DNA from: Macrostomum lignano | Lineage: Eukaryota | Assembly (NCBI GenBank): GCA_002269645.1 | Contig: NIVC01001182.1 | Span: 279,337-343,336, forward strand | Reading direction: 5' to 3' | Length of the DNA stretch: 64,000 nt | In this document: one piece after another, positions 1 through 64,000 of the stretch | Numbering within the stretch: the first letter of the stretch is position 1 | Layout of the letters: each line of letters begins with the position of its first letter | Position numbers and translations under genes: made by a program | Notes under the pieces: model-generated | Database searches by the model: none | What the model saw: the letters and a program-made list of their open reading frames with translations, nothing else | Told to the model about the DNA's origin: nothing

Positions 1-150
1 CCCTGGCTGCCTCTCTGGCGGCATTTCTCGGGGTTGTGCGCAATCCAATTGGCCTAGCACTCGCTAGCCCAATCAAATTAGAGTCCTCACCGGAGGTGAT
101 GTACAGTACGCATGTACGTATGTACGTATGTACAGTCACTGACTGTACAT

Positions 151-306
151 GCGCAACTTTGGGAATCACCCGGCCGCCTCCACCGGCAACACACACATGT
201 AAGTCGCTATTGGCTGAGAGCAGTCACGTGACTACTATTCCGTCCAATAGCGACTCACATGTGTGTGTTGCCAATAGAAACGGCCGAGTGAATCCCAAGG
301 TTGCGC
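151..306. repeat. Long imperfect palindrome centred on AGTCACGTGACT
   Basis: Arms GCGCAACTTTGGGAATCACCCGGCCG / CGGCCGAGTGAATCCCAAGGTTGCGC and GGCAACACACACATGTAAGTCGCTATTGG / CCAATAGCGACTCACATGTGTGTGTTGCC. Confidence 0.85.
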
Positions 307-1264
307 CCAAGCATGTGTACTCATCTAAAAATAACCCTATTTTTTCTTTCCAATTATTTCGGCCCTGGGCCTTGGTTAGGTGGGGGTGTACCTGGAGTGA
401 GTGCGTACTCTGGACTGCAGTGTGGCTTAGAACGGGACTTGAGCTCCCCGGTCGCACCCGCCCTGCAGGAAAGAAAATGACCATTCACAAAGGTGTACGG
501 TAGAGCCCAGTTAGCATGCCAGCCCTGAGGCTGAGCCCCGGGTTTAGGGTTCAGGTGCTCCTCCCATTGTTTTTATCCCCTTTGTGCTTTTATTAATGTA
601 AGGCCTTTGAATTCCGCGCCAAAATTCTGGAGTTATGAGCTCTGCCCTCCCTGCCCGGTCCATCCTGCTTTCCCCGGTCCATCCTGCTGGCTCCTCTGGA
701 AGTTCCCTGCCCTTGTGTCTCGGCTCTCATCTCTGACAGTGGATTGGAGTCCTGGGGTTGATGTTCGTCCCGAATCTGGGATACCGGCTGAGTCCGGGTC
801 CTCTTGCTCCTTGTGCCCCTTCCCGACCCCTTGGCCTGGCCTCCAAATTAGAGCTGGACAGGAGACTCGTCCTCGGAAACAAGCCTCCCAGACTCACTCC
901 AATTAATGCAAGCCATTTCCGTAGACTTCGGGGTTTCCCCGCTCTCGGACCGCTTTCAGTAGTATCCAATGCTTTTCCAATCTTTTTTTTGCGCACTCCC
1001 GGGATTTGTCTGCTGGGTGGTGGCTTGGGTGGACTCGGTCTTAGCACTGTCCTTGATTCCACTTCTGGGTTGGCGGTGTCTTAGTCCATAGGCTTGAGCT
1101 AGTAGCCCCAATTAGTGCTCTCTCCCTGGCCATGACGTCAGGTCCCAATCTGGGCTGCTCGGGCTATATGCCCACTGGTAGATGTGCCCCCTATACTCAG
1201 CGGCAGAGCCCTTCTCTGGGCTGATCCGCGGGAGCCCCTGGCTACCCACCCTCGTTTAACAACA

Positions 1265-1730
1265 ACAGAGGGTATGAAAAGGGATAAGAGGGGATGAGAT
1301 GCAAGGGGATGAGTGAATGAGAGGGGATGCGAAGGGATGAAAGGGGATAAAATGGGATGCAAAGGGATGAGAGGGACAAAAGGGATGCGAAGGGATGAGA
1401 GGGGATAAAATGGGATGCGAAGGAATGAGAGGGGATAAAAGGGGATGCGAAGGAATGAGGGAATAAAAGGGGATGCGAAGGGATGAGAGGGGATAAAATG
1501 GGATGCGAAGGAATGAGAGGGACAAAAGGGGATGCGAAGGGATGAGAGGGGATAAAAGGGGATACGAAGGGATGAGAGGGTATAAAAAGAGATGCGAAGG
1601 AATGAGAGGGGATAAGAAGAGATAAGAGGGAATGATAGGGATGAGAGGGAATAAGAGGGGATGAGAGGGGATAAGAGGGGATAAGAGGGATAAGAAGGGA
1701 TAAGAGGGGATAAGGGATAAGAGGCAATGA
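1265..1730. repeat. Purine-rich degenerate tandem repeat (about 30 bp)
   Basis: Units like GGGATGCGAAGGGATGAGAGGGGATAAAA. Confidence 0.85.
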
Positions 1731-1954
1731 TGAGAGGGGTGAAGCGATGGGGAAAAGAGAAGAGAAGAAAGGAAAGGAAAAATAAGGTGAGCTGAGCAGA
1801 TGATAAGGAGATACGATTTAATTTATGAAAAATATGGTATCACGGTCGTGAGCAGTGAAACAAGTGATAGGGAAAAAACTAAATATACATAAGTAAGATG
1901 TATTGCACAAGACAAAAAAAGCAAATTTATCCTCTGTTACTTTAACACACAGCA

Positions 1955-4900
1955 CTACTCACCAGTAGCATTGTGATATTCCTTAGCAGTTTTGGTTAGT
2001 CGATCTTTCCACCTGTCCCGATCTTGAGCACTCTGACAGCGGAACACCCAGTCCTCGTTAGGCAGCACCCGAATGCAGAGCAGCGGCGGCTCCGCCCCGC
2101 TGTCCCGATCTGGCTCTGGTACAGTCATCAGATCGTTCAGTATAATCGGCCTCTTGTACATTCGGTATTTCTGCTTCTGACTGTTGGCCAGTTGATCGTC
2201 TTCTGAAGCTGACGCGGCATTGCCGTCCAGAGCCAGCGAGGGGAACACAAACGGCCGGCCCTGGGTGTTGAAGACTGGCACTGTTAGCAGTAGGAAATCG
2301 TTGAATAAAAACACCACAAGCTCTTTGCCGCCCTTGTGCTTGAACAGGGTGCCCCAGTGCACTAGGCGGCGCTGGCCGAGGCAGTTGGTCTGCGAGTTGA
2401 ACACCAGCTTCTCCGACAGGCCTTCGCAGATCACGTGCTCCTGGGAGTTTGGTTTGTTTTTGAGTATAGATGAATGCACATCTGCTTAATCTGTCAGTCA
2501 AACTGTGGCAAGTGTTACTAGTCGCTACTTCATTCACTCACTCACTCGGCTCCCTCATTCACTCACTCGCTCCCTCATTCACTCACTCGCTCCCTCATTC
2601 ACTCACTAACTCGCTCCCTCCCTCACTCACTAACTCGCTCCCTCACTCACTCACTAACTCGCTCCCTCACTCACTCACTAACTCGCTCCCTCATTCATTC
2701 ATTCACTCACTCACTCCCTCATTCACTCACTCGCTGCCTCATTCACTCACTCAGTGACTTAGTGGCTCACTCACCAGACCAGCAAGGCCCCGCACTCACC
2801 TGGCACCACTCCAAGCGACCAGAGTTCTCAGTCTCTCGCACGCTCTCATTGACAGTCTGGCACAGCTTCTTAGCCTCATCCAGAGCCTCCTGCAGACTGC
2901 CCCTGTCCGGATGCGACTCGGGCGTAGCTTTGAGCAGCTTCTCAATCAGCAGCGGATAGCGAGTGATTCTTTGCATAGGCTTAACAAAATATTGAATTAA
3001 ACCCATCAGCTTGCCGCTAGAGGTCTGCTGCTCGCAGTGGCGAACTAGTTGGGCGAGCTCGGGCACGGAGTTAATCCGTTGAGTGAGCAGTTGAGTAGCC
3101 GCGCTCTGCCTGCCGCAGAATCTGACGTAGCAGGTGAGCTGGGGCAGGTGCTGCAGCATGATGTCACCGATGGCGTCTGTGCCGCCCTCTTTGCGTACCT
3201 GATCAAGTTTGCATAGTTTAGTAAAATGCTAGTCCGATAATCCATATAGAGACACGATAATCCATATAGAGACACGATAGTCCATAAGGACACACGATAA
3301 TCCATAAGGACACACGATAATCCATATAGACACACAATAATGCATCCAGACACACGATAATCCATAAGGACACACGATAATCCATATAGACACACAATAA
3401 TGCATCCAGACACACGATAATCCATACAGAAACACGATAATCCATACAGAAACACGATAATCCATACAGACACACGATAATCTAAAAAAGGGTAATCCAC
3501 ACAGACACACGATAATCCATACAGACACATGATAATCCATACAGACACATGATAATCCATACAGACACACGATAATTCACACAGACACACGATAATTCTA
3601 ACAGACACACGATAATCCACACAGACACACGATAATCCATATAGACACGATAAACTATGCAGACACGATAACCCATATAGATTTCCCCATTAAAAAGCAA
3701 CGCAACAACAAGCAGCCCACCTTCAAAGCCATGAGCAGACTGTAGGAGCAGTTCATCAGGTCGGTCCAATTCAGAAAGATGGCATCCAGTTGGTCCTGCG
3801 TCAGCAGACCAGATTCTAGCATTGGCTCGTGAAATTTATTCCAAACCTCTAACAGATCGTTGTAATAGGTATTCTCGCTGTTAGTCAACTCGTTGACCAC
3901 CATCTGGCGATTTGGCTCCTGCTGAGGCAGCGGTTCAACGTAATTTACAGGGAAGAGGCCTTCGCGTAGGCTAGCCGTCCTGCCCCTGTGCCAGTCTGGC
4001 TCGTCTTTGGAGATCACCTGGGCAAGACAGGTAGGATTGGATCAAATGAATAGCTTATTTACTTGTTGCTAAGGCTTGGTTGCTAGGGGCAATGCGGCCG
4101 TTTTTCTGGGACTTTCTCTAATTTTAGTATACTTCCTGTCAGCTCCAACTCCTAATCTCTCCCTTGTCTATCTACCCAATCTCTCCCTTGTCTATCTACC
4201 TAATCTCTCTCTTGTCTGTCTACCTAATCTCTTCCTTGTCTGTCTACCCGCAATCTCTTCCTTGTCTATCTACCCAATCTCTCCCTTGTCTATCTACCTA
4301 ATCTCTCCCTTGTCTGTCTACCCAATCTCTCCCTTGTCTATCTACCCAATCTCTCCCTTGTCTATCTACCTAATCTCTCCCTTGTCTGTCTACCCAATCT
4401 CTCCCTTGTCTATCTACCCAATCTCTCCCTTGTCTATCTACCCAATCTCTCCCTTGTCTATCTACCCAATCTCTCCCTTGTCTATCTACCCAATCTCTCC
4501 CTTGTCTGTCTACCCAATCTCTCCCTTGTCTATCTACCCAATCTCTCCCTTGTCTATCTACCCAATCTCTCCCTTGTCTATCTACCTAATCTCTCCCTTG
4601 TCTATCTACCAAATCTCTCCCTTGTCTATCTACCCAATCTCTCCCTTGTCTATCTACCCAATCTCTCCCTTGTCTATCTACCCAATCTCTCCCTTGTCTA
4701 TCTACCCAATCTCTCCCTTGTCTGTCTACCCAATCTCTCCCTTGTCTATCTACCCAATCTCTCCCTTGTCTATCTACCCAATCTCTCCCTTGTCTATCTA
4801 CCTAATCTCTCCCTTGTCTGTCTACCCAATCTCTCCCTTGTCTATCTACCCAATCTCTCCCTTGTCTATCTACCTAATCTCTCCCTTGTCTGTCTACCCA

Positions 4901-7900
4901 ATCTCTCCCTTGTCTATCTACCTAATCTCTTCCTTGTCTGTCTACCCAATCTCTACCTTGTCTATCTACCCAATCTCTCCCTTGTCTATCTACCTAATCT
5001 CTCCCTTGTCTGTCTACCCAATCTCTCCCTTGTCTATCTACCTAATCTCTCCCTTGTCTGTCTACCCAATCTCTCCCTTGTCTGTCTACCCAATCTCTCC
5101 CTTGTCTATCTACCTAATCTCTCCCTTGTCTATCTACCTAATCTCTTCCTTGTCTGTCTACCCAATCTCTTCCTTGTCTATCTACCTAATCTCTTCCTTG
5201 TCTATCTACCTAATCTCTCCCTTGTCTATCTACCAAATCTCTCCCTTGTCTACAAAATTTCTCCCCTTAAGAAAAAAATCAGACATGCGATGTCATGGAA
5301 TTTTCGCGCCGGTAAGAATCAGAAGTCAGCGAAAAAACAATTGTGACGTAATGAAATTTCTGCGAAAATTTTGTATTGATAAGGAAAAAGTACTGCAGAT
5401 TAACAGAAATCGTTATTGCTTATTTACGTAAATTGAAAGCAAATTTTAAATATAAAAAACTTGATGCTATGAAATGAAATTCTAAAAACATAACGCTATC
5501 TATCATGCACACAACTTGCACTATTGTTGACATTAGGGTGAAAACATAATGAAGAAAGTAAAAACGTCGAAATTATAAAAATCCTTTGATCAATATCCTA
5601 ATCTACGCGACTACTATCAAAAAAGCCCTACTAAAAGTAATTAAAAGTCTAACACAGCCAGCCATTTAATCATGTTTAGAATCAGATGCACTAAACATAC
5701 TACTGTTTGATTAATTTTGCTAAGCGAGTCAAATGAATCATATAAAATAATGGTATGTACAAGTAAGATAATTAATAAAAATACTCTAAAATTGATAATG
5801 ACTTTAGCAAAAATTGGCTTTGGCTTGGCAGCTTAATATAGATAATTCATTTAGAATCCCGCTCTTATATATTATTACTCATTAGACAGTGTTACATATT
5901 GGCATAACCACACTGGAGGGTCAGGAAGGGTGGCATAACCACACTGGAGGGTCAGGAAGGGTGGCATAACCACACTGGAGGGTCAGGAAGGGTGGCATAA
6001 CCCCACTGGAGAGTCTGGGAGAGTGGCATAACCCCACTGGAGAGTCTGGGAGAGTGGCATAACCCCACTGGAGAGTCTGGGAGAGTGGCATAACCCCACT
6101 GGAGAGTCTGGGAGAGTGGCATAACCCCACTGGAGAGTCTGGGAGAGTGGCATAACCCCACTGGAGAGTCTGGGAGGGTGGCATAACCCCACTGGAGAGT
6201 CTGGGAGGGTGGCATAACCCCACTGGAGAGTCTGGGAGAGTGGCATAACCCCACTGGAGAGTCTGGGAGGGTGGCATAACCCCACTGGAGAGTCTAGGAG
6301 GGTGGCATAACCCCACTGGAGAGTCTGGGAGAGTGGCATAACCCCACTGGAGAGTCTGGGAGGGTGGCATAACCCCACTGGAGAGTCTAGGAGGGTGGCA
6401 TAACCCCACTGGAGAGTCTGGGAGAGTGGCATAACCCCACTGGAGAGTCTGGGAGGGTGGCATAACCCCACTGGAGAGTCTGGGAGGGTGGCATAACCAC
6501 ACTAGAGAGTCTGGGAGGGTGGCATAACCCCACTGGAGAGTCTGGGAGAGTGGCATAACCCCACTGGAGGGTCAGGAAGGGTGGCATAGCCCCACTGAAG
6601 AGTCTGGGAGAGTGGCATAACCCCACTGGAGGGTCTGGGAGGGTGGCATAACCCCACTGGAGAGTCTGGGAGGGTGGCATAACCCCACTGGAGAGTCTGG
6701 GAGGGTGACGTAACCCCACTGTAGAGTCTGGGAGGGTGGCATAACCACACTGGATGGTCAGGAAGGGTGCCATAACCCCACTGGAGAGTCTGGGAGGGTG
6801 ACATAACCCCACTGGAGAGTCTGGGAGGGTGGCATAACCCCATTGGAGAGTCTGGGAGGGTGGCATAACCCCACTGGAGAGTCTGGGAGGGTGGCATAAC
6901 GCCACTGGAGAGTCTGGGAGGGTGGCATAACCCCACTGGAGAGTCTGAGAGAGTGGCATAACCCCACTGGAGAGTCTGGGAGGGTGGCATAACGCCACTG
7001 GAGAGTCTGGGAGGGTGGCATAACGCCACTGGAGAGTCTGGGAGGGTGGCATAACCCCACTGGAGAGTCTGAGAGAGTGGCATAACCCCATTGGAGAGTC
7101 TGGGAGGGTGGCATAACCCCACTGGAGAGTCTGGGAGGGTGGCATAACCCCACTGGAGAGTCTGGGAGGGTGGCATAACCCCATTGGAGAGTCTGGTAGG
7201 GTGGCATAACCCCACTGGAGAGTCTGGGAGGGTGGCATAACCCCACTGGAGAGTCTGGGAGGGTGGCATAACCCCACTGGAGGGTCTGGGAGGGTGGCGC
7301 TAAATAATTTAAAATCGTCAATAAAATGAAGCATATTTGAAGATATGAATATCTATAAACATTTATTAGAATGATACTCTATCCTGCGTTGTATTTTTGT
7401 GCCTATTAAAGTATCAGTTTTCATAAAGTAGTGATATTATAAATATATTTAACTAAATAATGTTATCGTCGAATATATAAATTGAATATGATTTAAAAAG
7501 CACCCTATTTGATTATTATAATTCTAAGAGAGTGAATGAATAATTAAAATCAATCAAAATTGTCATTGAAATATAAATTAATCGAATGTTTTAACAATCA
7601 AAAGATATGATTTGTAGCTTTTAATATATAGAGAATTAATTAATCCTTCTCATGATCATTCCCCTGCAAATGAGTGGGGGATACAGTTCTAGGATAAAAT
7701 ATACACATTTCATCTGCCAAGGTACAGTTGAATTTGATTTTATACAGTTTACTAAAATCAACTATAAAAAGTACATCCTGCAGTATATTAGCAGCTAGGA
7801 TAATAAAATTGAAATTATGAAATTTTAAACTGGCTGTGGCTCGACCATAAATCAATAATAGGTGCCAATGTTGAAACTTGAAAAATGTCACTCCAAATTA

Positions 7901-9495
7901 ATTCTCCACTCTGTATACTTCTATAACTCCAAAAATTTCACTCCCATAATGTCACTCTGAAAATGGCACCCCCATAATGTCACACTAGAACTGGCATTCC
8001 TATAATGTCACTCTGGAAATGGCACTCCCATAATGTCACTCTGGAAATGGCACTCCTATAATGTCACTCTGAAAATGGCACTCCCATGTCACTCCTATAA
8101 TGTCACTCCCATAATGTCACTCTGGAAATGGCACTCCTATAATGTCACTCTGAAAATGGCACTCCCATAGTGTCACTCTAGAAATGACACTCCCATAATG
8201 TCACTCTAAAAATGGCACTTCAATAATGTCACTCTGGAAATGACACTCTCATAATGTCACTCTGGAAATGGCACTCCCATAATGTCACTCTGAAAATGTC
8301 AATTCCAGAATGTCACTCTAAAAAAATATAATTATACAGCACTCTGAAAATGATCTTAGTCTTGCAATGAATTGTCACTCTAAATGTCTAAATCTCACTC
8401 CGAAAACGTCGCACCTTTATGGCCTAGCATATTTTTGATGAACTCAATCAACATAGGCAAAATCTACATAAACATGGATTATAAGATTGAAGCATAATAA
8501 AGTGGGATTAATAAAGAACACAACACGTAAACAAACAGTGGATTTGCAAAACAATAATTAGCCTTACAAACTACTCACCGTGATAATCGTTCCTTTTTCA
8601 AACGTCAACTCGTCGTCATTTCGAGCCTGATAGCGATACTTAGCAACCACTCGTTCAACGCTAGACGATGGAGCTTTGTTATAACTAGACGATAGAGCGT
8701 CATCGCTGGTTGCCATTGACAACGCCGCCGTGGGCTGCTGCTGAGCGGACATGGAGCCTGCTAATGTAGGCGTAGCGGCTTTCTTACCAGCCGAGGCGAA
8801 CAGGTCCGGGGTGGAGGCGGACACGGAGGCGACTCCAGCGGTATGAACTGAGGATTTCTTTAACCGATCCTGGGGAGCAGCTGAGGCCACGGGCGCGGCG
8901 CTGGTAGGCATGGACTGATTGGAGGTGACGCTCTGTCTGGATGCCGGCCGCTGGTCGTTAGCAACCGAGGGTTGTTCCAATTTAGTATAGGAAGCTGGGA
9001 ACCAGCCGATTCGTTTGACGCCATTCTCAACGACTTCGCCGTTCCACCAGCCGCTGGCCGGCTTCTTTTTAACTACGATTCGCATGCCGACTCGGAGCGA
9101 CAGCTGGCCCTCGCCGCCGGCTTCGAATGGGGCGGTTGCTATGGCGATTTCTTGCTGCTGCTGAGGCTGTTGCTGAGGCTGTTGCTGAGGCTGCTGATCG
9201 AATACGGAGCTGGGCGCCGAGTCAAAGGTGGAGGCGGCGTCGGCGAACGGATCCGCTGCGGCGCTGGTCGCCGACGCGTCGCCGAACGGGTCAGATGTGG
9301 CGGCTGGGGCGCCTAAAATATTGATGATATAAGAATAAGCCAGTATAAGAATTTTGTGCGACAGGAAATAAAAGCAGTATAGGGGAGGGAGGTCCAGGTT
9401 TTTCCAGACACACAGAGACAGACAGACAGACAGACAGGCAGGCAGACAGACAGACAGACAGGCAGACAGACGGGCAGGCAGACAGACAGACAGGC

Positions 9496-9532
<37 letters not shown>

Positions 9533-9537
9533 GGCAC

Positions 9538-9576
<39 letters not shown>

Positions 9577-9578
9577 GG

Positions 9579-9616
<38 letters not shown>

Positions 9617-9649
9617 CACAGACAGACAGACAGACAGACAGACAGGCAC

Positions 9650-9720
<71 letters not shown>

Positions 9721-9843
9721 GGCAGACAGACAGACAGGCAGACAGACAGACAGGCACACAGACAGACAGGCAGACAGACAGACAGGCACACAGACAGACA
9801 GGCAGACAGACAGACAGGCAGACAGACAGACAGACAGGCAGGC

Positions 9844-9884
<41 letters not shown>

Positions 9885-9917
9885 CACAGACAGACAGACA
9901 GACAGACAGACAGGCAC

Positions 9918-9968
<51 letters not shown>

Positions 9969-9987
9969 GGCACACAGACAGACAGGC

Positions 9988-10032
<45 letters not shown>

Positions 10033-13000
10033 GGCACACAGACAGACAGGCAGACAGACAGAGGCACACAGACGACACAAGCCACAAGCATCTCTAGCAC
10101 GCACCGGAAGCAGCCGAGCCAGCCCTCTCGGTGACAAAGTTAGCGGGGAAAATGCCCCTCTGCGCCGGGTCCCTTCGCAGGTAGCCCTCCCACCAGTCGC
10201 CAAGGCCGTCGCTAATCACAACAATTTCTTCTGCTACGCCGAAATTCAAGTCGCCAGGCGTGCCGCTGTCGAACTGGTAGAGCGACACAACAATTCTCTG
10301 TTGCTGGGCGGTTGCCGAGGCAGGAGGAGCCACTACCGGCACGTTGACATAGTCGCTACTCTGCTGCTCGGTGGTGACGCAACCAGACGGGAACCAGCCC
10401 TCCGAGCTGTCAGTCATTGAACGGCCAAACAGCCAGTTGTCCTTGCGCATGCTGACGCTCACCTCGCAGCCGATGGTCAGACTCAGCTCGGACGGGCTGG
10501 CCGCCTGATGCTCGGCCATGGCAACCGCCGTGTATGGCGCCGACAGTTTGGTCACCTTAGAGAAGGCGCTCGCTGTTTCGTCGTGTCCACCGGGTGGAAA
10601 CGACGCTGGAACTGGGGGAGCGTCGTTGGGCAGCTTGTCGTAGGGCTCGGCCGCTGCTGCTGCTTCGGCGGCGACCGCCTCGGCCGTGCCTTCTTCGGCG
10701 ACGTAGTTGCGAGGCACCAGGCCGGCGCGGTCGGAACCGCATCTGTGGACACGGAGAAATTTTCATTAGGATAGTGTCTGCTTAACGAATTCTGGGTACT
10801 TGTGTCTGTTAAGTACCTACGTGTGTATCTGAGTACCTAAGTGTCTATCTGAGTAGCTAAGTGTCTATCTGAGTACCTAAGTGTCTATATGAGTACCTAC
10901 GTGTCTATCTGAGTACCTAAGTGTCTATATGAGTACCTAAGTGTCTATATGAGTACCTACGTGTCTATCTGAGTACCTACGTGTCTATCTGAGTACCTAA
11001 AGTGTCTATCTGAGTACCTACGTGTCTATCTGAGTACCTAAGTGTCTATCTGAGTACCTAAGTGTCTATCTGAGTACCTAAGTGTCTATTTGAATGCCTT
11101 AGTGTCTATATGAGTACCTAAGTGTCTATATGAGTACCTAAGTGTCTAATAGAGTACCTAAGTGTCTATATGAGTACCTAAGTGTCTATCTGAGTATTCT
11201 ATTTGAGTACCCAAGTATCGATTTGAGTATCTAAGCATCTGTGTTAAATACCTAAGTGTCTATATGAGTACTTAAGTGTCTATCTGAGTACCTAAGCGTT
11301 TATTTGAATACTTAAGTGTCTATCTGAGTACCTAAGTGTCTATTTGAATGCCTAAGTGTCTATATGAGTACCTAAGTGTCTATATGAGTACCTAAGTGTC
11401 TAATAGAGTACCTAAGTGTCTATATGAGTACCTAAGTGTCTATCTGAGTATTCTATTTGAGTACCCAAGTATCGATTTGAGTATCTAAGCATCTGTGTTA
11501 AATACCTAAGTGTCTATATGAGTACTTAAGTGTCTATCTGAGTACCTAAGCGTTTATTTGAATACTTAAGTGTCTATCTGAGTACCTAAGTGTCTATCTG
11601 AGTACCTAAGCGTTTATTTGAATACTTAAGTGTCTATCTGAGTACCTAAGTGTCTATCTGAGTACCTAAGCGTTTATTTGAATACTTAAGTGTATATCTG
11701 AGTTACCTAAGTGTCTATCTGAGTATTCTATTTGAGTACCCAAGTATCGATTTGAGTATCTAAGCATCTGTGGTATAAATACCTAATTGTCTATTTGAGT
11801 ACCTAAACATACAATAGAGTACAATTAGCTCAAATTACCTAGCAAACAACCAACTCGCTTCCACCCCAGTCTGCTCAGCAGCGCTAGCAATAATCAACTC
11901 GCCAACTTGAATGGACATCTCGTCGTGCCGGCTGCCAGTGAAATCGTACAGAGCTCGATAACTCGTTCGAATATCGTCATAAACAGGCTCCGAGGCCGCC
12001 GCCGCAGGCGCTTGTTTCAATCCACCGAAAGCGGCTTGAAACGCTTCCCAATTTTTCCTGTCCTGACTGGACTTCTCCGCCTCAATTTCATCTTCAAAGC
12101 TTCTATGGCCCGAAACGGCGTTGCCAGCTGTTGATATCGGCTTCTTTTGCTGCGGCTGTTGCTGCTGCGAGAACATATCGCCAAGATTGTTGCTATCGGT
12201 CGGGCCAGTGGAGGTCCAGTCTGAGTCGGCCCAGCCGAATCCATTCTCAGAAGCGGCTGTAGCAGCGGCCTCTTCGCCGCCGCCTCCTCCAGTTGTCGCC
12301 GTCGGTGGCCAGGGCGACGTCGATGAAGGCGCAAAGAAGTCGTCGCTATCGCCGAACAGATTGGCTCCGAAATCTGGCTGCTTTGGCTTGGCATTTTCCA
12401 CTGTTGGCTGCTTCTGCGTCTGCTTTTGCTGCTTCTGTTGCTCTTGTAGTATTCGCGATTTCACTTTGGAAATTTCTGCACGAATTTTGTCCGCCTCGGT
12501 TCGACTGCGGACTATGCGGTTTCTGGTGTTGGCCAGCTCTTCGCCTCGCTTGGTGAGGGCTCGCTCAGCTTCTGTTGATCTGCATCAGAAGGGGATTTAA
12601 ATATTTAAAATTGAATATGTAGTAATTCAATCTGTGTAGCAATCTGCAATACAATCTGTGTAGCAATCTGCAATCTAATCTGTGTAGCAATCTGCAATCT
12701 AATCTGTGTAGCAATCTGCAATCTAATCTGTGTAGCAATCTGCAATCTAATCTGTGTAGCAATCTGCAATCTAATCTGTGTAGCAATCTGCAATCTAATC
12801 TGTGTAGCAATCTGCAATCTAATCTGTGTAGTAATCTGCAATCTAATCTGTGTAGCAATCTGCAATCTAATCTGTGTAGTAATCTGTAATCTAATCTGTG
12901 TAGCAATCTGCAATCTAATCTGTGTAGCAATCTGTAATCTAATCTGTGCAGTAATCTGCAATCTAATCTGTGCAGTAATCTGCAATCTAATCTGTGTAGT

Positions 13001-16000
13001 AATCTGTAATCTAATCTGTGTAGCAATCTGCAATCTAATCTGTGTAGTAATCTGTAATCTAATCTGTGTAGCAATCTGCAATCTAATCTGTGTAGCAATC
13101 TGTAATCTAATCTGTGCAGTAATCTGCAATCTAATCTGTGTAGCAATCTGTAATCTAATCTGCAATCTAATCTGTGTAGCAATCTGCAATCTAATCTGTG
13201 CAGCAATCTGCAATCTAATCTGTGCAGTAATCTGCAATCTAATCTGTGTAGCAATCTGCAATCTAATCTGTAGTAATGTTTAATTAGATAATATAATCTA
13301 ATATGATAACCATGTAATCTGGAAGCAATACGTAATTGAATCTTTTGTAATCTGTTATATAATTTTAGTGTGTACTTTTAACCTAATAACTAATATGTAG
13401 CAATATACAATTCAACTCTGTAATTACTTGGCTTTAGCCTCAGCAACGTCCTTCTTCTTAGTGGAAATATTAGATTCCAGCGTTTTCCTATGCTCTTCCA
13501 GGGGATCGCTCTGCAGCAGCTTCAGCGACAGTTCCTCTTTAGCACGCTGGATTGCTTCAACAGCTGAACGCTTCTTCTCAAGATCAACCTGGAAGGAAGG
13601 GTCATAAAAAATATATTCCAGTCAAAAAACTGGATCACTTGTTAAATGAGTCATAGGTGATGACTCATAATGAACCACTTATAAATGACCCACTTTAAGC
13701 TGCTCATAAATATACGAGGCTGGACAGAGCCAGATTCATAAAAACAGTTCTAAACCACATTTCAAGTCACTCATTAAGAGGGCTCATAATAGATGATTTA
13801 ATAATTAATTAGAGGCATCATAAGAAATGACTCAATGAGTCATAAGAGATGACTCATAAATGACTCACTTTTGAGTCGCTCATTCAGAGTCGCAATGACA
13901 CAGTTACGCACCTGCTTAGCGCTAATATCAGCTAAAAGCTGATCTCGCTTAACTCGCATAGCCTCAATCTCAGCCTTGTGCTGCTCAATTTCGCCTCGAT
14001 GCTTCTCAGCCCGCTGCTGGCATTCCCGACCCTTCTCAGTGAGATTCTCCAACTCCTGACGAAAGTTGGCCTCCCGCTGCTCAGCCTGAGCTAGGAGGTC
14101 CTGCTCCTGGGCCAGCTTCTGATTGGCTGCCGCGGCTCGCTGCTGCTCAACAGCTTCTAGCCTGGCCCGCTCGGACTCCAGCCGGGCCCGTTCGCGCTCT
14201 TCGGCGGCTTTCCGGCGGGCCGCTTCGCGCTCGGCTTCCAGGGCGCGCTGGGCCTCGCGCTGGCGCTCCAGCTCCTGCTGGCGGGCGCGCTCTTTTGCTA
14301 GGCGGGCTTGCTCTTGCTTCTCCTGTGGCCAAGATAAAAAAGAACAATTAACTGCCGGTTTATTGGTAAGATTTGAAGGGCTTGCTTTTGCTATGAGACC
14401 GAACGTGACCCTTCCTCGCCTTATGTGACCATTTCTGACCTTGTGTCCCCATGTGACCTTTCTGACCTTATGTGACCTTATGTGACCTTTTGTGACCTTT
14501 TGTGACTTTATGTGACCCTTTCTGACCTTATGTGATCCTTTCTTACCCTATGTAATCCTTTCTGACCTTATGTGACCCTTTCTGACCTTATGTGACCCTT
14601 TCTGACTTTACGTGACCCTTTCTGACCCAATGTGACCCTTTCTGACCTTATGTGACCCTTTCTGACCTTATGTGACCCTTTCTGACTTTACGTGACCCTT
14701 TCTGACCCAATGTGACCCTTTCTGACCTTATGTGACCCTTTCTGACCCAATGCGACCTTTCTGACCTTATGTGACCCTTTCTGACCTGATGTGACCCTTT
14801 CCTGACCCTATGTGATCCTTTCTGACTTTATGTGATCCTTTCCTGACCCTATTTGAACCTTTCTGACTTTATGTGATCCTTTCCTGACCCTATTTGAACC
14901 TTTCTGACCTTATGTGATCCTTTCCTGACCCCATGTGACTGTTTCTGACCCTATGTGACCCTATGTGACTCTATGCGTTCCTTTCTGACCCAATCTTATC
15001 TGATCCTTTCTGACCTAATTTGACAATACTTCAATGTCTCTTCTGACTGCAAAACTGTCTCAACTTAACTACTATTGTATATTACGAGAACAAGGTAGAA
15101 AAGCGCCGCGAATCTTCATAAAACAGACCTGCTCAGCCCGCTCCTTAGCCAGTCGGGCCTCCTCCATCGCTCGCATCTGTTCCTGCAGCGCCTCGCGCCG
15201 TTTCTCCAATTCAGCTTGGCCTCGACGGAAATTTTCCAATCGTTTCTCTTCCAGAGTGCTGGACTGTTTGAACACGTCGGCAACTCCGCCGCCGCCGCCG
15301 CTGTCCTGGGAGATTCGACGCTGAGGCGGCGGTTCGACTGCTGCCGCGGAAGCTGGACGAGCCGGTTGATGAAACTGCTGTTGATGTTGTGGCTGCTGTT
15401 GCTGGTATTGCTGCTGCTGCCGGAAGCTTGGCGGAAGCATATCGGATGGAAGTGTAGACGGCAGAGGCCTGTTGGCTAAGCACTGATCGACAAAGTACAT
15501 GGCAAGGACAAACTCGTCGGGTCCGAGACGGCCGTCACGATCGATGTCGGCCAGGCCCCAGATCTGCGGGGATTGGGGGTGTTAGATGAGGAAGGTGTTA
15601 GACAGGCCAAAAGGTCAGAGACAGGGAGCTAGAGGCCAAAAGTTTAGAGACAGAGGGTGTTAGACAGGCTGAATGGTTAGAGACAGTGTTAGACAGGCTA
15701 AATGGTTAGATACAGAGGGTGATAGACAGGCTGAACGGCCAAATAGAGGGCATTAGGCATTCCAACTGGTTAGAGGGGGTGTTAGGCACACCAATTTGTT
15801 AGAGGGGTGTGAGGCACACCAATAATTAGTTAGAGGGGGGTGTTAGACACATCAACTGGTTGTTAGAGAGGGGGTATTATACATACCAACTGGTGAGATA
15901 GGGGGTGTTACACATACCAACTGGTTAGAGAGGGGGTGTTAGACATACCAACTGGTTAGAGAGGGGTGTTACACATACCAACTGGTTAGAGGGGATACAG

Positions 16001-17636
16001 AATGTTAGACAGACTAAACTTTGCGAGAGGGTGTTAGACAGATAAATCGTTCAGAAATGTCAATGTCACAAGAGCAATACAAAATTCATAACAGGCAAAA
16101 CCCCAATGGATTAAGCACTGTAATTACCTGAGCAAGCACAGTCTGGTTGAGCCCGCTCTGCATCAGACAGGACCGGGCCTCCAGGCCAGTGAGGTAGCCT
16201 TTGCGCATCCGATCCTCCTGATTGAATCGCAACTTGTACTTGGCTCGAATATTGCTGGGCACGGACCAATCCTCCGACGAGTGAGACAGCTGCTGACTCG
16301 AAGAGGAAAGATTGGAGGACATTGAGCCCGACAGAGAAACGGCACTTGATGGAGCTGCTGATGAAGCCACTGGCCCTGCTTGAGGAAGCTGCAACAGACT
16401 GGGTGGCAGCGAGTCCGGCAATGGATAGCCCTGGAATGAAGATGGTGCGATATTATATAGCACCCCCACAGCTTAACTACCTTACCGCCTGTCGGCACTT
16501 CAAAGAGCCGTCGCCGCCGTCGCCGCCACCCCACTCCCGCCTAAAACTTCAAAGAGCCGCCGCCACCCCGCCCCACTCCCGCCTAGAACTTCAAAGAGCT
16601 GCCCCACATCCCACCCAATCCCGCCTAGAACTTTAAAGAACCGGCCCCGCACCCCACGACTCCTGGCTAGAACTTCAAAAAGCCACCACCGCCCCACCCC
16701 AATCCCGCGTAGAACTTCAAAGAACCGGCCCCGCAACCCACTCCCGTCTAGAACTTCAAAGAGCCGCCGCCGCCAATCCCCCTCCGCCTAAAAACATAAG
16801 AGCCGCCGCTACCGCCCCCACCCCAATCCCGCATATAACTTTAAAGAACCGGCCCCGCACCCCACCACTCCCGCCTAGAACTTCAAAGAGCCACCGCCGC
16901 CCCCACCCCACTCCCGCCAAGAACTTCAAAGAACCGCCGCCACCCCAAACCCACTACCGCATAGAACATCAAAGAGCCGCCACCGCCAATCCCCCTCCGC
17001 CTAAAAACATAAGAGCCGCCGCTACCGCCCCCACCCCAATCCCGCATATAACTTCAAAGAACCGGCCCCGCACCCCACCACTCCCGCCTAGAACTTCAAA
17101 GAGCCGCCGCAGCCCCCACCCCAATCCCGCATATAACTTCAAAGAACCGACCCCGCACCCCACCACTCCCGCCTAGAACTTCAAAGAGCCGCCGCAGCCC
17201 CCACCCCACTCCTGCCAAGAACTTCAAAGAACCGCCGCCACTCCAAACCCACTACCACAAAGAACATCAAAGAGCCGCCACCGCCAATCCCTCTCCGCCT
17301 AAAAACATAAGAGCCGCCGCTACCGCCCCACCCCACTCCCGCCTAGAACTTCAAAAAGACACCGCCATCCTTCCAGGCGCCCTCAAGCCTAATTCGCACC
17401 TGCAACCGGCGCCGAATCAAAAAGCAAGCCGCACAGAACTCAGCCAGACTCATTCGGCCATCGGCATCGTAATCGGCCAGTTGCCAAATCCTAGCCAGCT
17501 CGGTGGATGGCAAATTGCTCAATAGAAAATGACCCCTAGCCTGCTGGCCGGTGATGAAGCCGCCCGAGGGACCCAAAGCAACGAATTGGGACTCGTATTT
17601 CAGCCGGTCCTCCGGCGCCAAACGCCACGGATCCAT
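1955..17636 (-). CDS. ITSN: Intersectin, long form (EH-EH-coiled coil-5xSH3-DH-PH), multi-exon
   Basis: Exons traced by hand with GT-AG boundaries and consistent phases: 17400-17636, 16128-16430, 15129-15563, 13912-14322, 13428-13588, 11839-12579, 10105-10742, 8579-9312, 3721-4017, 2800-3198, 1963(or 1955)-2440. Domains: EH motifs ([21 protein letters not shown]; [18 protein letters not shown]), KERQ-rich coiled coil, five SH3 ([15 protein letters not shown]; GWFPSGCV; GIFPANFV; GWFPASYT; GLFPVNYV), DH ([26 protein letters not shown]), PH ([11 protein letters not shown]). A GTGAGT donor at 1962 suggests a further exon not seen here. Confidence 0.93.
2530..2755. repeat. TCAC-based intronic repeat
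   Basis: TCACTCACTAACTCGCTCCC-type units inside intron 2441-2799. Confidence 0.85.
3235..3680. repeat. 20-bp intronic minisatellite
   Basis: GATAATCCATAYAGACACAC units. Confidence 0.9.
4150..5250. repeat. 24-bp intronic minisatellite
   Basis: AATCTCTCCCTTGTCTATCTACCC units (8-aa periodicity in the spurious ORF). Confidence 0.95.
5900..7300. repeat. 31-bp intronic minisatellite
   Basis: GGCATAACCCCACTGGAGAGTCTGGGAGGGT head-to-tail units with no spacers. Confidence 0.95.
7930..8400. repeat. About 28-bp intronic minisatellite
   Basis: CATAATGTCACTCTGGAAATGGCACTCC units. Confidence 0.9.
9405..10075. repeat. (ACAG)n microsatellite filling intron 9313-10104
   Basis: Direct reading. Confidence 0.95.
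10800..11820. repeat. 20-bp intronic minisatellite
   Basis: GAGTACCTAAGTGTCTATCT units with larger duplicated blocks. Confidence 0.92.
12625..13275. repeat. 24-bp intronic minisatellite
   Basis: AATCTGTGTAGCAATCTGCAATCT units. Confidence 0.95.
14405..15015. repeat. 20-bp intronic minisatellite
   Basis: TGTGACCCTTTCTGACCTTA units. Confidence 0.92.
15590..16050. repeat. Degenerate intronic minisatellite (about 30 bp)
   Basis: GTTAGACATACCAACTGGTTAGAGAGGGGT-like units. Confidence 0.75.
16500..17360. repeat. About 35-bp C-rich intronic minisatellite with higher-order blocks
   Basis: CCCCACTCCCGCCTAGAACTTCAAAGAGCCGCC units; the variant unit CTAAAAACATAAGAGCC recurs near 16790, 17000 and 17300. 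Confidence 0.9.
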
Positions 17637-18109
17637 GAGGTTACGGCTTGGTTGTCAGAGCTCGCTAGCTGATTAGCAGTCGGTGCCAAAATTAAAATCG
17701 GCATGAATAGTTTTATTGATTGCATAAATACATTAGGCGACAATATAGAAATCCCAATACCTGGCTTGGACAACTTTGAAGTGAATAAAAGTTCATTTAG
17801 GCAGCATTTAACTATGAAACTGTCCACGCGAAACATAATCACTGACTCAACAATCTCAACTCTATCATTTGAGACTATTTCAGGAATCTCACCCCTAGAA
17901 TTTGAGATTATCTCATGCTATATCTAACCACTAGATACATATTACGATATTTAATCCCTAGATTAAAGAAAATTTTCAAAGCATAGCTAGCCCCAATAAA
18001 TTTTGAATCAGCTTGCAAACCTTACCGCTAAATACTAGCATCTAGCATAGCATCTAAATTAGCTTTTTAGCTTATGAATCAATCACCCCTAATATAAGAA
18101 TGGCATAGA

Positions 18110-18590
18110 AATCTCACCATTTCATATTCGAGTTTCTTAGAAATCTCACCCTTTCATAACAGAGTGCCTTAGAAATCTCACCCTTTCATAACAGAGTGCC
18201 TTAGAAATCTCACCCTTTCATAACAGAGTGCCTTAGAAATCTCACCCTTTCATAACAGAGTGCCTTAGAAATCTAACCATTTCATAACAGAGTGCCTTAG
18301 AAATCTCACCTTTTCAAAGCCGACTGCCATGGAAATCTCACCATTTCATATTAGAGTGACTTAGAAATCTTACCTCCTCATAATAGTTTCGTAGAAATCT
18401 CATTTTTTAAAACATTTTCTTAGAAAGCTCACATATTTAAAATATATTCTTAGAAAGCTCACCTGTCTATAGCATATTATAGAAAGCTCACCTTTCTCCA
18501 GTAATTTCTTAGAAATCACACTTTTTTAAAACAGTTTCTTAGAAATCCCATCTTTTTATAATAGTTTTTTAGAAACCTCACCCCTTCATA
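18110..18590. repeat. 32-bp intergenic minisatellite
   Basis: TTAGAAATCTCACCCTTTCATAACAGAGTGCC units. Confidence 0.88.
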
Positions 18591-19311
18591 ATATAATAGC
18601 ACCTAAATCTAATTCTCAGATTGCAGTAGATATCAAAAAAACAAACGAACATAACGATTTTGAATATCAAACAGATGGTGAGTTAAAAAAGGCTTAAACG
18701 TTACTTAGAATTTTGTGTATTTCACATTCTAGATTTCACTATGTTGTTAAAAATATAAAAAACTACGAAACCGCAAGTTTTTAATTAATTAATTAAAACA
18801 AATCAACTATAGAAAGGAAAAAAATGGAGACACGTTGAAAGTTAGCTTTCTAATTATAATCTTAATTAAAGATTCAAGCCTCTCAATTAAATTCATTAAT
18901 ACGTATTGAGATTTATGTAATTATTTTAATGGAGTAATAATTATAAAGAGTACTATTAATAATAATTTCGTGTATTGAAGAGAGAGAAAACGCAAAAAAA
19001 ATTCAAAGCGCAACAGCTGAGATGGCGGAGAGATTAATTTCTTGATCTACTAAATGTATATAACTAAAAAACAGCTTGTTTAATAAAATAATTAGACAAA
19101 AAACTGAACTAATAAATAAATTAAAAATAGGAAAACATTTGTTTGGATTCAGCCAGTTTGCGTGCACCATTCGGGAAAGTTTGGAAGTGTGCGATTTTGG
19201 TTAGAAATTTTTGGCCAACTATAAAAAAAAACAACAATTTAATGGTTCCTACAGATATGTATTGTTCAGATCAAACTAAATCCCAACTTCTTGACTTCAA
19301 TCCATCAGCAT

Positions 19312-21567
19312 TCATCTACTGCCAGTGTTGATAATCAGCAGTTCGAATCGGACCATACCGTCGCGGTCCATCTTGTCGTAGCGATAGTTCTTAATATTAT
19401 ACAGGCGGCAGGACACCATCAGTAGGACATTGCGGCGAGCGTTGGGGAATCTCACAGCAACAGCCGGAGTTGTGTAGCCCTTCTGGTTCAAATAGGGGAA
19501 CAGAGCGCTGCTAAAGTAGCCATAGTCGGTGCCGTTCACAGTCACACCGGGATAGTACAGCAGACTGCCGCTGCCGAATGTCGCCTTGTCGCCGTCATTC
19601 TCAGGTTCGCAACGCATCAGGGTGTGGTTGGACAGCTGCGGGTCTTCGATGTCCGGCAGCCAGCCATAAATCTTGTTCATCTTGATTATCACGCACGGGG
19701 TGGCGCTCTCGTAGCCAAACTTATTGGCTGAGGTGCAGTTGCCCCAGTGCTTACTGGGGTCGATGCGGCAGATCTTCTTCTTGGGATCGAAATCCCGGTT
19801 GGCCTGTGGGGATAAGGTTGATGGGGAGATTCTCAGGTGTAGTTCAGGGCCGATTCTCAGGTGTAGTTTAGGTGCGGGCATTTCTCAGGTATAGTTTAGG
19901 TGCGGGCGTTTCTCAGGTATAGTTTAGGTGCGGGCGTTTCTCAGGTATAGTTTAGGTGCGGGCGTTTCTCAGGTGTAGTTTAGGTGTGGGCATTTCTCAG
20001 GTATAGTTTAGGTGCGGGAATTTCTCAGGTGTAGTTTAGGTGCGGGCATTTCTCAGGTGTAGTTTAGGTGCGGGCGTTTCTCAGGTATAGTTTAGGTTTC
20101 TCAGGTGTAGTTTAGGACTGATTCTCATGTGTATAGCTTAGGGGCGATTCTCGGGTGTAGCTTAAGGGGCCATTTTCAGGTGTAGATTAGTTGCGATTCT
20201 CGGGTGTAGCTTAAGGGGCCATTTTCAGGTGTAGATTAGTTGCGATTCTCAGGTGTAATTTAGGGGCGACTCTCACGTGTAGACTAGGGACGATTCTCAG
20301 GTGTAGTTTAGGGCTGATTCTCAGGTGTAGATTAGGGCCGATTCTCAGGTGTAGCTTAGAGCCGATTCTCAGGTGTAGTTTAGGGCCGATTCTCAGGTGT
20401 AGTTAAGGGCCGATTCTCAGGTGTAGTTAAGGGCCGATTCTCAGGTGTAGATTAGGGCCGATTCTCAGGTGTAGTTAAGGGCCGATTCTCAGGTGTAGTT
20501 AAGGGCCGATTCTCAGGTGTAGATTAGGGCCGATTCTCAGGTGTAGATTAGGGCCGATTCTCAGGTGTAGTTAAGGGCCGATTCTCAGGTGTAGATTAGG
20601 GCCGATTCTCAGGTGTAGTTAAGGGCCGATTCTCAGGTGTAGTTAAGGGCCGATTCTCAGATGTAGTTAAGGGCCGATTCTCAGATGTAGTTAAGGGCCG
20701 ATTCTCAGGTGTAGATTAGGGCCGATTCTCAGGTGTAGTTAAGGGCCGATTCTCAGGTGTGGTTAAGGGCCGATTCTCAGGTGTAGTTTAGGGCCGATTC
20801 TCAGGTGTAGTTTAGGTGCGGGCATTTCTCAGGTGTAGTTTAGGTGCGGGCATTTCTCAGGTATAGTTTAGGTGCGGACGTTTCTCAGGTATAGTTTAGG
20901 TGCGGGCGTTTCTCAGGTGTAGTTTAGGACTGATTCTCATGTGTATAGCTTAGGGGCGATTCTCGGGTGTAGCTTAGGGGCCATTTTCAGGTGTAGATTA
21001 GTTGCGATTCTCAGGTGTAGTTTAGGGGCGACTCTCACGTGTAGACTAGGGGCGATTCTCAGGTGTAGATTAGGGCCGATTCTCAGGTGTAGATTAGGGC
21101 AAAAGCTACACAAAAAATCACAGACTAACCTCAGCATCCTCCAAGTTGCAGTTAGCGTACTCCATATTCGGATCCTCTAGCGATTTATTCACAGAAGAGT
21201 AGGAATTAACCAGCTGATCCAGATTACCAACAAGCCTGTCCAGATTCTTCTGATCAGACGCGTTCACATTAATCAGAGTCCGTTCAACATCCGGCATGGG
21301 GCGCATGCCCAGACCCGGGTTCATCCTGATCAGCGACTGTTCGCCAGTCAGCATCGGCTTAGTGTCATCAATGATGCCGAACAGCAGTACGCTCAGCATG
21401 CCGACAAAAAATGCAGCCAGACAAGAGTAATAAATCAAATAGAATATGGTGATTAAAGCCCACGATTTTGGAGTTCGGCCGAGAAAGGTGCCTCGATCTT
21501 TGTTGTAGAGGAACCGGCCGCAGGCGCTCATGCGCTGTCCGCAGGTTGGCTTGTTGTCGTCAGTCAT
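19312..21567 (-). CDS. ATP1B: Na+/K+-ATPase beta subunit (nervana/ATP1B family), 2 exons, about 309 aa
   Basis: Exons 21130-21567 and 19312-19803 (phase 0, GTTAGT...CACAG). Motifs FLGRTPKSWALITIFYLIYYSCLAAFF (TM), NPGLGMRP, FGYESATPCVIIKMNKIYGWLP, YFPYLNQKGYTTPAVAVRF, DRDGMVRFEL. Confidence 0.93.
19830..21110. repeat. 24-27-bp minisatellite filling the ATP1B intron
   Basis: GATTCTCAGGTGTAGTTAAGGGCC core units and TTTAGGTGCGGGCGTTTCTCAGGTATAG flanking units. Confidence 0.95.
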
Positions 21568-22419
21568 GACCGGATTGTTTCTATTCAATTTAATATGGCT
21601 TCCGAAATGTTAGCTGAAATCAATGATGGATGTTCACAAATAATAATTGATGGATTTGAACTTAACGAATTCTAAGAAACTCTGCTCGATGTTAAAAACT
21701 GTTTAACTGTGGGGTTGCATGCAAGTTTACTTAATAATTAAGATAAACATTGACGAACAACGCGGCTTATCATAAATGATTATAAATAAATACATTCTAT
21801 TGGATTGTGCAGACATCACAATATTGGTTTAGAAGGGACAGCCATTCTGTGCACATAGGCAAAGGGCAGGCAATATGCTAAAAACATAAATAAAACAGAC
21901 AAGTGTTGTTGGCTCTCGAGGCGAAAATAGTTTAGCATAAAGTACAGATGGGTCAAATAGTTTTAAAATAAAACTTCTCCACCAAAGTACATATTGCATT
22001 TTTACTTGCATAAAAGAAAGATTCTCTTAATGGAGGAACAATTTTTGGTCAGCAATGATTATAATCATACAAAATTAGGTTTACAAGATTTTAGGTTTAA
22101 AAGATTTCATTGATTTCTGCGTATACCTCAAAGACGAAAGAAGAAAACGGTAATACATAAAATAAAGAGCAAATGAAGACTAAGTTTAATGCATAAAACT
22201 TGCAACTAAACTCTAAAAAATCAACAATCAGTGTCAGAAACTGACAACACAAAGACAGAGTAAAAAATTCAACGTTAGAAATTAGAAAAGAAGTTAAACA
22301 AAATAAAATAGTCAAACAAGTATTTATGGATATGTCTATCGGTGCGCAAACTTTTACTGTCATTTGGAAACAAGCAATAAATTTAAGGATGTGAATGGGT
22401 TTTAAGTTAGGGCATGTTT

Positions 22420-22810
22420 GTTTAGAGTGTTTAGATTGGTGTGTTTGTCTAGGGTCTTGTGAACTTTAGATTGGCGTGTTTGTCTAGGGCCTTATGTACT
22501 TTAGAGTGGCGTGTTTGTCTAGGGTTTGTGTACTTTAGAGTGACGTGTTTGTCTAGGGCCTTATGTACTTTAGAGTGGCGTGTTTGTCTAGGGTCTTGTG
22601 TACTTTAGATTGGAGGCTTGTCTAGGGTCTTGTGCACTTTAGATTGGAGGTTTGTCTAGGGTCTTGTGCACTTTAGATTGGAGGTTTGTCTAGGGTCTTG
22701 TGCACTTTAGATTGGAGGTTTGTCTAAGGTCTTGTGCACTTTGGAGTGGTGTGTTTGTCTAGGATCTTGTGTACTTTAGATTGGTGTTTGTCTAAGGCCT
22801 TGTGTACTTT
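22420..22810. repeat. About 34-bp intergenic minisatellite
   Basis: ACTTTAGATTGGAGGTTTGTCTAGGGTCTTGTGC units. Confidence 0.9.
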
Positions 22811-23769
22811 TGGATTAGTTAGTTGTCAAGGTGCATTCTGTACCTAAGAATAGTGAAGTTAAATATAGGCTGTTTATGCGCAAACCTTTTTCAAATTATA
22901 AGCAATTCAATTTTTTACCAAGTAAATAAATAAATGTAATCAATGAATACTCATAACTAAAAATTTAGAATTCGGGTCAAACGACAGATAGACCGATTTA
23001 AAAACTGAAAAGTAAGGAGAAAACGACGCCTTAGACTTAAATAGCAAGCTTATTATGACAAAGATAAAAGGTTACAGACCGCTAAAAATAAATATTCATT
23101 GATAATCACTATTAAGTAGCATTAATGTACTCGTACAATCCGGAATTCTATCCTAATCGTGGCAAACTGATTTTAAATGGTAGTGACATAAAACTCTAAT
23201 CAATACAATACATGCAATATCATGTATAAACAGTAGTGACGTGCGATCATAGTTAGCGGTATCATATAAAGTACAGAAGATTATACATGTTCATTACTAT
23301 CTGTAACAAAAATGGCAACCATTTTTGAGTAGTAAACCAATTTACCCCAAATAGAAATTAACTAAAAAGTAATTTTTTTTCAAAGTAACGCACAAAAGTG
23401 AATCACAGAAAATAACAACGTATTAAGGATCATTTAGAAAGGACCAATTAACATCTTTATAGATTTTTATTGCTCTACTTTTAAGAAACTATCTGGAATC
23501 CAGATAACTACCGATATGTAGCGTAGTATACATAACTTTAGCTGCTAAAAACCTTAAGTCCGTTAATAGGAATAACTTACTCTGCCCCAAGGTTTTCGAT
23601 TCTTAATTGAAGAGCAAAGGGGTTAAAATTACAAGATAGATAGATTCTGTAGTAGATAGTCTACAGGGTAAAAGGCGAGAGCAAATTTGACTGCAATTCA
23701 ATGCATTGATACCTCGTCATCTGATAAGTCTACAATTTACAAACCAACTCAGCTGCAATATAAGAATTA

Positions 23770-26700
23770 TCAGCGACTGTCAAGCCCCACAGTTGAGAAG
23801 TACTTAGCAGCCGATACGGAGATGAACTTGTCAAGAAATACTTCGCTATCCAGCACGGCGATATGAGCGGCCCTGCCAATCAGAGAGTTGGTACTGCTTG
23901 GAAAGCAATGATGAACATCGTAGCGAACAGTTAGCACCTTGGATAGGCGCTGCAACAGGTTTGACACCATCTCCATGTACACTGCGGACATTTGGCCCGT
24001 GTCTTTTAGGGCTCTGCAAATTAGTGAGGGATTATTCGCTTTGGTGTGACTTTGGGATAGAATTATTTGCGACTGGATTAGTGAGGAAATTAGCGAATAA
24101 GGCATCGAGAGAAATGGCAAGACAACTAGCGAGTACAGAATCGATGGGATTAGCCACTAGATTAGTACACAGATTAGTAGAGAATGGAAGAGATTTGTGA
24201 GCAAATTAGTACAGAATTGAGTGGATTAGTGTGCAGACTAGTAACATTATCTACTAATCCCATCGGTTCTCTACTAGTCTGCACACTAATCCCATTGATT
24301 ATCTACTAATCCCATCGGTTCTCGATCAATGGGATTAGTGTGCCGATTAGTAGAGAACCGATGGGATTAGTAGATAATCAATGGGATTAGTAGATAATCA
24401 ATGGGATTAGTGTGCAGATTAGTACAGAATTGATGGGACTAGTGTGCAGATTAGTACAGAATCGATGGTATTAGTGCGCAGATTAGTACAGAATCGATGG
24501 TATTAGTGCGCAGATTAGTACATAATCGATGGGATTAGTGTGCACATTAGTACATAATCGATGGGATTAGTGTGCACATTAGTACATAATCGATGGGATT
24601 AGTGTGCACATTAGTACATAATCGATGGGATTAGTGTGCACATTAGTACATAATCGATGGGATTAGTGTGCACATTAGTACATAATCGATGGGATTAGTG
24701 TGCACATTAGTACATAATCGATGGGATTAGTGTGCACATTAGTACATAATCGATGGGATTAGTGTGCACATTAGTACATAATCGATGGGATTAGTGTGCA
24801 CATTAGTACATAATCGGTGGGATTAGTGTGCAGACAGTACAGAACTAAGTGGATTAGTGTACATATTAGTAGAGAACCGATTATTTTGGTGTGAGATTAG
24901 TTGAGAACCGTTGGAATTAGTAGATAATCAATGGTATAAGTGTGCAGATTAGCAGAGAACCGATGGGATTAGCGAGAAGAGCCGGTGAGAATTGAAAACA
25001 CGAAGCAACAAGCCCTCACCTGGAAGCCAGCTCAACCCGGGAGCTGTGGTAGGGCACATATCGGTCCTGTGGCGAGCTGACCAGCAGTACATTAGCAAAC
25101 GAGTCCAAACCCGATGCGCTACTCAACTCGTACAGATAGGTCTGTCTCGGATCAGAATTGTCTTTCAATTTGAGTTGCAGAATCGAGCCAGACTTCTTCA
25201 TCTTCTGTATAAACCACATGCCAGCATTAACTAGATTAGAAGTGTTATACAGAGCGCCAAGATGAGGCCCGCTCAGGCTTAGGAAGGTGTGAAATTTCGA
25301 ACGCAAATGAGCCAGCCTGGAATCTGACACAGCAGCCCGTATTATAATAGTACCAAGTGAGTGGCCGATGAAGCTAATATGAGTCGGCTGACGAGACGCT
25401 GCGCTCAAGTGCGCTAGCAACTCCTCAACTAGATTGTTCCTCATCTGTTTAATATCAGCATAAGTGTCCAATTGATTACGGTCGGACATTAGAAAGTCAA
25501 ATCGTTCATTAGGCAGAGCCATGGTCAGGTAGACTCGAACTAATCGAAGATCGCCCGAGTTGCCTTCGAGTCCGTGCGCGCAAACAACCAGGTGCCTGCC
25601 CGAGGAGCCGCCTCCGCTACCCAGGTCGGGCAGGTCTCGAAATGGCGGATCTGTAGAAGCCAAAGCTGACAGTCGGAAATCGCTGTACAGATGCAGGATA
25701 GAATCCAACTGAGTCAGCGCCATCTCTCGTTTCATTGCCTCTTTGCGTTGCACATTGGCCAGTGTAGTCTCTGAGAATGCGCTGACCAGCTTGCTGAGCT
25801 TCAGGTCTGACATTGATTTGGCATGGCTCAGGTGCACTGACTGCTGATGGCTGTGCAAACTGCCTGCTGCTGCAGCTGGCGGCGGCGGCGGTGGTGGCAC
25901 ATCGAGGCCCTAGCGAGAATAATGATTTTAAGAAGCATGATTTTCTATGAAATTAATCGCACGTATTTTTGGTAAATGGCATTGTGAAACTTGAAATGGA
26001 ATTTCGAAACTTGAAAATGGCATTCCGAAACTTTAAAATGGCATTCTGAAACTTAGAAATGATACATGTATTCCAAAATTTGGAAATGGCATTTCGAAAC
26101 CTGGTGAAAATGGCATTCCGAAACTTGGAAATGGCATTTCGAAACTTGAAAATGGCATTTTGAAACTTGAAAATGGCATTTCTAAACTTGAAAATGGCAT
26201 TTCTAAACTTGAAAATGGCATTTCGAAACCTGGAAATGACATTTCGAAACTTGAAAATGGCATTTCGAAACTTGAAAATGGCATTTCGAAACTTAAATAT
26301 GGCATTTCAAAACTTGGAAATGGCATTCTAGAAAATTTGATTGAAATCCCAAATATAAAAATGGAATAAAAATAACTCAGAATTGCATGCTACTAATAGT
26401 AGAATAGAAGCAGAAGCAGTAATAAATCAAATGATGACAACAAATGCTAACCCGTTGTTGCTGACGTTGGAATCCGTACAACGCCTCCATCACGGATTCT
26501 TCTCTACCCGAACTTCTAGTAGAACCCGGAGCTGCTGCTCCGCCTCTGCCGCCGCTAACAATCACGTCTGCGTCATCGTCATCACCGTCTCGATCCTGAT
26601 CAGCCAGACAGCCTGTACCGGACAGTTCTCCGCTCCCGCATCCAGAAGCTACTTGGTGCAAGTCTGGCAAACTGCAGGCCGTGCTAAGCGTGCCCAGGCC

Positions 26701-29700
26701 CCGGCCGCTGCCAGCACCGCCGCTGACAGTCAATAAGCTGGCATTGTTAGAACCGGGCCCGGTTAGAGAATCGTGAGCAACGCTAACCCCAGTTGAATTA
26801 GCCGCAGTAGTGGAAGAATCGCCATTAACTAATTTCCTATAGCCAATGAGCTGAGCGTGCTCAGAGTTGGCCTGCTCAGGCGGAGCTTCGTGGCCTGATA
26901 GGCTGCGCAGATTCGAACTCAGGGCCCGCTGAGCAGGCATGCAGGTGATGCGAGGAGGCGGCGGCGGAGGTGGTAGATTCTGACGCTGCTGCTGCTGAGC
27001 TGGAGTCGATGTCGACATTGATGAGGCGCCGGCGGAGGCATTCTGAGATGGCGAACTTGAGCTGCCATCCGTGGCTGATTGTGTCTGCTGGGGGGTTAGG
27101 GGGGGTTTAATTACACTCCGGTAAAGTTTAGGCATTCACAATTAAATACTGATTTAAATATTGAAACGCTTGTGTTGGAATAGAATCCCCGAATTACATG
27201 GAATCATATCTGCAAAAATGACACCAATTAAGCTACAAAAAAGGCATCTAAAGCTACAGAAATGGCATCTTAAGCTACAAAAAAGGCATTTCTAGCTACA
27301 GAAATGGCATCTCAAGCTACAAAAATGGCATCTTAAGCTACAAAAATGGCACAATTAGCTACAATTAGCCTCTAATTAGAAACAATGGACACTTTCTTAC
27401 CTCGAGTCGCGGCTGCTGAGGCGACCCGGTTTCGGCCGCCTGCGGCGCGGGCACAGCCAACGGATCCGGTTCCGGTTGTCCGGAATGCGGCGGATAGACG
27501 TCCTCAAATATCAGAGGCATAGTGGCCGGATCGCCGTCCAATTCCGGACAGTGCAGAGGCAGCTGAGCTAGCTGAGAATAATAAGCCGAAGTGCGGATTA
27601 GCTGGGCCAGACTCTCATAAGGAGACGCGTCCTGCAGTCTGAATAGATCGCCAACCAGCTTCTCAGTGCGAAAGTAGCCTTCGGCGAAACGGCGAACCCG
27701 CATGGCGTGGTACTGCCTGGCGCACTGGTCGATGACCGACTCTTGTAAACAGGCCGTTGATATGAACCGTTCCCATAGCAACTGGAGATCCGTTACTAGG
27801 GCGGTCATGTGACCAGTAGCCAATCGGAGTAGCTCTTCGTCGCCTTGACAAGAGTGAATCTGCTCTGATAGGCTGGCCAGACGGGAAGAGCAGTCCACCT
27901 GGTCTGTGATTGCGATGAGAAATAGAGAACTAGGTGTGTACTTTTGCACAAATAGTACTTGTATGCGCAAAAACTTGATATAAGATTTTTAATTATCAAT
28001 AATCATATTGTACTTTTAACAGATTTTTAGTCATGCTGACACAAGATCTCACGTCTATTTGTTTAAGATCCTAGATCCCAGATCCTAAATCCCAGATCCT
28101 AGATGTCAGATCCTAGATTCTAGATCCCAGATCCCAAAATCCTAGATCCCAGATCCTACATCCCATATCCTAGATAACAGATAACAGGTCCCAGATCCCA
28201 GATCCCGAAATCCTAGATCCCAGATCCCAAAATCCTAGATCCCAGATCCCAAATTCCTAGATCCCAGATCATAAATCCCAGATTGTAGATCCTAGATCCC
28301 AGATCCTACATGTAGATCATAGATCCCAAATCCTATATCCCTGATCCTAAATCCCAGATCTCAGATCCTTGATCCCAGATTCCATATTTTCTAGCTCCTA
28401 GATCCTAGATCTAGCACAATGATATCAGATAATGATTTAATTAACAACACTAAAGCATGCTATTATGATTTTAGTTACTAACCTTGTAGATAATAAAAAT
28501 CATTGAAAAAAGCATTTCATTATACGTTAAGTCAACTACACAGAACAGATACAGTAAATATCTGTAGATATTGAAACAATAATAACCATGCTCAAAAAAT
28601 AAACTTAATAGTAGAACTACAATACATCGTAAGCAATTTGTTAGATGTTAGTAATAAAAATAATCACAGTAAAAACTGAAATATGTTCTAAACTATCAAT
28701 CAGACAATACTGAGTTAAGAGATGCATTAACACAATTTATGCTTATCATTTAAAACAGAGAACTACACCTAGTAAAGGCAAACTAGACAAGACGATTAGA
28801 TCTTCAAAATATATATATACATGTATAATATAGGAAGCGGTGAAGAAAAGAAAATGCGATGCTCTATTAAAAAGTGCAAGTTTTATCCGAGAAAAGCCGC
28901 ATATCATTTCAACTGACTCCTATTCGGCTATTCGGACACCTAACTCTGCACTGATTCAGTTCACCCAGCTGTAAAATGGGTGCCAGCAAATTAGCTGGGG
29001 TAATTGAGGGTGTGCGTGGGCGACAGCAAAAACTGGTGTGCACAAAATTATAAAAAGAATCTGCTTCAAATATTTAATAAATAGATTACGTGTACATACT
29101 ACATGTTATACATTTATTGTTATATAAATAACTTACTCTCTCGTTTGACAAGTTTGCGTATGTTTTTATCTGTTACCGGCAGTTACAAGTGGGTTAATTG
29201 GATAGGGGAGTGGGAGATGAATATGATATATGATATTTATGGCATTTATATATTAATAAAAATATGCCACAGTTTTATAGTCAACAGTCCTCGATAACCA
29301 ACTTTTTATAAAGTAAAAAAACTACTAAAACTCATAATGAATGTTACCGATTGCAGACTTACCCAGTTGCATCTGCTGCATTGGCGGCAGCAGGTCGATG
29401 GCCTGTTTAAGGCTGGCCTGCAAAGACTCGTAGGCTGATAGTAGTAAATGGCAGACATTGTTGTGCACTGTTAGCACAAGCTTGCGGCGCTGTTGGACTG
29501 ACTGGAAGTTCGGGGATGGAAAGGAACGGGACTGAATTAATTGGTGTTGGATAGCATAGACATGGATTTGGCTCTAGGAGGAACTGCGAGGCTGTGTCCC
29601 TGCAACTGAGGATCTGGGAGGCTGGTGGCCCTGCAACTGACGATCTGGGAGGCTGGTGGCCCTGCAACTGAGGATCTGGGAGGCTGTGTCCCTGCAACTG

Positions 29701-32700
29701 AGGATCTGGGGGGCTGGCTCAGCAACTGAGGATCTGGGAGACTGGCCCTGCAACGAGGATCTGGGAGGCTGTGTCCCTGCAACTGAGGATCTGGGAGGCT
29801 GGTGGCCCTGCAACTGAGGATCTGGGAGGCTGTGTCCCTGCAACTGAGGATCTGGGAGGCTGTGTCCCTGCAACTGAGGATCTGGGGGGCTGGCTCAGCA
29901 ACTGAGGATCTGGGAGACTGGCCCTGCAACTGAGGATCTGGGAGGCTGTGTCCCTGCAACTGAGATTCTGGGGGGCTGGCTCAGCAACTGAGGATCTGGG
30001 AGACTGGCCCTGCAACTGAGGATCTGGGAGACTGGCCCTGCAACTGAGGATCTGGGAGACTGGCCCTGCAACTGAGGAGCTGGGAGGCTGGTGGCCCAGC
30101 AACTGAGGATTTGTGAAGAGAATCCTAAGAAACAGTTAAGTACATAATTAATTAAATTAACAAGCTAAGAATCTACGAGTATAAAAAGGCATTAACAGTC
30201 GGTCGCTGCAAATCTCGGGCTCAATAAAAGCACAAATATAACACTGACCTGATTCTTTCCAACCAAAATATCTTGCAAAGCTGACAAGCTATCCTCCGGA
30301 TTCTGCACATTCAACGAAGTTAAAGAGCTGAAATTTTCGGCCGAAGCCTGCTTAGCCAGGTTGGTACCGCTGTGCGAGCCCCTGCAGGGGTTTTTGAGTG
30401 TTCAGTCAGCCAAGTCTTGGGCTTGATTACATACACAAGAATCTTGCGCATAATGGAATTGAATTCAATGAACAACTGACTGCACACACACACACGGAGA
30501 GAGAAGAGAGGTAGAAAGAAGTAAAAGAAAATTTGCTAAAGAAAACAGCACGCGGTTTCGCTTCTCTTGGCCTCACTTACCCTCCCCCCCACCCCCACCA
30601 GGCAAGGCCAGGCCAGAACCAACCAACCAGAACTAAACCAGCTTTAAAAAAATCTGACTCGAATTAAAGCTGGAGATGGAACCCCCCACCCCCCACACTG
30701 CCCCTACCCTCCCCCTAAACCCTCTCTGGCCTCATTCTCTCTCTCACTCCCTCACCCCCTAAGTTTCATGGAGATCTATTTAGAAATAAAACTACTTGGA
30801 TTAGAAAGCATCCAGTTATTTAGGGTTGGGGGCGCTTTCACAAACTGGACAATTCACAAACTGAACAATTTACAAACTGTACAATTCACAAACTGAACAA
30901 TTTACAAACTGAACAATTCACAAACTGAACAATTTACAAACTGAACAATTCACAAACTGGACAATTCACAAACTGGACAATTTACAAACTGGACAATTCA
31001 CAAACTGGACAATTTACAAACTGGACAATTCACAAACTGTACAATTCACAAACTGGACAATTTACAAACTTGGCAGTTCACAAACTAGACAATTCACAAA
31101 CTTGACAATTCACAAACTAGACACTTCACAAACTGGACAATTCACAAACTAGACAATTCACAAACTGTACAATTCACAAACTGGACACTTCACAAACTGA
31201 ACAATTCACAAACTACACAATTAACAAACTGGACAATTTACAAACTGGACGATTCACAAACTAGACAATTCACAAACTAGACAATTCACAAACTGTACAA
31301 TTCACAAACTGAACAATTCACAAACTAGACAATTCACAAACTTGACAATTCACAAACTGTACAATTCACAAACTAGACAATTCACAAACTTGGCAGTTCA
31401 CAAACTGGACAATTCACAAACTGGACAATTCACAAACTACACAATTCACAAACTGTACAATTCACAAACTGAACAATTCACAAACTAGACAATTCACAAA
31501 CTTGACAATTCACAAACTGTACAATTCACAAACTAGACAATTCACAAACTTGGCAGTTCACAAACTGGACAATTCACAAACTGGACAATTCACAAACTAC
31601 ACAATTAACAAACTGGACAATTTACAAACTGGACGATTCACAAACTAGACAATTCACAAACTGGACAATTCACAAACTGGACAATTCACAAACTGGACAC
31701 TTCACAAACTTGACAATTCACAAACTGGACAATTCACAAACTGGACAATTCACAAACTGGACACTTCACAAACTGGACAATTCACAAACTGTGTATTATT
31801 TGCACTAGTGTGTTTTAGAGCTAAGTTTAAGCCCTAGGCCTAAAAACACAAAGTATCATAAATTAAAAATGAAACAATACAGATTAACAAAACGTAATTC
31901 TGACGTCTAGAAATCCAGATTAAACATTTAGGCCTCCTTGGCCTAGAACCAGTGTTGGCTTTGAATACTAAGGCAAAAACTAATTCAACAGCACACAAGC
32001 TAGATTGGTACCAGCATTGTACACTTCATCACCATGTACATTGTAACGCTCTATGCAATTTCTAAAAACCTTTCTCTCCTTACACTTTAAGTCTTAGCAA
32101 GTCTGTTTTAGTCTTAGCTTTGTTGCTAAATGCTTCCTGCCGGGTTTTTTCAACCAAATTAATTGAACAAACTGTGCTTAAAGCCCTACAAGTTTGCATT
32201 TGTTTGCATTGAGAAAAAAAGAAGGCAAAATAGACAATGCTTTCTATACTTTCACTTGCACATGCGCATTAATTAACTGACTGAGATTATAGTAGAAGGC
32301 ATTATTTAAATAGTTCAAGTAACACAGTGAAGAGTCCATACACATATGTAGCATATTTCCAACTGAAGCTTAGCTGAAGGAAACCCAATTCATTATTTAC
32401 CTTAGTCACGATCTTGGAATGCAATAAATTAAACTGGTTTAAAATGAACATAATAACTGGCTAAATAATAAATAGGTATATTATAACATAAACACAAAGC
32501 CAATAAGTACTTTCGATTTGTTATTACTACAGAAAGTATACATTTTCTTCTCAGTTCAAATAACACACTAGACAGTGGTTTACGGCTATAAAAGCTACTA
32601 CTGCAAGTAGAAGGGACTCGTTGTTTTGTGACCAGATCGAAATTTAATACTAGCAAACTAATAAAATATACTAGTCAAGTTTTCGGTCAATACACATAAT

Positions 32701-32873
32701 CACACTATACTATTTAACCTGTATTGATACTAACAAAAATAGCAAAACGAAAAATACAAAATTTTATCTAGGACAATCTCTGATTTTAGGGGTAACAGCT
32801 CAGCCATTCAAAAATAGTCAGCCAGAGTGAAAGAGGAAGAATAAATGTATAATACACTGAGTCACAGACACTA

Positions 32874-32972
<99 letters not shown>

Positions 32973-33007
32973 GACAGGCATAGACAGACACAGACAGATA
33001 GACAGAA

Positions 33008-33078
<71 letters not shown>

Positions 33079-33133
33079 GACAGGCATAGACAGACACAGA
33101 CAGATAGACAGAAAGACAGACAGACAGACAGAC

Positions 33134-33184
<51 letters not shown>

Positions 33185-33239
33185 GACAGGCATAGACAGA
33201 CACAGACAGATAGACAGAAAGACAGACAGACAGACAGAC

Positions 33240-33290
<51 letters not shown>

Positions 33291-33349
33291 GACAGGCATA
33301 GACAGACACAGACAGATAGACAGAAAGACAGACAGACAGACAGACAGAC

Positions 33350-33386
<37 letters not shown>

Positions 33387-36300
33387 CAGACAGACAGACA
33401 CACGCACACACAATAGCCACGCACTCACCTGAGTTTAACGGTGCCGAAGCCGGTGAGGCAGGCGTGCACCATCACTTCAACGCAGCTGAGGTAGTAATAA
33501 TCGAATATACAGGGCACATAGCAGTGAAATCCCCTAGTGGGATCCATGGTGACTCGCAGCTCCCGGCTGGAGACCAGCTTCAGAGCGGGCCGAATGGTGT
33601 CGCTATTCTCCTCATCAGTGAACCACAGCTCAACCAGCAAGCTGACGGACAGGGCGGACAGGCTGTCCAGAGGACACTCGGGGTCAACAAGACAGTCGAC
33701 GCGAAATAGGAAGGCGTCCTCTAGCGGGCTGAGCTGGTCTTTGTACATCACCTTTGTGCGGAAGATAAAATTTTTCATTATTTTTGTAGTAATATGGTTA
33801 TTCATAACTTAATAACAATATTATTAACTCATTGCCACGTGCGGAATAAGGTATATCGACACTGCTAACTCGATGACATTAATTATAAAGATAGATCTTG
33901 ATATTGAATTTCGACTAAAATATTAGGGATATCGATAATTCTCATAGTAATACTTAAGATTTCGATAATTCTCATTTTAACATTTAATATATCGATAATT
34001 CTCATTTTAACATTTAATATATCGATAATTCTCATTGTAACATTTAATATATCGATAATTCTCATTTAAATACTTAAGGTATCGATAATTCTCATTTAAA
34101 CAATTAAGATATCGATAGTTCTCGTTTAAATATAAAACATATTGATAAGTCAATTAAATATTTAAAATATCGATAATTCTCAGATAAAACTATTTAAATA
34201 TTGATAATTTTTATTTTAACATTTTGATATCTACATTTATCACTGAAAAATTAAAGATTTTTTGATCAAAGATTTTTTGATTATTTATATCGATTTAAAA
34301 AAATCTGCTATAGTTAATTCCGATATAAAAATTTTACTACCATCATATTTTTTTAAATATTCTACAAATAATATTCTGGGGATAACAAAAATTTCGTTAA
34401 TCGAACTTGCAATCTCACCTGCACAAGCTTAGACACAGCGGCGCAACGAAAGCTGCTATTAGAAGAAGAAGACGAAGCCGAAGCCGCAGCACCTGACTGT
34501 CCAGCTGCTGCAGTCGATGAATTCCCAGCAGCAGCGGACGCTGTCGATGCCAAAGACAATGTAGAAGCCGAGACGCTGGCGCCGCCGGCGGCGCCGCAGG
34601 CGGTGGCGTCAACATAGGCAGCTTCGACGCCGTACTCGGAGCAGGCGCTATTGCTCAACGGAGTGGATTGATACAGACGGCAGCTGATTGGGCCGGTCAA
34701 CCGCGGGCTCTGACCGTTCTGCTTGATACCGCAACGGATCTCATAGTATCTGTGCGGACACAGGTTTTAAATGAATCGGTTTTTTAACTGATTGATACAA
34801 TAGTCATCATATTTGTTTGCCTAGTTAAGGGGGTTGCAGCCTAGTGGTTAGAGCGTCGGACTCACGACTTGAAGGTCGAGGGTTCGATTCCCGATACCAC
34901 TGGAACAATTTGTGTCCTTGAGCAAGACACTTAACTCTGCATTGCTTCAGTTCACCCAGCTGTAAAAATGGGTGCCAGCATTAGCTGGGGTAATTGAGGG
35001 TGTGTGGCGACCCCCTAGTCCTTGCACTGAACAGCCGTACGCAGCCTTCAGTTGCGCTGCGCAATAGCTGCGGCTGAGCTGTCGGTTGCATACCTGGCCC
35101 AATTGGGACAGGTGTAATCGATTATTATTATTATTATTATTATTAATTCCCTGGCTAAAATCACTCGATTCTCTCTAGAAGACTACAATCAAGTTCTACA
35201 ATTTGTGTTCAATTAATCACTAATCATTATAATATCATTATGATTTTCTGACATATTAAGACATTTGATCCGCAGCCAGACAAGGGGACCAACAATCCTG
35301 CCCATTTAACTGACCCCTGAGCAGACGCAAGCGCTCACACACCAGATAAAACGGTACCAAGGCTAAGAAGCGTCCCAGAATTGATTTAGAGTAGAGTCGT
35401 TGCAGGAAACACAGGTAAAATAGAAAACAAGTGACTCTAGTTGATCTGACTGACTCTAAACAACGAGATGCCACGGTACAAGGCGCCAAAAGTCAATTGA
35501 CGCCTAAGAGTCAATTTGAGGCATTTTATTGTCTTGCGAATCTCAAACGACTCTGTGACCATTTAGTCGCATCTGAGGCGTGCCAGAGTCGCTGTAGGAT
35601 TACTGAGTTGCGTCTAAAGCGCACCTGAGTCACTAGATTATGAATTGGAATCGCATTCCGCATTAATATCAAACTCTATTTAAGTCTACTTGAGTTAGTG
35701 GACAGTTAAGATGCTTGCAATGACTTTAGCGATTCTTGTCCCAGTACATTTTTCAACGGGACAGAGTGTACAACAGCCCTGAATCTTCTCAGGTAAGATT
35801 TTTCTGTTAACACAGAAGCTACAAATTTTATGACAAACCATGAAATCGAACTCAGGGACATGGGCGGTAATTTCCTTTAACTAAGAGAATCTATTTATAG
35901 TATATTCTCTTATACTAAGAGAATCTATTTATAGCAAATCTTCTATAAATACCATAATAGGAATTTTGCTGGCAAAAATGGCGCAAAAATACTTGTAAAT
36001 TATGCTGCAGGTTGGTTGTAAAATATCAGATAGTTGCTATAAATAGATTTTATTTAGCTAACTACCAATTTGCGCGAATTAAAACAAGTAAATAGGTGTA
36101 TATTTCATGGTTTATGTTTTATTTTTTCTTATTTAAAGCTTAGTAGAGTTTTCTTTGACGATATGTAGTGTAAAAAACTTTTATTGGAATAAAAGATGAT
36201 TTAAAAAGAAACCTTGGCAACCACAAAAAGTACTTTTAGAACAGTCTGAACAGTGCAAAGAGTTACAGGAATGTAAAGCTATTGACATTGTGCTTGCAAT

Positions 36301-37441
36301 GTGCACTGTTACATTCATATGCGAACGTTATTGGGGCTAAAAATTAGCTTGCATTTATATTTTCAGCTAGTACACATTATAACACTGCTTTAAGCTGCTA
36401 AAGGATACAAATGTGCATAGACTTTTGATGTACTTTTGTGTACAGCGGCCCTTTGACTTTCTAATGGTCAGGGATGTACACTCTTCGTGCCCTCAAGCTG
36501 GGCCGTTAATTGCACGAGCAGAGCCAAGCCGAGATTCCAATTTAGAAGCCAGATCACTGGGCTAACGGCACCCTCACTTTGTTATTTGTAGATGAATTAA
36601 AGTTTTTAATTATAAAATTTGATAAATATAAATTTGACTGGTACAATTAAGCTTTAAAACGATTTCTTAAACAAAGTGCAAACAGATCAAAAAGCTTACC
36701 ACAACCGAGCAAGTATAATAAATTCATTAATCAAATGCTTTAATTAAATAATAACTAATAAAAAGTAATCAAACATGTTCAATAACACCAAGCTACTGAT
36801 TTTGGAGAATTCTCAGTCTTATTAACAAAGATTTTTTATTACAAAGTTTTACTTGCCATCTATCAAATATCTGTACAGATGGGCAGCAGCACGCACACAC
36901 AAATCTTTAGAACTTACCCTCGATCATAAAGATCAATATTATGAAATCTGTCTAGTTCAACGAGCAATTGAAGGCTCAGATGACAGTGAGACATTATTTA
37001 GTTTGCAAACTCTTAAATTTGGTGAATAGGGAAGGGGGAGAAATGGAAAATATAAATGATTAACATGAACATTGAATCTCAATTTTTGTTTCAGAAACAA
37101 GCTATTCTTATTAGAAAACTTCTATTACTTTTTGTAGTAGGGTAATAGTTTTAAAGAATAACACTGATTTGCTTTTACACTACTGGTAGTAGTTTTAGTT
37201 ACGGAAATGTCAAAGATAGGTTAATTGAGGAATTGTGGGATTTGTGGAATTGTGGTAGTTGGGCTTGCAAGGAATACTTTTCTAGACTAGACCAAAGCAA
37301 CCATAGCATATGTATTAAGGTATGTGCATAACTAGAAAATATATATTTTGTAAAAAATACTTACCCTCTGCGATATAAATCAATATTGTGAAAGCGATTA
37401 AGCTCTATTAAAATGTTAATTGATGACTGCAGAACTGACAT
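23770..37441 (-). CDS. FAM135: FAM135-family protein (N-terminal FAM135 domain plus C-terminal DUF676 alpha/beta-hydrolase), about 1,100 aa, 9 exons
   Basis: Exons: first exon 36918-36994 or 37365-37441; then 34419-34749, 33429-33751, 30249-30381, 29363-29531, 27401-27903, 26452-27087, 25020-25909, 23770-24013 (sum 3306 nt, divisible by 3). Motifs [14 protein letters not shown]|[82 protein letters not shown]. Confidence 0.9.
24100..24970. repeat. 32-bp intronic minisatellite with an inverted block
   Basis: ATTAGTACATAATCGATGGGATTAGTGTGCAC units; inverted copies at 24246-24322. Confidence 0.92.
25970..26330. repeat. 21-bp intronic minisatellite
   Basis: GAAACTTGAAAATGGCATTTC units. Confidence 0.92.
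27225..27362. repeat. Short intronic repeat (about 20 bp)
   Basis: AAGCTACAAAAATGGCATCT units. Confidence 0.8.
28070..28410. repeat. 7-bp (AGATCCY) intronic repeat
   Basis: Direct reading. Confidence 0.88.
28935..29024 (+). mobile_element. Truncated copy of the same SINE
   Basis: GACACCTAACTCTGCACTGATTCAGTTCACCCAGCTGTAAAATGGGTGCCAGC...TTAGCTGGGGTAATTGAGGGTGTG nearly matches 34927-35010. Confidence 0.75.
29570..30110. repeat. About 30-bp intronic minisatellite
   Basis: CCTGCAACTGAGGATCTGGGAGGCTGTGTC units. Confidence 0.92.
30840..31790. repeat. 16-bp intronic minisatellite
   Basis: ACAATTCACAAACTGG units. Confidence 0.95.
32870..33410. repeat. (ACAG)n microsatellite with about 60-bp higher-order unit
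   Basis: ACAG runs punctuated by GAGACAGGCATAGACAGACACAGACAGATAGACAGAAAG. Confidence 0.95.
33900..34210. repeat. 30-bp AT-rich intronic minisatellite
   Basis: ATATCGATAATTCTCATTTTAACATTTAAT units. Confidence 0.85.
34829..35145 (+). mobile_element. tRNA-derived SINE with CORE-like central domain and (ATT)n tail
   Basis: A box (CCTAGTGGTTAGAGCG), B box GGTTCGATTCCC at 34881. The segment TGTGTCCTTGAGCAAGACACTTAAC...CAGCTGTAAAAATGGG resembles the CORE/MIR consensus. ATT repeat tail at 35121-35145. Confidence 0.8.
36918..36994 (-). CDS. FAM135: FAM135 alternative first coding exon A ([26 protein letters not shown])
   Basis: ATG at 36994, 77 nt, ends GG|GTAAGT; phase 2 matches the exon starting at 34749. 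Confidence 0.85.
37365..37441 (-). CDS. FAM135: FAM135 alternative first coding exon B ([26 protein letters not shown])
   Basis: ATG at 37441, 77 nt, ends GG|GTAAGT; same length and phase as exon A; preceded by a TTCCAG acceptor-like site. Confidence 0.82.
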
Positions 37442-40179
37442 TATCAATAATTGACATCTGGAATGGAGTTTAATGCAATGAAATATATACACAATGTTGT
37501 GGGGGCTCCTGGCTCTTTAAAAATCTGTCTTTTAGCCATATTATAGTTGTGATAAGTGTCTTCATCCTGGAAGGAAATTATAACTTTAGGTGCCCCTATA
37601 TTAGCATATATATTTTTGGACTCAGCAGTCTTAGCAATGTATGTATCTTTCACTATTGTATATAGTTATCCCCTGCTCAAATCTCTATACTGAAACTTTC
37701 TCCAAGTCTGAATGTCACAGAGATCAGAGGGTCACAGTACAAAAATAGCACTAGCTCTAGCCAATGCCTCACAAAAGCAAAGACAAGTAGAGCTATAGAT
37801 CTAGAATTGCAACTGATTCTGCTATAGTTTATTATTGTTTCCCTTGCACACATTTTTTGCGGGAAATGATTTCAAATAAAGTTTTACTAGACTATACACT
37901 ATCTAACTCTAACTATTGCACTAGTTGAATCGATGATAGAGAAGAACAGCATGTTTCACATTGTGAAATTCCTGAATCTATGAATGTCAAAATCCTATCT
38001 GACTGGAGGAAGTCAACTAATCCAACTATCAGGGACTTTGTGAAGAAAATAACAGCAATATCTTCAAAATGTCTTGAAGTTACAAGCAAGTCTAAGAATA
38101 AATATGAATCAACATCTAAGGAGAATATTGGGCTAGTTGATAATGAAGCTATTGCTACAACATTGACTTGTGAGAATAATATCCTGATGAATGTGGGTGC
38201 CAAAGATATCAGGTTTTTCAATTTTCAGCAAGACTTGCAAGAGCTAAGAGCCCATAATACTAACTGTAGCACTATCAGACATACTACATAGCAGCAGTAG
38301 CTTATGTAGAAAGGCAAAATAAAAATAAAAATTCTCTTTTTTGTGCAATATGCAGAGCTGCTATGCACCCATGATAAAATTTAACTTGTGCAACTGCATG
38401 CCTAGAGCAATGTTCAATAGCATGCCAGAGTTCTTTAGCTATGAAGATTCTTTAGCTTTAGCTATCATAGACCTCTATAGTTTATCCAATGCTTCTATCC
38501 AAACTAACCATAGCCACAAACCTGAATTTGCTATCACTTCTAGTGTTGTAAATAATGACATCTCCTTATTTCTATTTGTTGTCACAGAGATCAAGATTGA
38601 CTACATTATATGGCTTAGCTTTGCATAGCAAAGAAAGCTATAAAATAATGCCTTGCTATAGCTCCTTTTTTTCAAGTGTTAATCTGATTTACTTGTCTAT
38701 ACTAACAACTTGGCACTAATTTGCTGGAGCCCCAAAGCTATGCAGCTAGCTAGATAGCTAGTTAAGAAGTTTTGAAAGTTTTAAATATTAACTATAAGCT
38801 ACACAAAGTTATTATATGCTAGCATGCCACTTACATTCTACTATTTTCTAGAATATCATTGCCTTATGCTTTATTTAATCAATTCAAATATCTAAGCATC
38901 CTAGTCACTGACTTAGAAGCCATTGTCATTATAGCCTAGGTAAAGGTTGCTTTATTGCACTTAGCAATTTAAGACTGCTAACCTATAGGTTGAAGGCTAT
39001 TCCAATAATGGCCACTTCCAAGGTAAGCTTGGACTTGGAGACCTGCAATCACCATTTACATTATACCCTTGAGGCATTATTTTATAAGCACCTGTTCAAA
39101 GCACTAATCAGTTACTATAGTCAAGGTGTATATAGTATATAATACAATGTAATTATAGATCATAGGCCTAGAATATAGAGGTCCCTGACATATATGGCAT
39201 ATAGCTTTTTCGGTATAAGTCAAATGCATTCTGAGGATTATATAAATTTTATTATTAAGTATATAATTTTTTGCTAATCAAACTTCTAGTTATTTCTTTA
39301 ATTTTTATTTGACAATGCTTATTATAACAAAGTATATACATTTACATATATAAATATAAAAGTGTAACAAATAAATCATCTTCCAAAACTTTATAGTTTA
39401 TTCTAATACATAATTTGCCACTTTCTTTTTAATTGATTATCTAGATAGTCATTATTTACATGCACATATAGCTGATGCATGGTTATTATATCTGCTGTAT
39501 TTCAGCCTAGATGGAATGTTGTATAGCCTAGTACTAGTATAGCCTGCCGCAACAACTTGTAAAGCTAATTTTTATAATAACATATAAGTTATTTATATAT
39601 AAAGACTTCTAAAAACTTAAGTTATAATCAGAGAGCTATAATATCTCTACTTTTTAGTGCCCTACATTTTGGTACCAAATTTTGCTTTTGGTGCCAGGCT
39701 ATTTTAGGATGTCAAAATACAAAAAATAATCTTGAAAGTATATTAATAAATGAATTATAACACTTTTTATTTACCTAACAAAATCATTACTCATTTTTTG
39801 AACAAGTAGGCTTTTTAATTTTGGATAATCTTATTTTATGAAATTCCATTTAGTCATATTATAAAACATGCATTAACTTAACTTTTTTAAGCCTAGTATT
39901 CAATAATTTGAATTTAAATTCATACAAGCTGTTGAAACCCGCGGATTTTGAACCCGGGGAATTCCAATACCCGGAACTACTTTTGCATGTATTCTGAAAT
40001 CTAAGGTCATACACAAACAAAAACTTGTTAATAGTTAGTAGGATAGAGGTAGACATAAAATGGACACATTTGTGTAAAAATTGGATTTGAAGCAAACATT
40101 GATATTGTTGGCTGGGGTACTTCACAGAATGTCAGGCAATGTCTGTCTGACTCTAAAACATGTATTGCTAAACTCTGGC

Positions 40180-41040
40180 CTCTCCCTGACTCTCCCTACG
40201 TCCCTTGGATCCTTTAAAATTTCTATCGTCTCTTTGTTTCCTCTCATCTCTCTCGTCCCTCGTCTCTCCTCTCTCCCCTCTTCTCTCGTATCTTCCCTCA
40301 TCTCTCTTCTCTTTCATCTCTCTTATCTCATCTCTTGTTTTTTCTTTTTTCTCCCCTCTCCTCTCTCCTCTCTACTTTTTCATTTTCTCTCTCCTCTCCT
40401 CTCTCCTCACTCACTTCTCTACCTTTGTCTCTCCTCTCTCCTCTCGTCTCTGTAACCTCTCCTCTGTTCTCTCTACTCTCCCATCTTTTATCTGTTCACT
40501 CTTGTCTCTGCTCTCTCATCCCTGAGTAACCTCTCTCATCTGTCTTATATGTTCTTTCACCTCTCTCCTCTGTACTCTTTTCTTTCCCCTCTTTTGACTC
40601 CTCACTTTCCTTTCTCCTTTCTTCTTTTCTCTTTTTTTCCCTTTTCTATACTCTGTCTCCCTCTCTTCTCTCACTCCACTTTCCTCTCTCCATTATCTCT
40701 CATCTCTCATTTCTCATCTCTCCTTCTACCTCTCTCATCTCTACAACCTTAGAGATGTAGAGATGTATCTTTATCTCTCCTCTCTTCCCTCTACTCTCTC
40801 ATCTCTTCTTTCACCTCTTTCCTCTCTGCTCTCCTCTCTGCTGTCTCCTCTCTCCTCTCATCTGCAGCTCTCTGCTCTCTTATCTCTACTCTCTCCTCTC
40901 GCTTTTCCTCTCTCCCCTCTTCTCCCCCTCTCTCTCATCATCCTCACCCCCTCATCTCTCCTATTATATTTTATCTTTTCTTTTATCCCCTCTGTCGCCT
41001 CTCCTCTTCGAATCGTCTATTCCTTCTTCTTTCCACTCTC
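40180..41040. repeat. CT-rich low-complexity tract
   Basis: Direct reading. Confidence 0.9.
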
Positions 41041-41059
41041 ATCTGCCCCTCAGCCATGA

Positions 41060-41106
41060 GCTGGATTCTTTATCTGGCCTTTGAGGTAAAAGTCTGCCCA
41101 TCCCTG
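41060..41106 (-). mobile_element. hAT-Charlie-like terminus (fragment)
   Basis: Minus strand CAGGGATGGGCAGACTTTTACCTCAAAGGCCAGATA resembles Charlie/MER58-type ends (CAGGGGTCGGCAAAC...AAGGGCCAGATA). Partner end not seen. Confidence 0.5.
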
Positions 41107-42139
41107 CTTGGAAAGCCAGTTTGTGGGACGTAGTACTCTCATGGTTGTTCTCATGCTTTGATCACGTCATCTTTCTTGCCAATTTGCAGCCCTGAAAGGA
41201 ATTTGTGTATCTTCAGCTCCACTGCAGTCTGCATCAGTCTAACAACCAAGGAAATACGCAGTTCTTAGGAGGCCATTTAATATTTACACAGTACCTTTAA
41301 AAGAAACCTAAAATTTCCATGGTGTGCCTAATTTAGTAGGGTTGTATTGCATTGTATCGCATCGCCTTTTCATAAATCTTTCGCTTTTACAAACCATGCT
41401 GGATAGTGGATTCCCTCAATTTGCTAATTGCCAATTGCCATCCAGTGTTAAACTGCTGCAGCTGCAGGTGCAGAGTTTGCCAATACAGAGGGGAGGGCAG
41501 TGGTTAGAATTTCTCACTTAACTGTCATGGCTAAACGTAGCTCTCCACTCTCGGGGTGCAGAGAAGGCTATAAATAAAGTTATTCCAAAACACTGTACAT
41601 TTGCTATGTACATTCAGTCCTATCGCCTGACCCTTCGTCTGGCTCTGGGGGAATGAGTGAGTGAGTGGCACAAACAACAGAAAAAGCAGACAAACTTCAC
41701 ATGTTTACAGTTTCTGTTCTGATTGAGTTACAGAGTTGAAACTTTATATTTAGACAGAGAATGAGTCAATGAAGAATTGTGTCAAGTTTGAAGTCAATCA
41801 CTTTATTTGGAGCAAACTTATGGCAGCTGAAAGTTAGTCAATTTTGAAACCCTTTTACACATCTGGGCCCAGATCGGTATCGGGAAAGAGAGGCAGGTGG
41901 GCAGAGGTTGGGGTGGTTGCTATGCTGAAAAAAACAGCCTAACTTTAAAAGTGCACAGCATCGCTCAGGATTAACTTTGAGACTCGAAATTTTACACGAT
42001 TGTGTCAAAATAGTTGAAAATTGATTGTGTCAAATTTGAAGAGGATCGGTAGAAGTGGAGCGGCGCTAAGGAGGCTTTAGTAAAAAAATCGCGCATTTTG
42101 AGCAGTTTTTTGCACTTTTAGGTAGGAAGACTCAAATTT

Positions 42140-42296
42140 AGGAAATTTAAAGGTAGCCTAAGACATTCTCCGTAGTGAGTTTAGGGTGGGTGTAAAATTT
42201 GGTGTCATTTGGTTGAGCAGTTTGGGAGTCCATAGCGATCAAAATTGTCCACACACAGACAGACACACACAGAGTTTTGATTTTTATATGTAGAGA
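42140..42296 (-). mobile_element. Helitron-like non-autonomous element, 5' end
   Basis: Minus strand A|TCTCTACATATAAAAATC...(TG/TCTG)n...ACTCCCAAACTGCTCAACCAAATGACACCAAATTT resembles invertebrate non-autonomous Helitron 5' ends. No 3' hairpin or CTAG found. Confidence 0.5.
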
Positions 42297-42533
42297 TAAA
42301 TTTAACTCTATTAAAGTTGCTTTAAAGTATATAATAAAGATATAATATATCTTTGAATATATCAAAATCAAGAAATAACACAAGAATTTATTTTAATGAA
42401 ATGAGAACATACATATGCAACCTCCAAAATTCGGTCAGCCGTGCGACTTAGGTTTAACAAAAATGCAACATAGTTTTTGGTCAAAAATGCTACTTACATG
42501 TAAAAAACCCTAAAGCAAAATTAACGCAACTTT

Positions 42534-42705
42534 GGGTAAACGGCAGGCGTAACTATGACTGTCTTTTTAGGCCAAAATGCCTCGTCAGCTACTTAGTACT
42601 ACTATGTATTTTGGGTGGGCATTTTTTTAACTTCCTTGGTTGGCTGCCAAATCGGTCAGCCAGATTGGCCAGCTTGGCTGACTGTTGCGCATGTATGAAT
42701 GAGAA
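42534..42705 (+). pseudogene. Degenerate 28S (LSU) rRNA-like fragment (helix 69-71 region) with an 82-bp insertion
   Basis: GGGTAAACGGCAGGCGTAACTATGACTGTCTT...GCCAAAATGCCTCGTCAGCTACTTAGT versus the conserved eukaryotic GGGTAAACGGCGGGAGTAACTATGACTCTCTTAAGGTAGCCAAATGCCTCGTCATCTAATTAGT. Weak resumption GAC...GCGCATG..TGAATG at 42680. Confidence 0.55.
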
Positions 42706-43465
42706 TAAATCAAATTAAAAAGCACCTGAGAAAAAATAAATACTTTAGTTATTTAAAAAAATATATATTGCAAGGCATTTATTTTTAGATTAGAGCCAAT
42801 ATTTTGATTTTAACATTTAAAATGAAATAAATATAATATTGTAATATAATTAAGGCATTGAAGAGTAAAGTATGATAAAAAATATCTGGTACTAAACTAA
42901 AAATATAGATGCTTCAATATATATAGAGGACATTAAGCCCTTACTCTCAAACCTAATTGCTTAATTTACCCTAGGTTTATATATAGAAGACTTTGCCAAA
43001 GCTAAGCTCATAATACCATTTTAATACTTTTTGACTTGTCAAGCTCTATGCCTTACAAGGCTAGACTTGGCTATTTTCTATTAGGAATGTTTTATACAGG
43101 CTAACAGCCCTATAGGCCATAAGCCTATATACTAACATTGGTTTGATTTATAAAGATAAACTGCTACAAATACAATGCCTTTTACATCTAAAGCTAAATA
43201 GACTGATTGATCAACTAGCCAACTAGGTTTAATGTGTAATTTCTCCAAGATAGCTGCCAACTTGGATTGTGTATTAGAGGGGTAAATGACATGTGTTTGG
43301 CTTTTTAAAACCCCATGTTAGGGATGCAATTCAATTTTAATGATTCACCTGGAATAAGAGGTTTGGGCTATTTGTACATTAGCAATATACAGTATAAACA
43401 AAGGCTATAGATAGCTAGGACTGTATTGAGATTCAATTGGTTTTATTATTAGTGCCTTAGAATAA

Positions 43466-44252
43466 GGCTCATTCCATATAAGCATGGTCGTAACATGACA
43501 GGTTATTTTTACTTATAAAATGAAATCTAATAATAGAATATACTAAACCAATATTTTAAATAAAAGATTATTTTGTCTAGAATATATTTATAGAGTTTCA
43601 TATAGATATCATCATTAGTATAGATGCTATTAAACCTTAAATGACACTTATGGTCGTAACGACAGGATTTTTGACATATAGAAACTAAAAGGTAAAAGTC
43701 TTATAACATTTTTCATTTTTGATATTTTGCAATACATTTTTAAAATTTGACTAAGAACATCTTTAGAAATCATACTCTTTTATTAGAATATATAAACTCA
43801 AAAGGCAACAAAGATACAAAAGAAAAGGCAGCCTTATGGTCGTAACATTATGGTCGTAACATATTTTTTTCTGTCAATTCAGTAACTTTGAGGTACTAAT
43901 ACATTAAAAATATAATAGATTATTTGGTCACCAATGCTTTTATCTGATGATGCAAGTACTATACTTTTATCTATAGTTTGTTTCAACCTTCAAAAGCTTT
44001 CTATTTGTTTTTAAAAGGTACAAAATCTTAATGATGTCTTTTGCTTCGAAAAATGTCCAAATTTTTACGAAAATGACTTTTTGCCAATTGATAACATACT
44101 AATCCAACATTTTACCATTCCTTTATTCTTAGATTGTATATATTGCACAATATAAACATTTGGTAAAAAAAATAGGCTAATTAGGCAATGGCAAGCAAAA
44201 ATATTGACTTTTTTCTATTTTCCAAATATGTCCATCTTATATGGAATGAGCC
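43466..44252. mobile_element. Non-autonomous DNA transposon (MITE), 787 bp, 17-bp perfect TIR, ATAA target-site duplication
   Basis: TIR GGCTCATTCCATATAAG / CTTATATGGAATGAGCC; ATAA at 43462-43465 and 44253-44256; internal repeated motif ATGGTCGTAAC (4 copies). Confidence 0.8.
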
Positions 44253-44280
44253 ATAAGCAGTTACTGTGTATAAGCTAGGC

Positions 44281-44330
44281 CAGTGGTTCTCAACCCAGTG
44301 GGGTCATGTGACCATTTCTGAGGGTCACAG
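44281..44330 (+). mobile_element. hAT-Charlie-like terminus (fragment)
   Basis: CAGTGGTTCTCAACC preceded by AGCTAGGC (CTAG-centred 8-mer typical of Charlie targets). Partner end not seen. Confidence 0.5.
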
Positions 44331-44514
44331 TACTAAGAGTATGAGTACATGACACTTAATGATTGAATCAAATTTTTATCCATCACTATTTTTATAGATT
44401 TTAATTTCACAGCATCTTGATTGACTAAAATTTGATAGAGATAATATTTATTAAATTGATGGATCATTTTATCAGTTTAATGGAAAGGATTTTGATCTCA
44501 TGGATATCTGTTTT

Positions 44515-45160
44515 ATGAAAAGAATGAAAAGGTCAAATAAATGAAAATAGAAAAAGAAAAAGAAAAAGAGATAAAATATTTAATAAAAGAGAATATAAGA
44601 ATAGAAAATGAAAGGAAGAGGGTAGAAAGAAAAGAATAGATAATAAAAACAAGAGAAGAAATGAGGTAGTTAAAAAGAGTAAAGGAGAGAGAAAAGAGAC
44701 AAAAGAGATAAGAAGAGAGATGATGCAATAGAGAATATATAGATAAAAAGAGAAATAAGAGAACAGAAAGGAAAACAAAGATAAGAGAGAAAAGATAAAT
44801 GATGAACAAGGAAAAAGTAAAAAAGAAAGAAAAGAGAATAAAGAGGACAAAGTAGAGTCAAGAGAAAAGATAAGAAAGATGAGAGCCCTGAAAGTAGAGA
44901 TGAGACTATAGAGAGGAAAGGAGAGATAAGGGAAAAGAAAGAAGAGAAGATAAAAAGAATATAGACACAAAGAAGAGATAAAAGAATAAAGAAAAAATAT
45001 GATAAGAAAGAAAAAAGATAAAAAAGGAAAGAGAAAAAATGAGAGAGTAAAGGAAAAACTTGAAGAAAGAAGAGAATAGAGATAAAAGAAAAGAGATAAG
45101 AACAGAGAGGAGAGTAGAAATAGATAGAGCAAAAAGAAGAAAGGAGATAGGAGTTGGAGA
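44515..45160. repeat. AG-rich low-complexity tract
   Basis: Direct reading. Confidence 0.9.
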
Positions 45161-48100
45161 AAGTCTTAATCTAGATAAAAGGGTCATGGGATCCCACAAG
45201 TATCCCACTCTGAATCATATAGTATGATTCAGTGCCTAAAACATGCCTAAAACATGCCAATAGTGCCTAAAAAATTAGGAGTGCATTGGCCTTGCATACC
45301 AAAAGTAGACATGCACAATTGGCATGTATCACTCCTAAGAAAATAGTAGGCCTATATATACACTTGGCATGTACTTTAAAAAATAACTATATAAAATCAT
45401 ATGCACTATAGAAAAAGTGACTGTGAAGTAGAAAAAGATGAAAAAAAGTTTATTTTTAGCATAAAATTGCAAGCTTTCTAGTTTTTTAGCTTGTAATAAA
45501 GCATTTAAACAAATCTTCGCATGTATTAATTTTTCTACTATGAATAGCATTGCAAAAAAATCACAAAAATCAACTAAATTATTAGCCAAAATGGGGTCCA
45601 TTATGCAATTCAAAAAGGTAATTTATTATCAAATAGTGATGGACCAAATATAGATTTTTGCAAGTTTCTAAAACCAAATCTACAAAAAAATTCCGAATCC
45701 AAATCTGAATATCTAAATGTGTTTCCAAATGTAGACAAAAGTAAATGGTAAATCACAGGAATAACAATGACACCTTTTAGTGACAAAAATGCCGAGCTAA
45801 AATGCCACATACAGATGGCCACATACTAAGATGGCCATAGCTCTAAATGGCTACTTGGATAGAAATAGGTCTATATATTTCCTTATTTCCTATTGACTGT
45901 GATTGGGATAGGGTAGGCCTATGACCTAGCTTCAAGTCTCTTTCATCTCTACCCTCTCCTTTTATCTGCTTATCTTATTGTAACCATTTTTGTCTCTAAC
46001 CCTACAATATACTAGGCTTGATAAAATTTTGATTGCCTATCTAAACCTCCCATTGCAACCCTACATCTCCCCACCCAAAGCTATCCAATAGAAAACCAGT
46101 TGTCATTTTCTGTGACCCCTACCCTAGCTGTGGCCATCTTGGTGTGTGGCCATCTTGGTCTTACACCAATAAAATACTAGTTGACAATTTGACAAGGATC
46201 CTTATATCTAGCCTATATAATTCCTATTTGACTTACGCCTAGTATAGGCCTAAAAAGACAATAAAAGGATAAATTAGGGCCTGCTTTTTAAAATTGGTCA
46301 ATTAATAAAAAAGAAAATATTAAATTAAGGCCCTAACCTAAATAAATGTTTCTCTACACTTAGGCTTATATGGCCTAGGCCTATTGAAAAATTGATAAAG
46401 TGGCTAAAAAATTTTACTAACTCAACTTATTTTAAATAGGGCCTAGTTATTCAAGTTCAAGCTCAAGCAATACCATGATTTGCATAGTGTCTTAAAAAGT
46501 TTTAAACTATTCAATGCCCTTTTGGCTTTTGGCATTATTTTCTAAGTTTTGGTACAAAATACATATTTAAGCTTAAAATTAATTGATACTGTGTAGGCTA
46601 ACAGCATAATGGTTTTTGAAGAATGCCTTATTAAATAGCAAGGCTAAGCCTAGTGTTTTACTACTAGGCTAAATGATAGGCCTACAGTTTCAACATATAT
46701 ATTACCTAGTCCAGCCTCAACTGGGCTTCATTTTCATAATACTACAGTTCCATGGGACATAGTGGGCCTCTACAGATGGCATAGGCCCTAACTGTCAACT
46801 ACTCAACTCTAGCCAGCCAGCTCCAGCTGGTACTCCACTGACCAGTGGGCCCCACTTTTATTCTGCTACCACTGTGTATATAGTGTATACAACATAGATG
46901 TACACATGCAAAATAATGAATGAAAACAGTTAACTGCTAAAACAATGTAATTGGTTGCCTTGAGCACAATCCAATCAAACATTTGTCTGAGCAGCTAGGC
47001 GAAAATATGATTAGAAAGTGGTCGGTCACAGCCCACAGGCTTATGATGGGGTCGTTCTCAAAGTTTAGTCGTAAGCAGTGAAACAAATATTTTTGAAAAT
47101 CAGCCTGAAATATTGAATCTTTTCTTATTTTAGCTCTAAAAGGACTTAAAAAATATATGCCTCTCATGGGTCTTAATCTTTTTTAACATTGAACTTTTGA
47201 TGTTAATCTCATCAGAGTGCGCTATTTCATTTTTCGATATATATTTTTATTATCGCACGAGCTATAATACCCACTTTAGAGAAGCTACATTCTGTTCACG
47301 TGGTCTTATTAAAGAAGAAAATTGATAAATTTTATTTATAACTTTGGTTAACACAACCTAGAACCCATTTAACTCTTTCGATTGCAAAGCAGATGTTGCT
47401 ATTTCGATTTTTGCTAGAAACGTAACATTATGAATGATTAAAAAATGCACTTTTAATTAATTTGTTCTGTTGATAGAATAAGCTAATAGCTGCGTTTTCT
47501 GCTGTTTTTTTAAGAAAGATAGTCATATCTAACACTAAAGTATCAATTAAGGCAGTTTCATTCTATATTAAAAAAGAAAAGTTAAATAAATTCAATTTTA
47601 AGTTTTTTTCAATAGCACAAAATTAACCTAACAAAGAGAGATTTCGCTGACTACAACAAAGCAAGTAGCACCAAAGTTATTTTAATTTAAAGTCCTCATC
47701 TGTGGGATGAGAAAAAGTACCACTTTTTTGTCTCTAGTTATGAAAAAAAAATTTCTCAGCATATTGTTAGGTTTTTTGGATGTTTTTTATGTACGCTCGT
47801 ATTTAGATGAATTTTTGCTATTAATCACCCAATATGTTAGTCAGAACAAACAGAATTTCATTTATGTAGATAAAATTGACTATTTTTCTCTTAAAAACAG
47901 TCGTTTTTTGTTGTTTTCACACAATTTTTTTAACTGATTTAAAATTTGTATTGTAAGTTACAAGTAAACATAATGAGTCAAAACAAGAGGTAGTAGAAAC
48001 TGAAAAGAAAATAAGAGTAACGAATAATAAAAAAGTTGCATGATTTGATTAGTCAAGAAATAGTATAAAAACAATTTTGCATCTGATTTATTATCTATGA

Positions 48101-49017
48101 AATTAGCTGTCTGAAGCACAAAAAATTAATTTCTTTGAAACATTAAATTCATTCTCATATGTTCTGCAATTCATTAAAGATATATATGTAGCAACTTAAA
48201 CATTCAGTTGATACTTTCCACCTTTGGATGCATATAGCTACTAACAAGAAAAAAGACAAAAGAAAAAACTTAATTGCCATTGATGCTGGCAATGTAATAT
48301 TAAATATGGTACAGAAAGATGGAATCTCTACAGAGTGCTGCCACACGAATTTGTGAAGTGTTTAACAGATTAGTCATGGCAGTACCATAACAGACATACT
48401 ATATTTTATATTACTCTTCGATTGACAATTACGCTTTAGATATGTTTTAGATGATGATTTTCCATTGGGACTGACTCTATATACCGAGGCCAGACACAGT
48501 TAAGTGCGGCTGACAGCACTGAAGCGGCGGTTAACAGAGAATGCGATGAGCTGTGGCCTGTGGAGACAGCCAGCTGATGTACGAGCATCAGTAAAAGGGA
48601 AAGACATCCAATAGTGTCTTGCTATTGGTTTGTTACATGTACAGCGAACATCTACTTTTATTCTAATGTGATCGATTTAATTCTACTGACCCAATTGGCT
48701 AAAGCACTGTAAACTGCACACCTCTCGGACGGATATGTAATGCCATTTGCTGCACTTTTACCTGTTTCTCTGCCAGAACACCAGCATCATTGTATGTGCC
48801 ACAATGCTAATGAAATATTTTAAAATATATGTTATTGTTCTTCTTCTGGTCTCTCACTTCTATGGCTCTTGTTCTACTTCAAATATCAATGTGAGAGCCA
48901 AATAACTGAGGCGGCGGATTCAACTGACTTTTCCTGATGATGCAAACACTTGATGGTAACTTACAGACCGTTGTATTTGATGGTCACAATCTCGAGATGT
49001 TTTCTCACAAAATATAA

Positions 49018-49463
49018 TGTCTAAGGTGGAATTCCAAATAAGAAGCTCGTTCGATTTAAGTCACAAGGTGTTTCTAGTTGTTCGGGTGAACCGAAGGTTC
49101 AGTCTATTGTGAAACGTGGATTGGGTGTTGGTTTGGCTTTAGTAAGTCGACTTATAAGTTTTGGTGTTTGGGTTGAGACCCTAACTGTGTCAATCAAAAT
49201 AGTCAAACGAGGTAAGCTAGGAGAATGGCGAAGGAGAGGCAAGGGCGCGGAGAGGCGGAGCGAGCAGAAAAAGGGGCGAGCTTCTTGCTTGGTTAACATG
49301 AGCTTTTATAGTACTTTTCAGTCTTGATCGCATTGGATGGTACATAACTGCTTTTCATTGGTTGAGGTTGGGGTCGTGTCCTCAGCTTTTGCTATTTGGA
49401 GCGCATTCATTGGTTAAAATACATTCAATCTGGATGGGAGCTTTCTAGAGCCAAAATGTATCA
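49018..49463 (-). promoter_or_regulatory. Putative 3' LTR (U3 with three CCAAT boxes and a TATA box)
   Basis: The minus strand begins TGATAC at 49463, directly after a purine-rich tract. CCAAT at 49409-49413, 49357-49361 and 49332-49336; TATAAAA at 49304-49310. The CA end is ambiguous (candidates near 49018, 49068, 49079, 49107). No second LTR copy in the window. Confidence 0.55.
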
Positions 49464-49481
49464 CTTCATTCGCTCCATTTT
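49464..49481 (-). other. Putative polypurine tract
   Basis: Minus strand AAAATGGAGCGAATGAAG abuts the TG of the putative LTR. Confidence 0.45.
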
Positions 49482-50926
49482 TCGGGGAAGCGAGGCCCTC
49501 CGAGCGCATAAAAACAGAAAAAGAATAGTAGGGGGTTAAAATTGATAAAATTGCAGAAAAAGATAACGCATTGTAGTGAACGAGAAAAGTTGTCGCAGAA
49601 AAAATAGTGCGCAGTGAATAATGTTAGCAAAAATGTTTGAGTAAAAGGGAACCAATTTAAGCAAGGTAACATAGGTTAAAGTACAACATCAGTTTAAATA
49701 GCGAAAGAAGGGATAGCGCAGAGGGCCTTTAGTTAGGCTAAGCTAAACTAGCTAAGCAAGGATGGAATAAAACGCAGCGAGGGTAACCAAAAAATCGATA
49801 AAATGGGTGTACAGAGCAAAATGGAGGTTTAGCGACGCAAGCTTAAAGTGAAAACGCGGTGAGTTAAAAGGAGGGTAATAAAAATCATTGTACATCGAAA
49901 GTTGGGGGGGGGGTTAGCGAGGAACCGCTCAGCTAATAAATCATGTACAAAGTAGAGGTTAAAATTTTAACTGGGGAAACGAAAAAGATAAAAATTCTAG
50001 GAAAAATTGTACAGTCCAAAGGGGGTATATAACACAAGGCTTTAAAATGGAGCAAGGCGAGTTAAGCGATTTTTTGACTGACGGTTAATAATCAAGTAAA
50101 TTCGATTCATCATGAGCACAAGGAAGAACTTGCGGTTTTTGCTAGGCGACTTAGCAAAGCGGTCCCAAGATGATTGGGACCTTGGCGACAGGCGGTGGGC
50201 GATCACGCTCGTCCTTCTCGCTGTGCTGGGAGTGCTGGTGCTGCTGCTGCTGCTGTGCCAATGTTGCCGTTGCTGTCGTTGTTGTCGGCGCAACTGCTGC
50301 AGGTCGGGCGCGCCTGGAGCGTCGACTGCGGTAGCAGATGTGGAGGCGCCGCCAGCGGAGTCGGTGGTGTAAGAGCCGAGCTGCTTTGCTGGTTCGTCCG
50401 GCCTTCTGAACGCAACAACGGCCCTTTTTAGGGCCACCACTTGATGTGATGCCGAAGTTGTCAGATAAGCAGACTGTGCAGTCATGAAGGAACAAACGTT
50501 GTTGAGCCGTATGCTTTAGTGCTAGTTGGTTGACTTAGGTGAAAGCAGCGCCAGGGACAGAGCGATTTGCAGAGACCAGGCATAGTGTAGGGCGATGGCT
50601 GCGTAGATCAAGGTTGTGGCTTGAATCCGGTTGAAGCAGCGCCAGAGACAGCAATTGGCAGTGACCAGGCACAGAGCAGCAGTCGTGTAGGTCAGGGTTG
50701 GGCAGGGTTGAGCAGGGTTGAGCAGGGTTGAGCAGGGTTGAGCAGGCTAGCGCGTGATGACTTTTGAAAAAGCAGTTGACAGAATAACAGAGAAAAATAG
50801 CGTAAGCTTTACACAAGTGAGCGCAAAAGAGCGGAGGAGTAATAGGCAGAAGAACGGAAAATATTTTTTGAGTATTTTTGAACAATTTTTGTAGTGTTTC
50901 AGCGCCAATATTGAAGAAAAAGCGGA

Positions 50927-51883
50927 TTAAAATAGTGAGCGATGATGGTGAATCAAGTCATAAAAAAGAGCGTATGCCAGTCGAGCAAAATTAATATTAG
51001 GATCAGAAGGCGGAGAATGCTGAATACGCTTGATGAAGAAGGTATGAAGAGTGGCGTACTCTGGCAAGGTGTTAGGATAGCCAACAAGAGCATTTCGTAT
51101 ACGGTGAATATCGTATAAATATCGACGAAGGGGAGGACAAGAGAAAGGAAAAATAGTATGGGCAACTACCGAGCGAGAATAAAAATCGATAATTATAAAA
51201 GCAAAGTTTCTTGAACGCGTGGAGAGAATGAAAACAGCGTGGGTGAAGAAAAAATTGTGCGGATACAAACGATTGAGTGTGCGTATCATAGCTTTCTTAG
51301 TAGCACGAGGAGAAAATGGAGGAAAAATTTGATAAACATAAGGGGCGAGAGAATCGAAAGAGGTTAAATAATTTTGTAGCGTAAAAGTTAACTGTTGCGC
51401 CGAAAGATTAGCAGCATCATGGCGGAATTGTTGCCATGGGTAGCGCAGAGAGGAAAGCAACAAAGGCCAAGTGTCTTGGTTAAAGCGTAGGCATGATTGA
51501 GGGAGAGTAGAAGCAGAGAGTTGAAAGAAATCGTCGATAGACATATTAGGAGAAAAAAGAAAATGTAGGATTGGTACGAAGCTGCGGTTGAGAACGTCAG
51601 TCATAGTGGGAGAAAAGTTCTGTATACGTGGTCGTGAGTGAGTACGACGCAGCACACCAAATAGACTAATTCGCAGAACGCGGAGCATCTTAGGATAAAA
51701 GCGATGGCAGCGGATAACATAAAAACGAGAGAAGAAAGCGGAGGCCATGCGTAGCCGTTGGGGTTCACCAATAGTTTCAGAATAAAATATTGCTTCAGTG
51801 AACCAAGCAACAACGGTTGCGAGGCAAATAAGATCATGATTTAACTGTGGTCGGATATCCACTGGTTGCGGAAATGGATCCAT
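50927..51883 (-). CDS. Accessory ORF of the retroelement, 318 aa, unknown function
   Basis: Uninterrupted ORF from ATG 51883 (MDPFPQPVDIR), between integrase and the 3' LTR; non-repetitive; no recognised motif. Confidence 0.6.
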   Translation of the reverse strand: MDPFPQPVDIRPQLNHDLICLATVVAWFTEAIFYSETIGEPQRLRMASAFFSRFYVIRCHRFYPKMLRVLRISLFGVLRRTHSRPRIQNFSPTMTDVLNRSFVPILHFLFSPNMSIDDFFQLSASTLPQSCLRFNQDTWPLLLSSLRYPWQQFRHDAANLSAQQLTFTLQNYLTSFDSLAPYVYQIFPPFSPRATKKAMIRTLNRLYPHNFFFTHAVFILSTRSRNFAFIIIDFYSRSVVAHTIFPFSCPPLRRYLYDIHRIRNALVGYPNTLPEYATLHTFFIKRIQHSPPSDPNINFARLAYALFYDLIHHHRSLF

Positions 51884-52187
51884 AAGAGAAAGGAAAAAGG
51901 AGAAAAGCAATAGATACACAAAATATTGTTTTAGCGTATGAGCTCTGCAATGTGAAGAGGGAAAAGAGAGAAATTTTGTAGCTTTTGTTGATAAAACGGA
52001 AAATAAAAGTTCATTGTGTCAGTTCGTCAATACTCGTAGTCACGTAAAGAGTCGCAATGCAGGGAGAGAGCAAAAGCTAGAAAAGAAGGAAAGAAAAAAG
52101 GAAGAGAAAGAAAGGAAGAGAAAGCAATATTGTCAGTCAAGGAAAAGAAAGAAGAAAAGAAATTTAGAAGGTTTTTTTTTTGATCAT

Positions 52188-55100
52188 TCACGACTTCTTG
52201 TTCTTCGATCGTAGGTTGTAGCCGTGCGTCTGTGGCTGACCTGGTGGCTCATCAGTGGACGTGGTTTGCAGCGCGATGGACTTGCTCAATGGCGGCCGAT
52301 GGTTGTGGTGGACCTGAATGTCATCAGTTGTGAACTCAGGTAGGTGACTAGGTCCAGCGCTGAGTCCATCTCCAGGCCATGGTTTGAGCTTGGAGGCATG
52401 TACCACGATTGGTCGTTCGCTTGGCCGGTTGACATCGGAAATCAGTGCGTTCTGATCGGAGAGCCATGCTAGTAGACGCATTGGGCCACGATAAGGATTG
52501 GAGAATTTTGTCTCCTTCGTTGCTGAGACATCCAAATAGCATCGTGCACCCGGGCGTATGTAGCGGCTGTTGGTCTTCTTATCAGAGTTTTCAGCGCGCT
52601 GTTCAGCTGAGTTGTGCAGAAGTTCCTTGGCGACTTCTCTGGCAAGCAAAATAGCTGAACAGGTCAAATTGACTGGTTTAATAACGTCCATGTATGCAGT
52701 TGTCTGGTGTTCCATGATCCGTGCGTTGGGTGGCAGGAAATCTCGAGCGAAGAACAAGTAGAATGGTGATTCATTCATCGTTGAGTGTGCGGCGGTATTG
52801 ATTGCTAGTGTCACCGCGGGTAGGAAGTCAATCCAGAGATCTGGTTTGTCATGGACAAAGGCCGTAAGGGTTTGCTTCAGTGTCTTGTGTGCGCGTTCGA
52901 CGAAGTTGCTGGATGGTTGGTACACCGAGGTGTAGATTAGATGGATTCCAAGGGCACCCATAAACTCTCGAAATTCTTGCGAGATGAATTGGGGTCCGTT
53001 ATCTGAGATGATGTGTGCTGGTAGTCCTGCGAAGGCGAACACACGGTTGAAGAGACTGTTGCAGATGGTTGCAGAAGTTGTCTCAGTTAGCGGGATTGTG
53101 AACAGGAATTTGCTAACGCCGCATTGGGCTGTGAGTATGTACTTGTAGACGTCGCGGCCGTGTGAAGCTGGTGGCAGTGGACCTACAAGGTCGATAGCCA
53201 AATGAGAGAAAACCTCGTTGAATTTGACGGCTTTGTGCAGCGGTCGCAGTCGAGGTGCTGTTTTCGCTTTGTGGCAGATTTCGCAGTTGTTAATGAAATT
53301 GAAGACGTCTTGCCGTAGTGTAGGCCAGTAGTAGAAATGACTGATTTTGTCTGCTGTCTTTTGGTGACCTAGATGACCACCAAGGGCTGTCGAGTGGTTA
53401 CTGTCAAAAGAGCTTCACGGTAGCGTGTTGGTATCACGAGGCGGCTTCGTCCTTCGTCATCTTCAAAGTATAGAGTGTTTCCGTCCAGGAAATAACGTGC
53501 CAGGTGTCGGCGAACATATTGTTGGTCTTTCTTGGACAGCTCGTGAGTGGGTGATTTTTCCGATAGAAGTGCTTTGATTGTTGACAGTAATGGGTCTTGA
53601 TCAATGGCATCCTGCAGTCCGTTGAATGTTGACAGCGATTGTATCTGACAGACTTTGGGGATGCGTGAAAGGCAGTCCGCTACTACGTTTGATTTGCCTT
53701 TCACATAGTTGAGAGTGAAGTTGTAATCTTGTAGCGCTAGAATCCACTTCTGAAGTCGTTTTGAGATAGGTTGCTTGTCACTGAATAGACTCTTGAGTGG
53801 CTGGTGATCAGTGAAGACGTGGAATTGTTGGTAAGAGGCGTAGAGGAACACGTGTAGCTTCTTTATTGCCCAATAGATGGCGTATGCTTCGCGTTCAATC
53901 GGTGGATAGCGTTGTTCGGTTGGACTTAACGTCTTAGAAATGTAGGCAACCGGGCGTTGGTGGTTGCTGTCGTCTAGCTGTGAGAGTACTGCTCCAATGG
54001 CGGTATCCGAAGCATCAGTGTGCAGAAAGTACGGTTTTCGCGGATTTGGATGAACCAGTAGTATATCCGTAGAGAGAAGTTGTTTCAGCTTTTCAAAGGC
54101 TGCTTGGGCGGCGTTTGTCCAGACGAATTTGTTAGGCTTCGAAGTATTTTTGATGATACTCAGAAGTGGTTGTACTACTCGTGAGTAGCCAGCAATGTGC
54201 GTTCGGTAGAAATTTGCAAGTCCAAGGAAAGATTGTAGTTGTTTAACCGTTTGAGGCACAGGGAAGGTCTTGATTTTCTCGATGAGGCTGGGTGCGGGTC
54301 TAATGCCTTGAGCAGAAACCACAAATCCAAGATATTGTACCTCTGTTTTGGCAAAGATGCATTTTCGTAGTGAAATTCGCAATCCATGATGTCGTAACTT
54401 TTGGAAGAAGCGTTCGATTTCTTTGAGCATGCCGGTGAAGTCTTCGGCGATGAGCATGACGTCATCCAAGTAGGCAATCTGATTTGGAGAGTCAGCTGTT
54501 AACAATGCTACAAGACGGCACATTAAGCTAGGACTGGACTTGAGTCCTTGAGGTAGTCGATTGAATTCCCAAAGTAGGCCGTTGGGTGCAATGAACGCAG
54601 TGTATTTTGTGCTTTCTGGATCGATCCGAACTTGGTAGAAAGCATCTGCTAGGTCACAGAGTGTGTACAGTTTAGCGTTTTTCAATCGATGTAGCAAATC
54701 CGGAATCTTAGGAGGTCGGATGCTAGGAGCACGAATTAGCTTGTTCAGTTTTCGGTAATCCGTCACGAGTCTTAGTTGTCGGCGACCTTGAGCGTCGAGC
54801 GTCTTCTTTTCCACGAGAAGACATGGACTTGAGTATTCCGATTCACTCGGACTGATGATTCCTTTTTGACGGAAGTTTTCGATGAGCTCATCAAACCGTT
54901 CTTGTAGTCCATGAGCGATTGGATAGGGTCTGGACGTGACTGGCTCAGAGTGTGGGTGTAGATGCAGGTGAGCCGTGTATTGGGTAGAGCAACCCATGTC
55001 GGTTGGCAGTAGTGCCAAGACGTCACGGTACTTGTTCATTAGAGTAACTAATTGTTCACTCTGCTCGGTTGAGAGGTGCTGGTTGGCTTGTTTGAGTTGA

Positions 55101-56245
55101 GTACGGATCATGTCAGTCGTAGGTGCTTCTTGTTGCAGCGTGCGGAGACTGTTGATTTGAGCTGCTGGGCGCACGATGTTGTAGTCAGACATGTTAGCCA
55201 GATTTCCAATGACTTGTTGAGGATGCAAGGTTTGCGTTGTCAGCGACGGGTTGGCAATTTCCACAGTGATAGTTTGTCCGTCCGGCTTGACAGAAACAAG
55301 GCAAGTTGGTATCATCAACTGGTGTTTCTGGATCGTGTGGTCCTTAGGGACGAACAGGACAGGAATCGTTGGCTCATGTCGAGAAGAGAGTTTCAGCGTG
55401 ACTTGGTGCGTTGTCTGTGGTGGTAACTCTAGCTTGTTTTGCATCACCGCAGAGGTTTCTTGCAACTGTTGGATGGAGTTGAGCATCGCAAATTGCTCAT
55501 TGCCAAGCTTAGCTGTCGCTTTCGAGTAGTCGAATTGTAGTGGTATTCCCAGTGACTTAAAGGTTTCTACTCCTAAGAGCAAATCATAGTCAGCGTCGGG
55601 GGTGTCGAGCACAAAGGCCGATATCTTGTGGTTGCGTCCATCGATTTCGAGATCAAAAGTAGCCTTTTTGTTGAGGTTTAGTTGTTGTCCTCCTGCACAA
55701 ATGGCGTTCATGTTGGTGTCTTGTAATGGTACTCGAAGCTTTTTGGCGAATGCCGGTGAGATGCAGGAGATCGAGGCGCCGCTGTCAATGAGGGCGGTGC
55801 ATCTGTGTCGAGTATGCGGTGCGTTGCGGCACCACAGGTTGATCATAGTTGCTGTTGTTAGATGCTTCAAAACAAAGGCGTATGAGTAGTTTGCTGGCCA
55901 TTTTGGAACTTTAGGTTCTGGCGGTGGTCTCCGTGGTGGCGGAAGGGTGGCACGAAGTTCAATCGTTTCGATGGGTGCCGAGGGTGTTGGCGCTTGTCTC
56001 GGTGGTATCAGTTGCTGTTGTTGGGAGTAGTCGTTTCGTGATTCCACTCGAGTTGGAGTTCGTTGTTGCCGCAGCACTTGTATAGTGTGCGTTCTGCCGT
56101 ACGGATGGTGCTGGCGACGCAGAGTCGGCCAAGATTGCACACGAAGATAATAACGGCAATGTAGACGATTACAGCTGCTGTTAAGACGAACTTTTCTTGA
56201 TAGTTTGCGACTAGTCGATCCCAGTTGAATATCGACGAAGACCAT
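52188..56245 (-). CDS. pol: Pol: aspartic protease, reverse transcriptase, RNase H, integrase (one 1-nt frameshift near 53400)
   Basis: ALIDSGAS (PR); RLVTDYRKLN, DLADAFYQV, LPQGLKSSP, AYLDDVML (RT); LHTDASDTAIGAVL, EREAYAI, TDHQPL, VADCLSR (RH). After the shift: HSTALGGHLGHQKT...YYWP...CEIC (HHCC), AIDLVGP, ISDNGPQF, VERAHKTLK (DDE), PYRGP, terminal GYNLRS. Confidence 0.93.
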
Positions 56246-58810
56246 AGATTGAGAGAGCTAGTTTTGAGTCCAGGAATGCACTGTCAGCATGTGCTGTTCT
56301 ATGTCGTGTTCGATTCGGAAGTTTGAAAACCGTAATCAGAAAATCACGAGTTTGCATGAACTGGTGCATTAGGTCGGTCACCGTTATCGGACTACGAAGT
56401 GAAGTATAATTGATATCTCCCATAGGTTTGAAGATGCTTTCGGAGACTGAAGTTTGCAAATCGGACAACCGATAGTTTTCATCGGATCTGACATTAGCGG
56501 TTGTGGGTTCAAATCTCGAAAAATTTAGTGTGGTCTTGAATAGCATCGATTGTTTAGGCAGGTAGTAGTATGGGAAGGCGTCGCATGAGATTAGAGCTGG
56601 AGTAGCTGTGGAGACAATACGAGTCGTTGTGTCCAAAAATCCAAGAACAGTATAATTTTGTAGGCGGAATTCCAGTGGGGGGCGCGTGAAGCATTGGTTC
56701 GTCTTGTACTTTGGTTGGACAAAGCGGAACTGATGTAGGGGTTTGCACTGGTAGACGAAGAGGTATCCAGCAATGGATCTAGCTCGCAGAAAGGATCATT
56801 TAATAAGAGTCGAGCAGCGAGCGTTGGTTGTGTGTAGTATAACTGTCGTTGTACTTGAGATTAGTTGCATACATCATGCATTGAGTAGTTGCAAGCTGTT
56901 TCTGTACTTGGAGAAGGTCTTTTCGAGCTTTACTAGCAGCTCCTTGTAGTTGTCCAGCAAGAAGTTCAGCGGATGCGAACGTTGATGAAAGTTGCGCAGT
57001 AGAGTTGCCTGAAGGGGCTGCGATGGTTTTGTCGTCTGTGCTTCGCTTGTTGCGTGGTAGTAGTAGGAGATCCGGTTGACTGCCTTGTGGTTCGTGATGT
57101 GGAACTGCTAGATTCGTGTGAATAGAAGCCAGTTGTGGATTGGTTGTTGTCGCTGGTGAGTTCGTGGTGAGGGTTGAGGTTGCAGACTTTGCTGGTGCAC
57201 TGGTTGTGCTGCTAGAGGTTGAGGTTGTTGGCGGTAAGGTGGTGGTACGAGGTTGTGTCGTCACTTTTGTAGTCGTCGTAGTTGAATCTGCTGTCGTTGT
57301 TGCTGCTGAGGTTGTAGCAGTGGTGGTTGTTGAAGTTGTCGGTGTTACGGTTGTGGTAGGTATTGTTGTCGTTGTAGTCGGTGGCATTGTCGTCGTAGCT
57401 GGTGGTGTTGTCGTTGTAGTCGGTGGTGTTGTCGTTGTAGTCGGTGGTGTTGTCGTTGTAGTCGGTGGTGTTGTCGTTGTAGTCGGTGGTGTTGTCGTTG
57501 TCAAAATTGTAGTTGTTGGTGTTGATTTTGTAGTAGTTAGTATCGTAGTTGTTGGCGTCATTGTTGTAGAAGTGCTTGACGTCGGTGGATGATCAGGTCG
57601 CTCTTGTCGTAAAGGTTGCGGCGGTAGGAATTGTCGTGACTGAGTTGTCGTAGTGAAAGGATGTTGAGTCGTCGATTGCTGAACGGGTAATATTGTTGGT
57701 GGCGTTGGTAGTATCGCTGGTGGTGAACGACGTTTTTGTCTCGAAGAAGTGGTTTCTTCGCTAGTTTGAGGTTTTGGAGTAGCTTCTTCTAATGGGCTTC
57801 GTAAGGTGGCGAGAAATTCTGCTTCTTTGTTGTCGAGGATGTCTACGTATAGACCTTGCGTTGAAAGGTACAACGTCTTACGGACGCCAGTGCAGGTGAG
57901 AGTGTGAGTCGACGGCACTGGGTTGAAGGTTAGTCCCAATGTTTGATCATTAGTTAAGAACAAGCCGGAGTTTAAGTTGCCTTCAAGAGTACGAAATGGT
58001 TTTAAAGGACAATCAGCGAGTGGTGGAGGTGTCCAAATAAGATTTAGATGTCTTGGTCCTTTCACGTCAATTTGGTAGATTGCTTCAGTTTCCAAAGGAT
58101 CCCAGGGGGATGTTAGTATCGGCAAAGGTAGGTTGAAAGCTCGCATTTCTTGTGCAGTTGTTTTAATTGTACAAAATTTGTCGGCGAGTTTGCAGTTGTC
58201 CATTGGGAAGGACAAAGATTCCATTTTTTGATCTGCTGTTGAGTAGGCTGGGATTCCGGTGATCACTGTTGTTACTATTTGTTCTGAATGTGAACCAGGA
58301 GTGCAACGCACAGCATTTTGCGTGTTGAATGTCGATTGCAGGCGTTGGATAGACTGAGTTGACGCAGTCTTTAACACTAATGATCCATCAGGCGATAGCT
58401 TTGTTCGTGCCCAGTTTTCACAATCAGCTTGAGTGACTGGTTGCGGTTCCAACTCTACCAGGGCGGATGTCCAGGTTCTTATCACCGCCTTATCACATCT
58501 GATAGTGATTTTCTCGCGGAAACAGACAGTCATAACCAGAGAACTGGTTTCCACGTTCGTTGTGTAAAGTTCCAGTTTCAACGGGAGTGTCGGCGTCGTT
58601 TGGTGTTTGAGCTGTTCACAACGGATCTCATGTGGTATCGTGAAAATTCGTGGGATCTGGTTGTACGGACAGACCATTGGTGTGTCAATGAAGCCCTCGT
58701 GAGATTGTCTCTCAATCGATGGTGGAGTTGACGTCGTTATCGGCGTAGCGTTGGCTAGTGCGAAGAGTGAAGTTGCTAGGCACAGGAGAAAAAGTGTCAG
58801 TAGTGATCGG
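56137..58810 (-). CDS. env: Env-like class III fusion glycoprotein (herpes gB / chuvirus-G-like), in frame with Gag; broken by single-base deletions
   Basis: Signal-like SLLTLFLLCLATSLFALANA (about 58747-58806), Cys-rich ectodomain, RQKRR and RNKR sites. Across two 1-nt gaps (about 56826 and 56790) the sequence reads NPTLAARLLLNDP-LRARSIAGYLFVYQCKPL...QCFTRPPLEF, resembling the gB motifs NPT...AR..GDV..V..C and CYSRP. TM segment FVLTAAVIVYIAVIIFVC at 56137-56190 lies in a third frame. Confidence 0.75.
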
Positions 58811-60657
58811 CGAATTCCGACGGAAGCTTTCACGGTTTTCTCGCGGTTGTTGTTGCTGGTCGGTGGAGTGTAGGCGTTTGTCACTCTTTCAACCGTACAA
58901 AGGCGAATAGAGTTGATAGTCGCAGCGGCAGTAGTCGGTTTTTTGAGTAAAGATTTCAGCTGCTTAGCGTCTCCAGAGTAGCGAATTTCGTTTCCAAAAG
59001 TCGGTGGGCGTTCATCAACTGTAGCAATGTGCATCAGTTGGGCAGACTCGGGAGCGTCGTGAGTCGTCCATCCAATCTGCGGCTGTTGATTCCATCCTGG
59101 GTGGGACGTTTCAGGGTCCTGAGCAGTGATGGCGCGTATCGGTGGATATTGTTGTTGCGCAAATCTCGGAGGTTGTCGTTGATTGTTGGTGCCGTTGTAT
59201 CGAGGCGGATAGCGTTGCTGAGGCCGGTTTCCATAGTCTTGACGGGGTGGAAATCGTGATTGTTGTGTCGCCGGTGGACCGTAGCCTTGTGTACGTTGGG
59301 CTCGTAGTCGGCACTGGTTAATAGAGTGTCCTGGTTTTCGGCAATAGTTACAGGTCAATCGTGGCGGTCCCTGCTGGTAACGATTTCGCGGGGCATCAGA
59401 GCCGTATTGGGCTGTGTTCCTTCGATCACTTGAGTTAGGTCGGAAGGGACGAGGTTGTTGGTCATTCCTTCGACGACAGTCGGCGGCATAGTGTCCAGGT
59501 CGACCGCAATGATAACAAGTGGGCTTCTGTTGCATATTAGCGATAGGTGGCTTGGTTTGTGTTTGCAGGGAGGCAACCACCTGCTGATTGGCTTCCTTCG
59601 TCGTTTTTTCTAAGGTAGTTAGACGCTCTGTGAGAGCTTTCAAGTCAGTGCCATCAGAGTCCATGGTGGAGTCGCGGATTTGTTCGGCGCGGATGGCCTT
59701 GTTGATTAGCGTACTTTCCGTGGTGATATTTTGCTTCAAGAGTTCTCGTTTGATGTAGGGTAGAGCATTGTTGATAGTCGTAGCCATCAGGGTAGCAAGG
59801 AAGTCTCGGTTGCGCTGGTCGATGACAGCTTGGTTCGCGGGTGGTGTTTCCGGACCGGCACCTTCCGGAAATTCTTCCGGTATTTCCGGCATAGCTGACC
59901 TGAGCTTTCGACGAATATCGGTGAAATAAGACAGGAACGGTTCGCCGTACTGTTGTTTCCGGGTTGTTGCATTATGCAGCGTTAGAGCCGAGCCAATGGT
60001 TACTTCCCGAAGGCGTTGAGACAGTGCCTCAATGGTGGCTGGATAAGAGGCTTGGACTGCGGCAGAGAGGCGACTGTATTCGAGTTTAAGAAGGTCATTC
60101 AGTAGTCGCGGGAAGAGCCGAATCTTTGCGTTCTCCGATAGTCCAAAGGAGCGTGTGATCAAGTCGAACTCTTCAGTGAAGGAGCGGAAGTCATGCATTT
60201 GGTCGATTCCTTTCAGGGATTGACGAATTTCAGCAAGAGCAGTAGCTGAGACGGGATGGTTTGATTGCAATTGCAGACTGCGGTTCATAACGTCAGTAAG
60301 TTCACGGACAGCATTTGTCGCTGCAGCATCAACATGGGGAGCGCCGTCCTGATCAGCCATATCTAGAGTAGATTCTTCAGCAATATCGTTTGGGGCTGGT
60401 TGAACTGTTTCGTCCGCGTCTGTTAGGATGGAGCTGGGTGCTGGTGAGTGTGCACGGTTGTGTTCAAAATGATCCGCGAGAGGGTTATTAAACTCAACGT
60501 TATTTGGTATAAACAGGTTAGGTACTGGTGAACTATTTCGTGGGAGCTGTTCACCTATTTGGCAGTCAGAAGTTTCTAAATTTTGTTCAGGGGGTCTGTT
60601 AATATTTGAGCTTTGAAAAACTGGTCCGGAACGTAAATCTCGGACAGGTGTGGTCAT
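58810..60657 (-). CDS. gag: Gag region of the retroelement polyprotein (capsid-like plus 2 zinc knuckles)
   Basis: First ATG at 60657 (MTTPVRDLRSG). Capsid-like segment FRSFTEEFDLITRSFGLSENAKIRLFPRLL; knuckles CYHCGRPGHYAADC and CNYCRKPGHSINQC; continues without a stop into the env-like region (ORF 56800-60717). Confidence 0.88.
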
Positions 60658-61691
60658 TAACAAGAATTCAATCAATAATTTCAAGGCAACGATAGCACAA
60701 AATGTAACTAATAGCAAAGTAGAGTGTCAAATTCAAAGTGAGCAAACGGCAATGGCTTTCAGGGTTGCGGTTGGCGGACTGGCTGGGGAAGGGAGAAAAA
60801 GAGAGACTGTGTAATTTTTTAACTGTGATCTGCGACGAGCTTTGAAAATCGAAGTAATTTTGAATTGAACTGCCTTTTGATTGGTTCTGAAACTTTGAAT
60901 TTTGAAATTTTGAACTCGGAAATCTTGAATTGAACTGCCGTTTGATCGGTTCTGAAACTTTGAAACTGAATTTGATAAAGGAGCTCCTGAATGTTGGACT
61001 AGACGGACATCAGTGGTGGCCAATAAAATCGAATTTGTATCATTGAAGTCGGCAGTTTTCTTTTTCTTGAAGTCGGCAGTTTAGTCTTTTGAAGTCGGCA
61101 GTTTTCTTCTGAGAATTTGTTCTGGCTTTTTGAATTTCGAATTTGAATTTTGAACTATCTGACGAGTTTCAGCTAGGGGGGTTGATTTCATAATTTTAAG
61201 CAAGCGTAGAGTAATGTTTTTGTAGTTTTGTAAATTTGCTATTTTTTAATTTTTGAAAATTTTATAATTTTTATTGATCGGACTGATCATTTTGTAACTT
61301 TAACATGATAAGAGCAGTACGGGTTGTACGAAATGAACTATAAGCAATGGTATTGTTTTTTGTGTTTTCAAGTTTTATTATTTTTTTTTGCGATCTAATG
61401 ATCATTTTGAGTTTGTCGCAGGCTACGAAAATACTATGTGAATAGTCTAGCATAGATGAAGCGAAGAAGAGTAAATGGAGACGTGCGTTTTTTGAGGTTT
61501 TAAATTTTTTATATTTTTTGTCGATCAAATGATCATTTTCAAAGTAGTGTTTACACCATGCAGTTTAAAGTAACAGAAGGTGAGCTGGAAATGAGACTAC
61601 GATCAAAAGACAATGAGAGAGTATAGTATATTTACAGGGCCCAAGGGGGCTGATGCTGAGGCGATAGAAATTGCGGCTTATGGGGGGGGAA

Positions 61692-62500
61692 TCACTCAGG
61701 GCGACCACCGTATGCGGAGGCGAGAAGTTTGGGGCAAGGAGAGTCGCTAACGTCAAAACAGGGGTCGTCGGTAAAGTCGGGGTGGCCAACTATATGTTCC
61801 CGGTGGAACCGAGGGAGGGTGAGGAAATGAGCTTCAATGGCCTGACCTCTAGAACTGCCGCGATGGCGCGTCCAGGTCGACCAGAAGTGGTAGCGGAGTT
61901 GGTAAGAGGCAAGGTGGAACAGGCTTAAGGGTGAGTCGGAAACGGGGGGAACAAAGCTCTGGAGCAATAGTTCGTGGCGTTCACACTCCTCGTCATCAAT
62001 TTTGCGACAGTATATTCGGCGGAGATCTTTGTAGCGAAGAGGAACGCCGGTATGAAAATCAACGCAACGCAGAGCGCGGAAGAGTAGCTCGAAGTCCTGG
62101 CCTCGGAGGGCTATATCGACGATTGCGGACTTAAAAGCTCCTTGCAGGGGCGGCAGATGGAGGCCTTCGAGATGGAATAGCATATTGTCTATCTGCCCCG
62201 GGATGTGGCATTGGAGGCAGTCATAAATGTGGGTCAGGTAGGAATCAGTAATGGTGAGGACAAACTTGGTTACGGGACCAGGGCGTCCATTACAACTGAA
62301 GAGATCGTGAAACAGGGAATCCGGGATTGCGGGCTTGACGGTACGAGGAAACGGAAAGGGCGAGAGATAGGAGGGGTGATAGTAAATGAAACTGCGGCGA
62401 TGTTGGCAATAATACGTCTGACACTGGCAATCAAATAGTGGGACATCATCGGGGCAGTAAGGGATGCGGCTTCAGCGTAGATACGTGCGAAAGTAGTCAT
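61692..62500 (-). CDS. Accessory ORF upstream of gag, about 269 aa if one 1-nt deletion near 62273 is restored
   Basis: ORF 62270-62500 (MTTFARIY...DALVP) joins a stop-free frame (VTKFVLTITDSYLTHIYDCLQCHIPG...) that runs into ORF 61692-62183. Confidence 0.45.
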
Positions 62501-62891
62501 GTTGAAATTATAATAAGTGAATTAAAGTACTTTAATTTAATTTACAGTGTTACCAAGTTGCTGGAACGGTAGAGACTGGATGTGAAGAGTGTCGTTCTTG
62601 CAGTTGGCTTCGGTAGTACTGGAGAGGAGATTAACTCAAGAGTGCAGGATTCTGTCAATCTATAGTGCTGCAAAAGTGCTAGTATAATAGTGCTGTTGAT
62701 GGCGAATTCTGAAGGGAGTTGGGAACGGAGTTTGCGGCGTCCTCATTGGTTGGTTAGGGGGATTCCAAGCCATGCCTGGGAGACGGGGCGGTTATATTGG
62801 TGAAACTGAAGGGGGACGGGTAAGGCTTGCTACTCCTTCGCGACTCCGCTACTTCAAACACTCCCGGACGACGATTGCTCGACTATTTATT

Positions 62892-63173
62892 ATGGCTATG
62901 CAAGCTCAACTCGAAAGGACGAGGAAGACGGCAGATCAATGGTGGTGGCTCTGTCGGCGGTTGTGGGAGCTCGAATTGCTGCTGGAGGACGGCTGGCCCC
63001 GCGACACGAAGCGGGGTGCTCGGCGGGGTTCGCGACTCCTGTCAGCGTTCAGGCGGCTAGTCACACCCGTCCGTAAGTGGTGTGAGCGCCGCCTCGAATG
63101 GTGGCAGGAGCTCCAGCACGTGGAAGAAGAGATTGTAGCGGGACGCCGATGGGGTAATTTTATCCTAGTTTAA
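62892..63173 (+). CDS. Antisense Trp-rich small ORF (93 aa from ATG 62892), unknown function
   Basis: MAMQAQLERT...; nine Trp; followed by an AT-rich spacer (63175-63370). Confidence 0.35.
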   Translation: MAMQAQLERTRKTADQWWWLCRRLWELELLLEDGWPRDTKRGARRGSRLLSAFRRLVTPVRKWCERRLEWWQELQHVEEEIVAGRRWGNFILV

Positions 63174-63371
63174 TGTAATGGAAGGGGCTAACCGACTGAA
63201 GGTAGGGGTAATCTTGAGTTTAATTTTTTGTAATTTTGTATAGTTTTTGTAGATATGCTAACAACAATTGAATTACTTATTAGTGTACATATATTTATAT
63301 TGTTATTGTTGCGATTACCCTTTTGTACGTGTGAATGTTTTTGTAAAAAAATACATAACTAACCTGTTTAA

Positions 63372-63964
63372 CTATTTGAATTGATAAAGGCTGCTCAGGT
63401 TAGAGGGGGGGCTATGGGTAGGGCTCAATCTTGACAAAGCAAAGGATGGATAGCGTAACAAGATGGTTAACAAAATAAGTAGGGCAAAAGCTGTATGGGG
63501 CACTAAGCATCTATTGCCTTTGGCAATAGGGAGATGAGAGAAAAGTAGAAGTTGTTTGGATCTTAATCCATCATACAAAAACGAGAAATGGCTAGGAAAA
63601 GAAAAAATTCCTGGGGAAATTGTTTATCAGAGATCGTGAAAAGGTCGCTGAACCGGAGGGTGAGTGGCAGGATGGAGCTGGCCTGGACAGTTTGATTAAG
63701 GAAAAGATTTTTTGTGGGAGATAAAAGTTGAGTGATGGTTTTAATCAAGAAAAGAGGTCGCTCTGGAGGTCGAGTAGGCACACAAAGTCTGATGTGGGCA
63801 GTTTGTTTAAGATTAATATTTATTGGAGGGAACTGGAGTTGATTAAACACGCAAGAAATTCCCAGCATCCCGAATGATCCATAGAAGGCAACTGCCAGAA
63901 TCAGCAATCCGAAAAAAAAACTTGGGTCGATAAGGATTTGATGGATGGGCTCGTGGGTTTGCAA
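63372..63964 (-). CDS. Putative membrane protein ORF (about 197 aa, one 1-nt shift near 63575)
   Basis: ORFs 63563-63964 and 63372-63578 overlap at a T-run. Hydrophobic stretches FFFGLLILAVAFYGSFGMLGISCVF and AFALLILLTILL. No ATG at the start, so the start is uncertain. Confidence 0.3.
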
Positions 63965-64000
63965 ACAGTGAGTTTGGAGTGTTTAATCAAGAAAAATAAT

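Follow-up and report, generated by a model that had tools for sequence, protein, structure and literature searches.

The window, that is, the whole stretch of 64,000 nucleotides that was analysed, comes from Macrostomum lignano. A Ty3/gypsy LTR element has its coding region there, on the minus strand at 52188-60657. In this family, Gag with two CCHC knuckles is followed by an internal signal, a class III gB-like ectodomain, a transmembrane (TM) segment and PR-RT-RH-IN. The features are as follows.

48811..49468, minus strand: 3' LTR, 658 nt, with TGAA...TTCA ends
49469-49483, minus strand: purine tract just upstream of the 3' LTR
50927..51883, minus strand: 3' accessory ORF, 318 aa from its ATG
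52188..53414, minus strand: integrase and the polyprotein stop (52188), by Pfam
53723..54121, minus strand: RNase H of Ty3/gypsy type (PF17917 E 2e-36, PF17919 E 4e-35)
54320..54805, minus strand: reverse transcriptase with YLDD (PF00078 E 4e-24)
55556..55807, minus strand: aspartic protease with LIDSGA (PF13975 E 1.5e-7)
55808..56136, minus strand: predicted cytosolic tail/linker of ~110 aa, from the Env TM to the protease
56137..56190, minus strand: Env TM anchor, from the sequence
56191..57042, minus strand: Env C-terminal half, with the long central helix of a class III fusogen and its beta crown in the model
57043..57741, minus strand: Thr/Pro-rich mucin-like loop, ~224 aa, with 21-nt repeats
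57741-57727 and 57054-57043, minus strand: furin-like motifs RQKRR and RNKR bounding the loop, by motif only
57742..58746, minus strand: Env N-terminal half, modelled as beta-rich, with the fusion domain and its neighbours; it has 10 Cys
58747..58803, minus strand: putative internal signal with a basic flank, a hydrophobic core and small residues before the predicted cut
58804..59310, minus strand: Gag-Env linker, open and stop-free
59311..60657, minus strand: Gag with two CCHC knuckles, ATG at 60657
61417..63500, minus strand: optional 2.1-kb 5' segment with an accessory ORF

This order on the minus strand had been read from the letters in an earlier note, and it was borne out by Pfam and by the sequence, as were the run of Gag into Env without a stop and the TM segment at 56190-56137. 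Within the integrase, the H2C2 region (53402-53259) and the rve core (53210-52914) were recognised by Pfam at E 3e-15 and 4e-13. A search for an LTR pair inside the window found none, as the contig stops short of the 5' LTR: the window ends where the contig ends, and other copies place this LTR ~930 nt past position 64000. In three of three single copies, the LTRs of a pair were identical (653/653) and flanked by 4-nt target duplications. The LTRs of the family measure 653-658 nt and the full element 14.8-16.9 kb. A primer binding site (PBS), which pairs with the 3' ends of host tRNA-Glu, directly follows the 5' LTR in 5/5 junctions, and the polypurine tract (PPT) precedes the 3' LTR. Paired LTRs with target duplications, PBS, PPT and a gypsy-type PR-RT-RH-IN by Pfam place the element in Ty3/gypsy (Metaviridae). 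An env-bearing Bel/Pao element was also considered and is ruled out, as there is no match to a Pao family in Pfam and Env precedes the protease. A gB-type Env bounded by signal and TM, within a multi-copy LTR element of gag-env-pol order, is what is seen in the GAG-ENV-POL gB-type errantiviruses. The window element is a recently spreading LTR retroelement.

In Gag, the first knuckle matches zf-CCHC (PF00098, 59520-59473, E 9e-8) and the second lies at 59352-59311; Pfam recognised no capsid domain. Omega is 0.17 for Gag and 0.34 for the linker, and the stretch from Gag to the signal reads open in 13 of the 20 other copies. The signal and topology were judged from hydropathy and charge. In all five families, the signal core has a net charge of +3 to +5 before it and of -1 to +1 after it, and the tail or linker (107-128 aa) carries +2 to +5 directly after the TM. 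This positive-inside pattern agrees with the cytosol-lumen-cytosol topology that had been proposed. The TM of a sister copy has a Kyte-Doolittle mean of 2.7 over 19 aa.

The ectodomain had been taken for a fusogen, and the profile and fold matches agree. Among the relatives, Env matches PF24664 in 4/7 aligned sequences (E 5e-8 to 5e-5), and a profile of these relatives matches eight PDB sequences, all of them herpesvirus gB, with E 1.6e-12 against EBV gB 437-589. The window family's own Env has no Pfam match, and its Atlas matches lie below 0.9. Its model, built from 9 sequences, is of modest confidence (pLDDT 58, pTM 0.36), with pLDDT mostly 65-94 over residues 11-280 of the N-terminal half and the long helix at residues 572-618. 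With this model, Foldseek returned HSV gB at E 1.7e-13, a Nyavirus G came second when viral folds were searched (E 1.5e-16), and the VIA comparison with herpesvirus gB gave Z 10.7 over 394 aligned residues at rmsd 8.7. On the model, therefore, Env of the window family folds like herpesvirus gB, a class III fusogen.

Env is under purifying selection, as is Pol: omega is 0.07-0.08 in two large segments of Env (0.076 for the N-terminal half, 0.07-0.2 for the C-terminal half) against 0.05-0.06 in Pol. The structure and copy number of the element, the selection acting on it and the modelled fold are thus documented. N-glycan sequons are not enriched in the ectodomain of the window family (0.59 vs 0.59 per 100 aa), while they are enriched in the four sister families (0.9-1.0 vs 0.5-0.6). 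The mucin-like loop, disordered in the model, is found in 2/5 families, and its span between anchors varies from 644 to 960 nt among 21 copies, 13 of which have a span divisible by 3. All five families keep the cysteines and have a furin motif in the corresponding loop.

Outside the polyprotein, the 3' accessory ORF is open over 307-318 aa at 14 genome places with 92-100% identity, at an omega of ~0.43 (121 codons). It has no match in Pfam or the Atlas, and its single-sequence model reaches a pLDDT of 41. By eye it had appeared integrase-like, which BLASTP against the element's own integrase rejected (E 0.67); BLASTP between the 3' and 5' ORFs gave E 0.33. The 5' accessory ORF, at 61692-62471 in the window copy and a 276-aa frame in four other copies, likewise has no Pfam match. 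The 2.1-kb segment that holds it is missing from at least seven copies among the matches listed, in which the match resumes at query 2584-2593. In copies of the window type, the distance from LTR to ATG is ~4.3 kb.

The coding frame of the window copy is broken near 56845, 56787, 56250, 56100 and 53400. The earlier note had counted the five breaks correctly, but two of its sites, 56826 and 56130, were off by 20-30 nt. One length difference from the window is common to 19/20, 19/20 and 13/20 copies at the first three breaks, to 17/20 near 56100 and to 13/17 near 53400. The spans around the first two breaks read open in 16/20 and 15/20 copies, 56400-56150 in 13/20, the stretch from TM to protease in 12/20 and the span at 53400 in 9/17, and the copies closed over these spans carry breaks of their own. 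The five breaks are most likely errors of long-read assembly. Of 24 sequencing runs listed, 20 contain this DNA, none of them recorded as RNA. The longest natural frame in the window family is 2,086 aa, from Gag into RT. Since none of the 16 fully covered copies is unbroken over the whole coding span, we infer, rather than read, a single frame of ~2,820 aa for this family.

The single polyprotein predicted earlier is supported as the state of the family and is seen as natural frames in its sisters. At least four sister families share the layout, with RT identities of 33-81%. At 17 genome places, an Env match lies upstream of an RT match in open frames of 2,370-2,866 aa, and 4/4 sister frames examined read CCHC-signal-Env-TM-PR-RT-IN. 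The closest sister, whose RT is 81% identical, has a natural frame of 2,859 aa. A word-index search with the Env N-terminal half against long proteins returned only a chimeric gene model of the window element. In a quick RT tree of 61 rows, built without named clade references, without P0052, whose coverage was short, and without the majority of the multi-copy gene models from pseudoscorpions, the five Macrostomum families and P0015 share one side of a branch supported at SH-aLRT 98, and the other Env-first proteins have no resolved placement.

We regard it as probable that the window holds a recently active Ty3/gypsy element with a gB-type Env in frame between Gag and protease, working along the following lines, in which processing and particle formation are deduced from the sequence. 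A single mRNA would give a single polyprotein, with Gag synthesised in the cytosol. The internal signal would direct the Env ectodomain into the ER lumen, and the TM would halt transfer and leave PR-RT-RH-IN in the cytosol. Signal peptidase would split Gag from Env. It had been suggested that Gag is freed by this cut; by the chemistry of signal peptidase, however, a cut after the h-region would keep the hydrophobic segment on the C-terminus of Gag, which would thus stay anchored until a second cut. Pol would remain attached to the tail of Env. As Env trimerises and Gag assembles, the tails may become crowded at the membrane, favouring dimerisation of the protease, and during budding the core proteins would be released by the protease or, in the case of Gag, by signal peptide peptidase. 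Furin cuts flanking the mucin loop would prime the fusogen, and the loop would possibly be shed as a glycopeptide. The end product would be an enveloped particle passing between cells.

The proposed 1:1:1 stoichiometry of Gag, Env and Pol could be altered by splicing or selective decay. A capsid needs Gag in large excess over both Pol and Env, and for a Gag excess or an Env-less Gag-Pol, copia uses splicing and Tf1 uses decay. It is quite possible, though short of an even chance, that the single ORF yields excess Gag or an Env-less intracellular Gag-Pol by splicing, early termination or selective decay. The long 5' region and the 3' ORF, which must rely on some subgenomic route of expression, speak for such regulation. 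Against it, no 2A motif was found in any of the five families, and between CCHC and signal there is no slippery heptamer common to the families, nor any conserved recoding signal.

It is rather unlikely that the element forms no free infectious particles and that its membrane-inserted Env is kept to tether assembly to internal membranes or to aid passage from one cell to the next. Selection on Env shows function and not infectivity, and the mode of transmission of gB-type elements is stated as unknown in the main text of PMC13524379. A whole class III ectodomain, with its cysteines and furin motif kept in all five families, nevertheless exceeds the needs of an anchor.

That the breaks are true mutations and the family is dead, its copies decaying, is improbable. 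The lack of any unbroken frame among the 16 fully covered copies and the indels common to 4-6 of 20 copies would fit such decay. However, private changes in the 20 copies comprise 140 substitutions and 125 frameshifting indels, a ratio near 1; 99 of the indels (79%) are deletions; and nonsense changes are absent from Gag, Env and PR-RT-RH, with one in the integrase. In addition, LTR pairs are identical, and ten Env N-terminal halves are unbroken at 97-100% identity among the matches listed. A one-off nested insertion or misassembly of the glycoprotein segment, named in the earlier note as an outcome that would refute its reading, can be dismissed with near certainty, for nothing favours it and Env occupies the same place in 20/20 other copies, in the sister families and also in individual database proteins of other origin.

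The layout with its in-frame Env is not without precedent. The earlier note had errantiviruses, like retroviruses and env-bearing Bel/Pao elements, place env after pol, and it implied, without confirming it, that the order was new; neither point is supported for env-bearing gypsy elements, as env between gag and pol is already in print (PMC6431247, PMC13524379), and the layout will be of little surprise to a specialist. Arkhipova and Yushenova reported in 2019 that planarian Burro (GYPSM1) has an in-frame env between gag and PR, as in the window family (PMC6431247). The Burro ORF1, as described there, has 4,873 aa with MATH, BIR, BCL2 and ankyrin cargo in elements of >30 kb, in contrast to 14.8-16.9 kb, an ORF of ~2,820 aa and no such cargo match (Pfam, E 0.1) here. 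GAG-ENV-POL HSV/gB-type 'errantiviruses' were described by Chary and Hayashi (PMC13524379) in Nematoda, Bryozoa and Platyhelminthes, including M. lignano, with ENV-POL regions tallied at 93 Pol and 51 Env and Mlig_errantivirus_2 listed. They share with the window family the Ty3/gypsy Pol, gB-type Env, gag-env-pol order, LTRs and multiple copies. The LTRs (864 nt), span (10.6 kb) and PBS given for Mlig_errantivirus_2 differ from those found here, so the window family is distinct from it. Processing is not discussed in the main text of that paper, where the words 'fused', 'in-frame', 'polyprotein' and 'mucin' do not occur.

Non-canonical ERVs of nematodes, with env and pol flipped, were described by Sacco et al. 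(2022, J Gen Virol 103:1739). The flipped order is shared with the window family, whose Env model also matches a Nyavirus G. These ERVs reportedly have one continuous gag-env-pro-pol ORF, a nyamivirus-like Env and extra ORFs, and are said to be restricted to nematodes. What is new here is the family itself, the length-variable mucin loop between furin motifs, the two accessory ORFs and the conserved topology signals; such a loop and such ORFs were not found in the texts searched. In the portions consulted, PMC12801592, on LTR families of M. lignano, makes no mention of envelope, glycoprotein or ORF. No model of how a Gag-Env-Pol element is processed was found in the literature searched, and the published accounts of the gene order, as far as their texts were available, lack an explanation of how a polyprotein passing the membrane twice becomes a particle, or of Gag excess. 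With several young families and with transgenesis (PMC5730564), M. lignano is a good place to observe this processing.

An analogy with alphavirus structural polyproteins had been drawn, and a polyprotein comparison does stand, with a closer partner. The alphavirus capsid cuts itself free, while hepaciviruses and flaviviruses encode in a single ORF a cytosolic capsid, an internal signal, a luminal envelope, a TM anchor and cytosolic enzymes, and their capsid is left anchored after signal peptidase. The analogy is functional only, without homology, those viruses having class II or other fusogens and RNA replication. It is tentatively suggested, as a possibility well below even, that the window family is a living 'complex' errantivirus, in a lab-tractable flatworm, of hepacivirus-like assembly, with Gag and Pol at first anchored on either side of the fusogen and co-budding, a length-variable mucin peptide shed by double furin cleavage, and two accessory proteins.

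The element at 52188-60657 on the minus strand is a real, probably single-ORF Gag-Env-Pol element of the Ty3/gypsy type with a gB-type fusogen; it is young and under selection. The order proposed in the earlier note is borne out by the domain reading of this strand, which gives Gag with two CCHC knuckles, a hydrophobic segment, a Cys-rich region containing a Thr-rich insert, a TM helix, protease (PR), reverse transcriptase (RT), RNase H (RH) and integrase (IN). The Gag frame is stop-free over 1,308 codons and reaches into the Cys-rich region. The remaining window sequence is host DNA rich in repeats, with split genes. The features are:

8564-14547, minus strand: host exons of an SH3-repeat, coiled-coil protein
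25016-27988, minus strand: host exons of a lipase-like protein
48811-49468, minus strand: 3' LTR with TGAA...TTCA ends, preceded by a purine tract
50042-50515, minus strand: open frame of 157 codons between the 3' accessory ORF and the LTR
50927-51883, minus strand: conserved 3' accessory ORF of 318 aa, between pol and the 3' LTR
56190-56137, minus strand: TM helix, from the sequence
61417-63500, minus strand: optional segment of 2.1 kb in the 5' region, carrying the other accessory ORF

The SH3-repeat protein presumably resembles intersectin, and the lipase-like protein is one that we take to be of the FAM135 type; the introns of both genes are filled with tandem repeats.

A search of the genome (G000) for the Env-protease junction gave 23 matches, at 95-100% identity. 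Copies were fetched from 20 of the 22 other places, and the alignment of other copies suggested earlier found Env included in all 20, which align with the window across the fetched span. Thirteen other copies end sharply at 48811 on the 3' side of the element. The window copy lacks its 5' LTR because the contig ends at 64000. A full copy is about 16.9 kb long, or 14.8 kb when the optional segment is absent. In each of the three single copies examined, the two LTRs agree at every position (653/653) and 4-nt duplications flank them; the PBS matches the host tRNA-Glu. These copies are recent insertions. The fourth locus examined (G000:C172:389068-418129; L012, L015, L021, L028, L029) is a tandem pair sharing its middle LTR. 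There are 18 differing sites between its first LTR and the other two, and no target duplication is seen at its outer flanks, a picture expected if two insertions recombined or the assembly joined them. A first look gave 320 candidates for the LTR, compared with 23 internal regions, an excess that suggests many solo LTRs. The sequence below 48811, at least to 47500, is another high-copy repeat that hosts the element, with at least 23 copies (96-100% identity) starting exactly at the element junction.

No known family matched the 318-aa accessory ORF, which was seen only in the studied family and in fragments of about 70% identity. Relatives of the optional-segment ORF (68-77% identity) are clustered fragments on contigs C87, C2121 and C1130, and DNA matches of the segment also lie on C1176 and C1753. 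An opposite-strand Cys/Leu-rich frame overlaps the 157-codon frame. The public 3,187-aa gene model P0001, in which element parts are spliced to a laminin gene, is a prediction artefact.

The window copy shifts frame near 56845, 56787, 56250, 56100 and 53400, where 19/20, 19/20, 13/20, 17/20 and 13/17 other copies, respectively, share the same difference from it. The continuous ORF foreseen for this family stands in part: many copies read open through the individual junctions (13/20 from Gag to signal, 12/20 from TM to PR, 9/17 from RH to IN) and in one copy an open frame of 2,086 aa starts in Gag and reaches RT, but none of the 16 copies covered across the whole coding span is unbroken. True decay of the copies would account for that last count, yet it fits less well with the private changes outside the Thr-rich part, where frameshifting indels (125, of which 99 are deletions) are about as many as substitutions (140), and with a single nonsense change, in IN. 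On both counts, long-read error appears to fit the window-copy breaks better.

In the relatives, one ORF is the normal state of the Gag-Env-Pol group. The Env N-half has at least 133 matches in G000 (130 of 200 candidates scored) and RT at least 151 (150 of 3,526 scored). When the two match tables were compared, no fewer than 17 places had a single open frame of 2,370-2,866 aa in which Env is followed downstream by RT, with RT identity to the window of 33-81%. Four sister frames were picked for length and fetched, with Pfam run on two whole frames; all four contain CCHC, signal, ectodomain, furin motif, TM, PR, RT and IN. The genome holds at least four further Gag-Env-Pol families. Outside it, PF24664 occurs in 8 of 120 long RT relatives among the matches listed, ahead of RT in each. 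Among 127 proteins that were fetched, a profile built from these Envs finds 19; 14 of them carry an RT motif, with Env before RT in 13 and after it in 1. In protein P0078 a related Env is located after Pol. P0079, P0082, P0087 and P0115, from other sources, are single proteins of 2,694-3,243 aa; in three of them PF24664 precedes RT and further hydrophobic segments follow IN, which may represent another membrane protein or an additional Env.

The ectodomain of the studied family itself has no Pfam match and only sub-threshold Atlas leads. PF24664 (Monjiviricetes_fusion) is matched by four of seven aligned Env relatives, and every one of the eight PDB sequences matched by their profile is a herpesvirus gB (E 1.6e-12 for the best). 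The AlphaFold2 model, made for a natural copy whose frame is intact (833 aa, 9 sequences, pLDDT 58, pTM 0.36), matched HSV gB in Foldseek (E 1.7e-13) and in VIA (Z 10.7, 394 residues, at a high rmsd of 8.7 that limits finer claims), and matched nyamivirus, rhabdo-like and herpesvirus glycoproteins in BFVD. By these profile and model matches, Env is a class III fusogen, in agreement with the homology claimed earlier. By rough counting from shared variants, omega among copies is about 0.076 for one large Env segment and 0.067 for the other, 0.20 for an Env segment of 60 codons, 0.046 for PR-RT-RH, 0.062 for IN, 0.17 for Gag and 0.34 for the linker.

The mucin-like insert, found in two of five families, sits directly before the Env central helix, and the aligned EBV gB has a low-complexity loop at the same place. 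It is at that loop that gB is cut by furin. RQKRR and RNKR bound the insert, whose length across 21 copies ranges between 644 and 960 nt and is a multiple of 3 in 13 of them.

In all five families, net charge is +3 to +5 before the first hydrophobic core and -1 to +1 after it, 0 before the TM and +2 to +5 after it; the protease motif lies 107-128 aa from the TM. Under the positive-inside rule, this pattern would place Gag in the cytosol, Env in the lumen and Pol in the cytosol, in line with the earlier note. Sequon enrichment agrees with this proposed topology in four families but not in the studied one. From known chemistry, signal peptidase would cleave after the hydrophobic core, so Gag would retain the core as an anchor and would have to be cleaved once more, either by signal peptide peptidase or by the protease of the element. 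The protease would release Pol from the Env tail after trimers and assembly bring the tails together. Any Gag excess would have to come from splicing or decay, since neither 2A nor a shared slippery site was found in a scan of the Gag-Env-Pol families.

PMC13524379 (2026) describes elements of GAG-ENV-POL order whose Env is of the gB type, from Nematoda, Bryozoa and Platyhelminthes, crediting Sacco 2022 for the nematodes, and lists one M. lignano element. Compared with the studied family, that element, as described there, has LTRs of another length, another overall size and a different PBS; it could be a member of a sister family. Neither a processing model nor a mucin loop appears in the available text of this paper or of PMC6431247, the planarian Burro paper with in-frame env between gag and pol. 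The studied family is a new family of an already known Gag-Env-Pol kind, and its chief value lies in how the polyprotein is processed, in a tractable host.

Follow-up and report, generated by a model that had tools for sequence, protein, structure and literature searches.

Which kind of element encodes the envelope-like protein on the minus strand of this Macrostomum lignano contig, and does its interrupted reading frame describe a membrane fusogen that could still be at work? The window, that is, the whole 64,000-nucleotide stretch of DNA that was analysed, had been read in a preliminary description as holding a Gypsy-type element with a class III fusion protein. Based on our analysis, we explain the region as the env of a recently spreading, minus-strand Ty3/Gypsy (Metaviridae) LTR element, a reading to which we assign a probability of roughly 0.8. 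Its core, a Ty3/Gypsy element whose env encodes a gB-type class III protein and lies between gag and pol, is very probable.

A Ty3/Gypsy element with env between gag and pol

Apart from env and the accessory frames, which are listed further below, the element consists of the following parts.

58813-60657, minus strand: gag, in frame with env, with two CCHC knuckles at 59517 and 59352 (Pfam, motif search)
55556-55807, minus strand: aspartic protease, DSG motif near 55790 (PF13975)
54320-54805, minus strand: reverse transcriptase (RT), YLDD at 54472 (PF00078)
53723-54121, minus strand: RNase H (PF17917, PF17919)
52188-53414, minus strand: integrase with H2C2 zinc finger and rve core (Pfam); frame break near 53400
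48811-49468, minus strand: 3' LTR of 658 nt, TG...CA (40 scored matches at 93-100%)

The assignment to the Gypsy type is supported by the order of the Pfam domains (gag knuckle, protease, RT, RNase H, integrase), and by LTRs, target duplications and a primer site. A Pfam search of the window pieces gave no match to a Bel/Pao family, and the match of relatives to Ty3_capsid stayed below the cut-off. Env is not a separate gene following pol: its first two thirds close a frame of 1308 aa (56800-60726, minus strand) that begins with gag, and protease, RT, RNase H and integrase come after env.

Since the window ends at the contig end, the 5' LTR and the primer site are missing from it; a complete sibling element measures 16,862 nt. 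The family has inserted recently. The two LTRs are 100% identical in the siblings C362, C1512 and C695, 98.6% in C1325 and 96% in C2365, and 4-nt target duplications could be read from the flanks of C362, C1512 and C695, which are three of the five family copies with an LTR pair that were examined. In siblings, the primer-binding site after the 5' LTR matches host tRNA-Glu genes. The window itself contains no tRNA genes, and positions 48000-64000 gave no Rfam matches.

The N-terminal piece of env has 120 matches in the same assembly, running from 100% down to 26% identity (117 of 202 candidates were scored). The nearest named database proteins come from Macrostomum lignano, one of them being nearly identical in RT to a family in the same assembly, and more distant ones come from nematodes (Globodera, Caenorhabditis). 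In an RT tree drawn with neither an outgroup nor named Metaviridae or Belpaoviridae references, from which rows with fewer than 330 aligned residues were dropped, the families of the assembly cluster apart from the named Globodera and Caenorhabditis relatives.

Env motifs and the gB-type fold

The env region can be divided as follows.

58747-58812, minus strand: internal signal/anchor sequence (first membrane pass) with basic residues on its N side (sequence, hydrophobicity)
57742-58746, minus strand: Env N-terminal subunit, a split PH-like domain with an inserted fusion domain (profile, model; dN/dS 0.11-0.17)
57727-57741, minus strand: first furin-type site, RQKRR (motif; aligned among copies)
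57055-57726, minus strand: Thr/Ser/Pro-rich mucin-like insert with 21-nt repeats, predicted disordered (dN/dS 0.25-0.41)
57043-57054, minus strand: second furin-type site, RNKR (motif; aligned among copies)
56191-57042, minus strand: Env C-terminal subunit, with long central helix, beta crown and arm (profile, model); frame breaks near 56790 and 56850
56140-56190, minus strand: Env transmembrane anchor (second membrane pass); frame breaks near 56100 and 56255

The motifs on which the fusogen had been proposed lie where they were reported, within 58677-56140 of the minus strand. On the N-terminal side these are MVCP (58677), DCENW (58425), NCKLADKFC (58197), LIWTP (58041) and DCPL (58014); on the C-terminal side, QCMMYATNL (56883), TLAARLLLNDP (56824), LRARSIAGYLFVYQCKPL (56789), CFTRPPLEF (56693), GFLDTTTRIV (56642) and ISC (56591) are distributed across three frames. 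Sequons are found at 57006 (NST), 56657 and 56411 (NYT), 56525 (NFS) and 56315 (NRT), and a transmembrane stretch begins at 56190. The reported NPT is absent from every frame of the window and had been filled in across a frame break; among the natural copies that were aligned, however, 6 of 10 do have NPT at that position. It was also said that the likeness becomes visible only after frame repair. In fact, a profile built from 69 distant relatives already recognises two unjoined window frames of 699 and 194 aa, in the order expected, at 96.0 and 65.1 bits; none of 400 shuffled controls went above 3.0 bits.

Our work on the fold used natural open-frame copies and not the broken frames of the window. 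Ten env copies from the same assembly share 12 invariant cysteines and, between families, are 24-46% identical to the sibling. Searches with single sequences were mostly silent: single window pieces had no env match in Pfam or PDB, the 194-aa piece alone matched no gB chain in PDB, and the open-frame sibling env alone matched no Pfam family. Over the ten copies, PF24664 was matched by seven (best E 1.4e-8) and PF00606 weakly by two. A profile of the ten sequences placed gB in the top 14 of 19 PDB matches (best E 0.035), its alignment to gB spanning the helix and the NP, AR and CYSRP region that the preliminary description had named. The env profile found 421 relatives among 1.84 billion representatives, and with an 82-row profile all 51 of 51 PDB matches were herpesvirus gB (best E 4.7e-20). 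The Atlas lead for env was gp64, Monjiviricetes and rhabdovirus G (0.90).

Structure prediction points the same way. The AlphaFold model of a sibling ectodomain (L034, 850 aa) has a mean pLDDT of 69.8 and a pTM of 0.57, with 497 of its 850 residues at a pLDDT of at least 70, residues 327-584 disordered, and a 47-residue helix at 596-642. When this model was compared with solved structures by Foldseek, a check suggested along with the original proposal, the PDB rows listed were all herpesvirus gB (best E 2.2e-15), with low global TM-scores to gB (0.27-0.33 by query) and an rmsd of 12-19 Å. VIA-align gave Z 11.6 against HSV-1 gB (rmsd 10.2, 425 aligned) and, for the crown alone, Z 10.9 against PRV gB domain IV (rmsd 3.9, 168 of 175 aligned). 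Residues 36-315 of the model resemble PH domains at Z 5-7, as well as gB and vesiculovirus G (Chandipura G, 6.8). Three copies of residues 585-845 were modelled as a trimeric helix bundle that scored 0.46, while no control exceeded 0.01. The threshold applied to this score is cleared by 20 of 30 solved pairs and by 1 of 23 single chains. Separate runs have at least 23% of their contacts in common and a pLDDT of 55 or more; resemblance to gB trimers of known structure may account for the good score. As judged by eye, the likely fusion loops are hairpin tips that are modestly hydrophobic in this family and aromatic in a sister family.

Profile, fold and trimer model together support a predicted gB-type class III fusogen, in which a PH-like domain with an inserted fusion domain would be joined to a central helix and a crown. 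Of the label herpesvirus-gB/chuvirus-type given earlier, the gB half stands and the chuvirus half is not singled out, as nyamivirus-like and herpesvirus proteins outrank chu-related ones: in the BFVD ranking an unnamed protein, Nyavirus G, a rhabdo-like virus G, an entomopoxvirus protein and gB all come above the chu-related proteins. With the G proteins of nyamiviruses, chuviruses and other mononegaviruses (PF24664), the flatworm Env has the class III fold and the PF24664 match in common. Herpesvirus gB (HSV-1 2gum, EBV 3fvc, HCMV 5cxf) shares the split PH-like domain, the long trimer helix, the crown and the C-terminal anchor, whereas the flatworm protein is about 9-14% identical to it, has a shorter ectodomain, lies within a retroelement polyprotein and carries a 220-residue insert.

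A mucin-like insert between furin-type sites

The Thr-rich insert occupies the loop that links the PH-like domain to the central helix. The preliminary description was silent on this insert (about 57055-57726) between furin-type sites and on the position of env in the order gag-env-pol. In all three families of the assembly that have the insert, two R-x-x-R sites flank it, and a single site is present in the families that lack it. Several herpesvirus gBs are known to be cut by furin in this loop. Among 63 anchorable relatives, a strict furin site occurs in this loop in 39, and two sites occur in 4, around unrelated inserts, with spans above about 330 in the relatives being probably mis-anchored. 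Since some relatives hold unrelated inserts there, the loop appears to be an insertion hot spot; S/T/P-rich (Thr-rich) stretches were found in 2 of 150 relatives. The insert is probably cut out or acts as a shield.

Frame breaks and selection

Five breaks interrupt the window between gag and integrase, near 56850, 56790, 56255, 56100 and 53400, and at these sites 12 of 13, 12 of 13, 10 of 13, 10 of 12 and 8 of 10 siblings, respectively, differ from the window. Every sibling has breaks of its own. Each window break is common to one to three siblings, the sharers varying from site to site. Programmed frameshifting at the window breaks is ruled out, since the breaks are not conserved.

We consider that the window breaks are mostly private and are probably assembly errors. 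In 12 siblings pooled, private small indels are as many as private substitutions (86 and 86; the 13th sibling has 1 and 66), 68 of the 87 private indels are losses, and 18 of 62 single-base losses fall within runs of at least three bases, against a background of 12.6%. Assembly error is favoured because this pattern of indels fits long-read assembly error better than it fits decay. A serious but less probable alternative is that the window copy and its family have truly decayed and that the breaks are real mutations. None of the 14 assembled family copies compared has a fully open frame from gag to integrase, whereas sister families in the same assembly do have open copies; the recurrence of each window break in one to three siblings is likewise what decay could leave behind, and real slippage also favours base runs. 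Decay is harder to reconcile with the match of private indels to substitutions, with their excess of losses and enrichment in base runs, with the change of sharing siblings from site to site, and with env comparisons that run without an in-frame stop.

Between subfamilies, env is under purifying selection. Outside the insert its dN/dS is 0.00-0.17, compared with 0.25-0.41 in the insert and 0.04-0.12 in pol.

Accessory reading frames

Beside gag, env and pol, the element has four accessory ORFs under purifying selection, two of them antisense.

50112-50372, plus strand: antisense 86-aa ORF, one transmembrane helix followed by a Cys/Arg-rich stretch (dN/dS 0.10-0.13; 20 matches in the assembly)
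50927-51883, minus strand: 318-aa ORF after pol (dN/dS 0.32-0.40)
61692-62500, minus strand: ORF of about 269 aa before gag (dN/dS 0.24-0.38; one window frame break near its 5' end)
62892-63173, plus strand: antisense 93-aa ORF before gag (dN/dS 0.07-0.14; 31 matches in the assembly)

Antisense ORFs like the 86-aa one are found in 6 of 9 elements from four families, 1.25-1.9 kb from the 3' end; neither the sense strand nor the first 3.5 kb of the nine elements yielded an ORF that passed the same small-membrane-ORF filter. A sense frame of 140-146 aa that overlaps the 86-aa ORF has a dN/dS of 0.25-0.28. This low value probably comes from shared third positions, and dN/dS alone does not fix the coding strand. 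The ORFs of about 269 and 93 aa sit in a 2-kb stretch before gag that is complete in 11 copies and missing from three siblings examined. In searches spanning near lengths, no known relatives of the 318-aa and 269-aa ORFs were found, nor any relative of the 93-aa ORF beyond one of 31% that lies after pol in another family (E 3e-6). An Atlas lookup of the 318-aa ORF came back blank, and the structure model of the 269-aa ORF is poor (pLDDT 40.8). A likeness seen by eye between the 318-aa ORF and a 260-aa ORF of a sister family failed (E 0.87). RING fingers occur among the accessory genes of sister families.

Extra ORFs in LTR elements are described for rotifers (PMC5408684), as are antisense ORFs for plant Retand elements (PMC11963269). 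The 86-aa ORF recalls the sORF2/FAST-like proteins of MDG1-group elements, as described in PMC11952523, in its size (63-107 aa), its one transmembrane helix, the basic stretch after the helix, and in some cases the place after pol. Unlike these, it is antisense and Cys-rich, and it stands beside a full env instead of replacing env. None of the six antisense ORFs starts with MG, as the MGxxxS/T myristoylation motif would require; some sORF2s in that source lack the motif as well. By this analogy, a FAST-like function for the antisense 86-aa protein may be guessed at.

Proposed working of the Gag-Env-Pol polyprotein

In eight sister-family copies of the same assembly, gag, env and pol lie in one frame of 2458-2866 aa. 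Upstream of the protease, all eight long frames examined in the assembly contain two hydrophobic passes and no more, of which the first is net positive on its N side; this first pass also occurs in 18 of the 22 gag-env-pol database chains taken for the comparison of topology, out of 24 such relatives. Over 150 relatives, gag, env and pol form a single chain in 24; 28 have gag then env, 21 env then pol, and 2 protease before env; 75 are without a flanking domain.

From these features we propose how the polyprotein may be processed, a scheme that we hold to be somewhat better than an even bet. One Gag-Env-Pol polyprotein would cross the ER membrane twice: Gag would remain cytosolic, the internal signal sequence would send the ectodomain of Env into the lumen, and the anchor of Env would bring protease-RT-integrase back to the cytosol, where the viral protease would free them. 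Env itself would be released by signal peptidase and the viral protease. Furin could then cleave at both ends of the mucin-like insert, and the insert would shield the glycoprotein or come off. Finally, the Env trimer would merge the envelope of a particle with a further cell of the animal that produced it, for instance in passing from soma to germ line.

It is also conceivable, if unlikely, that Env and Pol are not one chain in vivo, with splicing or regulated frame changes yielding Gag-Pol without Env, and Env being rare or intracellular only. A 1:1:1 ratio of Gag, Env and Pol, as a single chain would give, is unusual among retroelements. In Cer1, where gag likewise runs into pol without a stop, splicing is used (PMC10309623). 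Against separate chains, sister families hold a single open frame, some 2500-2900 aa long, in which the two-pass topology recurs consistently, and the lack of conservation of the window breaks means that they are not programmed frameshift sites. We keep to a single membrane-threaded chain as the preferred reading.

Whether particles are still made is a further matter, on which we lean slightly towards no. Rather improbable is the fullest picture, that of an actively transmitted, complex flatworm endogenous virus: its polyprotein would be threaded through the membrane in the manner of flavi- and alphaviruses, its mucin shield would be shed by furin, an antisense FAST-like protein expressed from the 3' LTR would provide a second cell-to-cell route, and accessory genes swapped between families would counter the host.

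Relation to published elements and wider meaning

Ty3/Gypsy elements with a gB-type env are described across animals by Chary and Hayashi (eLife 2026, PMC13524379), who give the GAG-ENV-POL order for nematodes, bryozoans and flatworms, citing Sacco et al. 2022. A Gypsy element with a class III fusogen and the GAG-ENV-POL arrangement is thus already in print, and the novelty that the preliminary description attached to the combination was overstated. Our family resembles those errantiviruses in its Ty3/Gypsy pol, its multiple copies, its LTRs and its tRNA primer site. As in the GAG-ENV-POL errantiviruses of that paper, a gB-type env lies between gag and pol, with a signal peptide and an anchor flanking it. 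One of the paper's nine flatworm rows resembles our C2112 sister family in its LTR length (864 nt) and primer site; no flatworm row combines a 658-nt LTR with a Glu primer site, a weak difference, as seven or eight of the nine are without LTR or primer data. The main text of PMC13524379 makes no mention of the words polyprotein, fused, in-frame, mucin or accessory. The nematode metavirus of Sacco et al. (2022, J Gen Virol), as cited there, has env and pol in flipped order; compared with the nematode elements, the families of the assembly stand apart in the RT tree without an outgroup.

The literature covered lay mostly outside subscription papers, Sacco et al. 2022 among them. Within it we found no two-pass polyprotein, no mucin insert between furin-type sites and no such set of four accessory ORFs, and, for a single-frame nematode element or for Macrostomum lignano with env, nothing closer than the papers cited. 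What we did not find in print, then, is the sugar-rich mucin-like insert between furin-type sites, the small conserved extra genes and the two-pass polyprotein.

Since env copies from different families in the same assembly are only 24-46% alike, env appears to be old in this lineage. Recent capture of a chuvirus glycoprotein, as in the mosquito Bel/Pao Anakin elements (PMC7642597), is very improbable: PF24664 (Monjiviricetes fusion protein) is indeed the best Pfam family and chu-related glycoproteins do occur among the BFVD matches, but many of the 421 profile matches are retroelement chains, the named ones from flatworm and nematodes, the nyamivirus and herpesvirus proteins rank higher, and the elements here, unlike Anakin, have Gypsy-type pol domains and no sign of recent capture.

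The furin-flanked mucin insert, together with the conserved accessory genes, suggests complex viruses and not simple transposons with a spare gene. The several young families of this host offer a system in which to ask how a retroelement could package its genome if Gag, Env and Pol form a single chain threaded through the membrane.

Copies and possible derivatives of the element

Near-identical copies of the element lie at contig ends in the searched assembly (G000: C1049, C2099, C2531, C2693, C4335, and C1182). Since some of these copies hold only a 5' LTR and others only a 3' LTR, some may be the two halves of one locus. On 4 other contigs (C1753, C1176, C87, and C2121), the accessory stretch that precedes gag and the primer site are repeated or rearranged, the repeats in C1753 being spaced about 3.4 kb apart. 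Our search of G000 with an N-terminal piece of env, with 117 of 202 candidates scored, found no full env near them; these arrangements are possibly non-autonomous derivatives. Positions 1-33000 of the window hold dense minisatellite arrays whose period ranges from 8 to 32 nt.

Relatives of the envelope protein

The env loop that carries the Thr-rich insert holds different inserts in 4 database relatives (P0038, P0043, P0053, and P0069): Three are flanked by two furin sites, and one is Pro/Arg/Thr-rich. The modelled class III env was also matched in BFVD by 3 entomopoxvirus proteins (W6JPK9, Q9YVZ3, and Q9YW15), 2 of them uncharacterised.

Additional ORFs of the sister families

By eye, 3 sister elements (L038:1199-1996 and the C4628 and C1674 families) share an ORF of 253-260 aa located 3' of pol. 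Copies of one sister family (L086-L089, on C2285 and C3805) adjoin further ORFs that, judged by eye, may encode a dUTPase, a deoxynucleoside kinase, and a family-B DNA polymerase, as Polinton-like elements do. Two Cys-rich ORFs lie downstream of pol in 2 further families:

L036:7873-8538, Cys-rich ORFs after pol, C2112 family
L037:8323-9120, Cys-rich ORFs after pol, C717 family

One ORF per family matched a RING-finger model (zf-C3HC4_3, E 4.8e-7; zf-RING_2, E 1.7e-4, below the cut-off), and this sequence similarity suggests that the matching ORFs could be ubiquitin-ligase accessory genes.
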